Source of the DNA: a virus
Taxonomy: Duplodnaviria; Caudoviricetes
DNA length: 64,000 nucleotides
Reading direction: 5' to 3' (one strand)
IMG/VR virus record: IMGVR_UViG_3300010429_001449
Part shown: one piece after another, positions 1 to 64,000 of the stretch
Position numbering within the stretch: the stretch's first letter is position 1
Layout of the letters: the number at the start of each line of letters is the position of its first letter
Position numbers and translations under genes: made by a program
Notes under the pieces: generated by a model
What the model saw: the letters and a program-made list of their open reading frames with translations, nothing else
Told to the model about the DNA's origin: nothing
The model's database searches: none

Positions 1-503
1 GAAAGGCAGAGGGAAAGTCCACGAAGTCTGTTGGACGAGTCCTCAAACGGCTGCGGGAACGGCAAAGCCGATCCACCAAAGACTTCTGTCACGTCGTATC
101 GAAAAAGCTGGTGAACTGGAGTCCTAAAAACTCGGTTCTGGTCTTCGAGGATTTGTCCTTTGCGCAGGAAGATCAGGAGCACGGAAAGGCGTGGAATCGA
201 AGGTTTCACGAATGGCCAAGAGGCCAGATAGTAGAGATGACGACGTACAAAGCGGAAGGAAAGCACGAGGTGGCTTTCATTAATCCTGCTTATACGTCGC
301 AACGCTGTTCGCGCTGCGGCTTGCTTGGTAATCGAAACCGTCATTCCTTTATCTGTCCTCATTGCCAGTTCCGTTGTCATGCCGATCTCAATGCTGCTAG
401 GAACATCCGTAATCATTTTGCCGTGCTACGGCGCGGTGGGCCGTCGTCGACCGGCCCCGAAGCATCTTCGAGATGCAAACCTCCGGCTTTAGCGGCGGGT
501 TAG
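1..503 (+). CDS. tnpB: IS200/IS605-family RNA-guided endonuclease TnpB, C-terminal part (5' end lies outside the window)
   Basis: VFEDL (RuvC-II), NPAYTSQRCSRCG..CPHC zinc ribbon and ADLNAARNI (RuvC-III). Confidence 0.9.
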   Translation, partial: KAEGKSTKSVGRVLKRLRERQSRSTKDFCHVVSKKLVNWSPKNSVLVFEDLSFAQEDQEHGKAWNRRFHEWPRGQIVEMTTYKAEGKHEVAFINPAYTSQRCSRCGLLGNRNRHSFICPHCQFRCHADLNAARNIRNHFAVLRRGGPSSTGPEASSRCKPPALAAG

Positions 504-508
504 TTGAC
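472..508 (+). mobile_element. Right end / omegaRNA 3' end of IS200/IS605 element
   Basis: GCAAACCTCCGGCTTTAGCGGCGGGTTAGTTGAC resembles the subterminal hairpin plus TTGAC end typical downstream of tnpB. Confidence 0.65.
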
Positions 509-1465
509 ACGGCCCCGCTCCACGAAGTAACGCGAGGCGACTTGCTCTCCGGCTTCGGGGCCTCGCTGGTGTCTAGGTATCCAAACAAGGGCGGCTTGAT
601 CTGCTTTTATCTTGCCGTCGGCAACGGCGCACTCGTAGATTCGCCCGCGCCTGAATTTGTTGTAGTGACCACGCACCCAATGGCGCACACCTACGGTACG
701 TCCGGTGTGTTCATCGGAACCTAGCGAGACAGAGTAGTTCTTGATGAAACGGATAACGTGAACCTTGGGGAGGGAGATTCGCTCCGTAACACGGCCTTTC
801 TTGTGCTTGATAGAAGGTCTGTCCACCACGTCATAGGTAACATTCGTGCTGGAGAGAAACGCGCAGAATTTGGTGGCAAGTTTGAATACGGCTTTTTCGT
901 CGTCTCCAAACCAGGAGTAAGGCTTGTCCGTAACCGGCTCTGAGTGATAAGACATAACCCACCGATCAAAAGGAATAGGGCTGTGTAAGTTTCCGGAATA
1001 ATGGCTCCACAAGCACATGACCAGCGTGTGTGCCGTGAGAGACACGTCCTCACGAGGCAGGCGATAGTCAACAACAACGTTCGGCAACCAGCGTTTCGCT
1101 ATTTTGGCAAAACGGTCGAAATCGCGCAGGCAAATGTGCAGACCGACACTCTTTTCTGTCGTGCCCATAACGGGGCAATCGACGACGCCGCCGAAGTCAA
1201 TGTAAAAGTTGTTGAAGGGAAGACGGAGATCACTCGCTGTTACCTCGGCGATGTCTGCATCCATGACTTCTTCTACAAGAGACCGATCAAAGGCGAAGAC
1301 CTTCGTTGTAGGAAGGGCATCTCGCAGAAACAGATTGGCCGTAAGCTCCGCCTGCTCCATCCTCATAAGGACAGCCTCGCGGAACTCGCGCCGCGTTTCC
1401 AACATAAACGGCGCATAGTTGTCGCGCAGCACAGTGTCATACGTCAATGCTTTGATCTGTTTCAT
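500..1465 (-). CDS. Hypothetical phage protein with C-terminal HWVRGH...WI..H.RG motif
   Basis: 321-aa ORF in a minus-strand operon; motif common in phage hypotheticals. Confidence 0.75.
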   Translation of the reverse strand: MKQIKALTYDTVLRDNYAPFMLETRREFREAVLMRMEQAELTANLFLRDALPTTKVFAFDRSLVEEVMDADIAEVTASDLRLPFNNFYIDFGGVVDCPVMGTTEKSVGLHICLRDFDRFAKIAKRWLPNVVVDYRLPREDVSLTAHTLVMCLWSHYSGNLHSPIPFDRWVMSYHSEPVTDKPYSWFGDDEKAVFKLATKFCAFLSSTNVTYDVVDRPSIKHKKGRVTERISLPKVHVIRFIKNYSVSLGSDEHTGRTVGVRHWVRGHYNKFRRGRIYECAVADGKIKADQAALVWIPRHQRGPEAGEQVASRYFVERGRVN

Positions 1466-1468
1466 GGC

Positions 1469-1771
1469 TTAGCGGTACAGCCGGAAAAACTTGAAACCCT
1501 TCGGCCACTCCTGCCGAGGTTTGAACGCGAGCGCGACTTCCTTTCCGCCGAGCGAAGATTCGGTGATAACGACGTGATCAGGACAGGCTTTTGCCTGCTC
1601 GAACTCACCGTCGTTGACGACGCAAACAGCCTTGAAAAAAGGACCAGAAAGCCATTCGGCGACTTCGGGGGAGTCTTTGAACTTGAGATAGCAGGCGAGA
1701 GAAGCGTGAGCGGCGGCAACTACAGCAATGCCGGGCGGCACGAATTCGTTTATCAGAATGTACATCTTCAT
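1469..1771 (-). CDS. Peptidyl-tRNA hydrolase Pth2-like protein
   Basis: KMYILI...G.AVVAAAHAS...EWL...F.K.VC pattern, 100 aa, matches the PTH2 family layout. Confidence 0.75.
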   Translation of the reverse strand: MKMYILINEFVPPGIAVVAAAHASLACYLKFKDSPEVAEWLSGPFFKAVCVVNDGEFEQAKACPDHVVITESSLGGKEVALAFKPRQEWPKGFKFFRLYR

Positions 1772-1796
1772 CCGGTCGATCCCTCTCGCGGCGTTA

Positions 1797-1988
1797 TTAA
1801 TTCGATCCCGATTCGTTCTTCAGAGTCGCGTGCGTAATCACGCAATCTTTCATCTTTACTGGCGTGCCTTTCTTTTCGAGCACGTAGAAGACAAGGTCAT
1901 CAAGCAGATCGGCAACAGTGGCGTCGTCAGGTGCGTCAACGGTCAGCCGAGCCATGATAGTGAACGTCTTGATGGTGGTTTTTGGCAT
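1797..1988 (-). CDS. Hypothetical protein
   Basis: 63-aa ORF with GAGG RBS. Confidence 0.55.
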   Translation of the reverse strand: MPKTTIKTFTIMARLTVDAPDDATVADLLDDLVFYVLEKKGTPVKMKDCVITHATLKNESGSN

Positions 1989-2052
1989 CGCATTCCTCGA
2001 AACTTTTTCGCGTGAGGCAGACGCTTTGGCCCGCCAGACTATGCCCTTACAG

Positions 2053-2128
2053 TGGTGAGCGAGCCGGGACTTGAACCCGGAATCTCATCGATGTCGACGA
2101 TGCGATCTGCCAATTGATCTACTCGCTC
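2053..2128 (-). tRNA. tRNA-Val(GAC), C at position 33
   Basis: GAGCGAG/CTCGCTC acceptor, CATCG-TCGACAT-CGATG anticodon arm, TTCAAGT T loop, encoded CCA. Confidence 0.93.
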
Positions 2129-2561
2129 AATTCACGGTTTTGTCCGCTTCTGCGTCATGGCCTGAGAACCACTCCATGACGTACGGAGGAAGCCACGCCT
2201 GCATCTCGGCAGGAATGTTGATGTGCAACATGACTAGGCCGTCATCGTCCTGGCGCGGCACGGTTGTAATCTCAAGATTCTTCATGCTGTCGATGAAATC
2301 ATGGATGAGCCTCTGCCGAAACGACTGCTTTACAGCATCAACAAGCACCTCCGGCGAAGCCTGAAGGCTTTCCGCGAGAGGCTTCGACACGCCCTTGCGC
2401 ACAGACTTGGCGACAAACTTGGCCAGCGCGTCCGGGCCTTTCAAACAAGCTTTGATCAACTCCTCGCTTGTAGTCCAGCCGCATACCGGACACTGAAACA
2501 CCCTGCCTTTTTTTGCCTCAGCTACAACTCGCCGCTTCCTTTTGCTATCCCGCGTAGCCAT
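2127..2561 (-). CDS. Hypothetical protein (CPVCG motif), probably leaderless
   Basis: 144-aa ORF; ATG lies 6 nt after a TATACT -10 box. Confidence 0.7.
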   Translation of the reverse strand: MATRDSKRKRRVVAEAKKGRVFQCPVCGWTTSEELIKACLKGPDALAKFVAKSVRKGVSKPLAESLQASPEVLVDAVKQSFRQRLIHDFIDSMKNLEITTVPRQDDDGLVMLHINIPAEMQAWLPPYVMEWFSGHDAEADKTVN

Positions 2562-2567
2562 ACTCTT

Positions 2568-2595
2568 AGTATAACAGCGTAGGGCAAAATGTCAA
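2568..2595 (-). promoter_or_regulatory. Conserved phage promoter TTGACA-N16-TATACT
   Basis: One of about 20 copies of the motif. Confidence 0.85.
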
Positions 2596-3131
2596 GACTT
2601 ATTAGGGTCTTTCGTATCAACTTTTTGGCCGCAGCGAGGGCAATAAGCGCGAGAGCCGATGGGGAGATCGCAAAGGGCGCAGCGTAGAAGGACGCCGTAA
2701 ATGTCTCGTCGGTCGGTAGCGCCGCGCATTAATTCTTCCAGCGCGTTACGTTTGGGAGAGTCAATGTCACGAATCAGATCGCGGAAGGCGCGGCGTCCCG
2801 CCTCAGCCAGGTCTTGACTTGATGCGTCAATCTTGTCCCGCAGCGTGATGCTGGCGCTTCCTTTGCCATCGCACACGCCACAAACGGCCACGAACCAGAG
2901 ACGGTAATCCGCTTCGGCATAAATATGCAGGCGCAGCGTTCCCTGCGCCAAGCATACCGGGCACGCAAAACCGCGACGGTACAACATCATGCGGATTGAG
3001 CGTTGCAGCAGATTGATTGGCGTTTGTTCTTCGAGAGAGTATCCCGTCTGGTCGATGATGTTAGGATTCGTCGTTTCCGTCATCGTCGCCATCTTCGTCT
3101 TCGTCCGACTCGCCTGCCTTGATATCATCAA
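2592..3131 (-). CDS. Hypothetical zinc-finger protein (true start probably near 3090)
   Basis: Four CxxC pairs. Confidence 0.7.
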   Translation of the reverse strand: MMISRQASRTKTKMATMTETTNPNIIDQTGYSLEEQTPINLLQRSIRMMLYRRGFACPVCLAQGTLRLHIYAEADYRLWFVAVCGVCDGKGSASITLRDKIDASSQDLAEAGRRAFRDLIRDIDSPKRNALEELMRGATDRRDIYGVLLRCALCDLPIGSRAYCPRCGQKVDTKDPNKS

Positions 3132-5250
3132 CCGGCGGCGATGACACTATCTTAGCCGTTACCTCTTTCACGCCGCCAGAGGTACGCGACCGCAATGCGC
3201 CTTCCAGATAATCACTCATCTGCAAGTCGCTTTTCTCGCAAGCGTCGGCCATCTCCTTAATACAACTGGTCAAGCCGGATTCCATCTGAAGAACCAGATG
3301 CACTTGATCCTTGTAGCAGAAGAAGATATGGCCTTTCGGCGCGGTACTACCGTACTCCGACAAGATGTTGCGGACAGCATAATCGAGGTTGTCACGAACA
3401 TGCTTGCTGGTCTCGTCGTCTTCTTCCGAACGATTCTTGGCCGCTTCCTGCTTCGCGGACTCGCGTTCTTCGAGAATCTCTTTGAATTTATCCTCGCGGG
3501 AGAAACCAAACCGGCGGGCCTCCTCGCTGAGTTTGAGACGCCTCTCGGTGCGCAAATCCAGAATGATGCGGCGCAGCTTAGTCGGGTTGCGCGTCCCGCG
3601 ATTCTCATTGCGGCGAACAAGGTTTTCGAGACGCACGACCTCGTCCATCCAGCCTTCCTTGACCACAATAGGAATCGTGGTCATGCCAACTTTTTTGCAA
3701 TTATGCACCAGACAACCGCCAACATTAAATATGTTCGTGGTTTCTACAGACATATTCCACACGTAATTACAGTCCTCGAATGCAACCACGTCGGACACGC
3801 GCAAGAGCAAACCATCAGCATCAAGAATTTTTCCGTAGCGCCTGTCTTGCTTTCTAGCAGGCGTGTAAGCCACTATATAAGAATCCCTGCGTTGTTCGGT
3901 GGTATCTTTTGAGCAATAAATGCTCGGCGCAAACTCCGCCGAGACGCAGAGAAGGAAAAGCTGATAAGCCAAGTCTTTAGACACAGTAGTAATACGAATC
4001 ATACCGTCAGGAGACGCATAACCATCACCAGATGCTACGCCATCGAGCAACGCTCGCGCCTTATCCTTTGGCAGCCCAATCCACATCGAAGGTAACGTCT
4101 TGCCGTAGGAGAAACGACCGAAAAGCGACTCGAACCAACTACCCAACGTAGGCGAAAACACCTTCACATCGTATCCGTCCCTGCTAGAAGTCTTCTTGTA
4201 AACAGAACATCTCAACCCAAACTTCGCCCTTACAATATCGCGCAGGCGAGCCAGAAAACCTCTTTCTATGTCTTTCTTTCCTATCGTGAAGCATATTCCT
4301 CGCACCCGTCCCCCGCTGTTCCGCTCGCGCACAGCCGAGCCTTCGGCTACGTAGAAACCGAACAACCAGAGTAAATCGGTATCTAATAGTTGCTTCGTCG
4401 AGAAAGGAGTCAGACACACTCTATTCGGCGCGACTTTGGCGGAGCGGTTGTAATGATAAGTACACAAATTTTTCGTCTTGACCGTAGAGGAACAACCCTC
4501 TACGCTGCATCGAGGCTGTTGTTTTACAGAACGGAAAGAACCGCTAAACGCTTTTTTGTAGCCCTGCTTCTGCTTATAGTGTCCGAAACACAAACCTCCC
4601 GCATGGACGCTATTTCTACAGGATGCGACGGAACACGTGTCGTCTTTAGGCGAGAAGCTGACCATGTGCGATGGAATAGTAATGGCGGTTGGAGAATATA
4701 AACACGGTCTTGGAACACGAATCCAACTCTTTCCCGGCAACAATTTGCACGCCTTAACTTCCTGTCCGTCCACCATATAAGGATGATCTTCCGTTGAAAC
4801 GAGCGGAATTTTCATGCCACACAATCTTACGGCGCAAAAACGACCCCGGTAAGGGCGCATCGACACATCTGTTACAGCGGCCCAAACACCGTGCGTTGAC
4901 ATTACAGCATCACCCACCACGACTTGACTGATAGCAAGTATACCCCTCTTCGTAACTACAGGGGTATCTCCGCAAAAACACGCCAACCAGCGGTGTTCCC
5001 CGCCAACAATACGGAACTTGCCCTCCGCTTCGGGGATTGGAACGACTTGGATTGGTTCGTCGAACTTCCAAGCATTTATGTCTTCCCGCAGCATATCCAA
5101 CTGTACGTCATCCATTTCGTTCGGATTGAGAGGGTCTGGCTCCAAGGAGTCGATAGGGACTTCGACGGCTCCGTCCCATGTCTTGGCCTTTTGGAGATAC
5201 GCAACCCACCACTTGTTAGCTTCCGGCGTTTCCTTCTTTTTTGCTGCCAT
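3061..5250 (-). CDS. ParB/Srx-like N-terminal domain protein interrupted by an intein
   Basis: LEPDPLNPN...PIQVV...IVGGEHRWLA|CKKVGMTTIPIVV...EN.RRNE.RG reconstitutes a ParB domain once the intein is removed. Confidence 0.88.
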   Translation of the reverse strand: MAAKKKETPEANKWWVAYLQKAKTWDGAVEVPIDSLEPDPLNPNEMDDVQLDMLREDINAWKFDEPIQVVPIPEAEGKFRIVGGEHRWLACFCGDTPVVTKRGILAISQVVVGDAVMSTHGVWAAVTDVSMRPYRGRFCAVRLCGMKIPLVSTEDHPYMVDGQEVKACKLLPGKSWIRVPRPCLYSPTAITIPSHMVSFSPKDDTCSVASCRNSVHAGGLCFGHYKQKQGYKKAFSGSFRSVKQQPRCSVEGCSSTVKTKNLCTYHYNRSAKVAPNRVCLTPFSTKQLLDTDLLWLFGFYVAEGSAVRERNSGGRVRGICFTIGKKDIERGFLARLRDIVRAKFGLRCSVYKKTSSRDGYDVKVFSPTLGSWFESLFGRFSYGKTLPSMWIGLPKDKARALLDGVASGDGYASPDGMIRITTVSKDLAYQLFLLCVSAEFAPSIYCSKDTTEQRRDSYIVAYTPARKQDRRYGKILDADGLLLRVSDVVAFEDCNYVWNMSVETTNIFNVGGCLVHNCKKVGMTTIPIVVKEGWMDEVVRLENLVRRNENRGTRNPTKLRRIILDLRTERRLKLSEEARRFGFSREDKFKEILEERESAKQEAAKNRSEEDDETSKHVRDNLDYAVRNILSEYGSTAPKGHIFFCYKDQVHLVLQMESGLTSCIKEMADACEKSDLQMSDYLEGALRSRTSGGVKEVTAKIVSSPPVDDIKAGESDEDEDGDDDGNDES
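3700..4980 (-). mobile_element. Intein (427 aa) with LAGLIDADG homing endonuclease and two Cys/His zinc-finger repeats
   Basis: Starts CFCGDTPV, block B TEDHP, LFGFYVAEGS and LLDGVASGDG motifs, ends LVHN before Cys+1. Confidence 0.92.
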
Positions 5251-5704
5251 GTTCGTATCGCACTTTCTGGACGATCTTTGTTCTGATCTCCGGCGTAAGG
5301 CGTCGTTCCGTTCCTCGCGCCGCCAAGTAACCGCGAATGCCGCATTTGGAACAAACGTATGTAATGTGCAGTACGTCTTGCAACCACGTATCTTCGATGC
5401 GCCAAGTCATCTGCTCATTGCAGAGCGGACAGAAAATTAGATTAATCTCCGCCTCACGGCCTTGAAGTGTCCTGATGTTTTGGTATCGCCCCTCTCGCTC
5501 AATCGCCTCTTGGACAGTACGCACGAAATCGGGGTCACTCACTTTTCCCAACGGCATCGTAATCGTGATCTGGCACTGATTACATCGGTAGCGAGCATCG
5601 GCGTGTTTGTTTCGCTGACTCCAGCGAGAACGACGCCGCGTGATACCCAAACAGTAGATTGGGGACGAGCAACGCGGGCAACTTATGCCGGTCGGAGTTT
5701 CCAT
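5216..5704 (-). CDS. Hypothetical zinc-ribbon protein
   Basis: Four CxxC pairs, 162 aa. Confidence 0.7.
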   Translation of the reverse strand: METPTGISCPRCSSPIYCLGITRRRSRWSQRNKHADARYRCNQCQITITMPLGKVSDPDFVRTVQEAIEREGRYQNIRTLQGREAEINLIFCPLCNEQMTWRIEDTWLQDVLHITYVCSKCGIRGYLAARGTERRLTPEIRTKIVQKVRYEHGSKKEGNAGS

Positions 5705-5753
5705 GTTAAAGAGAGCGGCGAGGCCGGGTGGCCTCTGGGAAGAGACACCCCGT

Positions 5754-6245
5754 TTACTCTTGGGGGGGAGCAGCCTCGCCGCAAATGTTGCTCAGTGCCT
5801 GCGCTTGAAGAATACGGCACTGATGTTCAATCTCATTAAGCTGAGCCAGAATGGGCTTGAGGTTCACTTCCGGAATTATTGCTCGGAAGCCCGGTTGCCG
5901 CGTCTGGCTACGAAGCATCTTCGTCTGTTTCTTCGCTTGGCGATATGCCTTGCGCAGATCGCCTTTCTTAACTTCAATGACTTTCAGAATCTGGTTCACC
6001 AACGAGAGCGACGCTTTCCGGCGGCACTCCATCGACAGCGACGCCAAATCAACCGCCTGGCCGTGTTCGGGGCAGGCGCGACCCTCCGTTGCGCCTAAGA
6101 AGAACCCACAGACAGGACATGCCCGGAACATGATGTCTTTAGGGCGATCACTGCCTAGAATCGTCATCGCAGACGCAAGCAGGTCGTCTTCCTTACGCGC
6201 TTCCTCATCAACGGGCGTCTCTGGCTTGGGGGTTTCATCCGGCAT
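5754..6245 (-). CDS. Hypothetical protein (Zn motif plus coiled coil)
   Basis: AGGAG RBS; CPVC..CPEH. Confidence 0.7.
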   Translation of the reverse strand: MPDETPKPETPVDEEARKEDDLLASAMTILGSDRPKDIMFRACPVCGFFLGATEGRACPEHGQAVDLASLSMECRRKASLSLVNQILKVIEVKKGDLRKAYRQAKKQTKMLRSQTRQPGFRAIIPEVNLKPILAQLNEIEHQCRILQAQALSNICGEAAPPQE

Positions 6246-6333
6246 TTCTCAATCTCCTTTGGGCGCAATTGTACACGCGGGGAGGCAAGGATACCATAGT
6301 TGGTATCCCTGCCTTACCCCTCCCGACCGATGC

Positions 6334-6564
6334 TTACGCGGACGGCGCGGCTCTCTTTGTGCGCTTGACCTTCTGTTCGAGGGTGACTCTCTGCTTGATG
6401 ATCTTCGTCACCTGCTCAAGACAGGTGGCGCAGACTTCCATCTTCGCCGAGAGAATTGCGTCGCCTTTAAGGTCAGTGATGTCGACGTTGACGGTGCACA
6501 TTCCGGCGTCTCCTGAAACCTCTTTCTTACAACGATCACACAGAACCTTCGTTATCTTCGCCAT
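6334..6564 (-). CDS. Hypothetical zinc-binding protein
   Basis: CDRC...CATC; GAGGAG RBS. Confidence 0.7.
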   Translation of the reverse strand: MAKITKVLCDRCKKEVSGDAGMCTVNVDITDLKGDAILSAKMEVCATCLEQVTKIIKQRVTLEQKVKRTKRAAPSA

Positions 6565-6587
6565 GCTTGTTTCTCCTCATAGCGTTG

Positions 6588-8099
6588 TTAAAAAGGACAA
6601 TCGGCCTCGTCGAACTCCGTGTCCGCGTCGGCTATTGTCGCTGCTGGTTCCACAGAAAAGTCCGCTGACTGATCTCCGTCGTAAGAGACAAGAGTACCGA
6701 ACGGCGGACGATACGAACCAAACTTCAGCGCGGCATTACGATCCGTACGCTTCACAATCCACAGGAGGGGAAGCGGCGGCTCTTTCTTAGGGAACGTCCC
6801 CATCAAGTCTGTGAAGTAACAAATTCCCGCATACTGTCCGTAACCTTCCTTCGCCAATCGAGCAAAGGGCGGGCGGAAGTCCGTGCCGCCGCGCCCGCCC
6901 CACCTGTACGGAACTTCGTCGTGGGGGCTGAGAACTTGGTCATAGACTATGGCGGCATCACAGCCTATCAACCGAATCTTCGTGATGCCTTTGGACGTAA
7001 GAATACCTCTGGCCTCCGAGACGAACTCGCGTAGATGTTCGTCGGAAATGGAGCCGGACGTATCAATCATCACAATCAACTGCTTGCCTTCGTCGAAAAG
7101 ATCGGGCAGATAAACGCCGCGACTCCAAACGCCGTCGTGCAAAACAGGCATCAAACGACGGTCGGGAATGCCGAAGTCGTAGTCATCCCGGACGATTTCA
7201 GATACGAATGTTGTAAAGAATTGCTGCCACGGGATGACAGGATTCAACAAGTCCTTAATCAAAGACTCCATAGAGCCGGGACACCTTCCGTGTGCGGCGG
7301 CCAACTGAGCGGCGCGAACCAGTTTCTTTTGCCACGCCCTCTCCAACGACTCTTCAGTTTCCGGCGATCCATTCTTGTAGTCCGCGCCGGACGCCGCAGC
7401 GTCCGACTGGTCGTTCCCGCCTTCGCCAGGGGTCTGACTCTGCTCCCCGGCTTGATCATCACCGTCCTGCGAAGACCCGTCTGGAGCCTTTTGAGCCGCG
7501 TCTTGATCTTCGTCTTGATCCTCGTCACCGCTGTCCTTGCCAGCAGACGAATCGTCGGTATCGTCATCGTCAGGGCGATTGTCCTTCTCCGACGGCGTGC
7601 GGCCATGTTCTCTATCATTCTTCTTGAAATCGCCAGTACCGTCGCCGGGCGTTAAGTCTTGAAGCGGGCATCGTGGGTTATCCGGAAGGAGACTGAATAC
7701 GCGCTCGACGGTCATTCCGGCATACTGAGGATCACAAGGCCACGCGGCAGGAACAGAAAAACCAGCGCGGTCTTCCGACACCTTGTCCTCGGCCAACATC
7801 AGATTGACTACGTGATCACAAGCGACGTTCCACTTCTTGAGATCGCGCCCCATTCTACGGCGTCCGAAAACGTGCCTTAGCGCTACGTGCAGTACTTCGT
7901 GGGCCAAAAGGGTTTGACGCTCGGAATCGTTCAATTGCATCGCGTAGGCGGGGTTTACGGCCATTTCCTTAGCCGTTACGCCCGCCGTGGGAACCCGGTG
8001 GGTCAGACGGATGGGTAGGTCGGCCAAGAGATAGCCGTAAAAAGGCCGCGAGAGCAACAGACGTGTCCGCGCCCGCTTTATGGCCTCAGACAACCGCAT
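6588..8099 (-). CDS. Metallopeptidase-like (HExxH) plus vWA domain protein (DUF2201-like)
   Basis: LLAHEVLH zincin motif, acidic linker, IDTSGS MIDAS, GGGTDF-like and YFTD motifs. Confidence 0.88.
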   Translation of the reverse strand: MRLSEAIKRARTRLLLSRPFYGYLLADLPIRLTHRVPTAGVTAKEMAVNPAYAMQLNDSERQTLLAHEVLHVALRHVFGRRRMGRDLKKWNVACDHVVNLMLAEDKVSEDRAGFSVPAAWPCDPQYAGMTVERVFSLLPDNPRCPLQDLTPGDGTGDFKKNDREHGRTPSEKDNRPDDDDTDDSSAGKDSGDEDQDEDQDAAQKAPDGSSQDGDDQAGEQSQTPGEGGNDQSDAAASGADYKNGSPETEESLERAWQKKLVRAAQLAAAHGRCPGSMESLIKDLLNPVIPWQQFFTTFVSEIVRDDYDFGIPDRRLMPVLHDGVWSRGVYLPDLFDEGKQLIVMIDTSGSISDEHLREFVSEARGILTSKGITKIRLIGCDAAIVYDQVLSPHDEVPYRWGGRGGTDFRPPFARLAKEGYGQYAGICYFTDLMGTFPKKEPPLPLLWIVKRTDRNAALKFGSYRPPFGTLVSYDGDQSADFSVEPAATIADADTEFDEADCPF

Positions 8100-9402
8100 C
8101 CTCGTCCTCCTCAGCGTCAGTCAGGACTTTGTCGGTCGGCGAGAGGTACTGCTCGGAACGAACGAGAGCGCCGTACTTCTTCTCGAAGGCCAGATAATCG
8201 TCGTTGTCGTAAGCCAGCATCGCGCCCTGCGCACGAAAGAAGGGCATTACGAATATGTCGCAGATACCGCAGGCCGCTATCTCAGGGGAGCGATCCATAC
8301 GCTGCACAGCATACTTGCAGTAGTTGGCGAACGCGGAAATGATTTTTTCCCGCGCTGTCTGCCGACGTACCACGCTCGCCAACGCGCCTGCAAAAGCATA
8401 CGACACGTCGGCGCGTTTTGGCATTGGGATAGACATAAGGCCGTCCAAGATGACCGCTTCGGGATTGGGCATTTCGCTCATAACGTCGCAAAAGGCGGAA
8501 AACTGCGTTCCCGCGCCCGATCCGACAGAACCGTTTATGAGACTCAAAGCGGCATTAACGTCTCCATTCGTCAAGGAGAGCCAGTCTGACACCGTTTCCC
8601 AACTGCGCGGAGTACAAAAAGCTTTCTTGTGCTTCGCGGGATCAAACTGAAAAAGCAGTTCCGGTTTGAAGGTCAGGAACGATGCGATGCGAAAATCAAC
8701 ACCGATGCGAAGCGCCCACAGCTTCCAGTCTCTCAAAGACGGCATAAGTTCCAAGTGCGTGAAGCGGTTCGCCAAAGCACTGGACATAGGATTGACGATT
8801 GCGCGATCCGTCTCTCGGTTGCCGCTGGCGACGATATAACAGTCGTCGGGAAGATTGTATTCGCCGACATGACCATCCAATACCAATGAGTAAGCCGACG
8901 CCTGTACTGCATTCGGCGCGGCATTCAACTCGTCGAGATGAATGAGATATCCAGGCTTCGTCGGCAGAAAGGACGGATGCCACCATTCGGTCATCCGCGT
9001 AATCTCGTATAACGGCTCTCCAGCGGCATTCAACACAGGTTCGCCGCCTTTATACACAGCAAAGTTGCCCGTGTCATCCTTAACGTTCTTCCCGTCCGCG
9101 TCCAGAACGAACTCGCCGGGCAGCCGTACCAAGGGGGTCTTGCGTTCTTGCGCGACAGGAACGCCGCGAAGGTCAACAGGATTCAACAAGGACATGCGCA
9201 AGTCGATGAAGTTCAGCCGCTCCTCTTTTGCGATCTCGCGCATCAAAGCTGACTTCCCAATACCCGGCGGACCCCACAGATGTGTGGCCCGTCCGCCGCG
9301 CCGCAACTTGCGCGAACGAACGGCAATCTGCATAGAATACTTGACTTCTGCAAACGAAAGCGGCGCTAACTGCACGTCACCGGTACTTGCTGCGGCGGGC
9401 AT
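8086..9402 (-). CDS. AAA+ ATPase (MoxR-like), partner of the vWA protein
   Basis: GPPGIGKS Walker A, LIHLDE Walker B, ASGN, ALANRF. Confidence 0.9.
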   Translation of the reverse strand: MPAAASTGDVQLAPLSFAEVKYSMQIAVRSRKLRRGGRATHLWGPPGIGKSALMREIAKEERLNFIDLRMSLLNPVDLRGVPVAQERKTPLVRLPGEFVLDADGKNVKDDTGNFAVYKGGEPVLNAAGEPLYEITRMTEWWHPSFLPTKPGYLIHLDELNAAPNAVQASAYSLVLDGHVGEYNLPDDCYIVASGNRETDRAIVNPMSSALANRFTHLELMPSLRDWKLWALRIGVDFRIASFLTFKPELLFQFDPAKHKKAFCTPRSWETVSDWLSLTNGDVNAALSLINGSVGSGAGTQFSAFCDVMSEMPNPEAVILDGLMSIPMPKRADVSYAFAGALASVVRRQTAREKIISAFANYCKYAVQRMDRSPEIAACGICDIFVMPFFRAQGAMLAYDNDDYLAFEKKYGALVRSEQYLSPTDKVLTDAEEDEDAVV

Positions 9403-9447
9403 AGCTGATTCCTCTAAGGTCGGGTTAGCTCGTTTACACCTAATCCT

Positions 9448-9475
9448 AGTATAACAGCGTCGGCCAAAATGTCAA
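9448..9475 (-). promoter_or_regulatory. Conserved phage promoter
   Basis: TTGACA-N16-TATACT. Confidence 0.85.
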
Positions 9476-10206
9476 GGAAGTTTTATGATGAGTTTCGGGT
9501 TGAACCGGTCGTTGACGGTATGTCCATAGTAACCAAAAGGATTGCACACAACGCGGGTGTTTCCCATTGTGTAATCGCAACTGGAATGAGTGTGTCCGTG
9601 AATCCAGAACATCGGCTGTCTGTCTGCGATAAGTTTCTCCATGTCGCAGAGAAAGAAACAGTTGGTCATACTGTTCTTGAAATATGGAGCAATGCTCTGC
9701 CGCGCCGGAAGATGATGCGTGACAACAATGGTTTTGTCGTCAACAACGTCGTCCAAAAAGGCGATGGCACGCCTATTGTCATCCTCAACCTCGTGCGTGA
9801 AATTGCTGATTTCCGAGAAATCGGCGATATGGTCGCGGAGCGTGGCGCACTGATATGTCCAACGGAACCAGAGAGGCGTTCCGGCGAACTTGTAACCGCC
9901 TATGTCTATGTCAACCGTCGTGTTGTCCAGCACGGTCAATCTTGGACACGCAGCCGCAGTATCACGCAGCGTAGCGCGAACACGAGAAAAGCTGGAAGAA
10001 TAAAAGTCGTGGTTGCCAGGCACATACAAAACGCGAGGGTACCGCGTACAAAGCAGTTCCAAAGAAATGCCTATGCCGCCGGAAACGTGATTGTCCCCCG
10101 CCACGACCAGAAGGTCTACGCCATCTGGATCAAGGCTCTTAACGAACTCAAGTCCCATATCGGGATAGAACTCGAAGTGAAGATCGGACAAGACTTGAAT
10201 GTTCAC
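9472..10206 (-). CDS. Metallophosphoesterase (calcineurin-like)
   Basis: SDLH, AGD, GNHD, THH, GHTH motifs. Confidence 0.92.
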   Translation of the reverse strand: MNIQVLSDLHFEFYPDMGLEFVKSLDPDGVDLLVVAGDNHVSGGIGISLELLCTRYPRVLYVPGNHDFYSSSFSRVRATLRDTAAACPRLTVLDNTTVDIDIGGYKFAGTPLWFRWTYQCATLRDHIADFSEISNFTHEVEDDNRRAIAFLDDVVDDKTIVVTHHLPARQSIAPYFKNSMTNCFFLCDMEKLIADRQPMFWIHGHTHSSCDYTMGNTRVVCNPFGYYGHTVNDRFNPKLIIKLP

Positions 10207-10239
10207 GGCGACGCTTTCTCCGAGACAGATTCCTACCAG

Positions 10240-10485
10240 CTACGACCCCTTCTTCACGCCAAAGTCTGCGTTGGCGATCCGCCGCGCATCCAGTACGAGC
10301 GCCATTCCGTCCTTCTCAAGCACGAAAGCATCTGGCTGATGTTCGGAGCAAAAATGATGGTCTTTCGACGTTCTCCAAGGAAGGCGCAAATGCTCCGGCC
10401 TCTCGCCCCGCGTGTCAAGCACCTTCCCGCACACGCTGCAGAGAATTTCGTGGTAGAGTGTGCCACGGTAACTGCGAATACTCAC
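10240..10485 (-). CDS. Hypothetical protein
   Basis: Translationally coupled to the upstream ORF; CSVC..C..H. Confidence 0.55.
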   Translation of the reverse strand: MSIRSYRGTLYHEILCSVCGKVLDTRGERPEHLRLPWRTSKDHHFCSEHQPDAFVLEKDGMALVLDARRIANADFGVKKGS

Positions 10486-10724
10486 ATCGACTCCTTGTCC
10501 GCGATGGGCGGAAGTGTATGCTTGTTCTTGATGGTGATATTCACTACGTTCCCAGCAGAATCTCTGTCCACTACGCCCACAACAGGTGTTTTGGTTCCGT
10601 CTGGAAGCACTAGGATCAACTGAACCGTCTCACCGAGATTCTTGAAAGCGTCCGGCGGAAAGCAATCGCCGTTCCTGTTTACAACGCCTGTTCTCAGAAC
10701 AACGGCCTTCTGCTCGCAGTCCAT
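10482..10724 (-). CDS. Hypothetical protein
   Basis: ATG at 10724 with AGGAG RBS. Confidence 0.55.
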   Translation of the reverse strand: MDCEQKAVVLRTGVVNRNGDCFPPDAFKNLGETVQLILVLPDGTKTPVVGVVDRDSAGNVVNITIKNKHTLPPIADKESM

Positions 10725-10734
10725 CTTAAAACTC

Positions 10735-10998
10735 CTAACCAACGAAGACGTGCCACGCATCGCCAAGCATAACAGTCCCTACAAACTCACCACGATTCGC
10801 CACCAATACGCCGTCGTTCCTTACAATCGACACAATGCGCGTTACTTTGTGCAACGTCTCCGCGTCCGCCTCAAGCCACAACCAGATTGAGCCGTTGATG
10901 CCGATGACGGAAAGCGCCTTCGCGCCGTTCGGCACGTCGATGGGGCCTTGAATCCCTCTCAGGTGCGTAATGTCAACCTTCACGATACGGCGGGCCAT
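10735..10998 (-). CDS. Hypothetical protein
   Basis: GGAGG RBS, 87 aa. Confidence 0.7.
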   Translation of the reverse strand: MARRIVKVDITHLRGIQGPIDVPNGAKALSVIGINGSIWLWLEADAETLHKVTRIVSIVRNDGVLVANRGEFVGTVMLGDAWHVFVG

Positions 10999-11015
10999 AA
11001 CGACCTCCTAAAAGA

Positions 11016-11090
11016 TGGTGTTCCGGCTTGGATTCGCACCAAGAACCTGCCCCTTATAAGGAGGCTGCTCTACTCTTGAGCTACCGGAAC
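11016..11090 (-). tRNA. tRNA-Ile(TAT)
   Basis: GTTCCGG/CCGGAAC acceptor, loop CT-TAT-AA, T loop TGCGAAT, CCA. Confidence 0.9.
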
Positions 11091-11094
11091 ATTG

Positions 11095-11168
11095 TGGTGG
11101 CCCCGCCCGGAATCGCGCCGGGACATCCGCCTTATCGGGACGGCGCTCTACTATTGAGCTACAGGGCC
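11095..11168 (-). tRNA. tRNA-Ile(GAT), C33 and atypical T loop
   Basis: GGCCCTG/CGGGGCC acceptor, loop CC-GAT-AA, T loop CGCGATT, CCA. Confidence 0.88.
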
Positions 11169-11174
11169 ACGGTA

Positions 11175-11534
11175 TCAGTCAACGACCACGACCTTCTTGC
11201 CGCGAAACAGAGCTTTCTTAACCGTGTCTTCCGTACCGCCTTCGCGGCTCGGGTGAACACAGGCTATCAGAACGTCGGCGTCGTCGGCAATATCTGTGTT
11301 CCTGACAAACGCCGCGCCTTTGCCGAAACCTTCCCAGTCGGGGTAATGAATCGTTATGGTCGCGCCGAACTTCTTGGCGAGCCGCTGTGCAAAACGGTCG
11401 CCGCCCAGAGCGCATCCGCCAGACACGATTCTGTCGCCAGGCTGAAACTCCACCAAAAACGCCGCCTTGACCGCGAGATAATCTTTCTCACTGTCGCGGC
11501 TTCTGGCTCCTACAATGCCGATGACTTTACCCAC
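11175..11534 (-). CDS. SLOG-superfamily protein (DUF2493/DprA-like)
   Basis: IGIVGAR...IVSGGCALGGD...AAFVRN...GGT motifs; start uncertain. Confidence 0.78.
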   Translation of the reverse strand: MGKVIGIVGARSRDSEKDYLAVKAAFLVEFQPGDRIVSGGCALGGDRFAQRLAKKFGATITIHYPDWEGFGKGAAFVRNTDIADDADVLIACVHPSREGGTEDTVKKALFRGKKVVVVD

Positions 11535-11778
11535 CGTTTTTTTCTCCGCATCCGATCCTCTGCAGAACACCTTTGAGAAACGGGGGCGTCAACAAGCTCT
11601 CGCACTCAAGATCGCGCACCGCGCTCGACAGGATATGCGAAATCTCCCGAGGGCTGTAACCCTTCTTGAGATAATCCGCGAAGATCGGCGCGAGGGCGCG
11701 GAACGCCGCCACTTCGAGCGAATCGGCGTCGCTCGTGTAACGATGGTCTTTGTCGAACAAACTTTTCCGCATCTTCAT
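11527..11778 (-). CDS. Hypothetical protein
   Basis: 83-aa ORF with GAGG RBS between tRNA-Arg and the SLOG gene. Confidence 0.6.
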   Translation of the reverse strand: MKMRKSLFDKDHRYTSDADSLEVAAFRALAPIFADYLKKGYSPREISHILSSAVRDLECESLLTPPFLKGVLQRIGCGEKNGG

Positions 11779-11795
11779 CTCAACCTCGCAAAGAG

Positions 11796-11872
11796 TGGCA
11801 CCCCCGGAAGGACTTGCACCCTCAGTATCTCGGGTAGAAACCGAGTGCCTTATCTGGTTGGGCTACGGGGGC
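11796..11872 (-). tRNA. tRNA-Arg(TCT)
   Basis: GCCCCCG/CGGGGGT acceptor, loop TT-TCT-AC, T loop TGCAAGT, CCA. Confidence 0.9.
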
Positions 11873-11885
11873 TACTGCTGCACCT

Positions 11886-11913
11886 AGTATAACAGCGTTG
11901 GGGGAAATGTCAA
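11886..11913 (-). promoter_or_regulatory. Conserved phage promoter
   Basis: TTGACA-N16-TATACT. Confidence 0.85.
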
Positions 11914-11918
11914 GGCTT

Positions 11919-11954
11919 AAAAAGAATAGGGCCGAAAGATTCTTCCGGCCCTAT
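11919..11954 (-). terminator. Intrinsic terminator closing the Y-RNA operon
   Basis: ATAGGGCCG...CGGCCCTAT hairpin followed by TCTTTTT. Confidence 0.8.
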
Positions 11955-11968
11955 CTTGAGTAAGTGTC

Positions 11969-12037
11969 GGGTTGACGAGGGACGGTCAAGAGTGGTTCAT
12001 GGTTATCATTCATGTACTCCTGACCAGCATTCAACCC
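11969..12037 (-). ncRNA. Y-RNA-like unit Y1 (minimal, no tRNA module)
   Basis: GGGTTGAATGC...TACATG...CTCGTCAACCC. Confidence 0.8.
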
Positions 12038-12044
12038 AAAGAGA

Positions 12045-12169
12045 TTGGTTGACGAGGGGCGCACGAGAGATTAGCAGGATTCGCACCTGCAATTCCCCGA
12101 AGGGAAACTTGCTTGTTAGGCAAGCGCGTTTGCTTTTTCGCCATGTACTCCCGTACTGCATTCAACCAA
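12045..12169 (-). ncRNA. Y-RNA-like unit Y2 (D, anticodon AAC, long variable and T arms; Ro stem replaces the acceptor stem)
   Basis: GGTTGAATGC...TACATG; CTTGC-CTAACAA-GCAAG; GCAGG-TGCGAAT-CCTGC; CTCGTCAACC. Confidence 0.82.
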
Positions 12170-12179
12170 AAAGAGGCGA

Positions 12180-12382
12180 GAGGCCGACGAGGGATGCGGA
12201 GTCTAGTTTTCGCGCTCTGCCGCTGAGCTACCCGCCCGAAGAACCCCGCCAGAGGCCCCTACCAGTCGCACACTTGCGGCTGATGTTCGGCGTCCGTTGG
12301 GGAGGAATTGGTGGGCGGGGCAGGAGTCGAACCTGCGACCTCGGCTTCCAATTAGCATGTAAACCCCACTGCATTCGACCTC
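12180..12382 (-). ncRNA. Y-RNA-like unit Y3 (YrlA-type T-acceptor-D order, internal CCA, 71-nt linker)
   Basis: GGTCGAATGC; GCAGG-TTCGACT-CCTGC; CCCGCCC-A-CCA; GGGCGGG-TA-GCTC..GAGC; CTCGTCGGCC. Confidence 0.88.
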
Positions 12383-12404
12383 AAAAATTCGCGGAAAGAA
12401 AGCA

Positions 12405-12557
12405 CAGTCGACGAGGAAATGAGAGACTTGGTTTTTGCTACGCTCCCATAGTGGCGACCGCCGGATTTCCCCGACAGGTCGCCGTTGGTGGGAGCGGCTC
12501 TTTCGAGCATCTACAGATTTACGGTCTGTTGCATGTAATCCCTCTGGCATTCGACTG
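12405..12557 (-). ncRNA. Y-RNA-like unit Y4 (anticodon GTA arm, mini T arm, acceptor with internal CCA; Ro stem at the D arm)
   Basis: AGTCGAATGC; ACAGA-CCGTAAA-TCTGT; CGCTCCC-A-CCA...GGGAGCG; CTCGTCGACT. Confidence 0.8.
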
Positions 12558-12596
12558 AGTTCTCTCTTGCGGAGCCGTAGCCCCGCGAAAAGGATT

Positions 12597-12720
12597 TGGC
12601 TGACGAAGGTGAAGAAACTTTACCGCTTTCGCGGATGGCGGGAATCGCACCCGCAACGTTCTGTTTACGAGACAGATGCTCTGCTATTGAGCTACATGTA
12701 GTTCCTTCGGCATTCAGCCA
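12597..12720 (-). ncRNA. Y-RNA-like unit Y5 (D, anticodon CGT and T arms; Ro stem replaces the acceptor stem)
   Basis: GGCTGAATGC; TAGCTC-AATAGCA-GAGC; TCTGT-CTCGTAA-ACAGA; GCGGG-TGCGATT-CCCGC; TTCGTCAGCC. Confidence 0.85.
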
Positions 12721-12733
12721 AAAAGAGGAAAGA

Positions 12734-12871
12734 GACCGACGAGGGTTTTGCAAGTCGTATGTGTTTGACCGCCGCTCTACTACCTGAGCTACTCCCGGCT
12801 TGCGCCAGAGGGCAGGACTTGCACCTGCGACCAGCGGTTGCGATAACATGTAGACCTACAAGCATTCGGTC
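12734..12871 (-). ncRNA. Y-RNA-like unit Y6 (classical YrlA layout, acceptor stem closed by a GCAA loop)
   Basis: GACCGAATGC; GCAGG-TGCAAGT-CCTGC; CTCTGGC-GCAA-GCCGGGAG; GCTC..GAGC; CTCGTCGGTC. Confidence 0.88.
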
Positions 12872-12888
12872 CCCTTTGTTACAGAAGA

Positions 12889-13008
12889 AGGCTGACGAGG
12901 TATTTGAAGAGACAACTTCAAGCGCCGAAGCGCTTGTTGTAGGGGTCGAACCTACTATCGAGGCTTGCGCCTTGATGGTATCCATGTAGTCCCTTCGGCA
13001 TTCAGCCT
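12889..13008 (-). ncRNA. Y-RNA-like unit Y7 (T arm flanked by GCAA and TTCG hairpins)
   Basis: GGCTGAATGC...TACATG; GTAGG-TTCGACC-CCTAC; CTCGTCAGCC. Confidence 0.82.
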
Positions 13009-13017
13009 AAAGAGATC

Positions 13018-13142
13018 GGGCTGACGAGAAATGACCGCGACGTTCAGAGTATTAGTCTGTTGCCTAGCTATTAGGCTACGTTTCCTTTGGTGGAAATGAT
13101 GGGAGTTGCACCCATAATGTAGTCGCAATCGGCATTCAGCCC
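13018..13142 (-). ncRNA. Y-RNA-like unit Y8 (complete permuted tRNA: T, acceptor-CCA, D, anticodon AAT; Ro stem at the variable loop)
   Basis: GGGCTGAATGC; ATGGG-TGCAACT-CCCAT; CATTTCC-A-CCA-AA-GGAAACG; GCCT..AGGC; CAGA-CTAATAC-TCTG; CTCGTCAGCCC. Confidence 0.85.
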
Positions 13143-13152
13143 AAAGTTGTTA

Positions 13153-13292
13153 GCGGCTGGCCGGGATTCAGGGGACGAGCAATTCAGTTCTCGCCACGGG
13201 GTTTTGTACGTTCATTCATTAAACCCGCTGCTCCCTGTCCCAACGCGCTTCTAAGCTTTCGCTCGCCGCTACTTGCTCCACGCTGCAGCCGC
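13153..13292 (-). ncRNA. Putative structured RNA heading the Y-RNA operon
   Basis: Terminal GCGGCTG/CAGCCGC stem; no ORF; ends resemble the element at 52307-52410. Confidence 0.5.
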
Positions 13293-13304
13293 ATTCAATC
13301 TAGC

Positions 13305-13317
13305 GATGTCAAAGAAC
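13305..13317 (-). promoter_or_regulatory. boxA-like antitermination element
   Basis: GTTCTTTGACATC just downstream of the promoter; similar sites precede the two other large ncRNA operons. Confidence 0.6.
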
Positions 13318-13348
13318 AGCACGGCGTCGCTTGCTAGGCGATACCCTT

Positions 13349-13376
13349 AGTATAACAGAACCAAGGGGAATGTCAA
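13349..13376 (-). promoter_or_regulatory. Promoter of the Y-RNA operon
   Basis: TTGACA-N16-TATACT. Confidence 0.85.
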
Positions 13377-13484
13377 GGCTTTTTCACAAAAAAATCCCGA
13401 AGTTCGTCGACTCTGAGCAAAATATTATGCTTAAAAGTGCGCGAAACTTCACACAGATTTAAGCATAATTTTTTGCCCGGAGTC

Positions 13485-13521
13485 AAAAGCGGAAGGGGCG
13501 GGGGCTGCCTGCCCCTTCCGC
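13485..13521 (-). terminator. Intrinsic terminator after the Ro60 gene
   Basis: GCGGAAGGGGC/GCCCCTTCCGC stem then TTTT. Confidence 0.7.
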
Positions 13522-13531
13522 GAGCGTCCGA

Positions 13532-15304
13532 TTACTCGGACGCTTCTTCTGCTTCATCGGGCGCTGCGTCGCTTGCGCTCTTGCAAGCGGCGGCCAGATC
13601 GATGGCTTCGATCTCGCGCACCCACACGGATACGTCCTTCTCCGGCTTTGCCGTCGCCGTCTTCGTCTCCGTGCCCGGCTTTACGCCGTTGTTCAAGAAG
13701 TCGATGATGACCGACCATACAGCGTTGGACCATCCGCCGATGTTCAGAATATCGGCGTCGCCTTCCGGAGCCTGCGTACTGTCGTTGGCCGCAAGGTCCA
13801 AACAGACCATCCGTGCGCCTGGACAACGCGACCGCAGCGCATTGAACTGCGCCATGAGTTCCGTGCCGCCATTACGCACGGTACGTCCCCTAGAATCAAC
13901 CCACGACTCGTTGTCAGAAATGATGACAACGCGATTGATCTTCTGTTGCGCACGGTTGACCCGCGCCAGCGGAGCCGAAATGCACGTTCCGCCCCCACCG
14001 GCGTGTCGGATCGCATTAGTAAGCGTCAGAATCGAGTCCCTACGCTCCAACTTGACAGGAAGCACGTCGTTGGCGAACGGCATTACGGTCGATCCCATGT
14101 TCCTCTTGTAGAGGATGGCTGCCAGCAGCGAGGAAATGTCCGCGCACGTAGCCTTCGTCGTGGCCGAGCCACGGTAGCCGGTTACTGGCGCGTCCATCGA
14201 TCCCGACAGGTCTGGCGCAATCAGCAGAGCGCCGTCGATGCCGATCATGTTGCTCGTTGCGAGGTCCATCGCGTCGTGCAGTGCGTCCCGAATAGCTTCC
14301 GGAACTTCGGTGTGGACGAAATCGTAAGCCGTCTTGATCTCGTACGGGAAGGGCTTGACCCTTTCCTGAATCTCCTCCTTGTCCCGGAGCTTCTCCGCGA
14401 TGGCCTTGACAGCCTTCTCATTGCTGAACACGCCTTGACGCTTGTACGTATTCAGATTCTTGAGGGTCTGTCTCCAGCCGCCGCGCAGCGCAAGCTGCCG
14501 CCAATGCTCTTCCTTCAGAGGAAGCGACGACAGGAACTCCCAACGCACTCCCTTCGGAAGCGGGGCCGACTCACCCGCCAGCAATGCGGCCTTGAACGTC
14601 TCGTAGTCGCGGATGCACTTCGGCAGCTTGTCCCAGTCGGGAGCAAGCTCCGGGCGATTCGCGCAGAGCGCCTTGGCCTCACCGAGGGTGCGTGGGCACT
14701 TGCCGATCAAGTAGGCGAAGATAGCCCGTTCCTCTGCCGTGCGCGGCGTCGGGTGAACCATCTTGATTACGTCCGACAGGCTCACCGTGCCTTTGGCCGA
14801 TCCACCGACAGAGTCGCCGAAAAGCTGATCACCCGTGCGGCTCCGCAGCCAGTCACGAATGGCCTTCTTCGGAACCGCGCCAAGCGACTTCCGACCGACC
14901 GCACCGCTACGCATAATTTGCGTGAAGCCGAGCAGCATCTTGCCGTTCGTCACGACGCGACCGAAAGCGCGATTGAACCACGAACGACCGTCTGCGTCCC
15001 GCGAAGTCAGATGGGCAAGCAGGAGCGCCGGAGCGTCCTTCATTCCACCGTTTTCACGAGCGTACACAGCCGTCTTGGCAACGTATTCGGGCGTGTTGAC
15101 CGCAGCCAGGGCCAGCATCTTGGCCAGTTCGTTTTCTCCGCTCTGATAGAACGTTCCGCCCTCCGGAAGCGTTCCAGTCATGGCGAACTGGGCGAGCGCG
15201 TGCTTGTCCGTGAACTTGTAAGCCACTCCCCCTGCTTCGTTGACCGTGTTGGTCGGAGGAGCCGTACGACCTCTCTGCGTCTTAAAAAGCTTCTTCGCTG
15301 GCAT
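13532..15304 (-). CDS. rsr: Ro60/TROVE domain RNA-binding protein (Rsr orthologue)
   Basis: NEAGG.AY...HALAQ...TG...TFY; A.YAR..GGMKD.PALL; RSG.VGRKSLG; D.IKMVHP; vWA DLSGSM, GGGT, IISDNESW. Confidence 0.95.
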   Translation of the reverse strand: MPAKKLFKTQRGRTAPPTNTVNEAGGVAYKFTDKHALAQFAMTGTLPEGGTFYQSGENELAKMLALAAVNTPEYVAKTAVYARENGGMKDAPALLLAHLTSRDADGRSWFNRAFGRVVTNGKMLLGFTQIMRSGAVGRKSLGAVPKKAIRDWLRSRTGDQLFGDSVGGSAKGTVSLSDVIKMVHPTPRTAEERAIFAYLIGKCPRTLGEAKALCANRPELAPDWDKLPKCIRDYETFKAALLAGESAPLPKGVRWEFLSSLPLKEEHWRQLALRGGWRQTLKNLNTYKRQGVFSNEKAVKAIAEKLRDKEEIQERVKPFPYEIKTAYDFVHTEVPEAIRDALHDAMDLATSNMIGIDGALLIAPDLSGSMDAPVTGYRGSATTKATCADISSLLAAILYKRNMGSTVMPFANDVLPVKLERRDSILTLTNAIRHAGGGGTCISAPLARVNRAQQKINRVVIISDNESWVDSRGRTVRNGGTELMAQFNALRSRCPGARMVCLDLAANDSTQAPEGDADILNIGGWSNAVWSVIIDFLNNGVKPGTETKTATAKPEKDVSVWVREIEAIDLAAACKSASDAAPDEAEEASE

Positions 15305-15382
15305 TTCATGCTCCTTTCTAAGGGAAAGCCTTAGCGAATTAGGAGCCGCCGCGTTGTGCGGCGTTCCATAAGCAACACCCTT

Positions 15383-15410
15383 AGTATAACGGAGCGTATA
15401 GAAATGTCAA
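15383..15410 (-). promoter_or_regulatory. Promoter of the Ro60 gene
   Basis: TTGACA-N16-TATACT. Confidence 0.85.
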
Positions 15411-15799
15411 GCGAATTATTGAGAATTTCTCGGATAGAGGGCGTCTAGGAGCCGGGCGGGACGACGTGGATTTCGGCTTCAATCGCGGCTTCGACTTCGA
15501 CCCACAGCAACCGTCCGACGACAGCGGCGGAGTACCCTTCCAGAATGTTGTTGACGATCAGTTCATCCACCAGAAAGGAGAGAACTGTTCTGTTTGCACC
15601 GCCGCCACGCGCAAAGGCTCCGCTGCCTACGCCTACGTTTCTCGTTGCAGATGTGAATGCCATTTCTCGACCCGTCCTTCGTTTCGTTTCAACACACGCG
15701 CCCGCAGGGGGCGCGAAAACAAACGATTAAAAGGCAATTGACCGCCTTTGCAACCTTCATAGCATCTGGTTTAACACACGGGGCGGCGGTTGTCAAGCA

Positions 15800-16030
15800 C
15801 TATAATTCAGCGTCTTGCCCGTTCAGAAGTTCCGCGATTACTTTTCGGCAAAGAACGCAGGTTATAGGCTTCTTGGCAGTGACACACTCAATACCCAGCG
15901 GCCACGACTGTCCGCAAGCAGTAGCAGCATAGACAGGTGTGATACCGTCGTGTACTTCCAGCCAAGCTACGTGTGTCTTAGACTTCGTCGGATTTCCCGG
16001 CGTTCCCTTCCTGACTATTAACAACGGCAT
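15800..16030 (-). CDS. Small Cys/His protein
   Basis: KSKTH...ACG...ITCVLC; similar to 16700-16945. Confidence 0.6.
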   Translation of the reverse strand: MPLLIVRKGTPGNPTKSKTHVAWLEVHDGITPVYAATACGQSWPLGIECVTAKKPITCVLCRKVIAELLNGQDAEL

Positions 16031-16703
16031 CGGTTGCTTCCTTTCTCTTTCTGTCTCGGTAGTCGTAGTACCTACTCAGTGCGCCGAGTTGGGCTATCCC
16101 ATCCATTTTGTAGGGCCACGTATGCCTTTCCCTGATGCGCTGCTCCAGAACATTGAAACCGGGCAGCCACGGCAAGGCCGCCTCGATTGTCGTGTGTGCA
16201 AAACGCCGCTTGTGCCACGCATCAGGCTCACTTAAGCAAACAGCGTCCCATGTATCTCCGCGCCTGCGCCACTGACGCTCCGTTAGATGCTCCGGCATAT
16301 CGGTGTTATCCCAGTAGCCGTACTCTTCAACGTAAGGAGCCAAGCCCACAATGTCAGGAGGTTCGCACACACTGGCGAAGATAGGCTGGATGTACCAGTG
16401 CCGTTTGTAAGGCCAAGCGTTGAAACAGGTATCAACATTGCCGGGATGGTGACACTGTTCGTGCGCGACAACGGCAAGGAAAAAGAAGTCGCAGAGCGCC
16501 AGGAATGGCGCTGCGTTTTCCTTCGATATACCTTCGGGAACGCGCTTCTCCCATCCCTCTGCCAACGAATCCGGCACCATTGCAGTAACGGCTTTGTCCA
16601 AGAAGGCTGTAACCGTATCGAACGCAGCGGCGTCGAACAAATCAGTGAACTCGCCGAGCTTGCTGTACGGGATACGATAGCCGTGATACATCTTCGTGCT
16701 CAC
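15978..16703 (-). CDS. Hypothetical protein (start near 16691-16703)
   Basis: Long ORF with a YWDNTD.P...W..R...W motif seen in phage proteins. Confidence 0.7.
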   Translation of the reverse strand: MSTKMYHGYRIPYSKLGEFTDLFDAAAFDTVTAFLDKAVTAMVPDSLAEGWEKRVPEGISKENAAPFLALCDFFFLAVVAHEQCHHPGNVDTCFNAWPYKRHWYIQPIFASVCEPPDIVGLAPYVEEYGYWDNTDMPEHLTERQWRRRGDTWDAVCLSEPDAWHKRRFAHTTIEAALPWLPGFNVLEQRIRERHTWPYKMDGIAQLGALSRYYDYRDRKRKEATDAVVNSQEGNAGKSDEV

Positions 16704-16945
16704 TCTTTCTCTCCGCACGCCAACGCCGTCTGCAGTTTTTCTATCTTTTCCCGCATCGCCTCGCGGCACCGTAAGCACGTAACATTCCCAGGCGTAATTA
16801 GTTGCGATTCGTCCGAATACCAGCAACGTCCGCAGAAAGTCATCCTAGAGCGAACACCTGTCGTGGTGTCCAAGCCAAATTGCTCGACGAAATGCGTTTT
16901 GCTTCCCGGCACGCGCTTACCATTACGAAGAGGTACTATCCGCAT
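16700..16945 (-). CDS. Small Cys/His protein
   Basis: GSKTH...FCG...VTCLRC. Confidence 0.6.
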   Translation of the reverse strand: MRIVPLRNGKRVPGSKTHFVEQFGLDTTTGVRSRMTFCGRCWYSDESQLITPGNVTCLRCREAMREKIEKLQTALACGEKE

Positions 16946-18392
16946 CTTCCGTCTCCTTTCGCCAATAGGCCAAACGCGCCTCTGCCATCTGAATGTACTC
17001 GGGGCATTCGTCTATGCCAATGCCGCGCAGACCTTCCAGCGCGGCGGCGCACAAAATGGAACCAGAACCGCAGAACGGGTCCAGAACGAGACCGCCTACG
17101 GGAGTAATGAGCCGCAAGAGGTATTTGCAAAGTTGCAACGGCTTTACGGTCGGGTGAACGTTTCCTTCGCCCCGGAGTCGTGGCCGTTGCTTAGTCTCCG
17201 TATAGATTCGTTCTTCCTCTGCTAGGAGAGTTTCCCACGTTGCTTTGTCTATGCGGACAATGCCGCTTGGACGACTGCTGTCGAGCCGCCAGTAGAAGTC
17301 TTCAAGACCTTTGTTTCTCTCACTTGGCGCAGCCTTAGAGCAGTAAAAATAGCGCGAAGCGCCGCCTTCGTCGGTATGTCCTCGCGCCCCGCGATTCGTC
17401 TGAAACGTACCGCCCCACGTGTTGCCCAAAGGCGCTTCGCTAGGAGCTTCGATCCGTTTGGTTTTCGAGTAACCGCTCTGTTCGTCTAGCTCTTTGGCCG
17501 GGCAGCCATCAACACAATCCTCCGAGCCGGGAAAGCACTTGAAAAAACGCGAAGCGCCTCCTTCATCCGCGTAGGAATCCCGCAAAATTGCCTTGTCCGG
17601 CATATCCCCGCCGTACCCGCCTTGTCCTTTGGACTTCTTGCGTTCCTGACCAGCAGCCATACGTCCGCTTTTCAAGTGGCCGCTCTGTTCATCCAACTCA
17701 TGCGCGGGACATTCCTCGGAACATGCCTCTCCGCACTCCGGAGAGTGCGTAAACACTACGTCGGCGGGAAAACGGCCTACGTCGGTCGTTCCCACGGCGC
17801 GGCAGCCCTTCAAACCCGTGCCGTAAGCGTGTCGTTCCTCGTTGTCGTTGTTTCCTGTCGTTCTGAGGGGTCTCCCGGCGGCTGGGATGCGACAATCATC
17901 TATGCGGAGGGTTCCAGTGCCCCAGGTCTCGATATTTCGCTCTACAGACCCGTCGCAGGGCTTCTGGCCGAAAATCCATTCCTCGGTTGCGGGCTTCAGT
18001 TGGTGTTTGCTTTTGGGCCATCCTTGTCCGAAATGATGATAGACCTTACCTTTGATGTAAAATCCGCCGTCTTCCACGGCGGTAGCCGTCCAATGAGCCG
18101 TGCGCGGGAGAGACCAGACAAGGATGTGGCCGCCCGGTTTCAGGACGCGGTAGCATTCCGTCATCACGGACGCCAACCACGCCACCCATTTATCGCGGCC
18201 CCCTCTATCCGAATCCCATCCTACACGGGAATCCATGAAGTTAATAGCTGCAGGGGGGTCCGTAACTATCGAATCAACACAGTTGTCGCCCATTTCCGTG
18301 AGCAGAGCGAGGCAATCACCAGTCAAGAGCTTAAACGGTTCCACGTTTTTTTCTCCACACATAGACGCACTTGCGAAGTTCCTGTCTGCCAT
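16923..18392 (-). CDS. DNA amino-methyltransferase (beta class, N6A/N4C)
   Basis: IVTDPP, RVLKPGG, HPTVKP, LDPFCGSGS. Confidence 0.9.
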   Translation of the reverse strand: MADRNFASASMCGEKNVEPFKLLTGDCLALLTEMGDNCVDSIVTDPPAAINFMDSRVGWDSDRGGRDKWVAWLASVMTECYRVLKPGGHILVWSLPRTAHWTATAVEDGGFYIKGKVYHHFGQGWPKSKHQLKPATEEWIFGQKPCDGSVERNIETWGTGTLRIDDCRIPAAGRPLRTTGNNDNEERHAYGTGLKGCRAVGTTDVGRFPADVVFTHSPECGEACSEECPAHELDEQSGHLKSGRMAAGQERKKSKGQGGYGGDMPDKAILRDSYADEGGASRFFKCFPGSEDCVDGCPAKELDEQSGYSKTKRIEAPSEAPLGNTWGGTFQTNRGARGHTDEGGASRYFYCSKAAPSERNKGLEDFYWRLDSSRPSGIVRIDKATWETLLAEEERIYTETKQRPRLRGEGNVHPTVKPLQLCKYLLRLITPVGGLVLDPFCGSGSILCAAALEGLRGIGIDECPEYIQMAEARLAYWRKETEDADSTSS

Positions 18393-19677
18393 TCTTGGCC
18401 ATCTGCTGGCTGCTGTTGCCTTTTCCGTGCGGGACTACCCAGATAGCCTCTACGTCAAAGCCGACATGCTGAGCGAAATCGGAGAGAATGAGGTCTACCG
18501 GAATAGGTATCCATTGATACTGCACGTTGTCATTGACCATCACGAAAGGAGCGCCTTCTTTAAGCAGGACGGCGGCCTGCGCGATAACCAAGCTCATCTC
18601 AAAGAAGTAATTATAGACCAGTACCGTTATTTTGGGGTTATTCAGCATCCCCGTAGCGCGGCAAAAGATCAGTTTCGCCACAATCTCGGCGAGGTCTTTC
18701 TGCGCCTCGAACGCCGTCTTAGCCGCTGCGTAAACGTCGGCGGAGAAATAGCCGGTCAAATCCGTCTTGCTAAGATTCTCCACGGTACAACTCAGCATAG
18801 CCTGGCGAAGCGATTTCACCGCATCAGCACTTTCGCCGAGCAGAGCCAATTCCAGAGCGTACGTTCGCGTGTAGTCGTAGCGGTTGCAGTAGGGAGGGGA
18901 AGTGATTATGCCGTCAAAACTGGCTGGTGCGAGCAAGCCCATGATCTGTAGGCACGATCCTTTAATCAACGAGACACGCCCTTTGTGCCCGTCTGGAACA
19001 GCGCCCGCCAACAAGTCGGCCTCTATGCGAGCTAGTTTACTCTGGATTGCCTGCGTGAAAGATGCGATGTGGCGCTTGTGAAATGTCTTTCCCGCCGAAT
19101 GGCCGGAGCGACTATCCCACCGCAAGTACTGACCGTCTTTCCGAGTGTAACTGATTTCCTCCAGAACGCTCAGCGCGGCGAGACCCAACACACGCCCTAG
19201 CACGATGTTATGCACCCGACATGCGTCATAACGGTAACGGCACAACTGCCGTTCGGTTTCTGGAGGAAACGCGCCGCGTGTAATCGGCAGATGATAGAAT
19301 GGAATCGTCTCTCCTGCGCGTTCCCACGAACGCGCCTCACTAAACCGTTTGATTCCGTCCGCCAAGTCTTTCTTATCGCTCACACCTACATCTCTGAGCG
19401 CACTGATTACTACCTGCCCGTAGGGCAGAAGTTCAATGCCCGTCGCTGAGAGTCCTGCATTACTCGCGGCGAAGAGCGTCGTCCCTGTGCCAGCAAACGG
19501 GTCCAACACACAGCCGGATTTGAGGCCAGTCTTAGCCAAGACATACGTCACAAAGTCCGCCGAGAAGCCTTCTCTGAACGGACACCAACCGTAGCTACCG
19601 TTGTCCTTGTTGCCCTGAGAGCTAACAAGTTGTCGGGTCAAATCGGGATTAATCTGTAGCTTGTCTGTAACAGACAT
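18331..19677 (-). CDS. DNA methyltransferase (N4C-type, alpha order)
   Basis: LDPFAGTGTT precedes ITSPPY. Confidence 0.9.
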   Translation of the reverse strand: MSVTDKLQINPDLTRQLVSSQGNKDNGSYGWCPFREGFSADFVTYVLAKTGLKSGCVLDPFAGTGTTLFAASNAGLSATGIELLPYGQVVISALRDVGVSDKKDLADGIKRFSEARSWERAGETIPFYHLPITRGAFPPETERQLCRYRYDACRVHNIVLGRVLGLAALSVLEEISYTRKDGQYLRWDSRSGHSAGKTFHKRHIASFTQAIQSKLARIEADLLAGAVPDGHKGRVSLIKGSCLQIMGLLAPASFDGIITSPPYCNRYDYTRTYALELALLGESADAVKSLRQAMLSCTVENLSKTDLTGYFSADVYAAAKTAFEAQKDLAEIVAKLIFCRATGMLNNPKITVLVYNYFFEMSLVIAQAAVLLKEGAPFVMVNDNVQYQWIPIPVDLILSDFAQHVGFDVEAIWVVPHGKGNSSQQMAKNGRQELRKCVYVWRKKRGTV

Positions 19678-20312
19678 TATTCGTCCCTCTCGCAGGAACC
19701 GTTCCGAAGAACGATCCAAAAGCAGTGCTGCTTACGGAGATGCTTTACAGTCTTCCACATGCTGGACTTCAAGTGTCCCGCGCACGGGTCCACCTTTACG
19801 AGCATATCGCACGGAGTTAGCCCCTGAACCACCGCTTCGTTAATCAGGGCGACGTGCTGCCACTGGTACTTGTGGTTGCGAACAAGGTCCGCAATCTTCA
19901 CAAGCACAATAGCGTTGGGTTTCAAAAGTCGCTTAAACTCAGCCAGCGCGGACGGAAACAGCCCTACCACCGTATCTTTCTCGCGCCCGTCCGTGAACTT
20001 CGGCGTGTTGTATCGCTGGTTGTAGATGCTCGATTCACTGATGTTCCCCGGCCAATGAGGCGGGTCGAACACGATTACGTCGAAGGAAGCGTCCGGAAAA
20101 GGAAGTTGGCGAAAGTCGGCGGCAACATCTACGGACAGAGTCGGGTCTTTGTCTGTCTTTATTGTCGGAGCGAGCGCAGCCTTCTTCCACATGCGCCCGC
20201 CGCCGTAGGTGCAATCAAGGATTGCCGGTTCCGGCGGCGCGTGTACGGAAAGAAGGACGTTGAGCGCTTCAGAATCCGTCCCGAACAGCAACGACATTGG
20301 GCGATCTGCCAC
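19677..20312 (-). CDS. SAM-dependent (probably DNA amino-) methyltransferase
   Basis: ILDCTYGGG, DFRQLPF, VFDPPH, RLLKP. Confidence 0.82.
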   Translation of the reverse strand: MADRPMSLLFGTDSEALNVLLSVHAPPEPAILDCTYGGGRMWKKAALAPTIKTDKDPTLSVDVAADFRQLPFPDASFDVIVFDPPHWPGNISESSIYNQRYNTPKFTDGREKDTVVGLFPSALAEFKRLLKPNAIVLVKIADLVRNHKYQWQHVALINEAVVQGLTPCDMLVKVDPCAGHLKSSMWKTVKHLRKQHCFWIVLRNGSCERDE

Positions 20313-20321
20313 CGTCGACTC

Positions 20322-20600
20322 CTACGGGTTAGGGACAGCGTCGAGAATCGCCATAACCTCGCGGAGAAAATCAAGCTGCGTAAGCACCAGTTTGACCTCC
20401 GGTCCCTCCAGCGGGTTGCTGTCGCTCTTTCGCGCAACAGCCGTCACCGCCTTTCCAACTTCCGCGTAGCAGCGCTCGCGCTCTGCCGAGACCAAGAGGA
20501 AAATGTCTTTCAACATAGACCTCAACACCCGCGCATCTCGGTCGCTACCGTCCGCCTTTTTGACGTTTTCTTCTCCGACGTAGTCAGACGACTTACACAT
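20322..20600 (-). CDS. Hypothetical protein
   Basis: Overlaps the upstream stop codon; GGAG RBS. Confidence 0.55.
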   Translation of the reverse strand: MCKSSDYVGEENVKKADGSDRDARVLRSMLKDIFLLVSAERERCYAEVGKAVTAVARKSDSNPLEGPEVKLVLTQLDFLREVMAILDAVPNP

Positions 20601-21063
20601 GCTTGTTCTTCTCCATCAAAATCCAGTGTTTGTTTGTATTGGGATGCGGCGGCAAGAAGTCCTTGAGCATTTCCGGTTCTGTTACGAACTGCAAGGGACC
20701 GAGCCATGAATTGACGACACTGACCAGATTCCCTCGTTCCGCATCCACAACCGGCCAAGCACACACGGCGTGCAGATTGAACAGGGGGTGCATTATCGTG
20801 AGAATGCCGCCACGCCTGCAGACCTCACGCCAATCAGCAGTCTGTTCCATCCTCAACCCAAAGTATTCGACGGTCTCTTTCGCGCAGATCGTGCTTCCGA
20901 AGCGACACTTGGCAACATCCTGCGCGGCGTCTATGTCCGCCACGTCGCCGCCCAAGCACAACACTAAGTTGGCGCAAGCGTAGACGAAACAACACGTACC
21001 GCCGCGTTGCTCAAACCACGACGAGCACACCGTAGAACCTACGGCAATATTCCCAAGTCCCAA
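20593..21063 (-). CDS. Hypothetical Cys-rich protein
   Basis: 156-aa ORF with AGGAG RBS. Confidence 0.6.
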   Translation of the reverse strand: MGLGNIAVGSTVCSSWFEQRGGTCCFVYACANLVLCLGGDVADIDAAQDVAKCRFGSTICAKETVEYFGLRMEQTADWREVCRRGGILTIMHPLFNLHAVCAWPVVDAERGNLVSVVNSWLGPLQFVTEPEMLKDFLPPHPNTNKHWILMEKNKHV

Positions 21064-21190
21064 AGGTCATTCTCCTTTTCTTCGATGGAGTGATCGGGAC
21101 AGAAGGCTTCACCGTCGTCTCCTATCCCCCGCAACGATGCCCGCTACCACGAAGACACCGACTACTACTGCTATGATTGTTCGAGCACGC

Positions 21191-21616
21191 TTACGACTCC
21201 TTTCTCGCACGGCGGACGAATCCGTAAGGGAGACACCCGAAACGAATGTCATCGTCGGTCTCGCCGCGCTTGAACGGCTCTTCTTTGCCGAAGATAGTCG
21301 TGATCGTGTAACCATCGGGAAGATGCTCGTACCATTCGCCGGGGAATAACCAGAGGACGTTTCCTTCCTCGTCGGGATCACGCCACCTACCCAGGCAAAG
21401 TTCTACCAACTCATCGTCGGTAGCGTTCTCGCGCAGCCTGTCGAGATCATCAGCGCTTCGCGGAACCCACTTGACGCGCCGCTGGTCGGGACGCTCGAAC
21501 TGGGGCGTGATGATTTCGATCTTCTCACCGGAGCCTGCGCCCAGAATGCGTTGAAGGGCGCTTGCAAGGTCTGCGCCGTCCAGCTTTTTCGGTTCAAACG
21601 ACTTCTTCGCGGACAT
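21191..21616 (-). CDS. Hypothetical protein
   Basis: ATG at 21616 with GGAGG RBS; DDDIRFGCL motif. Confidence 0.7.
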   Translation of the reverse strand: MSAKKSFEPKKLDGADLASALQRILGAGSGEKIEIITPQFERPDQRRVKWVPRSADDLDRLRENATDDELVELCLGRWRDPDEEGNVLWLFPGEWYEHLPDGYTITTIFGKEEPFKRGETDDDIRFGCLPYGFVRRARKES

Positions 21617-21618
21617 GA

Positions 21619-22086
21619 TTATCGTCCTCCAAAGGGTAAGAGGGGTACCTCTCCTGAGCTTAGCATACGCGCTACGTGAGGCATAGCGGCGTCGCCTATG
21701 GTTTGACCCGTCGGAAGCATTATCCACGGCAGGAACGCCTTCTCGGGCGGCAGCACATCGTTTTCTACGGCTTCGAGGGCTGCCTTGAGAATCAGGAGCA
21801 GAACGCGCCACTGCTGACGACAAGAGGCTTCCCAAGCCTGTTGCACAGCGCTTTCCGAACGATCAAGACCCGTAGGCGTCTTTGTGAACTCCGGCGCGGC
21901 GGGATCAGGAAGCGGCACACGAATCGCCAGCGGGAGACTGCGGTAGGTGAACTGCACAAGCGCCTGCCGCTGCCGCTGACTGCTCCCAGTAATCACATCG
22001 TCCGCGCCGTATTTGCGAAGCGTGCGTTCGATATCGGCTTGGGTCCGATTCACAGGAACGTCGGTATTAACGGCGTACTTACTCAC
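21619..22086 (-). CDS. Conserved phage hypothetical protein
   Basis: YA..T.V...RT.A.IE..L.KYGA...WR.L.L..KA.LEA pattern. Confidence 0.75.
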   Translation of the reverse strand: MSKYAVNTDVPVNRTQADIERTLRKYGADDVITGSSQRQRQALVQFTYRSLPLAIRVPLPDPAAPEFTKTPTGLDRSESAVQQAWEASCRQQWRVLLLILKAALEAVENDVLPPEKAFLPWIMLPTGQTIGDAAMPHVARMLSSGEVPLLPFGGR

Positions 22087-23030
22087 AGGGCTTCCTTCGG
22101 ACGACCCGCCGCAAACGCCTCAAACGCTCGCGTCGCGCTCATCACTTCGTCGTGAATGGCGGTAAGTTGAGCGCGGTCAGTAGGCATCACCTTTCGGAGC
22201 GCCCACAGACGATCCTTCATCTCCAGCAGCAGACGGTAGTCCTCGGCGAGTTGTTTCTCCGTTTCTATAGGCGCGGTTTCCGGCTGTGGGACATCCTCTG
22301 GCGATCCCGCCTTGTGTTCCTTTGCCCACTGCTCCGCGAACGCAGCATCGTACAAACAACGAACGGGGCGCGAAAGCGGCACGAGTTCCGTTGCGATAAT
22401 ATTGCGTAGGATGCTGTCGAACGTCTCTTTATTGAACGGGCCGTCCAACAAGTCGTGCCCCCGCTCCCAATCCTCGCCCGGTTCGAGCTTGCGACACAGG
22501 CACTGACCGCCGAGATAACCGGCGTAGCCTTTGTCGTCTGGCGGACGGAATACGAGGACGTACTTCCGCTCAGGCGTGAACAACACCAATCTGCCGTGCC
22601 GCTCCTTCTCGTCGACGAAAACGTAGTCGTCGATATTGCCACCCCGCGACTCTACGAGATACCGCGCCCAGCTCTTGATCATCGCCGCCGCTTCCTCAAG
22701 CAGATTGCGCGAGCTTTTTTCACAAGGGGGCCGAGGACACGCTTGATGAAACTCGTTGCAGTAAGCATCCCATACTCTTGGCAACAGATAATTACGGATG
22801 CGATCTATCTCGTCGCTTACGTCAGCAAGCATGAAGAAGCTACTGTCTCCTGCCGAGTGCCAGATCAACTTGTCCAATCTGTTAACGGCCTGGACAACAG
22901 ACATCATCAACTCTTCGCTCTTCGACATCTCTCTATTCGACACGCTTATTTCCTTTCGTTTTCTCACAACAAGATTCCACCGTAGCGTATCCGAGCTTTC
23001 CGTACTATCCGACGCGGGCGTGTAATTCAC
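22083..23030 (-). CDS. Hypothetical protein (start uncertain, probably near 22943)
   Basis: Long ORF; YLGG..CRK..PGEDW.RG.DL.DG motif. Confidence 0.7.
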   Translation of the reverse strand: MNYTPASDSTESSDTLRWNLVVRKRKEISVSNREMSKSEELMMSVVQAVNRLDKLIWHSAGDSSFFMLADVSDEIDRIRNYLLPRVWDAYCNEFHQACPRPPCEKSSRNLLEEAAAMIKSWARYLVESRGGNIDDYVFVDEKERHGRLVLFTPERKYVLVFRPPDDKGYAGYLGGQCLCRKLEPGEDWERGHDLLDGPFNKETFDSILRNIIATELVPLSRPVRCLYDAAFAEQWAKEHKAGSPEDVPQPETAPIETEKQLAEDYRLLLEMKDRLWALRKVMPTDRAQLTAIHDEVMSATRAFEAFAAGRPKEAL

Positions 23031-23223
23031 GAAGTAACGCTTCAGTCGTAGCGCAGCCCAAGGGGGGATCGCACAGATGCGCGGCCAGAATTTCCGCGAA
23101 CGCTTCCGCGAGATCAGGGTCCATCACTTTTGATGACGTTTTCGCCGTACACCAGGCGCGGGCAGCTTCTTGGCGAGCAAACTCCATTCGACGTTCCTGT
23201 TCTGTTTTCGTAATCTCAGACAT
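23005..23223 (-). CDS. Hypothetical protein
   Basis: 72-aa ORF in the operon. Confidence 0.55.
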   Translation of the reverse strand: MSEITKTEQERRMEFARQEAARAWCTAKTSSKVMDPDLAEAFAEILAAHLCDPPLGCATTEALLRELHARVG

Positions 23224-23446
23224 TTCCTTTTCTCCTTATCTCAACAATCGCAGCGTCTATCGAAGACGACAACTTGCCTTTGTCGCCACGAACCGCCGCG
23301 CTGATTAGCGAGCGAATAGCCTCTCTCTTTTCCGGCGACCACGACGCCACGGCGCAGCTACAACACAAAACCTCAGCGTCGCCCGGCAACACATTCTCAA
23401 GACTTTTGCGCCCGCACTTGGAGCAAACAATCCACTTCTTAGACAT
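23216..23446 (-). CDS. Hypothetical zinc-binding protein
   Basis: MSKKWIVCSKC...CCSC. Confidence 0.55.
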   Translation of the reverse strand: MSKKWIVCSKCGRKSLENVLPGDAEVLCCSCAVASWSPEKREAIRSLISAAVRGDKGKLSSSIDAAIVEIRRKGNV

Positions 23447-23475
23447 GAAAATCACCTTTCGGGCGCAATCCTTTA

Positions 23476-24327
23476 TCAAGCACCGGCAGCCCCTCCGACT
23501 TTTCGGTAACACGTCTTGCCGTCCGGCTGCTCCTGTTCTTCGAGATAGCCCATCACCACCGCCATCATAAACAGGCTTCGCGCTAAGTCGTCTGGAATAT
23601 CCACATGCACTCGAATTCGAGCGAGGACGACCGCGCTGGGCATCCATTCGTAAGGCAACGACCTTACAGCGGCGGCAAAAGCCCGCTTCGTAGCGTCGCT
23701 GAATTGAATGGGGCGATCATCCTTGTGCTGCTTGAACCAGTCGTCCGTGGGATAGTACGCGCAGAACGCCTTGTAACCACAAGTGCACGTAACGTCCCAC
23801 GCAACACCTAACTCATGGAGTTCAGGCTCTCTGCCATCTATGATGACGAAGCCGCTGGTCTTGATTTCGACCTCCCGCGTCATCAGCATTTCGTAGATGT
23901 GGACGAGGTGGGCATCCCCGTAAGCAAGCCGCTCGCCACAGACCGGGCAGAAAGAGCCTATATGCGCGGTTGGCTTGATTGCAGAAACGTCAACGTCCGG
24001 GCGAAGCCTCGGAGCCTTGCGAGAATCCCACGCCTTTTGTGGAACGTCACCAAAGAAACCGCCGTGCGCATCGAGCCAGTCGTGCCATTCCTTCGGGGCT
24101 GGATAGGCAGTCGTTGCTTCGTAGCCGCAATCACACCAAACGTCCCAAACAGGGCCGCGCTTACCTATCTCCGGCAGAACGCTAAAATCAGGCAGACCGA
24201 AGTACGCAAGTATTTCGCACCCTCCGACCATTAGCATGTCTACGATGTAGGCAGAGTCACTAGCATCTAAGTAGACCAACGGCTTGCCGCAGCGGGGGCA
24301 GTATGCGCCTTTTCGTTCTGTATTCAT
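23476..24327 (-). CDS. Hypothetical protein with two tandem zinc-ribbon repeats
   Basis: CPxCG...WDVxCxCGY occurs twice. Confidence 0.75.
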   Translation of the reverse strand: MNTERKGAYCPRCGKPLVYLDASDSAYIVDMLMVGGCEILAYFGLPDFSVLPEIGKRGPVWDVWCDCGYEATTAYPAPKEWHDWLDAHGGFFGDVPQKAWDSRKAPRLRPDVDVSAIKPTAHIGSFCPVCGERLAYGDAHLVHIYEMLMTREVEIKTSGFVIIDGREPELHELGVAWDVTCTCGYKAFCAYYPTDDWFKQHKDDRPIQFSDATKRAFAAAVRSLPYEWMPSAVVLARIRVHVDIPDDLARSLFMMAVVMGYLEEQEQPDGKTCYRKVGGAAGA

Positions 24328-24518
24328 TGTTTATCCCAAACGAGCACGTCCGCCTTGCCAGAGAAGACTAACCACGCCGCTTTGAGTCTTTTGATTAAGA
24401 AGAGACCGAGAAGACCGATGGGTCTTGCAGGTTTCCATACGCCGGGAGTCACTTCGCAAGCACAATCCCAGCTACGAATGCTTGACGCCGAAAACACAGA
24501 GGGAACCGGATTCATCAT
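24324..24518 (-). CDS. Hypothetical protein
   Basis: W.PARP.G...RLKAAWLVF.GKAD motif; GAGGAG RBS. Confidence 0.65.
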   Translation of the reverse strand: MMNPVPSVFSASSIRSWDCACEVTPGVWKPARPIGLLGLFLIKRLKAAWLVFSGKADVLVWDKQ

Positions 24519-24527
24519 TGCATCTCC

Positions 24528-25208
24528 TCAAACACGATCCGGGTGTTGTTCCCGAAACGTCTTGTCCCACGCTGCGGGATCGGAGAAGTAGTCAGAAACC
24601 TCGGCAGGCACGAGGCCGCTGTTATGGAGGCTGTCAATGTTCGCTAAGGAAAGAAGCTCGACGCCGTGCTCTTTGAGCGCCTTCTCGCCGCCCTGTTGAC
24701 GATCAAAGACGACCATACAAAGCTTCACCTCAGCGCCAGCTTCGCGGAGAGCTTCAATGAACTCCAGCTTGCTGCCCGCGTCTGTTATCAGGTCTTCGAC
24801 CAGAACCACACGGCGGTCTTCGACCGACGCGCCTTCGACCTTGCCCTTCGTACCGTATTCTTTCTGCGCCTTGCGGACGTAGGCCGAGGAGAGACCCATC
24901 GAAGCTGCGAGACGTGTGGCGAACGGTATTCCTGCGCTCTCGCCGCCCGCGATGACGGGGAAAGGAGGCTTCTCCAGCAGGATGTATCCGCGCCTCGGCT
25001 CGTAGTCAAACTCAGCAAGGGCATAATGAAAGAGACCCGTGACCAGACTCATAACAGCGGGATCGCTGATGAGTTTCCGGCAATCGAAGTAGACCGGACT
25101 CAGCAAGCCGCTCTTGAGCGTGAACGGTTTGATAGTGCTGATACGCAGGGCGTCGCAGCGTACCAATGCGTCTACAACAACATGTCCGACGGGAGAGTTC
25201 TTGTTCAT
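24528..25208 (-). CDS. pyrE: Orotate phosphoribosyltransferase
   Basis: FTLKSG..SPVYFDCR, YVRK..KEYG, LVEDLITDAGS PRPP-binding loop, VFDR. Confidence 0.93.
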   Translation of the reverse strand: MNKNSPVGHVVVDALVRCDALRISTIKPFTLKSGLLSPVYFDCRKLISDPAVMSLVTGLFHYALAEFDYEPRRGYILLEKPPFPVIAGGESAGIPFATRLAASMGLSSAYVRKAQKEYGTKGKVEGASVEDRRVVLVEDLITDAGSKLEFIEALREAGAEVKLCMVVFDRQQGGEKALKEHGVELLSLANIDSLHNSGLVPAEVSDYFSDPAAWDKTFREQHPDRV

Positions 25209-25280
25209 CCTACGGCTTCCTTTCATTTCACAACTTAGGTTCTGTCTACTGCCGAGCACTCCACAACTTAGGTGTGATAC

Positions 25281-26012
25281 TCATGGCTTTAGTTTCTCAA
25301 TCCATTCCTTCGCCGCCGCCGTAGGGTCTTCTGCGCCGTAAATCGCGGAGCCGATGATGGGATACCAGTCGAACGGAGGAACCTTGCCGATGTAGATTTT
25401 GGCTTCGTCGACCTCGGCCTGCTGCCTTCCGAGTCCGGGCGTATAAACGTTGATCGGCTCTCCCTCAAATCCCGGACACTCGGTAGAGTTGTAGGCGTCC
25501 CACAAAACAGTCGCATAATGCAGTTTAGTCGCGGGCAAAACGAAGCTGCGGACGCCGCACTTAAGCGCCTCTGTGAACACACGCTTCGGCATGTCATCGG
25601 AGAGGAAACCGCCCTCGGACACTAAGAATTCCGGGTGCGTCATCACTGCGCCTACGATGAGATCGTGCACACAGTTCTGTGTCAGCCTCCGCCACGCACG
25701 ACACCAATGCCGGAGAGTATCGGGGCCTGCGAAAGGAAAAATGATCGTTCCTCTTGCGCCCGACCGGGCGCACATACTCAGCAAAGGTTCAGCCATCTGC
25801 GGAATATCAGTGCCCGCCTTTTGATGGTCGTAGATCACAGGCTTATCGGAAAGTGTGTTAATCTCCGCGACCGTTTTGCGCAAGGACGCTTCGAGGGCTA
25901 GGAGAGACCCGATCTTAAACCCGGCCACGCCGTCTAGCTGTCCCGTAGAACGAGCGAGAACTGGGAGTTTCTCGAACGGCACATCACACGCGATCACGAT
26001 TCCTTTGAACAT
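25281..26012 (-). CDS. pyrF: Orotidine-5'-phosphate decarboxylase (divergent, DHQKAGTDIP type)
   Basis: IACD, GFKIG, YDHQKAGTDIP, TPGLG.Q, IIGSAIY; adjacent to pyrE. Confidence 0.88.
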   Translation of the reverse strand: MFKGIVIACDVPFEKLPVLARSTGQLDGVAGFKIGSLLALEASLRKTVAEINTLSDKPVIYDHQKAGTDIPQMAEPLLSMCARSGARGTIIFPFAGPDTLRHWCRAWRRLTQNCVHDLIVGAVMTHPEFLVSEGGFLSDDMPKRVFTEALKCGVRSFVLPATKLHYATVLWDAYNSTECPGFEGEPINVYTPGLGRQQAEVDEAKIYIGKVPPFDWYPIIGSAIYGAEDPTAAAKEWIEKLKP

Positions 26013-26156
26013 ACACCTGTCTCCTTTGTCGCTGCGGGCAACAGTACGTAGTTTCCGCGCACCAGAAAGTTCTATCAAATTGGGCGGGAGAAAATGGGCG
26101 GTTGGTGGGTAGTTGAAACACGCCTCAGCATCAGCATAACGCTGATCTCCAAGAAG

Positions 26157-26242
26157 TGGTGGGCGAGGGGAGATTTGAACTCCCACGCGGTTTCCCGCAC
26201 CAGTGCCTGAGACTGGCTCGTCTGCCTTTCCGACACTCGCCC
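26157..26242 (-). tRNA. tRNA-Leu(CAG)
   Basis: GGGCGAG/CTCGCCC acceptor, loop CT-CAG-GC, long variable arm, CCA. Confidence 0.92.
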
Positions 26243-26247
26243 AAAAG

Positions 26248-26324
26248 TGGGGTAGGTAACGGGAATCGAACCCGTGCTTGATGGGCCACGGCCATCCGTG
26301 CGAATCCTCTACACTATACCTACC
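26248..26324 (-). tRNA. tRNA-His(GTG) with G-1, C33
   Basis: G-1:C73 pair, loop CC-GTG-GC, TTCGATT T loop, CCA. Confidence 0.92.
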
Positions 26325-26336
26325 ATCGTCATTCCT

Positions 26337-26364
26337 AGTATAACAGCGTCCCGCGAAATGTCAA
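26337..26364 (-). promoter_or_regulatory. Conserved phage promoter
   Basis: TTGACA-N16-TATACT. Confidence 0.85.
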
Positions 26365-26370
26365 GCGGAA

Positions 26371-27513
26371 TTAATCATCATTCGGCGTTCTTGACCCGCA
26401 TTTCGGACACGTTATGAAGGAAGAAAAGACGTTCGTGGTGTAAACGGTGCGCCCACAACCCTGACAGTGGAGTGCGCGACGCCCCTCGGCAGGAGACGCA
26501 AGATGTTGCTGTTGTGGAGACAACGGCGTGCCGTCCAGCGACACAGGGCCGACGTAAGGCGCTGTTGGAGCCACCGGGGGCGGGGCGAAACGAGAGTCGC
26601 CTGGAAGAATGAGGTTTCCCTGTGGACGCGCCTGCGGGCGGGTTACGACCTCATCCGCCTGCGTCAACGGAAACGTGTCGTCGTAGGAAACTTGCTGACT
26701 GCGGCCTTCTCGCACGGGAGCCGGAGGCTGCGGCACGAAAGGACGCGGCGCGGTCGAGAGACGATTTGGTGCGGGAGGAATAGGAGCTTGCTGTCTCCAG
26801 ATAGGAGGCACAGGTTCCCCGCCGTAGTCCAACGACGGGTCGAAAAACGCCACGTCTGCCGATGGCGGCGCGGCCCCCGGCTGTCCAAACAGAGGCGATT
26901 GCTGACCCGGCTTCATAAGCGTCTGTTCGGCAATTCGGTGCGTTTGCTCTTGAAGATCGACAGCGGCCTTCTGTAACTGCGCGGGGTTGACGGTCACGAC
27001 GCCCGGCGGGGCCTGCAACTCCCACACGTGAACATTAGACGGAAACTGCTGCAACAGACCCAAAATCTCCTGTTTGCGCTGTACCAAACCGCCGTGCCCT
27101 ATGCCGGGGAAGTTCAGGTGAAACGTGACGTTGGCGTACTCATTAGCCTTTGCGAAAAGAGCTTGCGCAGACGCAAAGATCATATCCGCATCAGCCCGCT
27201 GGCGCGGGTTGATTCGCGTCTGGAACAAGCCAAACGTGCCAAGAAATTCCCGCCCCATAAAGATATCGGTAACGATAACGCCGTACTGCGCATTCGCGAC
27301 CCCCATCTCTACAATTATCTGACCGAACCGAGCATCGATACCGGGAAGAAGCGAGCGCAGTTGCTGCGCCGCGCCGGTTTCCATCAACAAAACGCCGTTC
27401 TGTACGACAGACCCCGCCGTGACCAAGAGGACTTCGTTGATGGGGCACGTGACATTGCCTTTGGGCGTCCGTTGGAAGAACGCCTCGAACATATTGCCGT
27501 AACGCTGTATCAC
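26371..27513 (-). CDS. Macrodomain-like N-terminus, Pro/Gln-rich linker and C-terminal zinc ribbon
   Basis: YGNMF...LLMETGAA...FQT...FPGIGHGGL resembles phage macro domains; CQGC..CPKC. Confidence 0.7.
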   Translation of the reverse strand: MIQRYGNMFEAFFQRTPKGNVTCPINEVLLVTAGSVVQNGVLLMETGAAQQLRSLLPGIDARFGQIIVEMGVANAQYGVIVTDIFMGREFLGTFGLFQTRINPRQRADADMIFASAQALFAKANEYANVTFHLNFPGIGHGGLVQRKQEILGLLQQFPSNVHVWELQAPPGVVTVNPAQLQKAAVDLQEQTHRIAEQTLMKPGQQSPLFGQPGAAPPSADVAFFDPSLDYGGEPVPPIWRQQAPIPPAPNRLSTAPRPFVPQPPAPVREGRSQQVSYDDTFPLTQADEVVTRPQARPQGNLILPGDSRFAPPPVAPTAPYVGPVSLDGTPLSPQQQHLASPAEGRRALHCQGCGRTVYTTNVFSSFITCPKCGSRTPNDD

Positions 27514-27515
27514 GA

Positions 27516-28364
27516 CTAAGCTCCTTTCTCGGAACGATAATCATTCCGCAACACAAGGGTATCATCTTCTTCAGCCTTGTCAAGGTGAGGCGAGGGTACG
27601 TCGTTCCTGTTGTAATAGCACCACGCCCTTTGTTCGTCCGTTAGCACGGGCCAAATAATCTTGAGACGCCGTTGAGAAAGCTGCAATAACTGATCTCTGT
27701 GTTCCTCCGTATCGACGGTGACTGTCCAATCCGAATAGACAAGACGGTAATCAAAAGGAAGTGCGGCAAAGAGATAAGCAAGCTGCCTCGGTGTAAGTGC
27801 GCCGTGCTCCGCAAAATAAGCGGAGAATGATTCGGCGTATTGAGGATGACCTGCTCGGCGAAGGGCGCTAAACGCGATGAAAATACGCGCCTGACGCTCT
27901 TCTTCTAAACGCAGCGCCCTATCTCTTTCCGCCCGCTTAAGAAGTTCGTACTCCTTTTTCCGCGCTCTTTCTGCTTGTGCCTGCCGTTCGCGCTCCAATC
28001 TGTCAGCCTCATCTCGTTTCCGCTGTTCTTCTGTCTTCTTGGCGGACAGCAGTTTTCTGAACAAGGCTGCTGCTTCTGTTTCGGTCAACTCGTTTCCGTC
28101 AGCGTCTGGGAGCAAGACGCCCAGCTCCTCTAAGAAATGGAGAATGCAATCCGAACCTATGGAGAGCTTGGCCCCGTTATAACTGTTCCTCATCTCGTAG
28201 TGATACCGAAGACGCTTGTTGCCGCAGATATCGCAGACCTTGACAGAGTCCTTCCAATCGAAGACTTTGAAGGTGAAAAACCACTCGCGGAATGCCTTTT
28301 TAAGGTCTTCCTTCTCTTGGCTAACCGCAAAGAGATTCGGGGCTACTCTGTTGATCCAATCCAT
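27516..28364 (-). CDS. Hypothetical protein (Zn motif plus coiled coil)
   Basis: CDICG...N......IGSDCI. Confidence 0.75.
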   Translation of the reverse strand: MDWINRVAPNLFAVSQEKEDLKKAFREWFFTFKVFDWKDSVKVCDICGNKRLRYHYEMRNSYNGAKLSIGSDCILHFLEELGVLLPDADGNELTETEAAALFRKLLSAKKTEEQRKRDEADRLERERQAQAERARKKEYELLKRAERDRALRLEEERQARIFIAFSALRRAGHPQYAESFSAYFAEHGALTPRQLAYLFAALPFDYRLVYSDWTVTVDTEEHRDQLLQLSQRRLKIIWPVLTDEQRAWCYYNRNDVPSPHLDKAEEDDTLVLRNDYRSEKGA

Positions 28365-28370
28365 TAGCGA

Positions 28371-28805
28371 TTATCCCCGCGCACACAACAGGAGCTTGGG
28401 TTCCTCAAAGGGAACACCGTACTTCTCGCAGAACACCCGGAGGTCTTCGCGCCACTTGCGTCGTTTGTTGCGCGAGAACGCCTCCGCTTTGATTTCCTTG
28501 GGAGACTCGCCCAAAGCATAAACGAAACTGTCCACAGCCGCCAAGACACACAGGCGCTTCTTCTCGGTCCCATGAAATATCAAGCGTACCGGGCAAGCAG
28601 AAAACACCGTTCTCGCCATGACCCAGAAGTCGCGCTTGTCTCGATAGGCAGAACACGCAATCCCTTCGGTCTTGGCGAACCACTCCTCAAAAACGAGGCT
28701 GCCCCAAGGATACTGAACCGTATCCGAGAGTGCTATGCCGTACACGATAATGCCTTCTGCCGCGTTCACTACGTTAATCCTTTCTGTTTGGAGAGTGCCG
28801 CCCAT
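28371..28805 (-). CDS. Hypothetical protein
   Basis: ORF in operon; start uncertain. Confidence 0.6.
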   Translation of the reverse strand: MGGTLQTERINVVNAAEGIIVYGIALSDTVQYPWGSLVFEEWFAKTEGIACSAYRDKRDFWVMARTVFSACPVRLIFHGTEKKRLCVLAAVDSFVYALGESPKEIKAEAFSRNKRRKWREDLRVFCEKYGVPFEEPKLLLCARG

Positions 28806-29701
28806 CCGTCACGTACGACTTTCGCAAGGTTTCGGGCCGCACGGCTATCATCCAATTCCGCAATATCATCCAACATCAAGGCAACAAGTTCTATGACCTC
28901 GCCGTCGGATGGAATGCACAAAGCACCATGAGGATGACGGTCAGTAGTACACTCATCGAGACACGGCACGTAGGAAGGCGTCTTAGACAACCCGTTCTCG
29001 CGCCGGAAGTCTTCGACGTTGCAGTACTCACCACACTTCTCACTGACGCGCTTCGCAACACACACCTGCGCGGCAGTCACGCGCACTGTGAACCCGCCAC
29101 TCCAATTGAGCGAGCACGGAGGCTCCTTGACCGCAGGAGCCGCCGCCTGCTTGTCGAACACGCGCTCGTAATAGCGCACTTTCTGCCGCCATTTGCTGAT
29201 CAGCTTCCGCTTGCTCTTGAGGATGCCTTCCAACCGCAGCAACTCGGTCGTGTGCTTGATCAGCGTGTCTTTGGCTTTCCAGTAACGCTCCTCCCGAAGT
29301 TGCCCTCCGGTACGCGGCGGCTTAGGCTTGGCGGAATCTTTCAGGCGAATCCGCATGTCCGCAGTCCACGGAACCTCGAATTCCCACCAGGGGGACATGT
29401 CGCTATGATGCAAGCCGCGATTGTGTCCGAATTCGTGAATGGCGATTCGAGCGACCATCGCCACGTCCAGCGTAGGATCGTCCTGCCCCTTGAAGTACGT
29501 TGCTCGCGGGACTATCAGCTTGATCCACTTGGACGTGTAACTGCCGCGCCCGTGATATCGCTTGCCGCGAGCATACTCGACCTTGACAGTATATCCCTGC
29601 GGATCAACACCGTCCTGCTCCATCGCTTTGACTACGACTTTGCGAATGTCATCCGAACGCCAGCACGTGGCGTTGATGATTCTGAATTGTCTCCCGCGCA
29701 T
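28769..29701 (-). CDS. Putative zinc metalloprotease-like protein
   Basis: IAIHEFGHNRGLHH (HExxHxxGxxH); ATG at 29701 with GGAGG. Confidence 0.72.
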   Translation of the reverse strand: MRGRQFRIINATCWRSDDIRKVVVKAMEQDGVDPQGYTVKVEYARGKRYHGRGSYTSKWIKLIVPRATYFKGQDDPTLDVAMVARIAIHEFGHNRGLHHSDMSPWWEFEVPWTADMRIRLKDSAKPKPPRTGGQLREERYWKAKDTLIKHTTELLRLEGILKSKRKLISKWRQKVRYYERVFDKQAAAPAVKEPPCSLNWSGGFTVRVTAAQVCVAKRVSEKCGEYCNVEDFRRENGLSKTPSYVPCLDECTTDRHPHGALCIPSDGEVIELVALMLDDIAELDDSRAARNLAKVVRDGWAALSKQKGLT

Positions 29702-29741
29702 CCGAGTGTCCTCCAAAAAGGTTTGTCTGTCCGATACTATT

Positions 29742-29769
29742 ATTATAACAGAAATACAGAGAATGTCAA
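29742..29769 (-). promoter_or_regulatory. Conserved phage promoter
   Basis: TTGACA-N16-TATAAT. Confidence 0.85.
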
Positions 29770-29808
29770 GGGGAATTTTCGGATAATCGCCGTTGATCTC
29801 AGCGGGCG

Positions 29809-30135
29809 TTACGCATCGATGACAAGATCGCGGACTTTCCGCACCGTCTCTTTGAGATGATCCATCTCTGCGCGTTCCTCATCCTTATCGTCGTCGATGT
29901 CATCAAGCTCTTTTTCCAGAGCGGCGATATCAAGTTTAAGCTGGCTGCATTTTTCCTCGGCGTTCTTGAAATGTTTGCAAGCGACAATCAAAAGAGCGAC
30001 GGGGTCTTTCGTATCATCCGGTAGCGGACACCCGTTCCGTATCATCACGTCAACGCAATCGGCCAAGACAACATCTAACGGCGTGTTCTGATAGGTCCGT
30101 TTCAGCAAAACCGGCGGTTCGTTTGACGAGGACAT
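29809..30135 (-). CDS. Hypothetical coiled-coil protein
   Basis: ATG overlaps the upstream stop codon. Confidence 0.65.
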   Translation of the reverse strand: MSSSNEPPVLLKRTYQNTPLDVVLADCVDVMIRNGCPLPDDTKDPVALLIVACKHFKNAEEKCSQLKLDIAALEKELDDIDDDKDEERAEMDHLKETVRKVRDLVIDA

Positions 30136-30716
30136 TATGACTTCCTTTCTTGAGCAAGAGATTCCATGTGCTCCAAGAGAGCTTCCTCGCACTCGTCAAA
30201 CGAGGCACAGAACTCGCCCCACGAAGCGACAATGCGGCGTTCTGCCGCGTCAAGGATCATTACGCGCCAGGCCCGTTCGACATCCACCGGCTTGTAGCGG
30301 TAGCCCGTCTTCGTGACGGTGAAACCTTCCGGCGCACCTTCGGGCGTTTGTTCCAGTTCGCCTTCTTCTCTGACGATGAAAGCCCGCGCAATGAGAACAA
30401 TCAGCGCGTCATCCAGAGGCGTCTCGGCGGCAGTTCCGGCGTTCAGGACTACAAACGGTTCTCGATTCAACATGGCCTTGGCGATGTTTTCTTCCGTCAG
30501 AATAGGCGCTGCCACATCAGCCAAAAGCACACAAGAGTCTGCCAGGGGCTTCAGCAGCGGACTATCGGCTTTCGTCCACGACATGATCAAGCCGTGATCC
30601 TCCGCCATCGAGAAGGCTACCCATGACGTTGTGCCAAGAGAAGCCATCTCTTCCTCTAACTCCTCCGTGGCGGCGACTGCCACCGGTTTCCCAGCCAAAA
30701 CAATTACTTTGTCCAT
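30135..30716 (-). CDS. Hypothetical protein
   Basis: 193-aa acidic ORF. Confidence 0.7.
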   Translation of the reverse strand: MDKVIVLAGKPVAVAATEELEEEMASLGTTSWVAFSMAEDHGLIMSWTKADSPLLKPLADSCVLLADVAAPILTEENIAKAMLNREPFVVLNAGTAAETPLDDALIVLIARAFIVREEGELEQTPEGAPEGFTVTKTGYRYKPVDVERAWRVMILDAAERRIVASWGEFCASFDECEEALLEHMESLAQERKS

Positions 30717-31159
30717 TTGGAAACTCCCAAAGCGTGTATGATGCCGCTGTTTCGGAGCGCAAGAAGGCGTTTGACCATGCGGTTATAGCACTTCCGCTGC
30801 GCGTCGGTAAGGTTTATCAGAAAATCGCCCACATACGGATCATCAATCGGATAGAGGAGAATCGGAACGTCGTGCAAATATGCGTAACAATCTGACATAA
30901 GAGCGGCCATAACTCTCGCGTCGAGAACAATTATTGCGTCTGGCTTGAACGTCAAATCGCGCAGATGCTTCGAGATCAAGGTGTCCGTCCGCCGCCCTTC
31001 TCGTTCCAACAGTTGGATGACGTTAGGATCAACCCGCCACGGCGACAGACCCGCAGAGAAAACCTGAACGTCCGGAATCTCATCTCGAAACAGTCCTTCC
31101 GCCATCTGACTGCGGCAGCAGTTCGCCACACACATGAATAGCAACCGTTTCTGAGACAT
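30704..31159 (-). CDS. Low-molecular-weight phosphatase / ArsC-family protein
   Basis: LFMCVANCCRSQMAEG (CX5R), SAG, DDPY. Confidence 0.88.
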   Translation of the reverse strand: MSQKRLLFMCVANCCRSQMAEGLFRDEIPDVQVFSAGLSPWRVDPNVIQLLEREGRRTDTLISKHLRDLTFKPDAIIVLDARVMAALMSDCYAYLHDVPILLYPIDDPYVGDFLINLTDAQRKCYNRMVKRLLALRNSGIIHALGVSKWTK

Positions 31160-31183
31160 TATTGCTCCTTTACCGTCTCCCTT

Positions 31184-31211
31184 AGTATAACAGCGGAAAA
31201 GAGTTTGTCAA
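31184..31211 (-). promoter_or_regulatory. Conserved phage promoter
   Basis: TTGACA-N16-TATACT. Confidence 0.85.
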
Positions 31212-31663
31212 GAGGACGTTTGCTCGTCTTCGGTTTCGTCCAGACACGCCTCTGGCGTCTCGGCGGGTTCGACTCTACGCGCCGCTTCAATCTCGGCCAG
31301 ACGCTGCGTGACCGGACACTCGGCGTCGCATTCTTCTTCCGGATGCAACGCGGCCTCAGACAGATGCGTAAGTTCCTTGAGCGCGGAGACGGCCTTGAGC
31401 AGTGATGAGCGCAACTCGATCACGTCCTTTTCAGGAACCTTCTTGGCTAGGCGATCCATAACTTCCATTGCGCCCGCAAGAGCGGCCAGGGCCGTCACTG
31501 ACTTGCTGGAGACGACTTCCGCCCACGGCGGACGATTTGTTGTCGTCAAAGTAGTCAGGTAGTTCCTTACCCGGTTGTTCAAGCAGTCTTGGCACAACCT
31601 CCCGTTGGAAGTAATCAGCGTCGTTTTGCCGCATCTCTTGCAAACACCTTCCTCGAAGCTCAT
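31208..31663 (-). CDS. Hypothetical protein
   Basis: CKRC..CQDC; coupled to the upstream ORF. Confidence 0.68.
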   Translation of the reverse strand: MSFEEGVCKRCGKTTLITSNGRLCQDCLNNRVRNYLTTLTTTNRPPWAEVVSSKSVTALAALAGAMEVMDRLAKKVPEKDVIELRSSLLKAVSALKELTHLSEAALHPEEECDAECPVTQRLAEIEAARRVEPAETPEACLDETEDEQTSS

Positions 31664-32730
31664 ACAGCTTTTCCTTTCTTGGCTTTGCCCGCCGGAGCCT
31701 TTGCCACAGGCTCGGCTTCAACAGCTTCGCGGCCAGTAGCAGGGTCAAACTTCACTATATCCAACGAGCGTCCCTGTGCTCCCTTTGCAGCTTTGGGCAA
31801 CCGGAGTCCTCGTCTCGCCGAAACGAGCCGAACGCGACCCCGAACATCGTGTACAAGAGCCTCGCCGGGCACACGCCCTCGAGGATACGTACGTTCCTCG
31901 AACTCTCTGTCGGACAGTTTGTTGGCGAGGGCTGCAATCTTCTTCGGAGAAACAGTCGTGTCTGCGGGAGCGGAACACTCAACGGTCTGAGATACTACAT
32001 CACCCAGATGCCCGGAGTCTGCCGAAGGCTTGCGCAACGCGGCATAGCGAGCTTTTGCAGCAATGATCGCTTTCCGCGCATTCTGAGACGCCTTTTTGCG
32101 CCCGGCCTTTGTGGTCTTTTCCCGCGCCAGGTATGAGACAGTACCAAGAGCCTTCGACAACAACTTGTCAACGTCAGAAAGAACATCCTCGGTCTGAGCA
32201 AGACGCTCGAAGGCGTGCTTGTGCGCGTCTGCGAGAGGTTTGTCGTACAACGAGCGAACAAACCGTTTGATGTTCTCCGGCGACGCTTCCGCCTCCTTTT
32301 GATGACGCTCTTTGGCTTCGAGTCTCTCCAAAGCCCGCAGCCAGATTGCTCGGTAAGTATAACGAGCAATCTCTTCCACTTGTCTGCGGGCGGTAAGGAG
32401 CGTGTCCGGTTTGCCGGAATTGATCGCCGCCAACGCGCTTGAGGCGCATTCTCGAATCGCATTCATCATATCGATTGCGGGTACAGCCAAGCCATAAAAG
32501 CGCATCCTGTCCATACACCGACGGCAGAACCCGACTTCGGAAAGAGGCTCTGTGTCACAGAAACAGCCCGGACAAGACAGTTTTGGCACATCAAGGGGAG
32601 ACACGCCTTCTTCAGCAAGACCGAGCGCTCGCGCTTCTTCGGTCTGACGATTCAACTGATTAAAGAGTCGTACAGCAGGATCGTCGGCATTTTGTTGCAG
32701 TTGTTCCAAGGACGGATTCGGCATGATCAA
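31660..32730 (-). CDS. Hypothetical protein
   Basis: 356-aa ORF, AGGAG RBS. Confidence 0.72.
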   Translation of the reverse strand: MIMPNPSLEQLQQNADDPAVRLFNQLNRQTEEARALGLAEEGVSPLDVPKLSCPGCFCDTEPLSEVGFCRRCMDRMRFYGLAVPAIDMMNAIRECASSALAAINSGKPDTLLTARRQVEEIARYTYRAIWLRALERLEAKERHQKEAEASPENIKRFVRSLYDKPLADAHKHAFERLAQTEDVLSDVDKLLSKALGTVSYLAREKTTKAGRKKASQNARKAIIAAKARYAALRKPSADSGHLGDVVSQTVECSAPADTTVSPKKIAALANKLSDREFEERTYPRGRVPGEALVHDVRGRVRLVSARRGLRLPKAAKGAQGRSLDIVKFDPATGREAVEAEPVAKAPAGKAKKGKAV

Positions 32731-32754
32731 CTCCTTCCGCGCATAACACGCGGT

Positions 32755-32997
32755 CTAAAACGGAATGTTACCCAGCCGCTCGGCTTCGTAACGCTCCAAG
32801 ACACGTCGTTTAATGGCCTTGATTACATCAAGAACAGAAGCGTTGGGCATTTGTTTGTGTTCGGCCTGAAACCATTCAAACGCCCAGTCGCCAAAACGAT
32901 ACTTGAGATAGCTCTCTATCCACCGCAGCGCGTCCGGGTGCGCGGGGGACATATCGAGCTTTTGATTTACGAGATCGCGTTCTGGATCAATCATCAT
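32755..32997 (-). CDS. Hypothetical protein
   Basis: Downstream of promoter 33092-33119. Confidence 0.5.
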   Translation of the reverse strand: MMIDPERDLVNQKLDMSPAHPDALRWIESYLKYRFGDWAFEWFQAEHKQMPNASVLDVIKAIKRRVLERYEAERLGNIPF

Positions 32998-33091
32998 TAA
33001 AAAAAGAGGCGAGCGACGGAACTGACGTGACGTTTCAGTTCGGATACGTCTGGACAGAACCTTTGTGGAGATTCGTCGCTCGCCTACACCT

Positions 33092-33119
33092 AGTATAACG
33101 GACTTCAACAATTTGTCAA
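33092..33119 (-). promoter_or_regulatory. Conserved phage promoter
   Basis: TTGACA-N16-TATACT. Confidence 0.8.
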
Positions 33120-33215
33120 GGGGCAAAAAGAAAGAGCGCACTGTTTCCAGTACGCTCTTGTGTAGTGCGCCGGTATTCATCGTCGCCTTCCCATAACAGG
33201 TTAGCGTTGATTGGT

Positions 33216-33290
33216 TGGAGCGGTCAGCGGGATTCGGACCCGCAATGGCTACCTTGGCAAGGTAGTGCCCTACCGTTGGGCGATGACCGC
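33216..33290 (-). tRNA. tRNA-Gly(GCC)
   Basis: GCGGTCA/TGACCGC acceptor, U73, loop TT-GCC-AA, T loop TCCGAAT. Confidence 0.92.
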
Positions 33291-33526
33291 TATTTGTTTA
33301 TCGCTTCTGATCGAACAATCGGACCGCGACCGCCGCTATGAACTACTGCGCTGAACTCCCGCCCAGTAGCTTTGTGAACGGCTTCGATTTTGGTTGAGCC
33401 TTGGACATCACCAACCTTCGTGACGCGAAAGCCGTGGTTGTTGCCAATGCGAGGCACGGCGTCGAACGGCTCAAACAACGAATCCCTAACGAACTTGTCG
33501 AACTGCTCTGTTACTGTATCTGGCAC
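33290..33526 (-). CDS. Small hypothetical protein, paralogue of 33619-33906
   Basis: GF.V..V...AVHKATG..S.VV motif. Confidence 0.55.
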   Translation of the reverse strand: MPDTVTEQFDKFVRDSLFEPFDAVPRIGNNHGFRVTKVGDVQGSTKIEAVHKATGREFSAVVHSGGRGPIVRSEAINK

Positions 33527-33534
33527 AGTGAAAG

Positions 33535-33610
33535 TGGTGGAGCCAGCGGGAGTTGAACCCGCGACCTCTAGTCTGCCGGACTAGCGCTCTCCCAACTGAG
33601 CTATGGCCCC
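33535..33610 (-). tRNA. tRNA-Ala(GGC), C33
   Basis: G3:U70, loop CC-GGC-AG, CCA. Confidence 0.95.
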
Positions 33611-33618
33611 ACAGCGTC

Positions 33619-33906
33619 CTACTTATTAGCGGCTTCCGCCGCTCGCCTGGCAGCACGGTCTTTTGCCGAGATGCCTTTGAACACGACGCCCGATACAGCA
33701 GCGCCGGATGCCTTGTGGACAGCCTTTACGAGCGATGAGTCCACACGATTGTAAACACTATGCACTACGAAACCGGCCTTGTCAAGCTCTCCTGACAGCC
33801 TGGCCGTGCTAACGATTGCCGCGCACAGTTCGGTGAATTGTTCCTGCGACGTTTTCTGCGGAGCCATCTGAGGCGTCTCCGACCGGGCCTTCTTCGTCCT
33901 AGCCAT
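33619..33906 (-). CDS. Small hypothetical protein
   Basis: ATG at 33906 with AGGAG; AVHKASG motif. Confidence 0.65.
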   Translation of the reverse strand: MARTKKARSETPQMAPQKTSQEQFTELCAAIVSTARLSGELDKAGFVVHSVYNRVDSSLVKAVHKASGAAVSGVVFKGISAKDRAARRAAEAANK

Positions 33907-33986
33907 GCGTACTCCTTTGGAGGGGCGGGGGAGATCGCTATCTGGAGGGAGAATAACGATCCCCTGTACCGCCCGCGAGAAAATGA

Positions 33987-34062
33987 TGGTGGAGCCAGCG
34001 GGAGTTGAACCCGCGACCTCATCCATGCGAGGGATGCGCTCTCCCAACTGAGCTATGGCCCC
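33987..34062 (-). tRNA. tRNA-Ala(CGC)
   Basis: G3:U70, loop CT-CGC-AT, CCA. Confidence 0.95.
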
Positions 34063-34253
34063 TGAAAAGCATCGAGCAGAAGAAACAACGCAAGGCCGCT
34101 TGAGAAAACGCCGAGCGGCACGCCAAGCATTCCCATATGTATCCAACACCACAAGAACGGATAGATTACAACCGCAACGCTGCCTATGACAACGACCACA
34201 CACAGCGAGCCAACGAAGGCGAAGTCTTTAACGTCCTGCCACGACACAGACAT
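34053..34253 (-). CDS. Small membrane protein
   Basis: Two hydrophobic segments, AGGAG RBS. Confidence 0.55.
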   Translation of the reverse strand: MSVSWQDVKDFAFVGSLCVVVVIGSVAVVIYPFLWCWIHMGMLGVPLGVFSSGLALFLLLDAFQGP

Positions 34254-34279
34254 ATCGATCTCCTGCGCCGGAAAACCGG

Positions 34280-34380
34280 TGGTCGCGCTGTTATTTTCCG
34301 GAGACGGGCTAGAATGTGTTGTAATTTGGCTTGGCCGTTTCTTTGTTCACCCCGTCATAGCTATCTTAACAGCGCGACCA
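34280..34380 (-). ncRNA. Putative rod-like small RNA
   Basis: 14-bp terminal repeat TGGTCGCGCTGTTA/TAACAGCGCGACCA and inner GACGGG/CCCGTC. Confidence 0.4.
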
Positions 34381-34388
34381 GAAAAAAA

Positions 34389-34463
34389 TGGAGCGGGCAG
34401 CGGGACTCGAACCCGCAATGAACAGCTTGGAAGGCTGTAGCCCTACCATTGGGCTATGCCCGC
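34389..34463 (-). tRNA. tRNA-Gly(TCC)
   Basis: GCGGGCA/TGCCCGC acceptor, loop CT-TCC-AA, CCA. Confidence 0.95.
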
Positions 34464-34475
34464 GTTTTTGTTGCA

Positions 34476-34957
34476 GACGCCGCCGAGTCAGGACGGCGTC
34501 CGATCTTTTCCCGCACATGGCGGGTAAGTCTTGGGGGCCGGAACCGCCGAGACGGTCCTGCCGACTCCACCACCCTGTCAAACATCTCGGCGGACAGGGA
34601 CGCCTGAGTAACGAGAGGCCGGTCAGTTCGAGACTGCATGCCGGTCGACTGACGCCTGACTGTGAGACGACTCTCGTGGCCTAGGCGCGAAAGTCGGCTC
34701 TGTGTCCCTTCCGCTGTCGCAGTGCCGTTGGGCGCTGTGGCAAACGCGGCCTCTCAAGAGCAAGGGCAATCTCTGCAGAGACGACCCTGCGCCCGTTCGC
34801 TTGTCGCTACTAGGGGGAGCAGATAGTTACACCGAGCCGGGCCGAGGCTGCGGGGGCAGCAGCGCCCGGCCTACAGGCTCAGTAAGCGTCGGCGAACCGA
34901 CGCGAAATGGGGAGAAAAGCGGCTGGCACATCCCCGCTTGCGCGGAGAAAAGTGATC
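34476..34957 (-). ncRNA. Putative large structured ncRNA (about 480 nt, unassigned)
   Basis: No credible ORF; long-range helix 34502-14/34942-57, many nested helices, a possible pseudoknot, TTCG and GCAA tetraloops on the minus strand. Confidence 0.6.
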
Positions 34958-35034
34958 GGGACGGCTGAGGAAGGCATAACCTCGCCGTCAATGGAGCGTC
35001 GGCCCATGACGTGTTGTGTGGCAGCCGTCCCGAT
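34955..35034 (-). ncRNA. Putative 80-nt structured RNA
   Basis: 13-bp terminal stem ATCGGGACGGCTG/CAGCCGTCCCGAT. Confidence 0.4.
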
Positions 35035-35039
35035 GTGAA

Positions 35040-35416
35040 TGGTGGACGCGGGGGGCATTGCAACCCCCGTCCAGAAATGGTTCCTTCTGCGCTTGCTACA
35101 TGTTTAGCTGGCCTATTGTGTCTCGCGCTAAGAACCCCGGCCAGCGGGGTTTCCTTCGCGCCATCTCTAAAGCTTTAGCCCTTACGCCCAAGAGAACTGA
35201 CGTAAGACCGATCCCGCTAGTTGACGCCTGCAAACAGACGCGGGCTTCCGCAAGCAGACGTGTTGCCTCTTGTTAGGCAGCAAGCCCAACCGCTTCGCGG
35301 CTGGGGAATTGCACGATGTTATCGGCACTTGTGTTTTGTCAGGCGTTTTACGAGATTCCTGGCGATCTCGACATGCAACACAGACATCTTCCATCCTGTC
35401 GATTCTTGTCGCGCCC
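35040..35416 (-). ncRNA. ssrA: tmRNA
   Basis: 5' GGGCGCG..TCGAC and 3' GAC-T arm-CGCGTCC-A-CCA with G3:U70; tag ORF 35326-35273 encodes ADNIVQFPSREAVGLAA. Confidence 0.93.
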
Positions 35417-35424
35417 GTAGAAAA

Positions 35425-35499
35425 TGGTAGCGGGAGCCGGGGTCGAACCGGCGTGAACGGCTTATGAGGCCGTTGAGTATCCACCTACTCTATCCCGCA
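35425..35499 (-). tRNA. tRNA-Met(CAT), initiator-like 1:72 mismatch
   Basis: TGCGGGA/TCCCGCT acceptor, loop CT-CAT-AA, CCA. Confidence 0.88.
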
Positions 35500-35509
35500 T
35501 TAGGGTCTA

Positions 35510-35585
35510 TGGTGGAGACGAGGGGAATTGAACCCCCTACCTCCTGCGTGCAAAACAGGCGCTCTCCCAAATGAGCTACGTCCCC
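35510..35585 (-). tRNA. tRNA-Ala(TGC)
   Basis: G3:U70, loop TT-TGC-AC, CCA. Confidence 0.95.
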
Positions 35586-35603
35586 ACGAATCTCGCGGTC
35601 CGA

Positions 35604-35616
35604 GTTGTCAAAGAGC
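35604..35616 (-). promoter_or_regulatory. boxA-like element
   Basis: GCTCTTTGACAAC between the promoter and the first tRNA. Confidence 0.65.
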
Positions 35617-35638
35617 TACGTCAAACGACTCTACACCT

Positions 35639-35666
35639 AGTATAACGGAGAGGAACAGAATGTCAA
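35639..35666 (-). promoter_or_regulatory. Promoter of the tRNA/tmRNA operon
   Basis: TTGACA-N16-TATACT. Confidence 0.85.
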
Positions 35667-35683
35667 GAGGGAAATCGAAAGAA

Positions 35684-36115
35684 TCACAGGACTTTTACAA
35701 GCTGTCGGATGGCTTCGCGCAATGCTGCGTCGGCGTTCTGGCTTTTCGCGTAAGACATTTGCAGAGTTGTAAAGCCGGTTTCCAACTGCTGAAGCTTGCG
35801 CTGAGATTCGGCCAGGTGCTGTTTGGCGTTGTCTCGGTCGGCCCGCAGCGCCGCCGAAATCGCTTCTTGTTGTGTGTTCGGGGGCGGCGCAGGCGCGGCT
35901 GTCCTTCGTTCGTGCAAGAGCGAGACGATGATGACTCGGAGATCGTCCGTATCCGCGTCCTTTACAAGCTGAATCAACGCGGTTTCATCGCCCTTCTGTA
36001 ATGCAGCTACCGCGTCTTCCCATGCGTGTTGAACCAGAATTGAGCGGGCGCTCTCCAATATGGCTCGAAGACCGTCTGTCAAGGCTGCGGAGCAACTGTT
36101 ACACGTTGGAGGCAT
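35684..36115 (-). CDS. Hypothetical coiled-coil protein
   Basis: ATG at 36115 with AGGAG. Confidence 0.65.
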   Translation of the reverse strand: MPPTCNSCSAALTDGLRAILESARSILVQHAWEDAVAALQKGDETALIQLVKDADTDDLRVIIVSLLHERRTAAPAPPPNTQQEAISAALRADRDNAKQHLAESQRKLQQLETGFTTLQMSYAKSQNADAALREAIRQLVKVL

Positions 36116-36131
36116 AACATCTCCTAGAAAT

Positions 36132-36205
36132 TGGTGGCGGGAGCGGGTATCGATCCCGCTATTCGACCTTATGAGAGTCGCGTGATGCCTTTTCACTATC
36201 CCGCC
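36132..36205 (-). tRNA. tRNA(CAT), Met or Ile2; T loop ATCGATA
   Basis: GGCGGGA/TCCCGCC acceptor, loop CT-CAT-AA, CCA. Confidence 0.88.
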
Positions 36206-36223
36206 ACACAACCAGCAAAACAA

Positions 36224-37195
36224 TCAAAGCAGAGGGGGAACCTGTTCGGTGTCGCCCATGCGAAATACCTTAATCACTTCATCCGTCTTTATAGCGTTCC
36301 ACGCCTTGACCAGCAGGCCGAAAAGGTATCCGGGCGTGTGCTTGGTGGTAGAACGATACTGCTTCAACAGTTTGGTGTTCAGTTCGGCCAGATTAGGCAG
36401 CATTCTGCCGAGAGAGCTACTGTAGCCGCCGGTCTTGAATGCGGCCTCGAAGAAAGGATCAACAAGATCGCTGTCTTTTTCTTTGGCCAGAAAGTGAAAA
36501 GCCACTACCCACGCTCTGGGCAGACCTTTCACTATAGATTCGTAGGGTTGCGCTCTAACCAGGCTGTCCGTGAGGCTGGCGTCATTCTCTTTCACGAATT
36601 GGCGAAGCTCTAAGTTCGACACGTCGCCTTTGGAGTAGCTGGAATTCGCGTAAATGCGCTTCATATTAAACACTTGGATAACTCGCGCCGCCGCGCTCTT
36701 GTCGGTTCCGCGCTTGATTTCATCCAGCAGATTCAGGTTGTCTCCTGCAGTTCTGGCTTTGCCACTATCAAGAACAGACAAAGCGGCTTCGTCTGCGCGG
36801 CATCCATCAATCACCGTGTCGTTGTACTGAAAAACAAGAAAGACACACGTAGCCCCAGTTTTCTTTAATGCCACCAAGCGATGCTGACCATTACGCACCC
36901 GTCCAGCGGCATCGATGATGATAGCATCTGGAAGCAAGGGCCACTGCTTGTTAAGCATGTCCCTGCTGTACATATTAACACGATACGGACTAATATTCCG
37001 GTTTCGACCCGTCGCACCCAAATAGTAATCGACATTATGAGGTCCGATAGCCACCAACGAAACTGTAAACGGTAACTTGAGTCCGTCAGGAACTTTCAGA
37101 CTCTGCGGACCACGCACAATAAATTGAGCAATGAATTCGTCCTGCGACAACGTGTACTGCGGAACAACACCAGTATCCATCTTCTGATCGTCCAT
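36224..37195 (-). CDS. ParB/Srx-like (NGQHR) domain protein
   Basis: NR.IS...V..Y.RDM...W....I...G...NGQHRL.A...LDSG..RT. Confidence 0.78.
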   Translation of the reverse strand: MDDQKMDTGVVPQYTLSQDEFIAQFIVRGPQSLKVPDGLKLPFTVSLVAIGPHNVDYYLGATGRNRNISPYRVNMYSRDMLNKQWPLLPDAIIIDAAGRVRNGQHRLVALKKTGATCVFLVFQYNDTVIDGCRADEAALSVLDSGKARTAGDNLNLLDEIKRGTDKSAAARVIQVFNMKRIYANSSYSKGDVSNLELRQFVKENDASLTDSLVRAQPYESIVKGLPRAWVVAFHFLAKEKDSDLVDPFFEAAFKTGGYSSSLGRMLPNLAELNTKLLKQYRSTTKHTPGYLFGLLVKAWNAIKTDEVIKVFRMGDTEQVPPLL

Positions 37196-37260
37196 CACAC
37201 AACTCCTGTAAAAACTACGAAAAAGCATCGCTACAACAGCGACGTAACACCGCAACGAAA

Positions 37261-37338
37261 TGGTCGGGGTGGCCGAAATCGAATCGGCGGCCTCCAGTAC
37301 CCCAAACTGGCGCTCTAACCAGACTGAGCTACACCCCG
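37261..37338 (-). tRNA. tRNA-Pro(GGG)
   Basis: CGGGGTG/CACCCCG acceptor, loop TT-GGG-GT, CCA. Confidence 0.95.
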
Positions 37339-37346
37339 GAAGAAAG

Positions 37347-37424
37347 TGGTCGGAGTGGCGGGACTTGAACCCGCGACCTCGTGGTCCCGAACCACGCGCT
37401 CTACACAGGCTGAGCTACACTCCG
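37347..37424 (-). tRNA. tRNA-Pro(CGG)
   Basis: Loop TT-CGG-GA, canonical arms, CCA. Confidence 0.95.
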
Positions 37425-37435
37425 ACGAAGAAGAA

Positions 37436-37517
37436 TGGCCGACGAGGGTGTAGAGAGGTTTGTTTTGGCGCTCCCTTGCGGGGGCAGGTAACATGTACTC
37501 CCTACGGCATTCGGCCA
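37436..37517 (-). ncRNA. Y-RNA-like unit Y9 (minimal)
   Basis: GGCCGAATGC...TACATG...CTCGTCGGCC. Confidence 0.8.
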
Positions 37518-37522
37518 AAAGA

Positions 37523-37602
37523 TGGTCGGAGCGGCGGGAATCGAACCCGCGAAAACCTCTCGGTCCCAAGCCGAGCGCTCTACCAAGCTGAGCTACGCTC
37601 CG
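37523..37602 (-). tRNA. tRNA-Pro(TGG)
   Basis: Loop CT-TGG-GA, 8-nt variable loop, CCA. Confidence 0.93.
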
Positions 37603-37884
37603 TTTGCTTACAAAGACCGGCGCGGCAACGCCGGTCTCCGTGGAAAGGATTCCAATGTCCAAACAGACGGCGGCGCGTTACAAAGCCACACGCCGTGGGC
37701 AAAACGTCATGCGCCGCCTCGAAAGACGGCGCAGGTACTCCTTCCACACGTGGTGGATGAGCAAAGAGTTATAACGCACAGCAACCGTGTTGATCAAGCA
37801 CGGCGGCACGTACTCTTGTGCGCCGGAACTACCTCTCGACATTCGACTGCCGCCGGTACGCGCTTGTCGAGAGACGCTGTTGAC

Positions 37885-37961
37885 TGGTCGGGACAGTACG
37901 GAGTCGAACCGTTAATTTCCGAGCCTCGCGGTCGGCGTACTGCCGTTGTACTATCGTCCCG
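37885..37961 (-). ncRNA. tRNA-like RNA with Pro-type acceptor and non-canonical anticodon arm
   Basis: CGGGACG/TGTCCCG-A-CCA, GTAC D stem, TTCGACT T loop; anticodon arm CCGACC-GCGA-GGCTCGG. Confidence 0.7.
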
Positions 37962-37970
37962 AAAGAGAAC

Positions 37971-38045
37971 TGAGTCGACGAGGATCGCAAGAGACGTTTG
38001 GTAGTCCACAACGGGGCATGTAGTCCCTCGCTGGCATTCGACTCA
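37971..38045 (-). ncRNA. Y-RNA-like unit Y10 (minimal)
   Basis: GAGTCGAATGC...TACATG...CTCGTCGACTC. Confidence 0.8.
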
Positions 38046-38050
38046 AAAAC

Positions 38051-38225
38051 TGGTCGGACGAGGAAGGATTCTACCTTCATCTTCCGGGCGCAGAGCTATG
38101 GGTACGCTCGGCTGTTCTAGTTGAACTACTACTGAGACACCTCCGAGAGTCGGTATTGAGACGCCTGCCCAAAGCAGGCATCTCAACCATTTACTCTACC
38201 GGGCTACGTCTCATTGGGTCGTCCG
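38051..38225 (-). ncRNA. tRNA-like RNA (175 nt) with a roughly 90-nt hairpin insert before the D arm
   Basis: Perfect CGGACGA/TCGTCCG acceptor plus ACCA; GTTC/GAAC D stem; GAAGG/CCTTC T stem. Confidence 0.62.
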
Positions 38226-38232
38226 TAATCAA

Positions 38233-38245
38233 GTTATCAAAGAGC
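38233..38245 (-). promoter_or_regulatory. boxA-like element
   Basis: GCTCTTTGATAAC. Confidence 0.62.
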
Positions 38246-38255
38246 GTCTGTTCCT

Positions 38256-38283
38256 AGTATAACGGAGATACGCATAATGTCAA
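38256..38283 (-). promoter_or_regulatory. Promoter of the tRNA-Pro/Y-RNA operon
   Basis: TTGACA-N16-TATACT. Confidence 0.85.
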
Positions 38284-38390
38284 GAGACATTTTGCAAAAA
38301 TCGCCAAAAGAAAAGGCGGCCAAGGTGGGGGCACGCCCTGACCGCCTGGAGGCAATTGGCGGGTGAGAACCATCCGCTGTCTTTAAGCTA

Positions 38391-39026
38391 CTACTCAGCA
38401 AGCATCACGTCAAGAGGATTTTTGCCGACCTGCGCCAAAGCCAGAAGATTCCTGACCAAAGCGCTTCCTGCGGGCTTGGGATCATAGAGAATAGTATAAG
38501 CTGTCAGAGCCGCGCTCAACAACACCGTATGCCGATGGTAAGAGGCCACAGCGCGAGACAGAACAGAAGACTGAGCCGGAACGGACAAATCAAACAACAA
38601 TGCCGCCAGAATGTGCGGACACATACCCTCGAACATGGGCAGCCCGACGAGAGATTCTGCCGTGTCTGCCGACAAACAACCGCACCACAACCGTTTTCGT
38701 TCGGGCCAACGCCAAACAGGGAACACGCTACGAATAGCGCCGGGAATCCTCAAATGCTGCGTCGTATAGTCCCCAACAGCCCTGCCTTCGGAAAAGATGT
38801 TACGGAAACTACTTTCGCCGCTGGAGGGAGGCAGTACAGTCGAGAAGAAGCCTATGTTACCATCCCGCCAACCAACGACCTTCAACTGCGGTACGATAGC
38901 CAGAGACTCGCGGAACTCGCTGGAGCGCATAAGCTCAGCGGTAGTGATCAGCCGTCTATAAATGCCTGTGTTCTCGAAGGTTACAGGAATAGGCTTCTGG
39001 TCATCCGTCATCGTCGTCTCGTTCAA
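38391..39026 (-). CDS. Hypothetical protein with SWIM-like CxC...CxH motif
   Basis: WCGC...MCPH. Confidence 0.68.
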   Translation of the reverse strand: MNETTMTDDQKPIPVTFENTGIYRRLITTAELMRSSEFRESLAIVPQLKVVGWRDGNIGFFSTVLPPSSGESSFRNIFSEGRAVGDYTTQHLRIPGAIRSVFPVWRWPERKRLWCGCLSADTAESLVGLPMFEGMCPHILAALLFDLSVPAQSSVLSRAVASYHRHTVLLSAALTAYTILYDPKPAGSALVRNLLALAQVGKNPLDVMLAE

Positions 39027-39831
39027 GAGGGGTTATTGCGGGAAGCCACTCGTTCTGTTTGTAGCTCGATTTCACCGGAACCCAGCGACCACTGAAAGCC
39101 ACGGACGCGACGTGTTCACACATACCGAATTGATAGTAGGGCGCGTCGGGGCAACTATCGTCGAGTAACTTGTATCGATGACAGTCGCATTGCAATTCTC
39201 CTGCGCCGTCGCCCCACACAGACGCTTGCAGACTACCGCGCTGTTGTTTGAGACAAAGCCAGCCAGACAAACTCACGTTGAAGACGTGCCACGAATCCGC
39301 TCGCTTAACAAACGCATCCCAGTGCTTGAGATTTCGCAGCATCGCCGTAGTTGCAAGGCGCTGCCGCAACAATGCCCCCTCAGTCAACACGACACGATGT
39401 TCCGGATTCCCGCCTTCAACACACAAATCGGCGGGAAAAACCCGTTTTACCGGAACGTGCCAACGATCCTTGCATTGAACAGCAACTACGTGGCGGCACA
39501 ACCCAAGCTGAACAAAAGGAGTATCGCCTACCAACTTCGGCGAGAAGACCCACTTGCAGTTGCAGACTAATTGGCCGTAGGGCGTAGCCACAACCTCATA
39601 CTGCGTATCGTTGTCGTAAACTACCAACCGCCCGTCTCTTAACAACTTTACGCACAGCGTGCTGGTTTCCCTCTGAAAATCATTCCACGCCTTGCTACGA
39701 CTCAATCTAGCGGTCGCGTCTAGGTGAGCGAGATAACGCGGCCCTAGCGTTATGAACGACTCCTTACCTGCCAGCACTAAGCGCGTGTAGTCCCGCGCAT
39801 TTACATAGGTAGTCTGTTCGGAGTTGTTCAT
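39001..39831 (-). CDS. Protein with two SWIM-type zinc fingers
   Basis: CNC...CRHVVAV and CDC...CEHVASV. Confidence 0.75.
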
Positions 39832-40346
39832 GAGCGCGTGTCGGCAAAACGAACAAAACGCTCTAGCGCCTCTCGCTTAACCCGTTCTACTGCTACTTGA
39901 ATTTTTACGCCGGTGCTGTCCTGCACATCAGGGGTAAGCTGTTCCACCCACGCAGGAACATCGCCGCCGGGCCACACGCCGTTCTGTTCCCGCGCAAGAA
40001 CATCGCGCACAAGCTCCCCGAATGCGGCGGCAGGATAGTCTCTTATCGCCGCATTTTCGATAGAAAGACGCTCTGGTTGAGGCTTAACGAAAAACAGCTT
40101 ATGCAACCCCCGCACGTAAAAGGCATTCAAGTCCTCCAAACCGAGCGCGTTCGCCTCCAACACGCCAGGCCAGAAGCCAGTCCAGCGGGCGAACAGCGGG
40201 TCGTGTCCCTTGCAGTCGCAGCCTAGCCGCTGACCGCCACAAACAGAACAATGCTCAACATCACAATCCGTCAAATGCGGTTGTCCCGGCTCAACGCCGC
40301 AATCAGGACACGCTCTTGGACACAAAACAGCCTCTTTATCGCTCAT
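39828..40346 (-). CDS. Hypothetical Cys-rich protein
   Basis: CPDCGV.PG..H...CDVE.C..CGGQ...C.C motif. Confidence 0.72.
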
Positions 40347-41025
40347 CGAGACTCTCCATTTCTTGAATCGCCTTTTGTAGATTAACTCTGGCTACCTGCT
40401 CCAACGGCGCGAACTCCGCAGACAAGTAGAGCCGAGGCCGGGAAGCCATGTCCTTATAGAACCGCAGGCGTCCCGCACAAAACTCCTCATCGGAGTACTG
40501 AAGATACTCCTGTCGAATGTACCTCGTGTTTGCCTTGAATATTGCCCACGGCGTGGCCAGACAGTGAAGATCAACGTCGTGCGTGATGTTCGTTTCCCAA
40601 CTCGGAATGTACAACCCATCTCCGAAATGCTGTGTGGCAAGAACGCAGTTGATTACGGCCCTCGCCGTCTCCGGACACTCTACACTCGTAAAAATCGCGC
40701 CCGCAAAATCGGCGCTTGCGCGTTCGCCAGACGCAGCATCAACACCGCCAACTACGCGCTGACTGGCGGCCATAACTCCCATAAACGCATCGTGGAAAAA
40801 GAGCGCCAACTCTACCGTGTTCTTGTTAAACACGGCTGCTCTCGGTGCGTAGCGATCCAGCACACCCAGACAGTCCACAAGATGACGCGGCCCGTGATAA
40901 CAGCGTCCCGGCCCGGTGTACAACGTCCAAAGCAACTCGAACGTACTGTCTCGGACATCGGGACGGCCATCGACCCACGCGGCGCACCAACGTTCCTGCA
41001 ATAATTCCTTGCTGTCGCAAGCCAT
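40336..41025 (-). CDS. HD-superfamily metal-dependent phosphohydrolase
   Basis: R.YH...H, ALFFHD, D.DL..L, IR.EY...F..GR. Confidence 0.85.
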
Positions 41026-41056
41026 TAGACAAACTCCTCTCTGACCGTCTATGTCT

Positions 41057-41084
41057 AGTATAACGGAGCGCGAGGAAATGTCAA
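41057..41084 (-). promoter_or_regulatory. Conserved phage promoter
   Basis: TTGACA-N16-TATACT. Confidence 0.85.
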
Positions 41085-41092
41085 GGGGATTT

Positions 41093-42658
41093 TCAGGACG
41101 GAAAACCTCTGCTGACCCAATCGATAGCCTTCTTGGTGCGGGCCAACCGTTCTGCTTCTTGTCTAGCCAGGGCGAGAGCGTCGTCCCGCGAACGAATCGT
41201 TCCTTCTAGTTGCGCGTCCTGTACAGCCGTCAAGACCTCGCTGAATATTGGACTGGGCGAGAAGCCCATCGCAATAAGGTCGTGTCCGGTCAAGAGCGGT
41301 TTCGGCTTCACCTGTTCGGGAGGAAGCTCTTCTTTCTTGCGCCGGAGCCACTCGTAATCCGAAAGATCGCCGTTGCTTCCCACAGCATCGGCGCGATGAA
41401 GGGCCAGCAACCGGTCGAACAGAGGATGCGCCATAATGCGCTTGAGCTTGGACAACTTCATGTCCTTGGCGTACGTCGGCACTAAGTGATGCTCAACAAG
41501 CCACTGGATAGCCTCAACATCAGCGTTGCTGAGCCTCATCCTCTTGCCAATCTCTCCTATCATCTCGGCCCCGACATCCTCATGTCTGTGGAACGTGATC
41601 CGCTGTTTGGCGTCGTTGAAGGCTTGTGTCTTAGGCTTGCCCACGTCGTGAAGGAGAGTAGCCCACGTCAAGACCAGATCGCCTTTAGGTTCCAGCTTAT
41701 CCAGCATCAAAAGCGTGTGTTCCCATACCGTACCTTCGGGGTGGAAGTCTTCCGGCTGCTCAATACCCTTCGTGGCGGCCATCTCGGGAAGCACTTTATC
41801 CAAAAGGTTCAAACCGTCGAGCAGCCGGAGTGCTTGCCCCGGATGTTGCGTTTGAAGCATCTTCCCTAACTCGTCGGTTATACGCTCTTGGCTGATGCCC
41901 GTGATCTTGTCCGCGTTGCTCTTTATGGCGTCGGCAGTCTTCTTGTCCATCTCGAAGCCGAAACGCGCCGCAAAACGGACGGCGCGGAGCATACGGAGAT
42001 AATCCTCTGCAAATCGGTCATTAGGGTCGCCTACGGCGCGTAAGACGCCGTTTTCCAGGTCTTGTTGGCCTCCAACGTAGTCGATGACCTTCTTCTCTTT
42101 GGGGTCGAAAAACAAGGCGTTTATCGTGAAGTCGCGCCGCTCAGCGTCTTTTTCAGCGGTCGAGAAGCTCACTTCGTCCGGATGCCGTCCGTCCGCATAT
42201 CCGCTTTCAGTCCGGAAGGTTGCGATTTCAAACTCGTCATCTCCATCTCGAACCCTTGACACGCCGAAGGCTTCCCCCGCAAACTTGGATTCGGGCCATA
42301 TCTTGGAAACTTCGTCCGGCGTCGCGGAAGTTGCTATGTCTATGTCGTGACAGTCACGACCGAGAAGCATGTCTCGCACACAGCCGCCCGCAAAATAGGC
42401 TTCATGCCCGGCGTCCTTCAAACGCTCAACAATGTTCGTGGCGGCTTTGCCTTGCTGGGAATCGAGAACCGCCGCCCAAGCATCTTCTTTGATCTTCTTC
42501 TCGGGCTTCTTTTCTTCTTCTCCTTCAGCGGCTCCGGCGGCAGAAGTAAACTGCCCGGTTTCAGGGTCTTTGCATCTGCTGCCTGGTTTACCGGGAGCGA
42601 TTTGACACGGCTTGTCGTCGGCTTTCCTGAATGCTGTTTGTATCCAATCATAGGGCAT
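41093..42658 (-). CDS. cca: CCA-adding tRNA nucleotidyltransferase (class II) with HD domain and N-terminal extension
   Basis: AGGCVRD, DIDIAT, DAERRDFTINAL, RFAEDYLRMLRAVRF, HPEG.V..H, LLHDVGKP. Confidence 0.93.
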   Translation of the reverse strand: MPYDWIQTAFRKADDKPCQIAPGKPGSRCKDPETGQFTSAAGAAEGEEEKKPEKKIKEDAWAAVLDSQQGKAATNIVERLKDAGHEAYFAGGCVRDMLLGRDCHDIDIATSATPDEVSKIWPESKFAGEAFGVSRVRDGDDEFEIATFRTESGYADGRHPDEVSFSTAEKDAERRDFTINALFFDPKEKKVIDYVGGQQDLENGVLRAVGDPNDRFAEDYLRMLRAVRFAARFGFEMDKKTADAIKSNADKITGISQERITDELGKMLQTQHPGQALRLLDGLNLLDKVLPEMAATKGIEQPEDFHPEGTVWEHTLLMLDKLEPKGDLVLTWATLLHDVGKPKTQAFNDAKQRITFHRHEDVGAEMIGEIGKRMRLSNADVEAIQWLVEHHLVPTYAKDMKLSKLKRIMAHPLFDRLLALHRADAVGSNGDLSDYEWLRRKKEELPPEQVKPKPLLTGHDLIAMGFSPSPIFSEVLTAVQDAQLEGTIRSRDDALALARQEAERLARTKKAIDWVSRGFPS

Positions 42659-42673
42659 ACACAAACATCTCCA

Positions 42674-44545
42674 TCAATAAAGATCGAACACGCCTTCTTG
42701 AACCAGGCGGCGCAGGCGGCTGACACGCTCGTCGATCTCGTTCCCATAAAACCCGTGCCGCAACAGAGTACGACGGAACGCGCTGACGTTCACGTTTTTC
42801 AGCTTCTCGTACACATCGTCAGCAATAGGTTGCTGGTGCAGGGGATAACCGAAACTTGTTGCTCGGAACGTCCCGTAGTACATACCGCCATTGTCGATAG
42901 CAACGACTCGTCCCTTTTCCGTCAACATAATATTGCCGCCGTGTCGATCCGCGTTCAACATAATCGCATCCAGCGCTAATATTCTGTGCAGCCAACCACT
43001 ATCTTCGCTATCCAAAAACGCATTCGTGCTGACCGCTGGCATCGCATCAGCGATATCAAAGTTATCGGGGAACCCAAGACGATTAACGTCCGTCTGCAAA
43101 GAGACGCCTTGGAATGACCCATGCTTATGCGCAAATTCGCCGCCCAAATTGGCGGTAGGAGGCACTATATTGAAGCCCAGGACTTGATCGATGTCGTAAG
43201 CAGCCTCCTCAGCGTATGCCGTTCCGTGCTGCGCATTGAGTTTGCACAGCGCTCGGCTACCGTCTGCTGTAGTGAGCCAGAACGTAGTGTTTATACCGCC
43301 GCTTTCGCTTAATTCCTCTCGATCACCGGGTTCCGCCTCCGCGAGCGCGGCTTCGAGAATAGCCTTGTTAGCGGGTGATCCCAGCGGAATGTCGTCGGGA
43401 GTGCTTGCGCTAATGCGCCCAATGGTCTCTCGCGTTTGTGCCGCGCTCTCCAGTTGCTGCTCGGTTGCAAGAGTTAAGTCGTCTCCTTCAGAGGCGATCT
43501 TGTGATCGAGCACAGCGGCAAGAGCAGTAACGCCCAAGAGGACTAATGATTTCCCACGGCGCAACCCTCTAATGAACATCTCAGTCTCTTCTGCGATGAT
43601 CTGGGAATCTCCGTCAGGAGCGTACTTGGCAAGCCATCCACTCACGTCCTTCTTGTAGCTTTCAACCTCAGAGTCGTCGGCAATAAGCGCGTCAGTCCGC
43701 TCCTCCACAGCGAACATACCAAACAACTCCTTCACAACAGCCGCCTCGATACGATACTCATGCGCTATATTCTGTATGCGCCCCGCCTGCGCGGAACCGC
43801 CGGTCTTGGCAAGATTAATCGCCCATAGCGTAGAATAAGGCGTTCCCTTATAGGTCAACCCACCAACCACAGCGCTCGCTATCTGCTCGTAGATTTGAAT
43901 GTCAGCCGGACCTACATAACCTTGAGTATAGTTGTACGACGCCTTGACCGAGGCTACCGAAATACCATTCTGAAGACACTCTTCGTTGTATTCATCAGCC
44001 GCTTGCTTTAGGGCATCGCGCTCAGCGGCAGGAACAGCGCCGGTCTTGTCCAACGCTGCCGAGAAGAACTCTGAAATAATCTCATCCTTACTAAGATTAC
44101 CGGCTCTAACGCGATCAAGAAGATTTTGGTAAGCTGGGGTGTGATAAAGCTCGTCCTGAGACCAGTGAAACACGCGCCCTATTCCCATGCCGTCGTAGAC
44201 ACTATCTAACACCGCATGAACACCGGCAGTATCGCCGGGGCGCAATGCACCAAGGGCGTTAATCTTGTCAGACGCAGCCTTGTAAACGCTCTCCCCTAAA
44301 GCGCTTGATTCCACGCCGTAACCTTGATCGCGCCTCCGGGATATCTCGCGTTCCTTGGTGGAGGACTTCCTTTCTTCGCTCCTGTGCTGTGACGCCTCCG
44401 CTCCTTGCGCAGTACCTGCTCTGCCCGCCGACGTAAACTCACCCGTAGCAGGATCGTGACAACGATTCCCCACTCTGCCGGAGCCGCGACTGCACTCGCT
44501 CTGCTCCTGCTTCTCCAGCGCGTACTTGATCCAATCGTAGATCAC
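42674..44545 (-). CDS. Large protein with C-terminal PI3/PI4-kinase-like (HipA-related fold) domain
   Basis: GGIN.T...CK...E.AAY.ID..LG...VPPT...GS.Q...D....NADRHGGN...AIDNG. Confidence 0.8.
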   Translation of the reverse strand: MIYDWIKYALEKQEQSECSRGSGRVGNRCHDPATGEFTSAGRAGTAQGAEASQHRSEERKSSTKEREISRRRDQGYGVESSALGESVYKAASDKINALGALRPGDTAGVHAVLDSVYDGMGIGRVFHWSQDELYHTPAYQNLLDRVRAGNLSKDEIISEFFSAALDKTGAVPAAERDALKQAADEYNEECLQNGISVASVKASYNYTQGYVGPADIQIYEQIASAVVGGLTYKGTPYSTLWAINLAKTGGSAQAGRIQNIAHEYRIEAAVVKELFGMFAVEERTDALIADDSEVESYKKDVSGWLAKYAPDGDSQIIAEETEMFIRGLRRGKSLVLLGVTALAAVLDHKIASEGDDLTLATEQQLESAAQTRETIGRISASTPDDIPLGSPANKAILEAALAEAEPGDREELSESGGINTTFWLTTADGSRALCKLNAQHGTAYAEEAAYDIDQVLGFNIVPPTANLGGEFAHKHGSFQGVSLQTDVNRLGFPDNFDIADAMPAVSTNAFLDSEDSGWLHRILALDAIMLNADRHGGNIMLTEKGRVVAIDNGGMYYGTFRATSFGYPLHQQPIADDVYEKLKNVNVSAFRRTLLRHGFYGNEIDERVSRLRRLVQEGVFDLY

Positions 44546-44934
44546 TACCCAAACTCCAACCTGCCGTCGCTAGTCAAGGAGAAGCGTACGGCAGAATTGT
44601 CTGGGCCTAGTGCGTAAGCCTTCAAGTAAGCCGACGTACCCACTCGCGCCAGAAGCGCGGCCATGAATTTGAGGCCGTCCTGCATTGTAACGTGCTCTCG
44701 GGACAGAGGATTGACCAAACCCCGCTTCTGCGCCGTGTCAACAAGATACGGAACGGCCTTAGCGTGGCTCACGGCCTCTACGATCCCGTTGTTCAACGTG
44801 AACGAAGCTATCGGGACGCCCATGTAAGGCTTCTCGAACCTCTTTTCCGGGTCTGAACGGTCCACCACAACGACTGTCTTCAGTTCAGTTTTGGCCACGA
44901 CATTCCTCCGAAACACCAATCTACACAGACTCAA
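44545..44934 (-). CDS. Hypothetical protein
   Basis: First ORF after promoter 44973; start probably near 44900. Confidence 0.62.
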   Translation of the reverse strand: MSLCRLVFRRNVVAKTELKTVVVVDRSDPEKRFEKPYMGVPIASFTLNNGIVEAVSHAKAVPYLVDTAQKRGLVNPLSREHVTMQDGLKFMAALLARVGTSAYLKAYALGPDNSAVRFSLTSDGRLEFG

Positions 44935-44972
44935 CCAAAAAAGGCAACACCAAATACGCGCCAGTCACTCTT

Positions 44973-45000
44973 ATTATAACGGAATGATAGCTATTGTCAA
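44973..45000 (-). promoter_or_regulatory. Conserved phage promoter
   Basis: TTGACA-N16-TATAAT. Confidence 0.85.
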
Positions 45001-45024
45001 GAGACAAATAAACTGTAACTGCTC

Positions 45025-45441
45025 CTACGGCCACGTACAGACGATAATCTCCACATCCGTGCCCGCGAACGCGGCCACAAGCATCTGATTAACGTGCTTC
45101 CATTCGAGACGATCTAGGCCGCAGCCGATGCGCGGCATAGCTATCTTCTTGACTCCATTCTCTTGAACAAGGCGGCGCATCTCCCTGAGTGCTAATTCCA
45201 GTGACGCATAGGAGGGCTTTCGCCAACTGTCCTTCTTGGTGATGAGATTGAAGACGCGCCCCGTAAGAACACAAGTAGGGTAAGCTACATTTTGGTGCGC
45301 GAGCGCCTTCCTCAATCCAAACTTCGCGCACATCGGGACGGCGATACCAGCGCCCATTCGTAGGTCTTCCGCAATACAATGGGCGAGATAGTAGTCGTCA
45401 GGAACCGTAAACAAGTCTTTGTGTTCTTCGTGCAGAATCAT
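45025..45441 (-). CDS. Macrodomain protein (OARD1/TARG1-like ADP-ribose glycohydrolase)
   Basis: DLF...LAHCI..D..MGAGIA...FNLITK...KP....MPRIGCGLD.L.W. Confidence 0.9.
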   Translation of the reverse strand: MILHEEHKDLFTVPDDYYLAHCIAEDLRMGAGIAVPMCAKFGLRKALAHQNVAYPTCVLTGRVFNLITKKDSWRKPSYASLELALREMRRLVQENGVKKIAMPRIGCGLDRLEWKHVNQMLVAAFAGTDVEIIVCTWP

Positions 45442-45833
45442 TGCGTAGCCTCCGCACTGACTTGCTGCGCCTTCTTGCACAAACGGATGGTTTTGCGACA
45501 CAACGGCAAGTCAAAATCGCCGATATGACACTTCTTCGCAGGAAGATTCAGTTGCTCCGCCAGCCAGAGATACGCCGCGCTGCGCGTCATTTTGCCGTTA
45601 CGCCATAGCTGATCGAAAAAGGCGTGCGTTTCCTTTCTGGCGTCGCGGAGTTCGGCGTTGGCGAGGCGACCTAGCGGCTTATGATCGGGACTGTTGTTAT
45701 GCGTCCCCACGTATGCGTCGCAAGGAGCGCACAGCCAGAAAAACAAACCGGCCAAATCGGGCCGATTTCGATAGAGCGCGTCGCCAGTAACAAGCCGCGC
45801 CGCACGTTTGCAATAGGGACACACGACTTTCAC
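45438..45833 (-). CDS. Zinc-finger protein (DUF3268-like)
   Basis: CPYC...C.PCDAYVG.H...PLG.LA...R...H..FD..W...R..AY.WLA...CHIG.F. Confidence 0.82.
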   Translation of the reverse strand: MKVVCPYCKRAARLVTGDALYRNRPDLAGLFFWLCAPCDAYVGTHNNSPDHKPLGRLANAELRDARKETHAFFDQLWRNGKMTRSAAYLWLAEQLNLPAKKCHIGDFDLPLCRKTIRLCKKAQQVSAEATQ

Positions 45834-46453
45834 TCGGCGTCATCCTCCACGGCCTTCTTTATCTCCGCAAGGAACTCCGGGGCTAGACGTACGGCCTTTC
45901 TTGATTCCCGCCAAGAGTAAGGAGCGTACTTCTTAATTGCCTCATTCAACGCCTCCGCCGCTTCCCATATAGCCTGCGGCAAATCGGCGGCGGACTTGTC
46001 TTCTGGAAGCGACTCCTCAAAAAGAGCATCGAGATCAACTTGTGGCGGAGGACACGGTTCGCAGAGAACGAGCCTGAAAGACGCCGGGTCAAAGTCAGTT
46101 CCTTCCTCCGAAAGACAGTTATAGAGATATTCCTCTACCTCGTCCATGTCCCAGAAGAACGGATCGGACTCGAATTCCATGAGAGGCGATGTGCCGTCCC
46201 ATTCAACAACCTCAAGGCTATCAAAGCGTTCCTGCCTCAGCTTGTCGCGGCAGGCAGAACAGTACGTGTACGGCTTCTCCGCCGGACTGCCGCACTTTGA
46301 GCACGGAACGTGCGTGGCCCCGCGCCAACGAGCCATAGCTTCATCGACGTAAGCAAGTCCGTCGCGGGACACCCACAACGTCATCGTCTGTTGCGTCGCG
46401 GCGATAGGATCATCGGGGAGCACGATCTTGTCTTTATCGTCTTGTTGCGTCAT
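45830..46453 (-). CDS. Hypothetical protein
   Basis: WVSRDG....E..AR..GATH..C..C motif seen in phage proteins. Confidence 0.72.
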   Translation of the reverse strand: MTQQDDKDKIVLPDDPIAATQQTMTLWVSRDGLAYVDEAMARWRGATHVPCSKCGSPAEKPYTYCSACRDKLRQERFDSLEVVEWDGTSPLMEFESDPFFWDMDEVEEYLYNCLSEEGTDFDPASFRLVLCEPCPPPQVDLDALFEESLPEDKSAADLPQAIWEAAEALNEAIKKYAPYSWRESRKAVRLAPEFLAEIKKAVEDDAE

Positions 46454-46779
46454 TTCGTCTTCACCTCCACACCATACGGTGTGTGTTCGTCACCCTCAAC
46501 CACCGGAACAAGAGCGAACAATATCTCCGTAGCCGTCTGCCAGAGAAGAACGTGATTGGGGGTCTTCAACAGCGAAAAAACGACGTAGTTGTTTTGGAGC
46601 GCGTAGCTGAAATGAGGACCGTACTTGTTCAGTACTCCCTCGATCTCACTCTGAGTAGCGCAACCGAGACGGGTAAGCGAGGCGTGACCGGTTACGCGCC
46701 ACTGCTTTTTGCTCACCTTCGTCAGAGATGCCAGAAGGCTATCCAACGACGATACCGCGCTATTATCTCCTACACGCAC
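46450..46779 (-). CDS. Hypothetical protein
   Basis: Coupled ORF. Confidence 0.55.
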   Translation of the reverse strand: MRVGDNSAVSSLDSLLASLTKVSKKQWRVTGHASLTRLGCATQSEIEGVLNKYGPHFSYALQNNYVVFSLLKTPNHVLLWQTATEILFALVPVVEGDEHTPYGVEVKTK

Positions 46780-46913
46780 GTGATGTTATCCTCACTTGAC
46801 CGAGAAGGAGCAAGCACCTCAGCGGCCACGAAAAGCCTGCCGCGCACATCGCACTGCGCAGCAATCACAATAGTGCGAATGATCATGTTAGCCTCCTGCT
46901 ATCAACCACTCTT

Positions 46914-46941
46914 AGTATAACGGATTTGCCCGAAATGTCAA
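46914..46941 (-). promoter_or_regulatory. Conserved phage promoter
   Basis: TTGACA-N16-TATACT. Confidence 0.85.
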
Positions 46942-46953
46942 GGGTCACTTCCG

Positions 46954-48663
46954 TTATTTTTGAGCCATAGTGATCGAGCAGAGCTTCCCGCCCTTTGTGA
47001 ACAACGCCTGCGCCCCGCTGCTGGCTAGGCGCATACTGCCGTCTATGACGGGATCACTGATGACTTTCTTCTTGGCGGCGGTGCGGAAGACTTCAACGTC
47101 GTCGTCCTCATTGACCTGGACACAAACGCCGTTGTCCAAGACCGTGAAGTTCAGTCCGGTGAAGGTAACGTCTTTGACTGCCGCGTGAGCGTGCGTCACC
47201 CATTGATCATCCGACCAGAAAACAAAACGGTCGTACCGACCTGTTCTTCGCTCAACACCAACTATTTGCAGAATTCCACGTTCGTACTTGGCGTCAACCA
47301 CTTCGTAGCCGTCGAGTTCGCGCAAGGCAAACTGCCGTGCGCACTTGCTTGACGGAAAGACAGAACACCAGTGCGCGTCGAATAGGTTCTGAACAACGAC
47401 ACCGTCAAAGACTTTCGTGCCTTGCTCCAAGACGTTTCCGACTTGATGCGCGGAGGGAAGAACCTTGTTGCCTGCCTCGGTGAAGCAGATTTCCAGTATT
47501 TTGCCTCCGCTGATTATGTAACAACGCCCGTCCACAACGAAAAGCTGCTGCGCGGTCAGCTTGAGCGGCAGGCTCGTTCTGTCGATGAGGTCCGTGAGTT
47601 CCACGCTTCCGTAGCGCAGAGCGGCGGCTATAGGGCGGTTGTTCTTCGGCGTGAAACACACCTTCGCGTCCGCAGGAAGAACCCCGCCTACTCGCCTCTT
47701 ATCTACGAAAACGTAATTCTTGCTGCGCACTATCTGACTTCCGCCGAGATCAAAGACGCTTTCGATATCGTCGCCGAAATCGTAAAGCTCCTTGATGAGG
47801 AAGTTATTGCTGCCGGAGATTGAAACAACGGGCGGCGCGATTGCGACAGAAATGACGGCAACGAGATCGCTAGGAGGCGGCACGCGCTGACCCTTCTCCA
47901 GAACGGCATCGTACCAACGCATATAAACATCAGGAACAACTGAGAGCGGCTGCGTGGCTCCCTTCGGGTAGCTGACTGCCGGATTGAGAACAGAGATATT
48001 GGCCAACATTCTGCCGTCCAGCGCCGTCTGAGGGTCTGTATAAGAAGGATGCTTGCCCTTGTAGGGGTGAATCCCCACGAAAAGCTGGAAGCTGACTATC
48101 GCAAAACTGAACCAATCCGTCAGGGTCGAGAACTGGTTGTTCTTGCAGTGACGGTCGCGGACGCTCTCCATCAAAACAGTAGCGGGGTAGTGCGGCGTCT
48201 GGTAGCTGTTTACGTCAATGAAGAATACGTCCTTGTAAACGTCGTTCACGAGAAAGTTCATCTCGTTGAGATCGACGAGAAGGATATTCTTGCTATGCAC
48301 AAAACCGACGGTCTGCTGCATCTGGCGCACCAACGCCAGAATCATGTCGGGCGTGATGTTCTCGCGGCGGCGGAAGGCTTGCGTGAATAGCTGACACAGA
48401 CAGGCCGTGTCCTTCAAAAAACGCATCGTATAACCAACAGGAGTGCCCCGGCTGTCCACGAGAATGTCTTCCGGACGGATGATGTGCGGCTCGGTAAGCA
48501 CGGACAAGTCGCGGAACTTCCCGTCAGGAATCATCTTGCCTTTGTCGCAGACTTTGTAAACCGTCCCGCCCTTGACGTAAATCTTGCCCTCGCCGCCGAT
48601 GGCAAGCAGGTCGGCCTGGTTCAATGAGACCTCGTGATTTTTGCCTCTGACAGTGAGTTTCAT
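46954..48663 (-). CDS. Ser/Thr protein kinase-like protein (TerY-P type)
   Basis: GGEGKIY, VYK, H...I..VDLNEMNFLV, FIDVNSYQ, TDWFSFA, G.HPYKG. Confidence 0.88.
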   Translation of the reverse strand: MKLTVRGKNHEVSLNQADLLAIGGEGKIYVKGGTVYKVCDKGKMIPDGKFRDLSVLTEPHIIRPEDILVDSRGTPVGYTMRFLKDTACLCQLFTQAFRRRENITPDMILALVRQMQQTVGFVHSKNILLVDLNEMNFLVNDVYKDVFFIDVNSYQTPHYPATVLMESVRDRHCKNNQFSTLTDWFSFAIVSFQLFVGIHPYKGKHPSYTDPQTALDGRMLANISVLNPAVSYPKGATQPLSVVPDVYMRWYDAVLEKGQRVPPPSDLVAVISVAIAPPVVSISGSNNFLIKELYDFGDDIESVFDLGGSQIVRSKNYVFVDKRRVGGVLPADAKVCFTPKNNRPIAAALRYGSVELTDLIDRTSLPLKLTAQQLFVVDGRCYIISGGKILEICFTEAGNKVLPSAHQVGNVLEQGTKVFDGVVVQNLFDAHWCSVFPSSKCARQFALRELDGYEVVDAKYERGILQIVGVERRTGRYDRFVFWSDDQWVTHAHAAVKDVTFTGLNFTVLDNGVCVQVNEDDDVEVFRTAAKKKVISDPVIDGSMRLASSGAQALFTKGGKLCSITMAQK

Positions 48664-48670
48664 GCCGCAC

Positions 48671-49489
48671 CTACTCGCAGGTAACAACGCCTACCGACAA
48701 ATCGTCCGCGTTGAACTTTTGATTATGGGCGTACTCTCGCAACACGCGCAGACAACGACGCTTGACAAATTCGCCCTGTGTACCCTTGAAGGCGAACAGA
48801 TCGCGCACAACGTCAGCGATATCAATAGGCTGTTGGCGCACACAAGTACCGTTTACCTCCCGCGAATAGAATGACATAGCACCGTCAGAGAGCACGCCCA
48901 CAGCGTCAAACTCGTCGAGAGAATACATATAGGTGTGCGTCCTGAACGCATCCTTGTCGTCAAAGACAGTCAGTCCGCCGCTCTCGTCATACAAAGTGCG
49001 GCAGTATTGTCCGGGGAACTCGGCTTCATAGCCCGCTTCAACTTCCGGGGATAGCGCATAACGCGGGTACCACGGCGCTCCGGACGTATAAACCAGCGTC
49101 ATCCACGAAAGTTCGCCTGTGCGCTTGCGGCACACAATCACGCCGTCGCCGGAACTGCCGACCAGAAAATGAGTCTTCGTGAGAGCAATGGTCAGCAGCG
49201 TAGAAGAGAGTACGTCCTGCGGCAAATCCATAGCCTTTCGGTACGTATCTGCGACGGTAACAGCGCGAATAGTCATGTCCTCCCGCGCAAGCTCAACGGG
49301 ATAAACGAAATGCTCTGCGGCTTTGCCGAGAAGCAATGCGCCTATGTGTGAGTCAGGAACAGACGAGCATCCGTCGCACACCAAAGTATATGCTTTCTGC
49401 TGCGTCTCTTGACAAGACGCGGCGGAGAAGTCCTGACAGAAATGATGCGTCGAGCCTATCGCGTGATAATGGTCTGCGTTGATCTTCAC
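48671..49489 (-). CDS. PP2C-like protein phosphatase
   Basis: G..H..CQD, VCDGCSS, GDG, SDG, DDLS. Confidence 0.88.
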   Translation of the reverse strand: MKINADHYHAIGSTHHFCQDFSAASCQETQQKAYTLVCDGCSSVPDSHIGALLLGKAAEHFVYPVELAREDMTIRAVTVADTYRKAMDLPQDVLSSTLLTIALTKTHFLVGSSGDGVIVCRKRTGELSWMTLVYTSGAPWYPRYALSPEVEAGYEAEFPGQYCRTLYDESGGLTVFDDKDAFRTHTYMYSLDEFDAVGVLSDGAMSFYSREVNGTCVRQQPIDIADVVRDLFAFKGTQGEFVKRRCLRVLREYAHNQKFNADDLSVGVVTCE

Positions 49490-49575
49490 TTACACTCCTG
49501 TTCCGATGCCTTGAAGGAGACGTTGGCCTTGACGAAGAATGTCTTGACTGCGCCAGAATTGTTCATCGTGGCCTC

Positions 49576-50772
49576 TTAGCCCAAAGGCTGCTTATCGAAA
49601 GTCCACTGAGCAACTCTGACCGCATCACGATCTCCGCAGACCTTACCCACATCGTCACTGAGTTTGACGACCGGAACACCGGCGCATTTGGTCATCTTGA
49701 TGACCATATTGAGCGCGGGAGACCCAGGAATATCATTGGTCAAATGTGTCCCAATCCCGAAAACGGGTTTGATGTAACCGTTGAAATGCTTCTGTAGAGC
49801 AAGCACCTTCTCTACGTTGAGGTTGTCACTGAATACGACCGTCTTTGTCTGCGGGTCCAACCCGAGCGTACGGTAATGCGCAATGACCTGCTCACCGTGA
49901 TGAAACGGATCGCCGCTATCTTGACGAACACCGTCGTACAACCGGGCCAGCGAAGCGTCGAAGTCGCCCAAGAAAGCCGCCGTTCCGTAAGTATCCGTCA
50001 AGGCAATGCCGAGAGCGCCCTTGAAAGTCTGCGCCCATCGCTTTAGCGCGAAACGATTGACGTGTCGAAGGCCATCCAAGGCGCTGCATCCCATGAACCA
50101 TTCGTGCGCCATCGTGCCGATGGGACGCAACCCCAGCTCACGCGCCAAGAAGACGTTGGACGTGCCCAAGAAATTGCTGAGAGAGGCGGGAGTGCTCACT
50201 ATGGCCTGAAACACGCCCTTGTGGATATCAAAGCTCCGCCTCCGCCGTGTCCCAAAATCGGCCCACTGACAACGGGCCTCGCCGAGAGCGGCGGCTTTTC
50301 CTCGGGCAGCGCATCCTAGCTCACCGAACGCAAGCCCGCCGGGAGTCTTGTCAGCGTCGTAATAACGGAAGTAAAGCTCGCTGAGCATTGCCAGCAGCGG
50401 CACTTCCCACAAGATCGTGCGCTCCCACGGGCCGCGAATAGAAAGGCAAAGCGCACTGTCGATCACATCGGTACTGACCGTCGTCATAAAAACTTCGTCT
50501 GGATAGAAACGATACGCACGAAGATAGTTCAGATACGTCCGGCTGAGGTAAGGACAATGCGCCTCTAACCACGCATACTCAGCAAGACTGAGCGAGAAGT
50601 CGCGCATGTTACGCACTCCAGCAATAAGGTCTTCCAACAGCGAGTGCGTGACCGGCTTCATACCACCGCGACAGATGAATTCGTACTCGACTTCGACGCC
50701 GGGGAAGTGCTCAAGCACCGCCTGCTGCATTGTGAACTTGTAGAGGTCGTTGTCCAGAATGCCTTGTATCAT
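49576..50772 (-). CDS. pncB: Nicotinate phosphoribosyltransferase
   Basis: LDNDLYKFTM, DFGTRRR, GTSNV, GTMAHEW, LTDT, R.DSGDP, FSD.L, FGIGT, KLSD. Confidence 0.95.
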   Translation of the reverse strand: MIQGILDNDLYKFTMQQAVLEHFPGVEVEYEFICRGGMKPVTHSLLEDLIAGVRNMRDFSLSLAEYAWLEAHCPYLSRTYLNYLRAYRFYPDEVFMTTVSTDVIDSALCLSIRGPWERTILWEVPLLAMLSELYFRYYDADKTPGGLAFGELGCAARGKAAALGEARCQWADFGTRRRRSFDIHKGVFQAIVSTPASLSNFLGTSNVFLARELGLRPIGTMAHEWFMGCSALDGLRHVNRFALKRWAQTFKGALGIALTDTYGTAAFLGDFDASLARLYDGVRQDSGDPFHHGEQVIAHYRTLGLDPQTKTVVFSDNLNVEKVLALQKHFNGYIKPVFGIGTHLTNDIPGSPALNMVIKMTKCAGVPVVKLSDDVGKVCGDRDAVRVAQWTFDKQPLG

Positions 50773-50793
50773 CGTGATCTCCTTACTACTGCT

Positions 50794-50821
50794 ATTATAA
50801 CAGCACTATACGAATTGTCAA
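50794..50821 (-). promoter_or_regulatory. Promoter of the pncB-phosphatase-kinase operon
   Basis: TTGACA-N16-TATAAT. Confidence 0.85.
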
Positions 50822-50941
50822 GGAGTAAAATAGGAAATTACACGCTCTGCGATTCTCTTTCCAATGTCTCGATACGGCGGGTGAGATCGTTGATTTTTGT
50901 TGCAGCAACAGCCGTATCGTCTGCCGAACGCCAATCAGTGG

Positions 50942-51205
50942 TCACGCGCCCTGCTCCTTTGCCGCGAGTTTTCTGCGGCGATTGACTGCGCGACGCAACT
51001 CGTCTGACGCCTCGTCTACACAACCATAAAACCCTGTGATCTTAATCACCACAAGACCGACACGGACGAACACGGCGTCATCCATATCGGCTGGAAAGTT
51101 GGGCGTCGCATCCGCCGGATAGACCACATCGATGGCTTCCAGAGGAATACGAAGCGCACCGTTCGCCAGCACGAGGCAACCGTAATCAGTGGTCCAATGA
51201 CGCAT
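50942..51205 (-). CDS. Hypothetical protein
   Basis: ORF in operon. Confidence 0.55.
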   Translation of the reverse strand: MRHWTTDYGCLVLANGALRIPLEAIDVVYPADATPNFPADMDDAVFVRVGLVVIKITGFYGCVDEASDELRRAVNRRRKLAAKEQGA

Positions 51206-51563
51206 CTGACTGAGCCTTTCTCTCTTGATATTCAGCGGGCGTCACGGAAGCGTTGGCGTGCTCCGAAGATGCCGCCTGCTCGCGGTAATAAGCATTAAAG
51301 ATCACGGAATAGGCGTGTTCTGACGCAGCTACGCAGTAATTGTTGGCCATCCGCTCCTGAACACAAGTGCCGACCATCAGACCGGCCCCCGCCGCCAAAG
51401 CAACAAGCCCGCCGGTGATCTCTCCGGTAGCGGCAGCCGCCGCAAACACAGCGACAAGAAAAACCGTCGCGCACAGAAGCGATGTACGCCCCCGACGGAG
51501 CGAGTTTCGGAAGGGGGCCGTGTGTTCCTCAATGTACGCCTGTTTGTCTGGCAGGTCCATCAT
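51186..51563 (-). CDS. Membrane protein (two TM segments)
   Basis: Hydrophobic stretches; AGGAG RBS. Confidence 0.65.
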   Translation of the reverse strand: MMDLPDKQAYIEEHTAPFRNSLRRGRTSLLCATVFLVAVFAAAAATGEITGGLVALAAGAGLMVGTCVQERMANNYCVAASEHAYSVIFNAYYREQAASSEHANASVTPAEYQERKAQSDASLDH

Positions 51564-52057
51564 TCGTCTCCTTGATCAGGCGACTCTTGACACTCCTTCT
51601 CGGAAGGATGGGGAATCAGCATCGAAGGGTCGCCCTTGATTGTGTACAGGTATTTGCCTGTGGTTTGGTCGCGCCGTCTTGAGATGGAAAGGCCGTAGAC
51701 TTCCCGCAGAAACTGACCGCGCTTCCACTTAACGCGCACACTCTCATCCTGCGCCTCCCAGTGGATATGACGAACCTGATTCTCGCCTAGCCGCAACAGA
51801 ATTGATATCAGCCTGTCGAACGTCTCCTCGCTGCTGTTCCCCGTCCACTGTAGTATTCCAAAGTCGGACAGAAGCTGTTCTATCTCGTACGCTCTACGGT
51901 CAAGGAGAACGCTCGTAGAACAATACGCTTGAAGAGCCGCGACTAAGCACAACTCACGAGTAATAACAACAGGAACCGGATGACCCTGGACGAAGTCGAC
52001 TTCAATTGAATCCGGTCTAAGATAATGGCGACGCATTGATTGATCTCCTGTCGTCAC
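51560..52057 (-). CDS. Hypothetical protein
   Basis: YGLSISRRR motif also found in 56005-56499. Confidence 0.62.
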   Translation of the reverse strand: MTTGDQSMRRHYLRPDSIEVDFVQGHPVPVVITRELCLVAALQAYCSTSVLLDRRAYEIEQLLSDFGILQWTGNSSEETFDRLISILLRLGENQVRHIHWEAQDESVRVKWKRGQFLREVYGLSISRRRDQTTGKYLYTIKGDPSMLIPHPSEKECQESPDQGDE

Positions 52058-52287
52058 TCGTCCTTGCTCGGCGCGACTTCAATGCCGAAGTGGTCTACGC
52101 ACGCCTGCTCACCGATTTCGTTGAGCAGGTCTCCTTCTCCGACTGCGGCAATGATTTCTCGGATGACTTTGCCGCGTTCCCACGTAACGACTTCTTCCCA
52201 GAAATCAGAGAACGTCAACGTGACCTTCGCTGCTACGTCTGTTAACGTGACCTTCATTTCTACGTCTGTTTCGCCGCGCATACGCAC
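52054..52287 (-). CDS. Hypothetical protein
   Basis: ORF in operon. Confidence 0.55.
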   Translation of the reverse strand: MRMRGETDVEMKVTLTDVAAKVTLTFSDFWEEVVTWERGKVIREIIAAVGEGDLLNEIGEQACVDHFGIEVAPSKDE

Positions 52288-52306
52288 CTGACCTTTCGAG
52301 AGAAAA

Positions 52307-52410
52307 AAGGCGGCTGGCCGGGCTTCCTACTGAGTCGTAACGCCCGGCGGAACTGCATCTCAGTCTGCAACACACGTTCCGTTTGCTATTCGCAGGGACG
52401 CAGCCGCCTT
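52307..52410 (-). ncRNA. Putative structured RNA or attenuator
   Basis: AAGGCGGCTG/CAGCCGCCTT terminal stem then a T run; ends match 13153-13292. Confidence 0.4.
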
Positions 52411-52651
52411 AAGATCGCTTACGCCTTCCCGTACCGCCGCAAACAGGACAGTCGTGCATGGTATCCTGCTTTTTTGTGCGGCCCACAAGGATCATGCCCC
52501 GTCCGTTGCAACGCGGACACCACGACTCTAGCTCAGCAACGAGCGCGTCAAGATCGGATGAGTTTACGACCTCCCGCTCGTGATCTCCGCAAACAGATGC
52601 GTGTCTTGGGATCGCTTTAATCTTAGCGATCAAGTCTTTGAGTTCGCGCAT
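52409..52651 (-). CDS. Small protein with DnaJ-type CxxCxGxG repeats
   Basis: CPRCNGRG...CPVCGGTG. Confidence 0.62.
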   Translation of the reverse strand: MRELKDLIAKIKAIPRHASVCGDHEREVVNSSDLDALVAELESWCPRCNGRGMILVGRTKKQDTMHDCPVCGGTGRRKRS

Positions 52652-52926
52652 CTCCGCTCCTTCTCGTCACCAGAAGACAGGCCGAGCTTGAAGTCGTTTA
52701 TTTCTCGGATGCAGTCGCTGCAATCAACAAGAGCAGCGTCTACGACTTCAAAATTACCGTCGTGTCCAATGAACACCCCGGCGGTAGAACAAAGGGCGAA
52801 AGCGGTTGGAAAGTCAGACATTCGCGTATCGATGACTACCGCCGCGTGAACATGAGTAACGCCATGTATCTTCACAGCCCGGAGCATACAATCCTCCGTA
52901 AAACAGCTAACGGGGCACGTTCCCAC
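52630..52926 (-). CDS. Hypothetical protein (start probably near 52887)
   Basis: GGAGG before MLRAVK. Confidence 0.5.
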   Translation of the reverse strand: MGTCPVSCFTEDCMLRAVKIHGVTHVHAAVVIDTRMSDFPTAFALCSTAGVFIGHDGNFEVVDAALVDCSDCIREINDFKLGLSSGDEKERRCANSKT

Positions 52927-53041
52927 TATGCCTTTTCGCGCCCGCCCGACCCCGCGCAGAGAAGGAAGCTTGCCCGGGGCAAGCTATTCCCCACGCTAAG
53001 AAGTCGCACCTGTTCCCCAATGGGGCGCACCGTTGCTGACT

Positions 53042-53785
53042 TTAGAACGTCAACGACTGTGATGGTCCCCCGGTTCCCAACGCTTGGGACTGGGAGGATA
53101 CCGACCGGCTGATGAAGTCGGCCAGCTTCGCCAGCGTCTTGGCGTCCGCATTTGCCAGTTCCACGTACTGAGTGAATCCGGCTTTCTGCTTGAACGTTGC
53201 GAGATGCGAAGACATTGTCGGGTCTTGGATGTTGACGCCCACGAGAATAGACACCAACGACTCCATTGACTCCGACGCGACGCACTGTTCCAGTGCCTTC
53301 TTGACTTCCGCAGTCCGGAATGTCGATGCGTTGTCGTCGCCGTCAGTGATGACGATGACAATGCCGTTGACCTGGAAATCGTTCTTCGCCAAATCCTTGG
53401 CGTAGGTCAAGGCGCTCTGGACGGCGTTCTCTGAAGAGTCGTAGAGCGCGGTCATGCCTGCGCACTGATAAACGCCGTCGTAATCCTTCGGAGCGCACTG
53501 CTCCAGCAGCTTGAAGCCGTGAACTTCCCGCATCCGGCTGCCAAAGGCTACCAGACGCAGAAGAAGGTTGTCGGCCCGAGGACTCTTGCGGCACGCCTCA
53601 ACAACCTCTTTCAGACACTTCTCCATGTCTGCCGCGAAAGCAGCGGTCGAACCGGACTCGTCGAGAACAACCGTGACGAGAGTGTACTCCGTGGCCTCAA
53701 GCGTATCGATCTTTGCCGCGCTGAAACCGAAGTGCCCCGTGGGGTTCTTGTAGTCTTGCAGAGCGGCGCTTCCCAACCTCGGCAT
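53042..53785 (-). CDS. vWA domain protein (TerY-like)
   Basis: VLDESGST MIDAS, G.TALYD, VITDG.DN.S. Confidence 0.88.
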   Translation of the reverse strand: MPRLGSAALQDYKNPTGHFGFSAAKIDTLEATEYTLVTVVLDESGSTAAFAADMEKCLKEVVEACRKSPRADNLLLRLVAFGSRMREVHGFKLLEQCAPKDYDGVYQCAGMTALYDSSENAVQSALTYAKDLAKNDFQVNGIVIVITDGDDNASTFRTAEVKKALEQCVASESMESLVSILVGVNIQDPTMSSHLATFKQKAGFTQYVELANADAKTLAKLADFISRSVSSQSQALGTGGPSQSLTF

Positions 53786-53819
53786 GTAAAGCCTCCTTTA
53801 AGGCTGAAACGTCGGCTGA

Positions 53820-54626
53820 CTAGGCCAGGAACTCCTTGGTCGTGCTGACCTGCATCCCCTTGGCCGTCATATCCTTGATGAACTGCTCCTGCAGATGCTC
53901 GAAGCCGGGAACCGGACTCGTAGCATCAGTCAAAAGCACCAGTTTCTTGACGAAACTGCTGTCGGCGAAGTAGGTATCGGCGTCCCGCGCCGTGTTCGCC
54001 AGACAGTGACTTCCAGCCTCGCCCGCGAGCAGAATCACGTCGGCCTGAATGACTGTGTTGAGGAAGTCCGTGTTCAGACTCGTTGTGTGATCGTCGGGGT
54101 CCGGAACATCAGCCGTAATGGCTGAGTAGTGCTCGGTGTGGTAGTTGGACCCCTTCGTGACGTAATCGACGGCGGCAAATTCCTGCCGCTCCCACTCGCA
54201 CAGCGCGTCGTACAAGGCCGGGAATACGCCGTGACCCCACGAACCGATCAGGCAGTGCGGAGGCCATATGCACAACGGGTACTTGCCGTTGCGCTCCAAC
54301 GTCTCCACGTACTCCTTCGCCCGCTTGCCCCAGCTTGGCCGATACGGAGTCCACACGCCGTCCTTAACGTCTTGGCTCGTGATGATGGTGAACGGAGCCG
54401 GATGCTCGCCGCGCTTGTTGCGCCAATACAACGGATGGGCTACGTGAACAGTGTGGTGGCTGTCCAACGTAACGTGAATATCGTCCACCTTCCCTGAAAG
54501 CCTGCGAATCATCTCGGCCAGACGCTGCATATCGGCGTCTGCGCCCTTGACCGCAAGCGTTCCCTTGGTCTGATCGCAGAAGTCATTCTGCGGATCAATT
54601 ACGACCAGATGCACTTTCTTGGACAT
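53820..54626 (-). CDS. pncA: Nicotinamidase/isochorismatase-family hydrolase
   Basis: IDPQNDF, TLDSH, WPPHC, KG, AGEAGSHCL. Confidence 0.82.
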   Translation of the reverse strand: MSKKVHLVVIDPQNDFCDQTKGTLAVKGADADMQRLAEMIRRLSGKVDDIHVTLDSHHTVHVAHPLYWRNKRGEHPAPFTIITSQDVKDGVWTPYRPSWGKRAKEYVETLERNGKYPLCIWPPHCLIGSWGHGVFPALYDALCEWERQEFAAVDYVTKGSNYHTEHYSAITADVPDPDDHTTSLNTDFLNTVIQADVILLAGEAGSHCLANTARDADTYFADSSFVKKLVLLTDATSPVPGFEHLQEQFIKDMTAKGMQVSTTKEFLA

Positions 54627-54682
54627 TTCTCGTGGCCTCCAAAGCCGGTAAGAACCTTCGCATCAACAACCTGTATGCTCCT

Positions 54683-54710
54683 AGTATAACAGCGGAGCGG
54701 AAATTGTCAA
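54683..54710 (-). promoter_or_regulatory. Promoter of the pncA-vWA operon
   Basis: TTGACA-N16-TATACT. Confidence 0.85.
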
Positions 54711-54776
54711 GTCACTTTCGCACTTTTCCGGAGAAAGTGACGGTGTGACTGCTCCCACGAGTAAACTCGCGGGCTT

Positions 54777-55874
54777 CTAGGCCGAAGCCAAAGTGTGCAA
54801 TCCCACACTTAAGATGTTTCGAGCCGCATTCAAATCTCTTCCCAGAACCAATCCGCAATCTGAACAGCGGAATTCTCGCTCCGCGAGACTCAGCTTGTGA
54901 ATCGCTCCGCAGGAAGAACAAGTCTGGGACGTATAAGCTGGATTCACCTTCACGACTGTCCTTCCGGCACTTTCAGCCTTGAAGCACAGATGCTCAACGA
55001 AGGTTCTCCACGCTACGTCCGCTATCGACTTGCTCAACTTGAACGGCTTGCCATTAACCAACATCTTCTTCGTGTTGAGGTCTTCAACACACAGGACGCC
55101 GTAGGCGTCTACGAGCCTTCGGCTCGTTTGATGACAGAAATCCTTCCGCCTGTTCCCGATTCGCTCGTGAACGAGGGCTGCCGAATGTCTATTCTTGTCA
55201 GAAGGGGTCTTTGACTTCCTTCTCTGAACCTGAGCAAGAGCTTGCTCATCTTGTTTGAAAAACCGAGGGTTCGGAACTGTCTCTCCGGTTGAAAGCGTAG
55301 CAAAACTGGAAACTCCGAGGTCGATTCCGACCGTGTCGTCGTTTTTGGGAAGTTGTTCCGGTTCAACGTCGGAGATGAAAGTAGCGTACCATTTCCCGGT
55401 AGCAGTACGGCTAATCGTCAATCGTTTTACAACGCCTTCGATTTGACGGTGAAGAACAATCGGGATATCCCCGACTTTGGAAAGATGAAGTTTATCCCCT
55501 TCAAGCCGGAATGATCCGTTGTTTTGCGGATGAGTGAATGAGTTGTACCAACCCTTTCCACGGAATCGGGGATAGCCGGGCTTTTCCCCCGCCTTGACAC
55601 GACGGAAGAAAGCTTTGAAAGCAAGATCGAGTCGCATCCCTACTTCCTGGAGCGCCTGTGAATAAACTCCTTTGAGGAACGGTCTCTGTTGCTTGAGTGC
55701 AATAAGGCTGTTGTGTTGCTCGTACAATCCCACTGATTTCTTGTTCTGTTCCCATTCCGTTTTCCGCTGGGCAAGGAAATGGTTGTACAGCCAACGGCAC
55801 TCAGACAGAATGTTCACCATGCGGCTCTGTTGAGCCTTGCTCGGATACAACCGATACCTGAATGCTTTCATCAT
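54777..55874 (-). CDS. tnpB: RNA-guided endonuclease TnpB
   Basis: AFRYRLYP HTH, GIDLG, VEDL, TSQTCSSCG, RDLNAARNI; all three RuvC acidic residues present. Confidence 0.95.
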   Translation of the reverse strand: MMKAFRYRLYPSKAQQSRMVNILSECRWLYNHFLAQRKTEWEQNKKSVGLYEQHNSLIALKQQRPFLKGVYSQALQEVGMRLDLAFKAFFRRVKAGEKPGYPRFRGKGWYNSFTHPQNNGSFRLEGDKLHLSKVGDIPIVLHRQIEGVVKRLTISRTATGKWYATFISDVEPEQLPKNDDTVGIDLGVSSFATLSTGETVPNPRFFKQDEQALAQVQRRKSKTPSDKNRHSAALVHERIGNRRKDFCHQTSRRLVDAYGVLCVEDLNTKKMLVNGKPFKLSKSIADVAWRTFVEHLCFKAESAGRTVVKVNPAYTSQTCSSCGAIHKLSLAEREFRCSDCGLVLGRDLNAARNILSVGLHTLASA

Positions 55875-55881
55875 TATCCTC

Positions 55882-55910
55882 AGTATATCAGGTCTTATTA
55901 TGCGTGTCAA
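55882..55910 (-). promoter_or_regulatory. tnpB promoter (TTGACA-N17-TATACT)
   Basis: The -10 box is 7 nt from the ATG, suggesting a leaderless mRNA. Confidence 0.7.
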
Positions 55911-56004
55911 GCAAAATTGCATAATATTTTTCCTAACTCGCTCTCATCCCATGACTAAAGTCGTGGGCTTTCCCGCTCGTTTCGTAGGCGAGTTGTTTTC
56001 CTGA

Positions 56005-56499
56005 TCATTCGCCATGTTTTGTTTCGACCTCCGAAAAAGTGATTGTGTAAATCCAATCTTCTGCGATGTAAGCCGTTTGCAAGGCGGGTTTTTTGGCGAA
56101 GTCGTAGTAACGGCGTGATCCTTCCGGAGGTCTTCGGCGCGAAATCGTAAGACCGTAACGCGCCGTCAAGTATTCGCCCATCTTCCAATAGACAGGCAGC
56201 GTACCTCCGCCCGGACAGCGGCGGCGGCAACGACATACTCCAACCTTCGTTCGACAAAGGTGTTGCAAAAAACGACCCAATCCGGCGACGCCGGATCGCT
56301 TGAACGGAACAGGAAGATCGAGCGTACTGTAAAGGTGTATCAGCGGACGGTCTATGCGCCTGTTTTCGTCCCCGTAAAGGAGACAGTCACGCTGCAACAG
56401 ACCGATTATGACAAGCTCATCGGGAACGAGCTTGTCTACAACACAACCATTTCGCGCATAACGATGCGGGTAAAAGACAGCGGGCGTAAAATCAGACAT
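56005..56499 (-). CDS. Hypothetical protein
   Basis: ATG at 56499; YGLTISRRR motif. Confidence 0.6.
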   Translation of the reverse strand: MSDFTPAVFYPHRYARNGCVVDKLVPDELVIIGLLQRDCLLYGDENRRIDRPLIHLYSTLDLPVPFKRSGVAGLGRFLQHLCRTKVGVCRCRRRCPGGGTLPVYWKMGEYLTARYGLTISRRRPPEGSRRYYDFAKKPALQTAYIAEDWIYTITFSEVETKHGE

Positions 56500-57121
56500 G
56501 CTCTTTCTCCAAAGACAAAGGCCCACGGGCGGCATCGATTGATCCCCACACCTCGAAGACGCATCCATCGGTATTGCACGTCTCCCCGCCAAGTTTGCCC
56601 GGAAACTTACAGCGGTCAGCGTCGTAGTAAGGACAGGGGCGCGGCCACGCGCCTATGCCGCCCAAGACACGACAAAGTGTATCCCGAGTTTCTCGGTGCA
56701 AATGCGGCGTGATCTCAGGCAGATTCTTGCGGAGCCATGTCCAGTCGTGGAGATTGTCCCATTTCCCGGTATAAGCGCGACCCGCGCCCATCCAATCGGC
56801 AACCATCTCTCGGACAGCCCACTCAGGCATCGGAACAGGCTCGCCGTCAGGATAGGGCGGAGTACAACGGTTGTGCCCGGTACGAGGAATCCAGTACTCC
56901 CAGTGGTGCGGATTGTGGTTCTGATGCCGAACCCAACAACGGATAAAGCCGAGAGGGTCGTCGGCCTTTCCGAAGAATTGCCGCTGGTAGTGCGGAAGCT
57001 CCATCGGGGTCAGCTTCGACAGATCGTGGAGCAGCAATCGCCAGAACGGGATGCCGCCGACCTTCAGCCCGGCGAGAAGAACGAACCATTTGTGTTTGAG
57101 CGTCAACCAGAAATATTTCAC
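56492..57121 (-). CDS. HD-like protein (DUF5662-like)
   Basis: HKW.V...HDLSK...H...N.HHWEYW...MP....EMVADW. Confidence 0.8.
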   Translation of the reverse strand: MKYFWLTLKHKWFVLLAGLKVGGIPFWRLLLHDLSKLTPMELPHYQRQFFGKADDPLGFIRCWVRHQNHNPHHWEYWIPRTGHNRCTPPYPDGEPVPMPEWAVREMVADWMGAGRAYTGKWDNLHDWTWLRKNLPEITPHLHRETRDTLCRVLGGIGAWPRPCPYYDADRCKFPGKLGGETCNTDGCVFEVWGSIDAARGPLSLEKEHV

Positions 57122-57142
57122 GGCAAGGCTCCTTTCCGCCTG

Positions 57143-57736
57143 TTACCGCGCACAAGCAAATCGAGCTTCTCTGCGCTGCTCCCTACGGCAAAAAGCCTCG
57201 CCCCAGCACATCTGGAAATCCGTGCGACGACCGTACTTGCGCTTCAGACGGGACATTCCCGGAAGATTGTCGACGCACAAGTTGTCCCAGATGTCGTGAT
57301 AGACGGCGTTGTAACGAACGCCCTTCGGCGGCTGCCATTCGTAAGCGTCGCCGTGAATGATCGTCAGCCTGTCGCCGAACATGGCTTCGTAGTGCGCCCG
57401 AACGAGCCGGAGTACGTCCTCGGACTTCTCGATGACGGTGATATGTCCGACCTCCGGCCTGTTTCCGAGCCGCTGGACAAGCAAGCCGAGACCTAGGCCG
57501 TTGATAAGGACGTTCCCTTTAGCCCGCCAGACAAACGGAGAAAGGTCTCTGGCCTCCGCAGGAGTGTCGGACATAATTACGTGCCCGCGCCGAGTCAGAC
57601 GGGTATATTCGCCAGGCGGAACGCAGCGGCCTCGATACGAAAAGACGGAAAAGAACGAGTCATCCCTAGAGACTGTGAACCGTTCTACGACCCAGTCGCC
57701 GCTGACACCTACAGGAACAGTTACCTTTTCCGACAT
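57143..57736 (-). CDS. SAM-dependent methyltransferase (spermidine-synthase-like fold)
   Basis: MSDT..E, VLINGLGLG, TVIE, GDA, DIW. Confidence 0.82.
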   Translation of the reverse strand: MSEKVTVPVGVSGDWVVERFTVSRDDSFFSVFSYRGRCVPPGEYTRLTRRGHVIMSDTPAEARDLSPFVWRAKGNVLINGLGLGLLVQRLGNRPEVGHITVIEKSEDVLRLVRAHYEAMFGDRLTIIHGDAYEWQPPKGVRYNAVYHDIWDNLCVDNLPGMSRLKRKYGRRTDFQMCWGEAFCRREQRREARFACAR

Positions 57737-57747
57737 GATCAATCCTT

Positions 57748-58218
57748 TCAATCATCTGCAGAGATGCCGCCGCTGAACTTTTTCGGCTCAGGCACAGCAG
57801 CAATGTCCCGCCATGTTCTGCTCAAGTACGAATGCTCTAACCGACGATGCTTCGGCGCAGGAGGTCTCCAAAGCTGTCGTCCGTCTTTGCCCACGACATC
57901 AATTACGAAAGAGCCGCGAGAGAAATAGTCCCATACCCATTCCTCGGCGGCATCCCGCGCTTCCGCAAGCGTTGGGTGAGACGGCGGCCACGGGCACGCA
58001 GTAGGCGTCGTAGCCAATTCCCATCTGCGATCCTGACGGTGGCGGCGCAGTTCAACCACTACAACCGGTTTCCCCGCGCTATCCACGATGCCGTACTCCC
58101 AACCAGACGGACAAAGATGCGCGTAGCTATGCGGAGCCGCATCGCTACCAATACGCTTGCGCCGCCACGGGAGTAGTTTCAGCGTGAGCTTGTATGGGTT
58201 TTGATAGCGGTCACTCAT
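57748..58218 (-). CDS. Hypothetical protein
   Basis: AGGAG RBS, 156 aa. Confidence 0.62.
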   Translation of the reverse strand: MSDRYQNPYKLTLKLLPWRRKRIGSDAAPHSYAHLCPSGWEYGIVDSAGKPVVVVELRRHRQDRRWELATTPTACPWPPSHPTLAEARDAAEEWVWDYFSRGSFVIDVVGKDGRQLWRPPAPKHRRLEHSYLSRTWRDIAAVPEPKKFSGGISADD

Positions 58219-58234
58219 TTACGCAGTCTCCTGT

Positions 58235-59584
58235 CTAGTAAAGCTCTCCTCGCATCTGAAGGGTCACGTCAATGAGCCGCTCCAGAAGGAAATTCTGGAA
58301 CGAGCGCGTCTTGTCCGTCGCGTGAGAGAGGCCGTGGCCGTACTCTTCCGCCAACGTTTCTGCCACTTCACGGACGCCCTTCGGGAAAACGCTCTTGCTG
58401 AGGCCAACAACCTTCAACGACTCGAAGTAACGGCCCAGCGTGAGATCGTCCTTCTCCCTGTAAATGCGAACCGGGAATCGATCCACGGTGTCCTGACCCA
58501 GTGCCGTCGCGCAAATGGCCTTGGCGACTTCAACGACCTGTCGCTCGCGCTCCGTCCATTCGGATTCTTCGATGAAACGGATGCCTTCGCAGGCGTGCTC
58601 GCCGACGACCTCTTCTACCGTCGGAACGCCCGCCTTTTTCAAAGCGGTGCGCCACTTGTCGGAACGGACAACGACCGGCTTCTTCCGAACTTCAAGCGCG
58701 GACTCCACCGCGTTGTTGTTGTCCATACAGATGACGGCTTCCTCGCCGTATCGCTTGTGGAACGCCTTCGTCCACGCAGCGTCCATCGAGTACCACGACC
58801 AGTCCAAGTCGCCCTCGGCCTTCCCTTCAAACGCGCCGTCCATAAGCAGGCCAAGCAACTGTTCGGCAGTCGCCTCGTCGGTCTGAGCGAAAACATAACG
58901 AATCTGATGGCGAACCTCCCACGTGTCCGCCGTGCGCGTTTCGCTGAGGCGGAGATTGTACAGGTCGTAATTGAAGTAAAGGTCGTCCATCTCCTGCACG
59001 AATACGCCGCGCCGATAGACGCGCCCTTTGCCCTCGGCCTTACCAAGAATCCGCCCCTGCGAAGAATCGGAAGGATCGTAGGGACGGAAGTAGTCGCCAA
59101 GATTCTTGACGATCTTGACAAGATCGGGAGACGCCGTAATCCAGAAACGAGTCGTGCCGGGCACGCCGGTCGGCTTGTCATGCACGATGGCGATGCCCGC
59201 CCCACCCTCGTCAAGGGCGTTGGCGTAGAACTCGCGGATGATGAACCACGGATTTGTCCAGTGCTGTGCGCCAAACTGATCCGTCAGGCTCAGGCGTACC
59301 AGCTTCGGCGGCTTGCCGGGAACCTTCGCGCTGTACGCAATCCTGTTGAAGTCGCCGCGCTCGGTCTTCTCCACGACCGTCTTGAACTCGAAAGAGCTTT
59401 CGCCAGAGAAAGCAACGACCTGCAGCCCCAAACGCATCGCCTGCGCCAGAGCATAGTCGCTGCCGGACCCGAAGACGCCAATCTTGCCGTCCTCGCCTGT
59501 CTTCGAGGTCGCGCCAATCATCTCCAACAGCCGAACGTCAACTTCACCTGCGTTTTCGATCCTAATCCATTTGCCGTTGCGCAT
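58235..59584 (-). CDS. GHKL-type ATPase-like protein with C-terminal zincin-like motif
   Basis: GATSK....IG.FGSG, REFYANALDE, LAEEYGH. Confidence 0.7.
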   Translation of the reverse strand: MRNGKWIRIENAGEVDVRLLEMIGATSKTGEDGKIGVFGSGSDYALAQAMRLGLQVVAFSGESSFEFKTVVEKTERGDFNRIAYSAKVPGKPPKLVRLSLTDQFGAQHWTNPWFIIREFYANALDEGGAGIAIVHDKPTGVPGTTRFWITASPDLVKIVKNLGDYFRPYDPSDSSQGRILGKAEGKGRVYRRGVFVQEMDDLYFNYDLYNLRLSETRTADTWEVRHQIRYVFAQTDEATAEQLLGLLMDGAFEGKAEGDLDWSWYSMDAAWTKAFHKRYGEEAVICMDNNNAVESALEVRKKPVVVRSDKWRTALKKAGVPTVEEVVGEHACEGIRFIEESEWTERERQVVEVAKAICATALGQDTVDRFPVRIYREKDDLTLGRYFESLKVVGLSKSVFPKGVREVAETLAEEYGHGLSHATDKTRSFQNFLLERLIDVTLQMRGELY

Positions 59585-59625
59585 CTTTGTGTCTCCAAAA
59601 AGGTTGTTTGTCTGTCCACACTTCT

Positions 59626-59653
59626 ATTATAACAGCGGTGGCCGTTATGTCAA
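59626..59653 (-). promoter_or_regulatory. Conserved phage promoter
   Basis: TTGACA-N16-TATAAT. Confidence 0.85.
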
Positions 59654-59673
59654 GTGTTTTTCCTGAAAAATAA

Positions 59674-60273
59674 CTAACCGTGGAGAAAATGCTTCCACGT
59701 CCCGTATTTCGGGTTTTCAGGTTTGATGTTGACCAGGGGCGTGATTCGTGGGGCCACAGGACGGCGCAGGAGCTTCATAGAAGCCTCCAATGGTGTTCTA
59801 CCACCTTTGCGCTTGTTGCAGTCCGTACAGGCCGTCACAATGTTCTTCCAAGCGGTTCTGCCGCCCTGACTACGGGGCATTACATGATCTATGCTCAAGT
59901 CTTGCGAGGGAAACCGCTGACCGCAGTAGCAACATACGTTGCCGTCCCGCGCCAATACGTTGCGCCGATTGAACCGAGCGCCCTGCGCCGGAAGCTTGTC
60001 ATACGTCAGGAGACGGATGACCTTCGGAACCTCAATACTCTGAGACACCCCCAGCACCCACTCGGAATCCGAATGCTCTCCATGATCAACGCGCCGCTGA
60101 GATTCATCCCTCCACGCCGGGAAGACATAGTTGGAGAAATGACCCTCATCAACGGAAACAACTTCGGCGACTTCCTTGACCAACAAACAGAACGCCTTCC
60201 GCGCCGAAATCAAATGAATCGCGGTGTAGAACTTGTTCAAAACCAGAACGCTTGTTTCCAGCACGCTCATCAA
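59674..60273 (-). CDS. HNH endonuclease (McrA-like)
   Basis: VLVLN, RRNVLARD..CCYCG, IDHVMPRS.GG...W.N...C..CN..K. Confidence 0.92.
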   Translation of the reverse strand: MMSVLETSVLVLNKFYTAIHLISARKAFCLLVKEVAEVVSVDEGHFSNYVFPAWRDESQRRVDHGEHSDSEWVLGVSQSIEVPKVIRLLTYDKLPAQGARFNRRNVLARDGNVCCYCGQRFPSQDLSIDHVMPRSQGGRTAWKNIVTACTDCNKRKGGRTPLEASMKLLRRPVAPRITPLVNIKPENPKYGTWKHFLHG

Positions 60274-60306
60274 GAAACTCCTCTCTTGAAAACCTCACCT
60301 ACCCCT

Positions 60307-60334
60307 ATTATAACAGCAAGAGAGGAATTGTCAA
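60307..60334 (-). promoter_or_regulatory. Conserved phage promoter
   Basis: TTGACA-N16-TATAAT. Confidence 0.85.
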
Positions 60335-60354
60335 GGTGAATATCGAGCGTATTT

Positions 60355-60645
60355 TCATCGCCCGCGCAGCATAGCCATAATCTCGATCAGAGGATCGAGC
60401 TTTTTCGTAGCGGCTTTTCGATCTTTAGCGTTCGTAGAGAAGGAATCGCAGGATTCGATCCAGATAGGGTCGAAGTTAAGGGGCCAGTTGCACCAGCCCT
60501 TCTGGACGCCCCACGAGGAACATCCAACAACGGCCTTGTCCCAGCAGTTGCATCGCTTGTGGCAGTCGCCGGGAATGTCTCGGAGATGCGCACAATGTCC
60601 GTTCTGATAACACGGAGACGACGGAGACGGAACTTTCTTAGACAC
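60355..60645 (-). CDS. Hypothetical Cys-rich protein
   Basis: GW..WP.NFDP.W...C motif. Confidence 0.65.
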   Translation of the reverse strand: MSKKVPSPSSPCYQNGHCAHLRDIPGDCHKRCNCWDKAVVGCSSWGVQKGWCNWPLNFDPIWIESCDSFSTNAKDRKAATKKLDPLIEIMAMLRGR

Positions 60646-61042
60646 GTTCGGCCCCTTTCGCGTCCTCGATCAGAGTCTCGAACTGAACAATGATGTTCTT
60701 GTCAAATGGCTTTGGAATAAATCCGGCTGCGCCGAGTTTATCTACGGCGGAAAAGACCCACTGTCCAGACATGACGACAATCGGAATTGAACGCGCCACA
60801 GCCTCCCGCACCAAAGCCGCGCCGCTGACTTCAGACGCAAGACACCCTGGCACGGACGGGAAATTCCAGTCGGAAAGAACAGCGTCGAACGGCTCTTTCT
60901 CCAACGAAGCAAGCGCGGCCTTAAAATCAGAGACCGCAACGACACGATAACCGGCCTTCTCGAAGGCGTTGCTCAGATCGGCGAGAAGCCACGAGTCGTC
61001 TTCGACGATCAGCATGACCTTTTTTTGTGCGGAATCACGCAT
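60638..61042 (-). CDS. Single-domain response regulator (receiver)
   Basis: LIVEDD, AVLSD, VMSG, FIPKPF. Confidence 0.88.
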   Translation of the reverse strand: MRDSAQKKVMLIVEDDSWLLADLSNAFEKAGYRVVAVSDFKAALASLEKEPFDAVLSDWNFPSVPGCLASEVSGAALVREAVARSIPIVVMSGQWVFSAVDKLGAAGFIPKPFDKNIIVQFETLIEDAKGAERV

Positions 61043-61064
61043 GACAAATCTCCTGAAAAGAGGG

Positions 61065-61439
61065 TTAGGGACTCTCAGCGGGACGTTCTGAACGACGCAT
61101 AACCAGCAAGAACTTCGAGGACGCGGGCGTGGTCTGCACAATGGGCATTGGTTGCGAATTGACATAAATAACCGTTACCTGTGTCCCCGGACTGCCCGTG
61201 TCCACCGTCACCTTGTCCAGAACATATCCGTCCTCCGACCACTTCTTCTGAACAGCACGCACGTGCTCCAACGAGTAAAGTACGGCGCTTCTGACCGCGC
61301 CGCAGCTTTTGTCGTTCATTGCCACGTCGTAAGCGCGACGCGGGATGACTACAATGGACGCGATCATCACGCCGATGATTACCACAATGGACACAACAAC
61401 CAGAATTTCGATGAGTGTGACACCTTTTGGTTTGTACAT
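61065..61439 (-). CDS. Prepilin-type N-terminal cleavage/methylation motif protein
   Basis: KG|VTLIEILVVVSIVVII. Confidence 0.75.
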   Translation of the reverse strand: MYKPKGVTLIEILVVVSIVVIIGVMIASIVVIPRRAYDVAMNDKSCGAVRSAVLYSLEHVRAVQKKWSEDGYVLDKVTVDTGSPGTQVTVIYVNSQPMPIVQTTPASSKFLLVMRRSERPAESP

Positions 61440-61450
61440 GACAGTCTCCG

Positions 61451-61765
61451 TTATGCGTTGCCCTTCCGCTCTTCGGGAGTCATCAAAGATACCTCCCGCA
61501 CAAGCGTCTCGAACACCTTTCGAGAAGGAAACGCGCCGGTCATAGCGCATCCGACACAGACGTTACACAAAATCATAGCGTCTGCGTCCGGAAGAAATGC
61601 CATTTTGAACTCTTCGGTTGAGCAGCGCGGCGAAATCCAGAAACCGTCCTTTTCCGGCGCGTGACTCAACTCAAAACCATCGCCTTCGCCGTCCGTGTAC
61701 ACAACACTCGGCGGCAAACCATCGTGCGCATCCTTGTAGGTCCAACTCATCGGAGTCTCCTTCAA
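61451..61765 (-). CDS. Hypothetical protein
   Basis: ORF in operon. Confidence 0.58.
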   Translation of the reverse strand: MKETPMSWTYKDAHDGLPPSVVYTDGEGDGFELSHAPEKDGFWISPRCSTEEFKMAFLPDADAMILCNVCVGCAMTGAFPSRKVFETLVREVSLMTPEERKGNA

Positions 61766-61792
61766 GATGAGTCTCTTGGCTAGAGACTTGAA

Positions 61793-62011
61793 TCAGAGTG
61801 GCATCACTCCGTAGTAAACGCAAACGGGCGCGTCGTCTGAGCAGACCTTTTCTACGCGCTGAATAGGGCCAAGAAGCAAGGCAGGATCGCCACTCCCGGC
61901 ATCCTCCATAACCCGTCTTTCCAGAAGACGAACAGCTTCCTGTTCGTCGTTTGCCAAACAGACAGCGACGCCTTCTGCGTCCTCACCGAAAGTGATTTTG
62001 TACAGAGTCAT
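61793..62011 (-). CDS. Hypothetical protein
   Basis: Coupled ORF. Confidence 0.58.
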   Translation of the reverse strand: MTLYKITFGEDAEGVAVCLANDEQEAVRLLERRVMEDAGSGDPALLLGPIQRVEKVCSDDAPVCVYYGVMPL

Positions 62012-62376
62012 TCTGACGATCCTTTCTCTGAACCCGAAAGTGCCTTAAACGCCTCTCGGAGCACCTGGCGGCGGCGAGGAACAATGCCGTTCGAGTCGCA
62101 CTGAGGGCATCTTCCGCAAGGGCCGTAGTCATGGCACGTACAAGGCAGCGAGACCACGTCGAAATAGTCTTCCACAGCCTTCTGCAACGCCGCCAGCTTC
62201 TGAAGTTCGTTAGAAGACGGAATACGGACATACTCCGCGACACGATCCTCTACATCGGAAGTGGGCCGCATCTTTCCATCACAACCACGCAGCATCAAAA
62301 CGTGCGCGACCAAGTCCCCGCCGGGCAGCCCTACGACGTAGTAGTAACCGTCTTCCGTAATATCCTTAAATCTCAT
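62008..62376 (-). CDS. Hypothetical protein
   Basis: Coupled ORF. Confidence 0.6.
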   Translation of the reverse strand: MRFKDITEDGYYYVVGLPGGDLVAHVLMLRGCDGKMRPTSDVEDRVAEYVRIPSSNELQKLAALQKAVEDYFDVVSLPCTCHDYGPCGRCPQCDSNGIVPRRRQVLREAFKALSGSEKGSSE

Positions 62377-62606
62377 TTCGCGTACTCCTCAAACGGTTTA
62401 AGGGCTTTGCGCAGCACAGCCGCGTCATCGTCGTGCATCGCCCACGCGTACGTATAAAGAGCTTCGTCCGCCGCCTTGACCAGCGCAACAAAAGCAGCAC
62501 GGTCAACAACGACGGATTCAACGCCCTTCCGCTGTTCGCAGGCGCGACACACAAAGCCTACGTCGCCAGTACCCATCTCGCGCCCACAAGAAGTGCAGTT
62601 ACTCAT
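62373..62606 (-). CDS. Hypothetical protein
   Basis: First ORF after promoter 62632. Confidence 0.6.
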   Translation of the reverse strand: MSNCTSCGREMGTGDVGFVCRACEQRKGVESVVVDRAAFVALVKAADEALYTYAWAMHDDDAAVLRKALKPFEEYAK

Positions 62607-62631
62607 TACGGCATCCTTCCTTCCTGCTCTT

Positions 62632-62659
62632 AGTATAACAGCGGGATAACTATTGTCAA
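62632..62659 (-). promoter_or_regulatory. Conserved phage promoter
   Basis: TTGACA-N16-TATACT. Confidence 0.85.
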
Positions 62660-62675
62660 GAGGATTTCTGAGAAA

Positions 62676-63383
62676 TCAGACGGAATATGAGGGCGAGACG
62701 GAGTCGCTGATCCAATCCAGCGGTTCGGAGAGCAGGAATACTCGGAAGAACTCATCGTAATAGATTTGCGCGAAGCGTTCATCGTCTATGAACAGGATGT
62801 TTTCCAACGAGCGGCGACTGGTAGCGGTAATGTTGAACGAGCCGGTCAGGAGTGCCTTTGGAACAAGGGTACCTTTAACGTAATCAAGAAAGACGAGAAA
62901 CTTGTGGTGCATTCGCGGGCCGAAACGGTCTTCGCTAGGCGAGGCGGCTCCGACACAACGAATCGAGGCGGGTCCGGCTGCGCCAGGCAGGGCCTTTAGA
63001 GCACGCATACCGGGAAGCCGACCGAGACGGGGATTTGGTTGAGCCAGTTTGCCGTAACGACGGCGCAACTCGGACGCCCAGTTCGAGTCAGCACCGTCGG
63101 GGCGAAGGAAGTCTTCCTTATTAATGACGATTGAGACAACATCGAGAGAGGCCAACGTCTCTAGGATAGGAATATCCGTCAACCACGCCACGCACCCCGC
63201 GACGGCGGGATAACTCTCAAGCAAAATCTCAATGCAGTTGCCGATGTTCTCGAAACAGGCCGCCCCTACGCCGATATTGGACTGGAATAGCATCTGCTCC
63301 CGCGCTTTTTGAAACAGAGACGCATTACCGGCGTGTCGCCGCAAAAGCTCGTTCAGATCAACAGGCTCGGAAGGGAAAGACAT
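62676..63383 (-). CDS. Phospholipase D-family (HKD) nuclease-like protein
   Basis: MHHKFLVFLD...TGSFNIT......EN. Confidence 0.85.
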   Translation of the reverse strand: MSFPSEPVDLNELLRRHAGNASLFQKAREQMLFQSNIGVGAACFENIGNCIEILLESYPAVAGCVAWLTDIPILETLASLDVVSIVINKEDFLRPDGADSNWASELRRRYGKLAQPNPRLGRLPGMRALKALPGAAGPASIRCVGAASPSEDRFGPRMHHKFLVFLDYVKGTLVPKALLTGSFNITATSRRSLENILFIDDERFAQIYYDEFFRVFLLSEPLDWISDSVSPSYSV

Positions 63384-63384
63384 C

Positions 63385-63630
63385 TTAATCCGATCCGGCA
63401 GACAATGCCTTGCCCGCCCAGTCTACACGAGACGAACGCTTAGGAGAAACAGCCTCGAAGAATTCGCTCGACGCAACATCAGACGCAACCAAGTTGCCTT
63501 TATCATCAAAACGCACGCGGCGTACTTTGCGATCAGGACGAACGCGAGAAACAACAGACGCCAGTTTCCTTTCGACGATAGCCAAGTCGCTAAAATCCGT
63601 CGGTTGAAATCCCTTTCGTCGTTCCGTCAT
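63385..63630 (-). CDS. Hypothetical protein
   Basis: Coupled ORF. Confidence 0.5.
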   Translation of the reverse strand: MTERRKGFQPTDFSDLAIVERKLASVVSRVRPDRKVRRVRFDDKGNLVASDVASSEFFEAVSPKRSSRVDWAGKALSAGSD

Positions 63631-64000
63631 CGCTTACTCCGTTTCTCTTTATAAGAGTCAAAAACATCTTTGCTGTCGCCGGAAAGATCGAACGTCCCGA
63701 ACCAACGCGCCCCCAACATGGCCGCCTTCCCAAAACGCCTGTATTTCACGGCGTCTTCCAAAACATCGTCCGACATGTTTCGCTTTTTTTTGAAAACGTC
63801 GCGTATAACACCGTCAAATTCAGGAGGCAGGTCGAAACAGAATGTGGCGTGATCAAACGCCGTGATTCCGACGCTAGAGTCATACTTGTAAGAGTCAAGC
63901 AATTCCTCGTGACGATCATCATCAATAAGACCGGCGCGAAGCGCTTTGTCTAAAACCGTCTCGAACATCTCGGTAATTCTGTACTCGTTGTCTTCGCGGT
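63627..64000 (-). CDS. Hypothetical protein (probably extends beyond the window)
   Basis: Frame appears open to the window edge; ORF track gives 63627-63968. Confidence 0.5.
   Translation of the reverse strand, partial: REDNEYRITEMFETVLDKALRAGLIDDDRHEELLDSYKYDSSVGITAFDHATFCFDLPPEFDGVIRDVFKKKRNMSDDVLEDAVKYRRFGKAAMLGARWFGTFDLSGDSKDVFDSYKEKRSKR

What the first reader, a model, noticed from the sequence alone, without database searches (positions are those of the whole stretch)
11919..15410. Phage Ro60 locus with a dedicated operon of eight different Y-like RNAs
Seen: the TROVE/vWA gene has its own promoter and terminator. It is followed by a second promoter, a boxA-like site, eight tandem units and a terminator. 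Every unit has 5' GNYGAATGC, a short helix, a TACAT(G) box, a variable interior and a complementary 3' (C/T)TCGTCRNC. Established: bacterial Ro60 (Rsr) genes are flanked by Y RNA genes whose Ro-binding stem carries a GNCGAAN(0-1)G-type motif, normally in only one or a few copies. Inference: this phage encodes a combinatorial Ro60 RNP set, one protein ring with at least ten interchangeable RNA adaptors. These could act as decoys or as tethers for nucleases or repair enzymes during host tRNA-targeting defence.
Basis: partly seen in the sequence, partly recalled or inferred. Interest (0 to 1): 0.95.

Follow-up and report, generated by a model that had tools for sequence, protein, structure and literature searches.

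The report
Phage Ro60 with ten Y RNAs
A giant uncultured phage encodes the ring-shaped RNA-binding protein Ro60 and ten different small partner RNAs (eight in their own operon) that share one conserved "handle" but mostly carry different tRNA look-alikes, a much larger and more varied Y RNA set than I found described for any virus or bacterium.

Summary
On the minus strand lie a consensus promoter, a 590-aa Ro60 gene and terminator hairpins. A second promoter, eight tandem units (13142-11969) and a strong terminator follow. Two more units sit among tRNA genes at 38044-37972 and 37517-37436. The 269-kb phage record holds exactly ten.

All ten share a handle: helix P1, an internal loop with invariant GAAUGC / YUNGUC, helix P2, and a UACAU box. 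This matches the Ro60-binding module of Rfam YrlA. P1 and P2 covary strongly (score 0.775 vs 0.19 shuffled; 0 of 500 shuffles as high).

The protein folds as Ro60 (top 13 PDB matches, E to 1e-22).

The modules differ. Two are classical YrlA. Two are unpermuted tRNA bodies with anticodon arms. One is a whole tRNA permuted at the variable loop. Two have the handle in the D-arm position. Three are simple hairpins.

Arrays of 5-10 units recur beside Ro60 in related large uncultured phages, and all score below Rfam's threshold. This scan has reported similar arrays (4, 5 and 9 units) next to Ro60-like genes on other phage DNA.

Ro60 binding, discrete transcripts and function remain untested. The decoy/tether idea is inference. 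Verdict: a new variant of a known kind.

The parts
15383..15410 (-). Promoter-like site upstream of Ro60 (TTGACA-16-TATACT)
13532..15304 (-). Ro60 (Rsr) orthologue, 590 aa: HEAT-repeat ring plus vWA domain with an intact MIDAS motif (D365, S367, S369, T440, D464)
   Evidence: Pfam vWA_Ro60 5.7e-14. Full-length alignment to Rsr 2nvo and RO60 9nen. AF2 model pLDDT 81.6; top 13 PDB fold matches are all Ro60. Invariant columns.
13418..13521 (-). Two hairpins after the Ro60 stop codon, each followed by a short T run: probable terminators
   Evidence: read from the sequence; not called by the consensus scan
13349..13376 (-). Second promoter-like site, driving the RNA array
13143..13340 (-). Leader. 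Holds the boxA-like TGTTCTTTGACA (13318-13307) and a GAAUGC...CUCGUC pair with no UACAU box and no P1 pairing: a degenerate unit or a plain leader, unresolved
13018..13142 (-). U1: handle plus a complete tRNA-Ile(AAU)-like body, circularly permuted. The handle enters at the variable loop. The acceptor 3' strand is followed by ACCA.
   Evidence: ARAGORN calls a tRNA across the junction of the doubled interior; fold; Rfam tRNA 23.7 bits
12889..13008 (-). U2: handle plus a GCAA hairpin, a canonical T arm (UUCGACC loop) and a UUCG-closed acceptor-like stem. No D arm; the handle sits in the D-arm position (my reading).
   Evidence: CM R1 41.8 bits
12733..12872 (-). U3: classical YrlA layout (T arm, closed acceptor-like stem, D arm; handle at the anticodon stem)
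   Evidence: Rfam YrlA 35 bits, E 1.8e-5, full-length alignment
12597..12720 (-). U4: handle continues the acceptor stem of an unpermuted tRNA body (D arm, anticodon arm with loop CUCGUAA, T arm) plus an extra GAAA hairpin
   Evidence: Rfam tRNA 50 bits, model positions 5-66; fold
12405..12557 (-). U5: anticodon-like arm (loop CCGUAAA), a GAAA hairpin at the T position, and a 7-bp acceptor stem with ACCA and an inserted hairpin. The handle sits in the D-arm position (my reading).
12181..12381 (-). U6: classical YrlA layout with a perfect 7-bp acceptor stem, an encoded ACCA and a 76-nt insert
   Evidence: Rfam YrlA 52.4 bits, E 1.6e-10
12046..12168 (-). U7: handle continues the acceptor stem of an unpermuted class-II-like tRNA body (anticodon loop CUAACAA, long variable arm)
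   Evidence: Rfam tRNA 39.5 bits; ARAGORN tRNA-Val(aac); CM R1 36.1 bits
11969..12037 (-). U8: handle plus a short hairpin (YrlB-like, no tRNA features)
   Evidence: CM R1 55.5 bits, E 2.7e-14
11925..11955 (-). Intrinsic terminator of the array (14-bp stem, T run)
37972..38044 (-). U9: handle plus a short module, directly upstream of a tRNA gene
   Evidence: CM R1 40.2 bits
37436..37517 (-). U10: handle plus a short hairpin, between two tRNA-Pro genes
   Evidence: CM R1 46.5 bits
41093..42664 (-). CCA-adding enzyme with HD domain: a possible processing or repair partner for the ACCA-bearing units (association inferred only)

Best explanation
The locus encodes a phage Ro60 ribonucleoprotein system with an expanded partner set.

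Shown: the protein is a true Ro60 ring with a vWA domain. Downstream lies a separately promoted, terminator-bounded array of eight small RNA genes, and two more lie in tRNA clusters. All ten share a covarying two-helix handle whose invariant nucleotides (GAAUGC, UACAU, YUNGUC) correspond to the Ro60-binding module of YrlA. The interiors are unrelated in sequence. Seven are tRNA mimics in which the handle replaces or enters a different part of the cloverleaf: the acceptor end, the anticodon stem, the variable loop, or the D-arm position. Three are plain hairpins.

Inferred: the primary transcript is cut in the pyrimidine-rich spacers, as in tRNA operons. Each mature RNA docks on Ro60 through the handle. 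The variable module then recruits or sequesters a different tRNA-recognising or RNA-decay factor. By analogy with known Ro60 systems, one candidate is host PNPase. For the three units with a 7-bp acceptor stem plus ACCA, candidates are RNase P and the phage's own CCA-adding enzyme. Together these RNPs would remodel or protect the RNA/tRNA pool during infection, possibly against host defences.
For: Protein: Pfam vWA_Ro60; full-length matches to Rsr and RO60; predicted fold matches only Ro60 structures at the top.

RNA, within this phage: ten units and no more in the record. All fold unconstrained into P1-loop-P2-module. P1 pairs in 50 of 50 cells.

RNA, across relatives: 129 of 155 P1 cells pair vs 69 +/- 6 for shuffled partners. 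P2 scores 6.62 of 7 vs 4.88 for swapped partners. The tool count on 15 units from 10 contigs gives 93% paired and covariation 0.775 vs 0.188 +/- 0.035, with 0 of 500 shuffles as high.

Link to YrlA: Rfam YrlA aligns full-length to U6, U3 and U4 at E 1.6e-10 to 0.12.

Modules: tRNA-model hits inside U4, U7 and U1; a permuted tRNA in U1. The units are not recent duplicates.

Linkage to Ro60: the same handle occurs in arrays on the Ro60 strand in relatives. Six of ten further unit-bearing contigs encode Ro60 elsewhere, whereas Ro60 is in only 360 of 50,697 catalogued phage records.

Expression: RNA-library contigs identical to the window cover the array. This shows presence only.

Precedent: phiLo Ro60 binds two phage Yrl RNAs and host PNPase (PMC12135203). 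M. smegmatis YrlA is cut by RNase P and receives CCA.
Against: No direct evidence of Ro60 binding, of discrete mature RNAs, or of any partner protein. Every YrlA hit is below Rfam's gathering score (52.4 vs 69 bits). Pfam's TROVE model does not match the protein. The record (77% complete) has no RtcB, PNPase or RNase II/R, so any effector must come from the host. Two near-complete phage genomes carry units without a Ro60 of their own, so the handle may also serve another protein or a host Rsr. The D-arm-position reading of U2 and U5 is my interpretation, not a model hit. Metatranscriptome contigs may derive from contaminating DNA.
Confidence: 0.72

Rival explanations
1. The handle RNAs are a separate phage small-RNA family whose conserved handle binds some other protein, or acts as a processing or stability cassette for tRNA-like RNAs. 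Their proximity to Ro60 would then reflect only shared placement in stable-RNA gene clusters.
For: Units also sit among tRNA genes 22-25 kb from Ro60 and are interleaved with tRNAs in relatives. Two near-complete phages have units but no Ro60. Mx1 has the closest named Ro60 but no detectable unit within 4 kb.
Against: The handle's invariant blocks match the YrlA consensus, and three units align full-length to the YrlA model. Ro60 is rare in phages, yet it is present in most unit-bearing contigs. In most loci the arrays directly abut Ro60 on the same strand.
Confidence: 0.12
2. Some units are precursors of working tRNAs or split tRNAs, above all U1 (a whole permuted tRNA with encoded ACCA), U5 and U6. 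The handle would be a processing stem removed or nicked during maturation, as with permuted tRNA genes of some algae and archaea.
For: ARAGORN reconstitutes a full tRNA from U1. Three units have 7-bp acceptor stems followed by ACCA, like the phage's own tRNA genes. The phage encodes a CCA-adding enzyme. M. smegmatis YrlA is an RNase P substrate.
Against: The D loops lack G18G19, and several T loops read UGCRA rather than UUCRA. The anticodons AAU and AAC are not, to my knowledge, normal bacterial decoding anticodons. No bacterial splicing and circularising pathway is reported. Three units have no tRNA features, yet all ten keep the same handle.
Confidence: 0.08
3. The units are decaying tRNA-gene debris or a selfish repeat with no function of its own.
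For: The leader at 13340-13143 looks like a degenerate unit. The modules are highly diverged.
Against: There are compensatory changes in 10 of 13 handle pairs across phages whose Ro60 proteins are only 34-47% identical. The strand is strictly the same throughout. The array has its own promoter and terminator. The invariant handle blocks are conserved across GC contents from 27% to 63%.
Confidence: 0.03

Closest known systems
Bacterial and mycobacteriophage YrlA / YrlB Y RNAs bound by Rsr (Rfam RF02553; Chen et al. 2014, PMC4201824; YrlA structure, bioRxiv 10.1101/312249)
   Same: A terminal helix, a CGAAUGC-type motif, a second helix, a CUAC-type box and a CUUGUCG 3' strand. Encoded next to Ro60 on the same strand. 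The module is a tRNA mimic (U3 and U6 have the classical T arm, closed acceptor and D arm order). Short partners without tRNA features resemble YrlB.
   Different: There are ten paralogues rather than one YrlA plus one or a few others. The handle attaches at four different cloverleaf positions. Complete anticodon arms are present in U1, U4 and U7 (with an anticodon-like arm in U5), whereas published YrlA lacks an anticodon loop. One unit holds a whole permuted tRNA with encoded ACCA. All units score below Rfam's gathering threshold.
Thermus phage phiLo Ro60 with Yrl1 and Yrl2 (PMC12135203; PDB 9KOP, 9L5Y)
   Same: A phage-encoded Ro60 with phage-encoded Y-like RNAs beside the gene. No phage PNPase; host PNPase is recruited in vitro.
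   Different: Two RNAs there, ten here. The proteins are only about 23-26% identical. No tRNA-mimic variety is reported for phiLo.
Coliphage Bas63 gp130, Ro60-like by structure, which counters the Ppl defence (PMC11482910); and earlier notes of this scan on Felix O1-type and freshwater phages with 4-9 handle RNAs
   Same: A ring-shaped Ro60-type phage protein next to tRNA-like genes suspected to be Y RNAs. This is an experimental precedent for a counter-defence role.
   Different: gp130 was not found by tblastn with this protein, so it belongs to a more distant family. I did not compare its RNAs with this handle.
Human and vertebrate Ro60 with Y1, Y3, Y4 and Y5 RNAs
   Same: One Ro60 ring, several Y RNAs that share a Ro-binding stem, and variable loops that recruit different proteins.
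   Different: Four RNAs, separate Pol III genes, and no tRNA-like modules.

Membership tests
Ro60 / Rsr protein | HEAT-repeat ring (TROVE module) followed by a vWA domain | tested here: met
   AF2 model (pLDDT 81.6, pTM 0.82) matches Ro60 chains 9nfa, 1yvp, 2nvo and 9kop over about 550 columns, with E from 1e-22 to 1e-15. Sequence alignment to Rsr covers residues 20-536.
Ro60 / Rsr protein | Match to the Pfam TROVE model (PF05731) | tested here: not met
   No match at E <= 0.001. Only vWA_Ro60 (PF25045) matches, at 5.7e-14. The ring is divergent in sequence but not in fold.
Ro60 / Rsr protein | MIDAS motif in the vWA domain | tested here: met
   D365, S367, S369, T440 and D464 are invariant in 16 phage homologues.
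YrlA-type Y RNA (RF02553) | Score at or above Rfam's gathering threshold (69 bits) | tested here: not met
   The best is U6 at 52.4 bits, then U3 at 35 and U4 at 21.7. Relatives score 36-64 bits.
YrlA-type Y RNA (RF02553) | GNCGAAN0-1G motif near the 5' end, in a stem closed by the 5' and 3' ends | tested here: met
   An exact match in U5, U6, U9 and U10. The other six have GNUGAAUG or ANCGAAUG, with the variant bases paired and compensated in P1.
YrlA-type Y RNA (RF02553) | Encoded within about 4 kb of Ro60 on the same strand | tested here: met
   Eight units start 390 nt downstream of the Ro60 stop codon. U9 and U10 are on the same strand but 22-24.5 kb away.
YrlA-type Y RNA (RF02553) | tRNA-like domain in the order T arm, closed acceptor-like stem, D arm, joined to the handle at the anticodon stem | tested here: inconclusive
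   Met by U3 and U6. U1, U2, U4, U5 and U7 are tRNA-like with a different topology. U8-U10 have no tRNA features.
YrlA-type Y RNA (RF02553) | Bound by Ro60 in vivo or in vitro | not testable with these tools
   Needs co-IP or EMSA.
Conserved structured RNA (general) | Compensatory base changes supporting the proposed helices | tested here: met
   Ten of 13 pairs show double-sided changes. Covariation is 0.775 vs 0.188 for shuffles (0 of 500 as high) and at most 0.146 for slid registers. P1 anchored by sequence alone gives the same result.

The most novel reading that the evidence does not exclude
The phage uses one Ro60 ring with a panel of at least ten handle-tagged RNAs, each presenting a different face of a tRNA. 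These include full anticodon loops (CGU, AAC and AAU, plus a GUA-type loop) and CCA-ended acceptor stems. They would act as Ro60-tethered decoys or baits that capture host tRNA-targeting defence nucleases or tRNA-processing enzymes, or hand damaged tRNAs to an exonuclease. The handle would then be a natural, transplantable docking module found across a large clade of jumbo phages.
Probability: 0.2. Interest if true: 0.9.

Novelty: new variant of a known kind. Interest (0 to 1): 0.72.

Why it matters
What the variable part of a Y RNA does is the central open question of Ro60 biology. Only PNPase tethering is established in bacteria. This locus offers a natural experiment: one protein, one handle, and ten different modules, seven of which mimic tRNA in systematically different ways. 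Dozens of related phage arrays are available for comparison. The work also shows that Rfam's YrlA model misses this family, so many small RNA genes in large-phage genomes may be unannotated or miscalled as tRNAs or small ORFs. If the modules recruit or trap tRNA-directed host factors, this would be a new type of RNA-based counter-defence.

Tried and rejected
1. Transcript ends from metatranscriptome contigs. RNA-library contigs tile 11946-13340, and run X3 covers little else of the 9 kb. However, the contig ends differ between the two runs, contigs cannot give ends or strand, and DNA carry-over is possible. I use the result only to show presence.

2. Covariance model R1 on long units. It recovers five units at full length (36-55 bits) but only the 5' handles of units with long inserts, and it does worse with filters off. 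I counted long units with my own scripts and with Rfam instead.

3. MAFFT alignment A1 of units with different lengths put P2' out of register. I replaced it with A2, built from short units only.

4. The motif pair alone (GAATGC or YTCGTCRNC) is not enriched in the window. Only the combination with paired flanks is specific.

5. The 15-base IMG/VR pattern scan was mostly chance: 28 of 119 loci held a complete unit.

6. The candidate at 8861-8919 (13.4 bits) lies inside an AAA-ATPase ORF and lacks UACAU, so I rejected it.

7. 'U0' (13305-13150) has no UACAU box, P1 does not pair, there is no CM hit, and the fold z-score is -0.9. I did not count it as a unit.

8. The boxA-like site is not above chance.

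9. Searches for RtcB, RNase PH/PNPase and RNB in the record found nothing.

10. A terminase Pfam search found nothing. The phage identity rests on the IMG/VR classification and on relatives.

11. Two review papers (PMC10870794, PMC6047535) are not held.


Full report
WHAT IS THERE

The window is part of a 268.8-kb IMG/VR virus record, rich in tRNA genes and carrying a tmRNA gene. All features of the finding lie on the minus strand.

A 590-aa ORF (15304-13532) matches Pfam vWA_Ro60. It aligns over its full length to D. radiodurans Rsr (2nvo) and to RO60 chain 9nen, and over its N-terminal half to the phage phiLo protein. Pfam's TROVE model does not reach significance. I therefore folded the protein from an alignment of 16 phage homologues that are 36-47% identical to it. 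The model (pLDDT 81.6, pTM 0.82) has Ro60 structures as its 13 best PDB matches, with E from 1e-22 to 1e-15 and TM up to 0.77. The MIDAS residues are invariant. It is a true Ro60.

TRANSCRIPTION SIGNALS

Three promoter-like sites with 11 of 12 consensus matches lie at 15410-15383, 13376-13349 and 11913-11886. They belong to a motif, TTGACATT..GTTATACT, that occurs 20 times in the window, always on the minus strand, against 0.69 expected.

The array ends in a 14-bp terminator at 11955-11925. Two hairpins with short T runs follow the Ro60 stop codon; I read these, and the scan did not call them. The boxA-like word at 13318-13307 is present. A similar word follows the promoter of the tRNA/tmRNA operon at 35617-35606. 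The word is not above chance.

THE UNITS

Requiring GAATG, TCGTC and complementary flanks gives exactly ten units in the whole record: eight in tandem (13142-11969) and two among tRNA genes (38044-37972 and 37517-37436).

Unconstrained folding gives all ten the same architecture:
- a 7-bp terminal helix, P1;
- an asymmetric internal loop (5' AUGCN, and about 7 nt on the 3' side ending in YCG);
- an 8-10-bp helix, P2;
- a UACAU box;
- a variable module.

COVARIATION

P1 is anchored by invariant sequence on both sides, so it can be tested without any alignment choices. All 50 of 50 cells pair in the ten units. In relatives, 129 of 155 cells pair, against 69 +/- 6 for shuffled partners and 47-60 for slid registers.

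P2 scores 6.62 of 7 against 4.88 +/- 0.12 when partners are swapped under the same register freedom, and 38 of 40 strands are distinct.

On a MAFFT alignment of 15 short units from 10 contigs, the pair counter gives 93.3% of cells paired and double-sided changes in 10 of 13 pairs. The covariation score is 0.775 against 0.188 +/- 0.035 (0 of 500 shuffles as high) and at most 0.146 for slid registers.

RELATION TO Y RNAs

Rfam's YrlA model aligns full-length to U6 (52.4 bits, E 1.6e-10), U3 (35 bits) and U4 (21.7 bits). All are below the 69-bit gathering score.

The handle consensus of my model R1 (gGgcCGAAUGCU..GAcUACAU ... CUuGUCGgcCc) corresponds block for block to the YrlA consensus (cggCgaAUGCuuggGgaaCUAc ... 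AcUuGucGccg). That region includes the GNCGAAN0-1G motif that Chen et al. consider likely to be involved in Rsr recognition (PMC4201824).

MODULES

The ten interiors are unrelated by BLAST. Only the 5' handles of U2 and U4 are alike.

- U3 and U6 have the classical YrlA order. U6 has a perfect 7-bp acceptor stem followed by ACCA and a 76-nt insert.
- U4 and U7 contain unpermuted tRNA bodies (Rfam tRNA 50 and 39.5 bits) with full anticodon arms. Here the handle prolongs the acceptor stem.
- U1 contains a complete tRNA in permuted order. When the handle is removed in silico and the interior joined to itself, ARAGORN calls tRNA-Ile(AAU) across the junction. The acceptor 3' strand runs into ACCA. 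The handle enters at the variable loop.
- U2 and U5 keep an acceptor stem and an arm in the anticodon-arm position, and lack a D arm. U2 also keeps a canonical T arm, while U5 has a GAAA hairpin in its place and an ACCA after its acceptor strand. The handle takes the D-arm position. This last point is my reading, not a model hit.
- U8-U10 carry only short hairpins.

Published YrlA lacks an anticodon loop and joins its handle at the anticodon stem. The acceptor-end, variable-loop and D-arm layouts did not appear in the papers I found. Earlier first-reader notes of this scan had proposed the four graft positions and the permuted tRNA in U1. I tested these here.

RELATIVES

Seventeen IMG/VR contigs encode a homologue 34-45% identical to this Ro60. 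Most carry the same handle on the Ro60 strand.

A pattern scan plus screening added more contigs. R1 finds 76 units at E <= 1e-3 in 47 loci. Merged with Rfam and script hits, there are 98 units in 35 non-redundant loci. Their median length is 74.5 nt, and 28 have a T-arm-like hairpin.

Arrays are common: L139 has 10, L018 has 8, L096 and L100 have 7, and L011 has 6. Units are often interleaved with genuine tRNAs. All YrlA hits in relatives are below Rfam's threshold, which explains why they are not annotated.

Of ten unit-bearing contigs with no Ro60 in the fetched DNA, six encode one elsewhere in the record. Two near-complete genomes do not. Ro60 occurs in only 360 of 50,697 catalogued phage records, so the linkage is strong but not absolute.

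The unpermuted acceptor-grafted type (U4, U7) was not seen in the relatives examined.

EXPRESSION

Contigs from two activated-sludge metatranscriptome runs, identical to the window, cover the array. This shows only that the sequence is present in RNA libraries.

MECHANISM

By analogy with D. radiodurans and Salmonella Rsr-Y RNA-PNPase, and with phiLo Ro60-Yrl-host PNPase, the handle should dock each RNA on Ro60 and the module should recruit or occupy another factor.

The record has no RtcB, PNPase or RNase II/R. It does encode a full CCA-adding enzyme with an HD domain. Three units have acceptor stems ending in ACCA, like the phage's own tRNA genes. M. smegmatis YrlA is cut by RNase P and receives CCA. 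Opening of these loops is therefore a concrete, testable step.

A counter-defence role has one experimental precedent in a distant Ro60-like phage protein, Bas63 gp130 against Ppl. It is untested here.

NOVELTY

Phage Ro60 with Y RNAs is known: 22 phages in Chen 2014, and phiLo in 2025. I found no description of several features in the literature I could search:
- ten diverged paralogues, eight of them in a dedicated operon;
- the handle placed at four cloverleaf positions;
- complete anticodon arms and a whole permuted tRNA inside a Y RNA;
- arrays across a clade of large uncultured phages.

This scan has already reported comparable arrays (four, five and nine units) beside Ro60-like genes on other phage DNA. 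No word-level look-alike of this protein or of U9 was on record outside this genome.

I rate it a new variant of a known kind.

Noticed in passing
L086 (IMGVR_UViG_3300009545_000021, 69.9 kb, 100% complete, terminal repeats) and L049 (57.6 kb, 92% complete): These near-complete phage genomes carry handle units but no Ro60 homologue. L086 has three units, two of them YrlA-like at 38-50 bits. The units may use a host Rsr or another protein.
   Followed up: partly
L004 (Myxococcus phage Mx1, OR576727.2 52915-62513): Mx1 has the closest named Ro60 (38.8% identity) but no detectable handle unit or YrlA hit within 4 kb. There are two weak tRNA-Sec-like hits at 978-1062 and 1518-1603.
   Followed up: partly
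window 1-64000, minus strand: A conserved promoter motif, TTGACATT-N12-GTTATACT, occurs about 20 times, all on the minus strand (0.69 expected). It probably marks one temporal class of phage promoters recognised by host sigma-70.
   Followed up: partly
window 41093-42664 (-): A full-length bacterial-type CCA-adding enzyme (PolyA_pol head, RNA-binding domain, HD domain) encoded by the phage.
   Followed up: partly
window 35040-35416 (-) and 17-19 tRNA genes across the window: A phage-encoded tmRNA (138 bits) and a large tRNA set, all on the minus strand. ARAGORN's tRNA-Val(aac) at 12065-12150 is really the module of unit U7, not a free tRNA.
   Followed up: partly
window 37885-37961 and 38051-38225 (-): ARAGORN calls tRNA-Ser(cga) at 37885-37961. 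Another first-reader note says this and a neighbouring stretch are tRNA mimics without a normal anticodon. I did not examine this.
   Followed up: no
window 54777-55922 (-): A TnpB / IS605 OrfB-type protein (HTH_OrfB_IS605, OrfB_IS605 and Cas12f1-like TNB domains) inside the phage genome.
   Followed up: no
window 6588-9402 (-): An adjacent gene pair: a DUF2201 metallopeptidase/vWA-like protein and an AAA (MoxR-like) ATPase.
   Followed up: no
window 46954-49489 (-): A protein-kinase-like gene followed by a PP2C phosphatase gene. At 42674-44545 there is a weak PI3/PI4-kinase-like hit.
   Followed up: no
window 49576-50772, 24528-26186 (-): Nucleotide and NAD salvage genes: NAPRTase, a phosphoribosyltransferase, and an OMP-decarboxylase-like protein.
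   Followed up: no
window 3061-5250 (-): A 729-aa protein with LAGLIDADG and ParB_N-like domains, possibly a homing endonuclease fusion.
   Followed up: no
window 12558-12596 (-): The spacer between U4 and U5 is unusually long (39 nt) and holds its own small GC-rich hairpin. The other spacers are 8-23 nt and pyrimidine-rich (..CUCUUU).
   Followed up: no
units U1, U3, U4, U7: Their T loops read UGCRA (G at the position of pseudouridine 55) rather than UUCRA. The D loops of U1 and U4 read AAUAGC without a GG pair. This deviant elbow is shared by several modules.
   Followed up: no

What the first reader, a model, noticed from the sequence alone, without database searches (positions are those of the whole stretch)
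12180..13142. Internal acceptor-A-CCA in Y3, Y4 and Y8 suggests processing to two-piece, chargeable Y RNAs
Seen: CCCGCCC-A-CCA (CCA at 12309-12311), then a 71-nt linker, then GGGCGGG. CGCTCCC-A-CCA (12486-12488), then a hairpin linker, then GGGAGCG. CATTTCC-A-CCA (13088-13090), then AA, then GGAAACG. Established: permuted two-piece tmRNA genes use this layout, with the linker removed by RNase P and 3' trimming. Inference: these Y RNAs may mature to a free CCA end that can be aminoacylated or repaired by the phage CCA enzyme while tethered to Ro60.
Basis: partly seen in the sequence, partly recalled or inferred. Interest (0 to 1): 0.75.

Follow-up and report, generated by a model that had tools for sequence, protein, structure and literature searches.

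The report
Phage Y RNAs with built-in CCA ends
Three of eight Ro60-associated Y RNAs in an uncultured jumbo phage carry a tRNA-style acceptor stem followed by an encoded A-CCA and a spacer, so they look like precursors that RNase P opens into two-piece, CCA-ended RNAs, as already shown for Mycobacterium smegmatis YrlA; nothing suggests they are charged with an amino acid.

Summary
On the minus strand, Y3, Y4 and Y8 each read: acceptor 3' strand, A, CCA, spacer (71 nt, 38-nt hairpin, AA), then the complementary acceptor 5' strand starting with G. They lie in an eight-unit Y RNA operon just downstream of a phage Ro60 gene.

It is not chance. In 102 homologous permuted modules from other phage, bacterial and metagenome Ro60 loci, CCA sits exactly at positions 74-76 in 20, against 0-3 at any other offset.

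M. smegmatis YrlA has a 7-bp acceptor stem, is cut by RNase P in vitro and in vivo, gains a CCA tail, and both halves stay bound to Rsr (Chen 2014). The processing idea is therefore plausible (about 0.55) but only a variant of known biology: the CCA is encoded and the excised linker can be long.

"Chargeable" is unsupported. There is no G3:U70, and no acceptor or discriminator identity is conserved across the CCA-bearing homologues. No expression data or close relatives exist.

The same stretch was also noted by this scan in an overlapping window.

The parts
13532..15304 (-). Phage Ro60/Rsr homologue (590 aa), immediately upstream of the Y RNA operon
   Evidence: Pfam vWA_Ro60, E 5.7e-14. It is 34-45% identical to Ro60 of other jumbo phages and bacteria.
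13349..13376 (-). Sigma-70-like promoter of the Y RNA operon (TTGACA, 16 nt, TATACT)
   Evidence: 11 of 12 consensus matches.
11925..11955 (-). Intrinsic terminator-like hairpin with a U tract, closing the eight-unit array
12182..12380 (-). Y3, a YrlA-type Y RNA. The Ro handle takes the place of the anticodon arm. Order along the RNA: T arm, acceptor 3' strand, A-CCA, linker, acceptor 5' strand, D arm.
   Evidence: Rfam YrlA 52.4 bits, E 1.7e-10, below the gathering score of 69. The fold contains the handle, T arm and 7-bp acceptor stem.
12309..12319 (-). Y3 acceptor 3' strand CCCGCCC, then A73, then encoded CCA (CCA = 12309-12311)
12238..12308 (-). Y3 71-nt linker, the putative excised intervening sequence. 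Its ends are pyrimidine-rich and its middle is a weak hairpin.
   Evidence: Linker fold -28.7 kcal/mol, z = -1.7.
12214..12237 (-). Y3 acceptor 5' strand GGGCGGG (G+1 = 12237, the predicted RNase P site is 5' of it), then UA, then the D arm
12406..12556 (-). Y4, a Y RNA whose Ro handle replaces the D loop. It has an anticodon-like hairpin (12513-12529), a GAAA-capped mini T hairpin (12497-12508) and a 7-bp acceptor stem.
   Evidence: The minimum-energy fold gives this four-arm shape, z = -5.5. ARAGORN does not call the rotated form a tRNA.
12486..12496 (-). Y4 acceptor 3' strand CGCUCCC, then A73, then CCA (12486-12488)
12448..12485 (-). Y4 38-nt linker: a stable hairpin followed by ACUAU just before G+1 (12447)
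   Evidence: -23.7 kcal/mol, z = -4.9. CUAU|G also precedes +1 in the homologues L015 3837-3967 and L194 6604-6741.
13019..13141 (-). Y8, a complete tRNA body circularly permuted at the variable region, with the Ro handle in the position of the variable arm. The acceptor stem is closed by the loop ACCAAA.
   Evidence: The unconstrained fold shows T, acceptor, D and anticodon arms, z = -3.0. ARAGORN calls the rotated sequence tRNA-Ile(aat) with CCA.
13079..13098 (-). Y8 junction: CAUUUCC, A, CCA (13088-13090), AA, GGAAACG (G+1 = 13085). There is one C.A mismatch at pair 6:67.
41093..42664 (-). Phage class II CCA-adding enzyme (PolyA_pol head, RNA-binding domain and HD domain)
   Evidence: PF01743 E 1e-38, PF12627, PF01966.

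Best explanation
Y3, Y4 and Y8 are 'open-acceptor' members of the YrlA class of Ro60-bound Y RNAs. Their tRNA-like module is built like a pre-tRNA junction: a 7-bp acceptor stem stacked on a T stem, discriminator A, encoded CCA, a spacer acting as both 3' trailer and 5' leader, and G at +1.

Inferred mechanism. The eight-unit operon transcript is cut into units. In these three units the host RNase P cleaves 5' of G+1. The spacer is then trimmed back to the encoded CCA, which the phage or host CCA-adding enzyme can maintain. The product is a nicked, two-piece Y RNA held together by the Ro handle and the acceptor stem. It has a tRNA-like protected 3' end and stays bound to the phage Ro60.

Shown here: the anatomy, the recurrence of this layout in homologues, and the presence of Ro60 and a CCA enzyme. 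Shown elsewhere: the same processing in M. smegmatis YrlA. Not shown: cleavage, trimming or Ro60 binding in this phage.
For: - Exact anatomy, with cloverleaf-like unconstrained folds.
- When opened at the acceptor and rotated, Y8 is called a tRNA with a CCA end, and Y3 a tRNA with an insertion.
- Precedent (PMC4201824): M. smegmatis YrlA with a 7-bp acceptor stem is cut by M1 RNA at the tRNA +1 site. In vivo it yields 82-nt and 65-nt halves that both co-precipitate with Rsr, and the 5' half ends in CCA. About 2 nt are lost, so even a small closing loop can be cleaved.
- Homologue survey: of 102 unique permuted modules inside Ro handles next to Ro60 genes, 20 have CCA at positions 74-76, against 0-3 at other offsets. 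18 of the 20 stems pair 7 of 7. In the first 20 CCA-bearing modules found (a largely overlapping set), -1 is U in 11 and +1 is G in 15. Spacers run from 2 to 71 nt.
- The phage homologues L015 (two units), L180 and L194 match Rfam YrlA at E 1e-12 to 7e-7.
- Units without CCA in this same array are capped by GCAA or UUCG tetraloops, so there are two discrete classes.
- The modules are not recent copies of resident tRNAs (best 61-83% identity over the halves) yet keep an intact ACCA.
Against: - There are no transcript or end-mapping data, the host is unknown, and no close relative exists for an orthologue-level conservation test (Ro60 at most 45% identical anywhere).
- Y8 has a mismatched stem and only a 2-nt spacer.
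- Y4 lacks the T-loop/D-loop elbow that RNase P uses.
- Among near-orthologous Pyrinomonadaceae YrlAs the triplet reads CCA, CCA, CUG and CCG, so the constraint is not absolute.
- CCA-bearing Y RNAs occur in phages whose tRNA genes all encode CCA, whereas L168 has CCA-less tRNA genes and a CCA-less open stem. That fits shared processing, but it fits repeated borrowing from tRNA genes equally well.
- The published view is that most YrlAs stay closed (10.1101/312249).
Confidence: 0.55

Rival explanations
1. The RNAs stay in one piece. The NCCA and spacer are a carry-over from the tRNA-gene ancestry of the module, for example tandem tRNA duplication or recombination with CCA-encoding tRNA genes. 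Alternatively the CCA is a loop element that mimics a tRNA end for a binding partner, without any cleavage.
For: - 44 of 45 ARAGORN tRNA calls in this phage record end in encoded CCA (one of the 45 is Y2 itself).
- Whether the Y RNA has CCA tracks whether the genome's tRNA genes encode it.
- CCA is not strictly kept among near-orthologues.
- S. Typhimurium YrlA and D. radiodurans Yrn1 are not cleaved (PMC4201824).
Against: - The modules have diverged from every resident tRNA, yet ACCA is intact.
- The enrichment is position-specific across lineages whose Ro60 proteins are only about 40% identical, while the neighbouring spacers share neither sequence nor length.
- A 71-nt or 38-nt 'loop' is hard to explain as a closing loop.
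- The only tested 7-bp-stem YrlA is cleaved.
Confidence: 0.3
2. After opening, the RNAs are aminoacylated and act in or on the translation system, in the way tmRNA does, or as charged decoys.
For: - A free N73-CCA on a 7-bp acceptor/T-arm helix is the minimal aminoacyl-tRNA synthetase substrate.
- Opened Y8 is a complete tRNA with an anticodon arm (AAU).
- Chen et al. raised aminoacylation as a possibility for M. smegmatis YrlA.
- One bacterial homologue (L213 6101-6235) does carry G3.U70 plus A73-CCA.
Against: - Y3, Y4 and Y8 have G3:C70, G3:C70 and A3:U70, so the AlaRS identity used by tmRNA is absent.
- Y3 has no anticodon loop, and the Y4 loop lacks U33.
- Across the 20 NCCA homologues, discriminators (read from the listings) are A 7, G 8, C 3 and U 2, and the acceptor stems share nothing. 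No single synthetase identity is conserved.
Confidence: 0.07
3. Artefact: chance CCA, or tandem tRNA genes mis-read as Y RNAs.
For: Dimeric tRNAs can mimic the YrlA layout, a caveat noted in PMC4201824.
Against: - Each unit sits inside its own Ro handle (GAAUGC ... UACAU ... CUCGUC).
- The two acceptor strands are mutually complementary.
- ARAGORN calls no tRNA over Y3, Y4 or Y8, nor over any of the 20 NCCA homologues.
- The chance probability is about 6e-7 in the window and about 1e-15 in the survey.
Confidence: 0.02

Closest known systems
Mycobacterium smegmatis YrlA (Chen et al. 2014, RNA 20:1715; PMC4201824)
   Same: A Ro60/Rsr-bound Y RNA with a permuted tRNA-like module and a 7-bp acceptor stem. 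RNase P opens it at +1, the 5' half ends in CCA, and both halves stay on Rsr.
   Different: In M. smegmatis the closing loop is small and CA is added after transcription. Here ACCA is encoded in the gene, the excised spacer can be 38-71 nt, three such units sit in one phage operon, and in two of them the Ro handle is grafted at the D loop (Y4) or the variable region (Y8) instead of the anticodon arm. Processing has not been tested here.
Closed-loop YrlA (S. Typhimurium YrlA; Rfam RF02553; structure in Wang et al. 2018, bioRxiv 10.1101/312249) and mycobacteriophage Bxz1/ET08 YrlA
   Same: The same handle motif, the same order of T arm, acceptor and D arm, and a location next to the Ro60 gene. 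Y6 and Y7 of this array belong to this closed type.
   Different: Those have 6-bp or extended acceptor stems closed by a loop, have no CCA, and are not cut by RNase P. The Bxz1 unit (L362 3676-3752) has an extended hairpin and no CCA.
Circularly permuted two-piece tmRNA genes (alpha- and beta-proteobacteria, some cyanobacteria)
   Same: The gene order is T arm, acceptor 3' strand, CCA, intervening sequence, acceptor 5' strand. The intervening piece is removed, leaving two base-paired RNAs.
   Different: There is no G3:U70, no tag reading frame and no pseudoknots. Rfam tmRNA_permuted scores only 17.8 bits against a gathering score of 47, E 0.5. The phage's real tmRNA is a standard one-piece gene at 35040-35416(-).
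Circularly permuted tRNA genes of Cyanidioschyzon merolae and relatives (Soma et al. 2007)
   Same: The 3' half lies upstream of the 5' half, the acceptor end is closed by an intervening sequence, and it is opened by RNase P or RNase Z.
   Different: Those are circularised at a bulge-helix-bulge motif by the splicing endonuclease and ligase, and they become normal tRNAs. Here the ends stay in the Ro handle and no such machinery is known in bacteria.

Membership tests
YrlA-class Y RNA (Rfam RF02553) | Encoded within about 4 kb of a Ro60/rsr gene | tested here: met
   Ro60 is at 13532-15304(-). The units lie 0.4-1.4 kb downstream on the same strand.
YrlA-class Y RNA (Rfam RF02553) | 5' and 3' ends pair into a handle carrying the GNCGAAN0-1G motif | tested here: met
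   GGUCGAAUG (Y3), AGUCGAAUG (Y4) and GGCUGAAUG (Y8, with U in place of C) pair with CUCGUCRRCY at the 3' end. Ro60 binding itself was not tested.
YrlA-class Y RNA (Rfam RF02553) | Permuted tRNA-like domain in the order T arm, acceptor stem, D arm | tested here: met
   Met for Y3 and Y8. Y4 keeps the acceptor stem, but a GAAA mini-hairpin replaces the T loop and the handle replaces the D loop.
YrlA-class Y RNA (Rfam RF02553) | Score at or above the Rfam gathering threshold of 69 bits | tested here: not met
   Y3 scores 52.4 bits (E 1.7e-10). Y4 and Y8 give no YrlA hit at E up to 5. These are divergent members by architecture, not by the curated cut-off.
RNase P-opened, CCA-ended YrlA (M. smegmatis type) | Seven-base-pair acceptor stem stacked on the T stem | tested here: met
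   Y3 7 of 7 pairs plus a 5-bp T stem. Y4 7 of 7 plus a 4-bp stem. Y8 6 of 7 (C.A at 6:67) plus a 5-bp T stem.
RNase P-opened, CCA-ended YrlA (M. smegmatis type) | Cleavage at +1 by RNase P, with two halves retained on Ro60 | not testable with these tools
   Needs RNA end mapping or an in-vitro assay.
RNase P-opened, CCA-ended YrlA (M. smegmatis type) | 3' CCA on the 5' half | tested here: inconclusive
   ACCA is encoded at the right place in all three units, and a phage CCA-adding enzyme is present. The mature end is unknown.
Two-piece (permuted) tmRNA | G3:U70 alanine identity, a tag reading frame and pseudoknots | tested here: not met
   Pair 3:70 is G:C, G:C and A:U in the three units. Rfam tmRNA_permuted gives 17.8 bits, E 0.5.
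Aminoacylatable tRNA-like RNA | A conserved synthetase identity set (acceptor pairs, discriminator, anticodon) | tested here: not met
   No identity element is shared among the 20 NCCA homologues, and Y3 has no anticodon loop.

The most novel reading that the evidence does not exclude
Once opened, these Ro60-tethered RNAs behave as real tRNA-like substrates. In particular Y8 is a complete tRNA (anticodon AAU, A73-CCA) whose variable arm is the Ro60 handle. The phage would then deliver Ro60 to synthetases, EF-Tu or ribosomes, or use charged or CCA-ended decoys against host nucleases that attack tRNA.
Probability: 0.07. Interest if true: 0.85.

Novelty: new variant of a known kind. Interest (0 to 1): 0.45.

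Why it matters
The role of the tRNA-like module of bacterial Y RNAs is still unknown, and the field has treated RNase P opening of YrlA as a peculiarity of M. smegmatis. Two results here widen that view. A jumbo phage encodes three pre-tRNA-like, CCA-bearing Y RNAs beside closed ones. About a fifth of the 7-bp-stem YrlA modules surveyed, from phages, Acidobacteriota, alpha-proteobacteria and others, carry CCA at exactly the tRNA position. Together these suggest that 'open', two-piece Y RNAs form a widespread subclass. That gives concrete constructs for testing what a CCA end does for a Ro60 particle: protection from exonucleases, recognition by tRNA enzymes, or something else. I did not find this encoded CCA mentioned in the two primary papers I could read. 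The 2020 Annual Review on bacterial Ro60 was not available to me.

Tried and rejected
- Nucleotide search of cultured phages with the array found nothing.
- Ro60-based searches of viral, genome and metagenome contigs and of cultured phages found no relative above 45% identity. An orthologue-level test (CCA kept while the linker drifts) was therefore impossible.
- An exact-pattern scan of viral contigs for the handle motif returned mostly chance hits. Only about 7 of 119 loci held real Y RNAs.
- I tried to fetch M. smegmatis YrlA by the paper's primer sequences and got no match. The paper's supplements and the 2020 review are not held.
- A census of 7-bp hairpins in Y RNAs that ignored the T arm was swamped by handle stems, and I discarded it.
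- Myxococcus phage Mx1, the closest cultured Ro60 phage at 39% identity, shows no YrlA near its Ro60 gene at E up to 0.01.
- The weak Rfam hits of Y3 to permuted and beta tmRNA are not significant.
- No RtcB is present in this 77%-complete record.
- Recent capture from a resident tRNA is rejected: best identity is 61-83%.

Full report
**Setting.** The window is part of a 268.8-kb uncultured jumbo-phage record, estimated 77% complete. Every feature discussed here is on the minus strand.
- A Ro60/Rsr homologue lies at 13532-15304 (Pfam vWA_Ro60).
- It is followed by a strong sigma-70-like promoter at 13376-13349 and, 1.4 kb further on, a terminator hairpin at 11955-11925.
- Between them lie eight tandem units. 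Each is closed by the same handle: 5'-GGYYGAAUGC ... UACAU ... CUCGUCRRCC-3'.
- Rfam's YrlA model hits Y3 (52 bits, E 1.7e-10), Y6 and Y5 below its gathering score. Rfam's tRNA model hits the insides of Y2, Y5 and Y8.
- The units are therefore divergent YrlA-type Y RNAs with differing tRNA-like inner modules.

**The observation.**
- Y3 reads: T arm (GCAGG/UUCGACU/CCUGC), CCCGCCC, A, CCA (12309-12311), a 71-nt linker, GGGCGGG, UA, D arm.
- Y4 reads: a GAAA-capped 4-bp hairpin, CGCUCCC, A, CCA (12486-12488), a 38-nt linker that is a very stable hairpin (z = -4.9), GGGAGCG.
- Y8 reads: T arm, CAUUUCC, A, CCA (13088-13090), AA, GGAAACG, UA, D arm, anticodon arm.
- Two caveats apply. The Y8 stem has a C.A mismatch. 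Y4 has no true T loop or D loop, because its handle sits where the D loop would be.
- The two other closed acceptor-like stems in the array are capped by GCAA (Y6) and UUCG (Y7), with no CCA.
- Unconstrained folding recovers the handle, T arm and acceptor stem in all three units.
- I opened each RNA at the acceptor, rotated it and truncated the handle. ARAGORN then calls Y8 a tRNA (anticodon AAU) with a CCA end, calls Y3 a tRNA with an insertion, and does not call Y4.

**Is it more than chance?** Within the array, ACCA directly after three of five such stems has a chance probability of about 6e-7.
- For an outside test I collected Ro60 loci from three sources: 72 from viral contigs, 80 from bacterial genomes and 80 from metagenomes.
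- I scanned them for modules with the order T arm, 7-nt strand, linker, complementary strand, U-N, D arm, lying inside a Ro handle.
- I then removed duplicates, units with atypical geometry, and anything ARAGORN calls a tRNA pair. This left 102 modules.
- CCA starts at linker offset 1, which is tRNA positions 74-76, in 20 of them. It starts at any other offset in 0-3. With a background of 0.018, P is about 1e-15 (one search gave 6e-17 on the first 86).
- The 20 have uniform YrlA geometry: about 43 nt from the handle to the T arm, and a core of 118-133 nt.
- 18 of the 20 stems pair 7 of 7. In the first 20 CCA-bearing modules found (a largely overlapping set), U is at -1 in 11 and G at +1 in 15.
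- Spacers range from 2 to 71 nt and are often U-rich or contain a hairpin.
- Phage examples are L015 (two units, G-CCA-AAAU|G and G-CCA-CUAU|G), L180 (G-CCA-AU|G) and L194 (A-CCA-CUAU|G). Rfam confirms these as YrlA-like at E 1e-12 to 7e-7.

**What is already known.** Chen et al. 2014 (PMC4201824) reported the following.
- M. smegmatis YrlA is the one YrlA they studied that has a 7-bp acceptor stem.
- E. coli M1 RNA cuts it at the tRNA +1 site.
- In vivo it exists mainly as an 82-nt 5' half and a 65-nt 3' half, and both co-precipitate with Rsr.
- The 5' half carries an added CA that completes a CCA tail.
- The authors discuss protection from exonucleases and possible aminoacylation.

Wang et al. 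2018 (10.1101/312249) restate this. They also compare YrlA with permuted tRNA genes, and they conclude that most YrlAs remain closed.

What differs here:
- The CCA is encoded in the gene.
- The piece to be removed can be long and structured.
- The units are phage-encoded and sit beside tetraloop-closed siblings.
- The handle is grafted at non-standard positions in Y4 and Y8.

The known phage YrlA type (mycobacteriophage Bxz1) has an extended closed acceptor hairpin without CCA.

**Function or fossil?**
- ARAGORN tRNAs in this phage record, one of which is Y2, and 44 of them end in encoded CCA.
- L180 and L194 also encode CCA in all their tRNA genes.
- L168 has tRNA genes without CCA, and its Y RNA has a 7-bp stem followed by ACAUGC.
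- The Y RNA junction therefore follows each genome's tRNA-gene style. That fits shared processing, but it also fits borrowing from tRNA genes.
- Against a recent fossil: the halves of Y3, Y4 and Y8 are only 61-83% identical to the best resident tRNA, which is generic tRNA similarity, yet ACCA is intact.
- Also against a fossil: the CCA recurs at one exact position in lineages whose spacers share nothing.
- For weaker constraint: four near-orthologous Pyrinomonadaceae units read CCA, CCA, CUG and CCG at that position. This is tolerable if a CCA-adding enzyme can rebuild the end, as in M. smegmatis.
- Encoded RCCA also directly aids bacterial RNase P through pairing with its P15 loop. That is established knowledge and was not tested here. 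It would give a reason to keep the CCA in a closed substrate.

**Chargeability.**
- Pair 3:70 is G:C in Y3, G:C in Y4 and A:U in Y8, so none has the G3:U70 alanine determinant that every tmRNA uses.
- Y3 has no anticodon loop, and the Y4 loop lacks U33.
- Across the 20 NCCA homologues, discriminators (read from the listings) are A 7, G 8, C 3 and U 2, and the acceptor stems are unrelated.
- A conserved charging function would be expected to leave a conserved identity set, and none is seen.
- One bacterial unit (L213 6101-6235) does combine G3.U70 with A73-CCA. I record it as a lead only.

**Supporting cast.** A class II CCA-adding enzyme with an HD domain is encoded at 41093-42664(-). No RtcB was found in the record.

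**Verdict.**
- Processing into two-piece, CCA-ended Y RNAs is the best-supported reading, at about 0.55. It is inferred from anatomy, comparative enrichment and an experimental precedent in another organism, not shown for this phage.
- A single-piece relic or mimic reading keeps about 0.3.
- Aminoacylation keeps about 0.07.
- This is a new variant of a known phenomenon. It adds the modest general point that encoded NCCA marks about a fifth of 7-bp-stem YrlA modules.

Noticed in passing
window 11964-13145 (-): The eight units attach the same Ro handle to a tRNA-like body at different points. Y2 and Y5 attach at the acceptor end (non-permuted; Rfam tRNA 39.5 and 50 bits). Y3 and Y6 attach at the anticodon arm, Y4 at the D loop and Y8 at the variable region. 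Y1 is a bare hairpin. All share a UACAU motif after the handle, and phage homologues have CUACAU.
   Followed up: partly
window 37973-38043 (-) and 37437-37516 (-): Two further short Y RNA-like units with the same GAAUGC ... UACAUG ... CUCGUC handle and no tRNA-like module. They lie among the tRNA-Pro and tRNA-Ser genes, 24 kb from Ro60.
   Followed up: no
window 13160-13304 (-): The first RNA after the operon promoter has UUGAAUGC and CUCGUC motifs but does not fold into the paired handle. It may be a degenerate ninth unit or a leader.
   Followed up: no
window T loops of Y2, Y5, Y6, Y8 (for example 13099-13115): These T loops read UGC instead of UUC at positions 54-56. They co-occur with D loops that lack the GG pair (AAUAGCU, AAUAGCA). 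Y3 has UUC and a GG-containing D loop. This may be a compensating change in the elbow.
   Followed up: no
L213 5724-6406 (Blastocatellia MAG contig JBDRAL010000083.1): A bacterial tandem array of three or more YrlAs, each with NCCA and a U-rich spacer. The unit at 6101-6235 has G3.U70 plus A73-CCA, the AlaRS identity set, and is the only such case seen.
   Followed up: partly
L015 3024-3967; L180 6904-7314; L022 7851-8654: Other jumbo phages also carry arrays of three to six Y RNAs beside Ro60, mixing CCA-bearing and tetraloop-closed units. Multi-Y operons seem common in this phage group.
   Followed up: partly
window 13532-15304 (-): The best bacterial relatives of the phage Ro60 (about 44% identity) are from Acidobacteriota (Pyrinomonadales/Blastocatellia) and Planctomycetota MAGs. 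This is a weak hint about the host.
   Followed up: no
window 6588-9402 (-): A pair of genes, a DUF2201 metallopeptidase/VWA-like protein and a MoxR-type AAA ATPase, lies a few kb downstream of the array.
   Followed up: no

Follow-up and report, generated by a model that had tools for sequence, protein, structure and literature searches.

What is encoded by the stretch of about 480 nt that separates the tmRNA and tRNA-Gly genes of an uncultured giant phage, in which no protein gene is apparent? Bacterial and phage RNAs this large are rare, and several of them have proved to act as ribozymes or to form RNA-only cages (PMC5737381; PMC12286853). The phage, which has been seen in anaerobic-digester and sludge samples, is represented by a 269-kb IMG/VR record that is ~77% complete, and the window analysed here, a 64,000-nt stretch of DNA, corresponds to positions 193158-257157 of this record. 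Its genome carries a large RNA tool kit, comprising 45 tRNA genes, a tmRNA, a CCA-adding enzyme, a Ro60-type RNA-binding protein, Y-like RNAs and tRNA-shaped RNAs, and its closest cultured phage as judged by the CCA-adding enzyme is the Acidobacteria phage Tunturi_5 (41%). A sequence-only reading of the window had described positions 34476-34957 as a highly structured RNA with pseudoknot-like crossing helices, which might form a new class.

The best reading of the locus is that its 448-nt core is a discrete, non-coding folded RNA gene lying outside all Rfam families. The existence of such a gene is fairly probable owing to the strong end-to-end stem, the high GC content, the operon context and the presence of matching contigs in RNA libraries. 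The minus-strand fold ensemble of the gap between tmRNA and tRNA-Gly resolves three units, namely an 80-nt hairpin, the core and an 11-bp hairpin (Table 1). The ends of the core pair at -28.7 kcal/mol, a value reached by 0.05% of random 22-mer pairs (p ~5e-4), and the resulting 18-bp stem, which contains bulges and a G-U pair, begins 2 nt past one flanking hairpin and stops 2 nt short of the other. The ~480-nt unit proposed earlier, closed by a helix between 34502-34514 and 34942-34957, was correct in that a folded unit and a closing helix are present, but this helix is imperfect, the true stem is longer (18 bp in three segments, 34952-34933/34524-34505) and the best unit is 34952-34505, which leaves the hairpin at 34474-34502 outside the stem.

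Table 1. Features of the minus-strand operon and of the candidate RNA within it, in window coordinates and in order of transcription.
Feature	Position	Strand	Support or remark
Sigma-70-type promoter (TTGACA / TATACT), 11/12	35639..35666	-	Predicted driver of operon
tRNA-Ala(TGC)	35510..35585	-	Rfam and ARAGORN
tRNA-Met(CAT)	35425..35499	-	Rfam and ARAGORN
tmRNA	35040..35416	-	Rfam RF00023, 138 bits
80-nt hairpin RNA, separate from the core, with a closing stem of 13 perfect bp; occupies the gap up to tmRNA	34955..35034	-	Fold ensemble
Candidate ~450-nt non-coding RNA (core, 448 nt)	34505..34952	-	Fold ensemble, closing stem, codon model
Closing stem, 5' arm (18 bp = 6+7+5)	34933..34952	-	Pair probability 0.83-0.99
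7-bp hairpin, UUCG loop	34886..34903	-	Probability 0.99
21-bp interrupted hairpin with G-U pairs; best-defined inner domain	34830..34884	-	Probability 0.94-1.0
10-bp interrupted hairpin	34763..34788	-	Probability 0.91-0.98
Subdomain with perfect 9-bp closing helix (34755-34747/34621-34613)	34613..34755	-	Probability 0.59
Candidate pseudoknot region (34698-34690/34568-34560, 34599-34593/34579-34573, 34593-34585/34552-34544)	34544..34698	-	Helices present, chance frequency
Closing stem, 3' arm	34505..34524	-	Pairs with 34952-34933
11-bp GC-rich hairpin between core and tRNA-Gly	34474..34502	-	Fold ensemble
tRNA-Gly(TCC)	34389..34463	-	Rfam and ARAGORN

The element is embedded in a minus-strand operon in which the promoter at 35666 is followed by tRNA-Ala, tRNA-Met, the tmRNA, the element and tRNA-Gly, and its placement between the last two genes, both on the minus strand, is as originally proposed. 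This promoter belongs to a set of ~30 near-identical ones in the phage, of which 29 are on the minus strand. No terminator-like site was found on the minus strand between tmRNA and tRNA-Gly, and no promoter for the element was found on the plus strand. The tmRNA itself, with an unusual T-loop, was missed by ARAGORN despite its Rfam score, and its tag resembles that of the sister phage described below, with ~17-18 residues and LAA at the end.

The element is non-coding. ORFs of 43-98 codons overlap the region, as would be expected of a small protein gene, but the ten overlapping ORFs score between -19 and +5 bits in a codon model trained on the phage, compared with +13 to +37 bits for six small real genes. 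These ORFs are without phage-like codon use, no good ribosome-binding site was found upstream of any of the ten, and three independent pipelines (ENA, JGI and Logan, each annotating this DNA) place no gene in the element. Codon model and gene callers agree with the earlier judgement that no credible ORF is present, and the probability of a small protein gene is close to negligible. The GC content of the element, 64.5% compared with 55.5% genome-wide, ranks among the highest 0.5% of windows once the first 6 kb are set aside, and the other spacers of the operon are short and U-rich. The word CGTCTC, with a similar 5' flank, occurs three times in the element (34544-34556, 34664-34677 and 34778-34790) at a spacing of 114-115 nt, and no wider repeat was found around the three occurrences.

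The whole 576-nt gap folds with z-scores of -4.6 on the minus strand and -4.5 on the plus strand, a figure that includes both flanking hairpins. For the core alone on the minus strand a z-score of -3.4 was obtained (0/100 shuffles being as stable), or -2.6 in a second run, and values of -2.5 to -2.7 are reached by three of the 23 coding controls. The 5' domain of the core, consisting of the UUCG, 21-bp and 10-bp hairpins, is well defined (z -4.0); in pseudoknot-free folding the 3' half gives -0.8 on the minus strand versus -2.9 on the plus strand, and the ensemble diversity of the core fold is high. The description of the element as highly structured applies to the closing stem and the 5' domain, which are beyond chance, but not to the 3' domain in pseudoknot-free folding.

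The five helices listed in the sequence-only reading are all present, four of them perfect and the closing one imperfect. Perfect helices of at least 7 bp number nine, compared with 7.6 +/- 2.8 in shuffles, and the two perfect helices of at least 9 bp are matched by 31 of 300 shuffles; with so ordinary a count, the crossing helices are no evidence of pseudoknots. Each crossing helix, when forced alone, costs 0-4 kcal/mol, two of them have base 34593 in common, and for three of the four inner helices the pair probability in the pseudoknot-free ensemble is <=0.01. The helix 34611-34617/34671-34677 does exist but overlaps the stronger 9-bp helix 34755-34747/34621-34613, which had been missed. Similarly, of the two tetraloops noticed earlier, UUCG is part of the best fold but the GCAA hairpin has probability 0 and is incompatible with the closing stem. 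Since the helices occur at chance frequency, several are mutually exclusive and the GCAA loop conflicts with the closing stem, the pseudoknots are only possible, and the pseudoknot-like crossing proposed for this RNA loses its force although the helices themselves are present. An ornate RNA of a new class is likewise not established by one sequence with zero covariation and crossing helices at chance level. An unlikely reading that we retain is that the element founds a new class of large phage RNA with pseudoknots, being either a self-assembling cage or an unrecognised ribozyme with precursors of tRNA or tmRNA as substrates; the crossing helices of its 3' domain would then be tertiary contacts.

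A plus-strand reading was examined because the plus-strand version of the core is purine-richer and gains 11 kcal/mol in stability. Antisense folding is also the better one for 29% of the tRNAs of the phage itself, and for 13% the difference per base is as large. In favour of the minus strand, which is likely to be the transcribed one, are the UUCG loop, the closing stem, the G-U pairs and the 5' domain. Contigs of identical sequence occur in two activated-sludge metatranscriptomes, covering 34537-34725 (depth 19) and 34505-34792 (depth 12.5) in the 3' part of the element, together with tmRNA contigs (depths 20 and 52) and short coding pieces (4-6); among the RNA contigs listed none covers 34793-35065, and the contigs show presence only. 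As they carry no information on strand, ends or level and may be DNA-derived, they are compatible with transcription, nothing more. The coincidence of one contig end with the end of the closing stem at 34505 was not counted, because the contig from the second study ends at 34537. A freshwater strain contig (34443-34604) carries C34547T and a 1-nt deletion at 34531, differences near the contig ends, including at the partner base 34590, being unlisted, so that this contig counts neither towards the strand nor towards covariation.

Comparison with known families by Rfam cmscan gave no match for the region, at the gathering score or at E <= 10, and the covariance models agree with the earlier failure to recognize GOLLD or ROOL by eye. 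The GOLLD model (RF02032), including its conserved 3' domain, has no match in the region at E <= 10 or in the whole genome. The ROOL (RF03087) and OLE (RF01071) models have none in the region at E <= 10, and their genome searches, run without a positive control, were also empty. Models and profiles of RNase P RNA (RF00010 and RF00011) match neither region nor genome. The group I intron model (RF00028) found no match in region or genome, and the P3/P7 core, the P4-P6 domain, the G-binding site and an interrupted host gene are all missing from the region; indeed, the flanking tmRNA and tRNA are whole and only 48 nt are present at the would-be P4-P6. No match to group II intron domain V/VI (RF00029) was found in region or genome, nor, by Rfam and reading by eye, the catalytic core consensus of HDV-like, hammerhead or other small ribozymes. 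Comparison by eye and by pattern with the Y-like and tRNA-shaped RNAs of the phage detected neither Y scaffold words nor an acceptor-plus-T-arm shell in the core, and the 80-nt hairpin resembles the tRNA-shaped RNAs only by its acceptor-like stem.

GOLLD and ROOL occupy such positions near phage tRNAs and form RNA-only assemblies (PMC5737381; PMC12286853). Like ROOL, the core is large, folded, non-coding and located near tRNAs in a phage, but it measures ~450 nt, compared with a ROOL average of 581, and has no model match; the six junctions and three pseudoknots of ROOL, which cryo-EM shows to form a cage, rest on covariation, whereas the core is known from a single sequence (PMC5737381; PMC12286853). 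GOLLD shares the phage tRNA-island setting and the probable co-transcription with tRNAs (PMC12286853), but is often longer than 800 nt and possesses a conserved 3' domain, to which the core gives no match even at E <= 10. The likeness to GOLLD and ROOL is thus one of setting only, and the core is no member of either family. The RNAs reported by Fremin et al. (2023) are likewise intergenic structured RNAs of IMG/VR phages, often unassigned, but by their description they span 29-151 nt, and three or more matching regions were required for each (PMC10690425); because of its length and of this requirement, a whole 450-nt singleton could not be in that set.

A search of cultured phages and plasmids with blastn returned chance matches only. 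No second copy of the element was found in the phage genome, where it is single-copy, nor any 14-nt antisense match to the rest of that genome. Pattern scans of viral and genome contigs for the pseudoknot arms, the RNase P-like geometry and the motifs shared with the sister phage gave chance-level matches without further similarity, and with single-sequence covariance models neither the genome nor Tunturi_5 nor four other phage records yielded a paralogue or homologue. No close relative of the phage was found in IMG/VR or GTDB. As the homologue search suggested with the original description yielded no relative, covariation is absent. The relatives that could be reached through neighbouring proteins are one sister phage (L140/L141/L143), the CCA enzyme of which is 73% identical, and a single short contig (L142). 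The sister phage preserves the order promoter, tRNA-Ala, tRNA-Met and tmRNA, with the promoter at the same place, and has a row of folded non-coding units (80-200 nt) after the tmRNA. The core has no significant match in the sister contig (local score 28, versus 29 +/- 4 for shuffles); this contig, L141, stops ~950 nt past the tmRNA and before any tRNA-Gly, so that the core could lie beyond it and its absence is limited to the contig. The closing stem of the 80-nt hairpin is common to the 207-nt first unit (L141:10799-11005), located at the same place after the sister tmRNA, and the two form the best match in 20 kb (12.2 bits, E 0.03). The sister tmRNA is surrounded by seven or more folded non-coding units, which form a dense row (L141:10245-11746); several of them have the acceptor-like shell of the tRNA-shaped family, and one is a tRNA with a 68-nt anticodon-loop insertion.

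These observations bear on several other accounts of the locus. The gap might contain no single RNA at all but a spacer, or small independent hairpins in a row, within a tRNA polycistron, the long-range pairing being accidental, and the chance level of the inner helices, the high ensemble diversity, the restriction of a clear excess over shuffles to the 5' domain and the row of units found here in the sister phage all agree with this. That an end-to-end stem of such low chance probability should fit exactly between the flanking hairpins, and that 450 nt should be so GC-rich among short U-rich spacers, argues against it, and we consider it rather doubtful. Somewhat less credible is a larger unit, 35033-34488 (546 nt), which would be one RNA or a tandem duplication, an expanded form of the 207-nt sister element with a conserved shell and variable cargo, as in the tRNA-shaped RNAs of the phage. 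A 10-bp outer stem (35033-35024/34497-34488) resembling the closing stem of the sister is possible, a model of the 3' domain matches the syntenic sister element weakly (9.5 bits, E 0.24) and global alignment gives a z-score of ~2-3; however, ~40 alignments were tried behind this value, the fold with the outer stem is 9.5 kcal/mol worse, the reciprocal model finds the 80-nt hairpin only and the shared motifs retrieve chance matches only among viral and genome contigs. The same segment contributes to a 9/10 direct repeat between 34497-34488, in the 11-bp hairpin, and 34965-34956, in the 3' arm of the 80-nt hairpin, which could be read as the 10-nt flanks of a MITE-like non-autonomous mobile or fold-back insertion with imperfect terminal inverted repeats. 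The paired ends and the absence of the element from this place in the sister phage, within its contig, would suit an insertion, but the single copy in the genome, the lack of matches in phages or plasmids and the bulges and G-U pair of the ends, which are RNA-stem-like rather than DNA-repeat-like, make it quite improbable.

On the plus strand, the element could be imagined as a highly divergent RNase P-like ribozyme transcribed against the operon. Like type A RNase P RNA (RF00010), it has a similar size, paired ends and a tRNA-related setting, and a few words appear in the correct order (GAAAGTC at 34689, GAGCAAG at 34758 and AGATAG at 34821), alongside pairings like those of P5, P15 and P2 and a P4-like helix of 6 bp that surrounds a bulged U; when this arrangement was used as a hand-set test, 0/20000 shuffles passed, and the plus strand is the purine-richer and better folding one. 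Nevertheless, the test was devised after the sequence had been seen, and weight matrices built on 99 genuine RNase P RNAs score the element at 14.5 bits, compared with 82-105 for genuine ones, a background score equalled by 51 of 1500 shuffles (3.4%) and 69 of 586 genome windows (12%). The words are antisense to the operon, CR-V lacks the conserved purines, P4 is two short of the full 8 bp (with no such P4 on the minus strand) and just 55 nt are present at the would-be specificity domain, which is missing. No nhmmer profile or Rfam match, no plus-strand promoter and only chance matches in a viral-contig scan for the geometry were obtained. The idea was dropped on the strength of the unbiased weight-matrix score and the empty profile HMM search, and is very improbable.

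Taken as a whole, the locus is tentatively best explained by an operon-borne stable RNA that may act as a scaffold or decoy. Positions 34952-34505 would be the gene for one stable, folded, non-catalytic minus-strand RNA of ~450 nt, predicted to be co-transcribed with tRNA-Ala, tRNA-Met, tmRNA, the 80-nt hairpin and tRNA-Gly under the promoter at 35666. As bacterial tRNA operons work, maturation of the tmRNA and tRNA-Gly would set free the RNA between them, which would gain stability from a long terminal stem. From the way in which bacterial tRNA polycistrons are processed, we infer expression as a discrete RNA released by the host enzymes that mature its neighbours, with RNase P cutting before tRNA-Gly and endonucleases cutting in the pyrimidine-rich linkers; the paired ends would then shield the RNA from exonucleases. 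As part of the large RNA tool kit of the phage, it may serve during infection as an abundant scaffold or decoy of the GOLLD/ROOL type, binding host RNA-handling proteins or its own copies. Given a discrete RNA gene, such a role is nearly as likely as not, and it is the likeliest one for an element that lacks both a catalytic core and a tRNA shell and for which the genome offers no antisense target. The RNA is probably an orphan large phage RNA, new in sequence and of a kind already known. As a singleton without covariation the element is a lead and not a discovery; if real, it is a compact, GC-rich candidate that would be easy to transcribe and image, from a phage rich in RNA tools.

Other elements of the phage genome were also noted. 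An unannotated non-coding element of ~270 nt on the minus strand, between tRNA-Ser(CGA) and tRNA-Pro(TGG) at 37610-37880, is kept in the sister phage (L141:8086-8350), where invariant blocks reach 31 nt and some of the changes in stems are two-sided; it has no Rfam or cultured-phage match, and the case for a real RNA family is stronger for this element than for the 34952-34505 core. A tRNA-like gene with a large insertion (38090-38215, minus strand), called by neither ARAGORN nor Rfam, directly precedes a Y-like RNA and tRNA-Ser. The anticodon-less tRNA-shaped family has additional copies at 52310-52407 and 13153-13292 of the window and at 188215-188335 of the genome. Adjoining the CCA-adding enzyme, a 623-aa protein (42674-44545) shows a weak match to the PI3/PI4-kinase family and is 62% identical in the sister phage.
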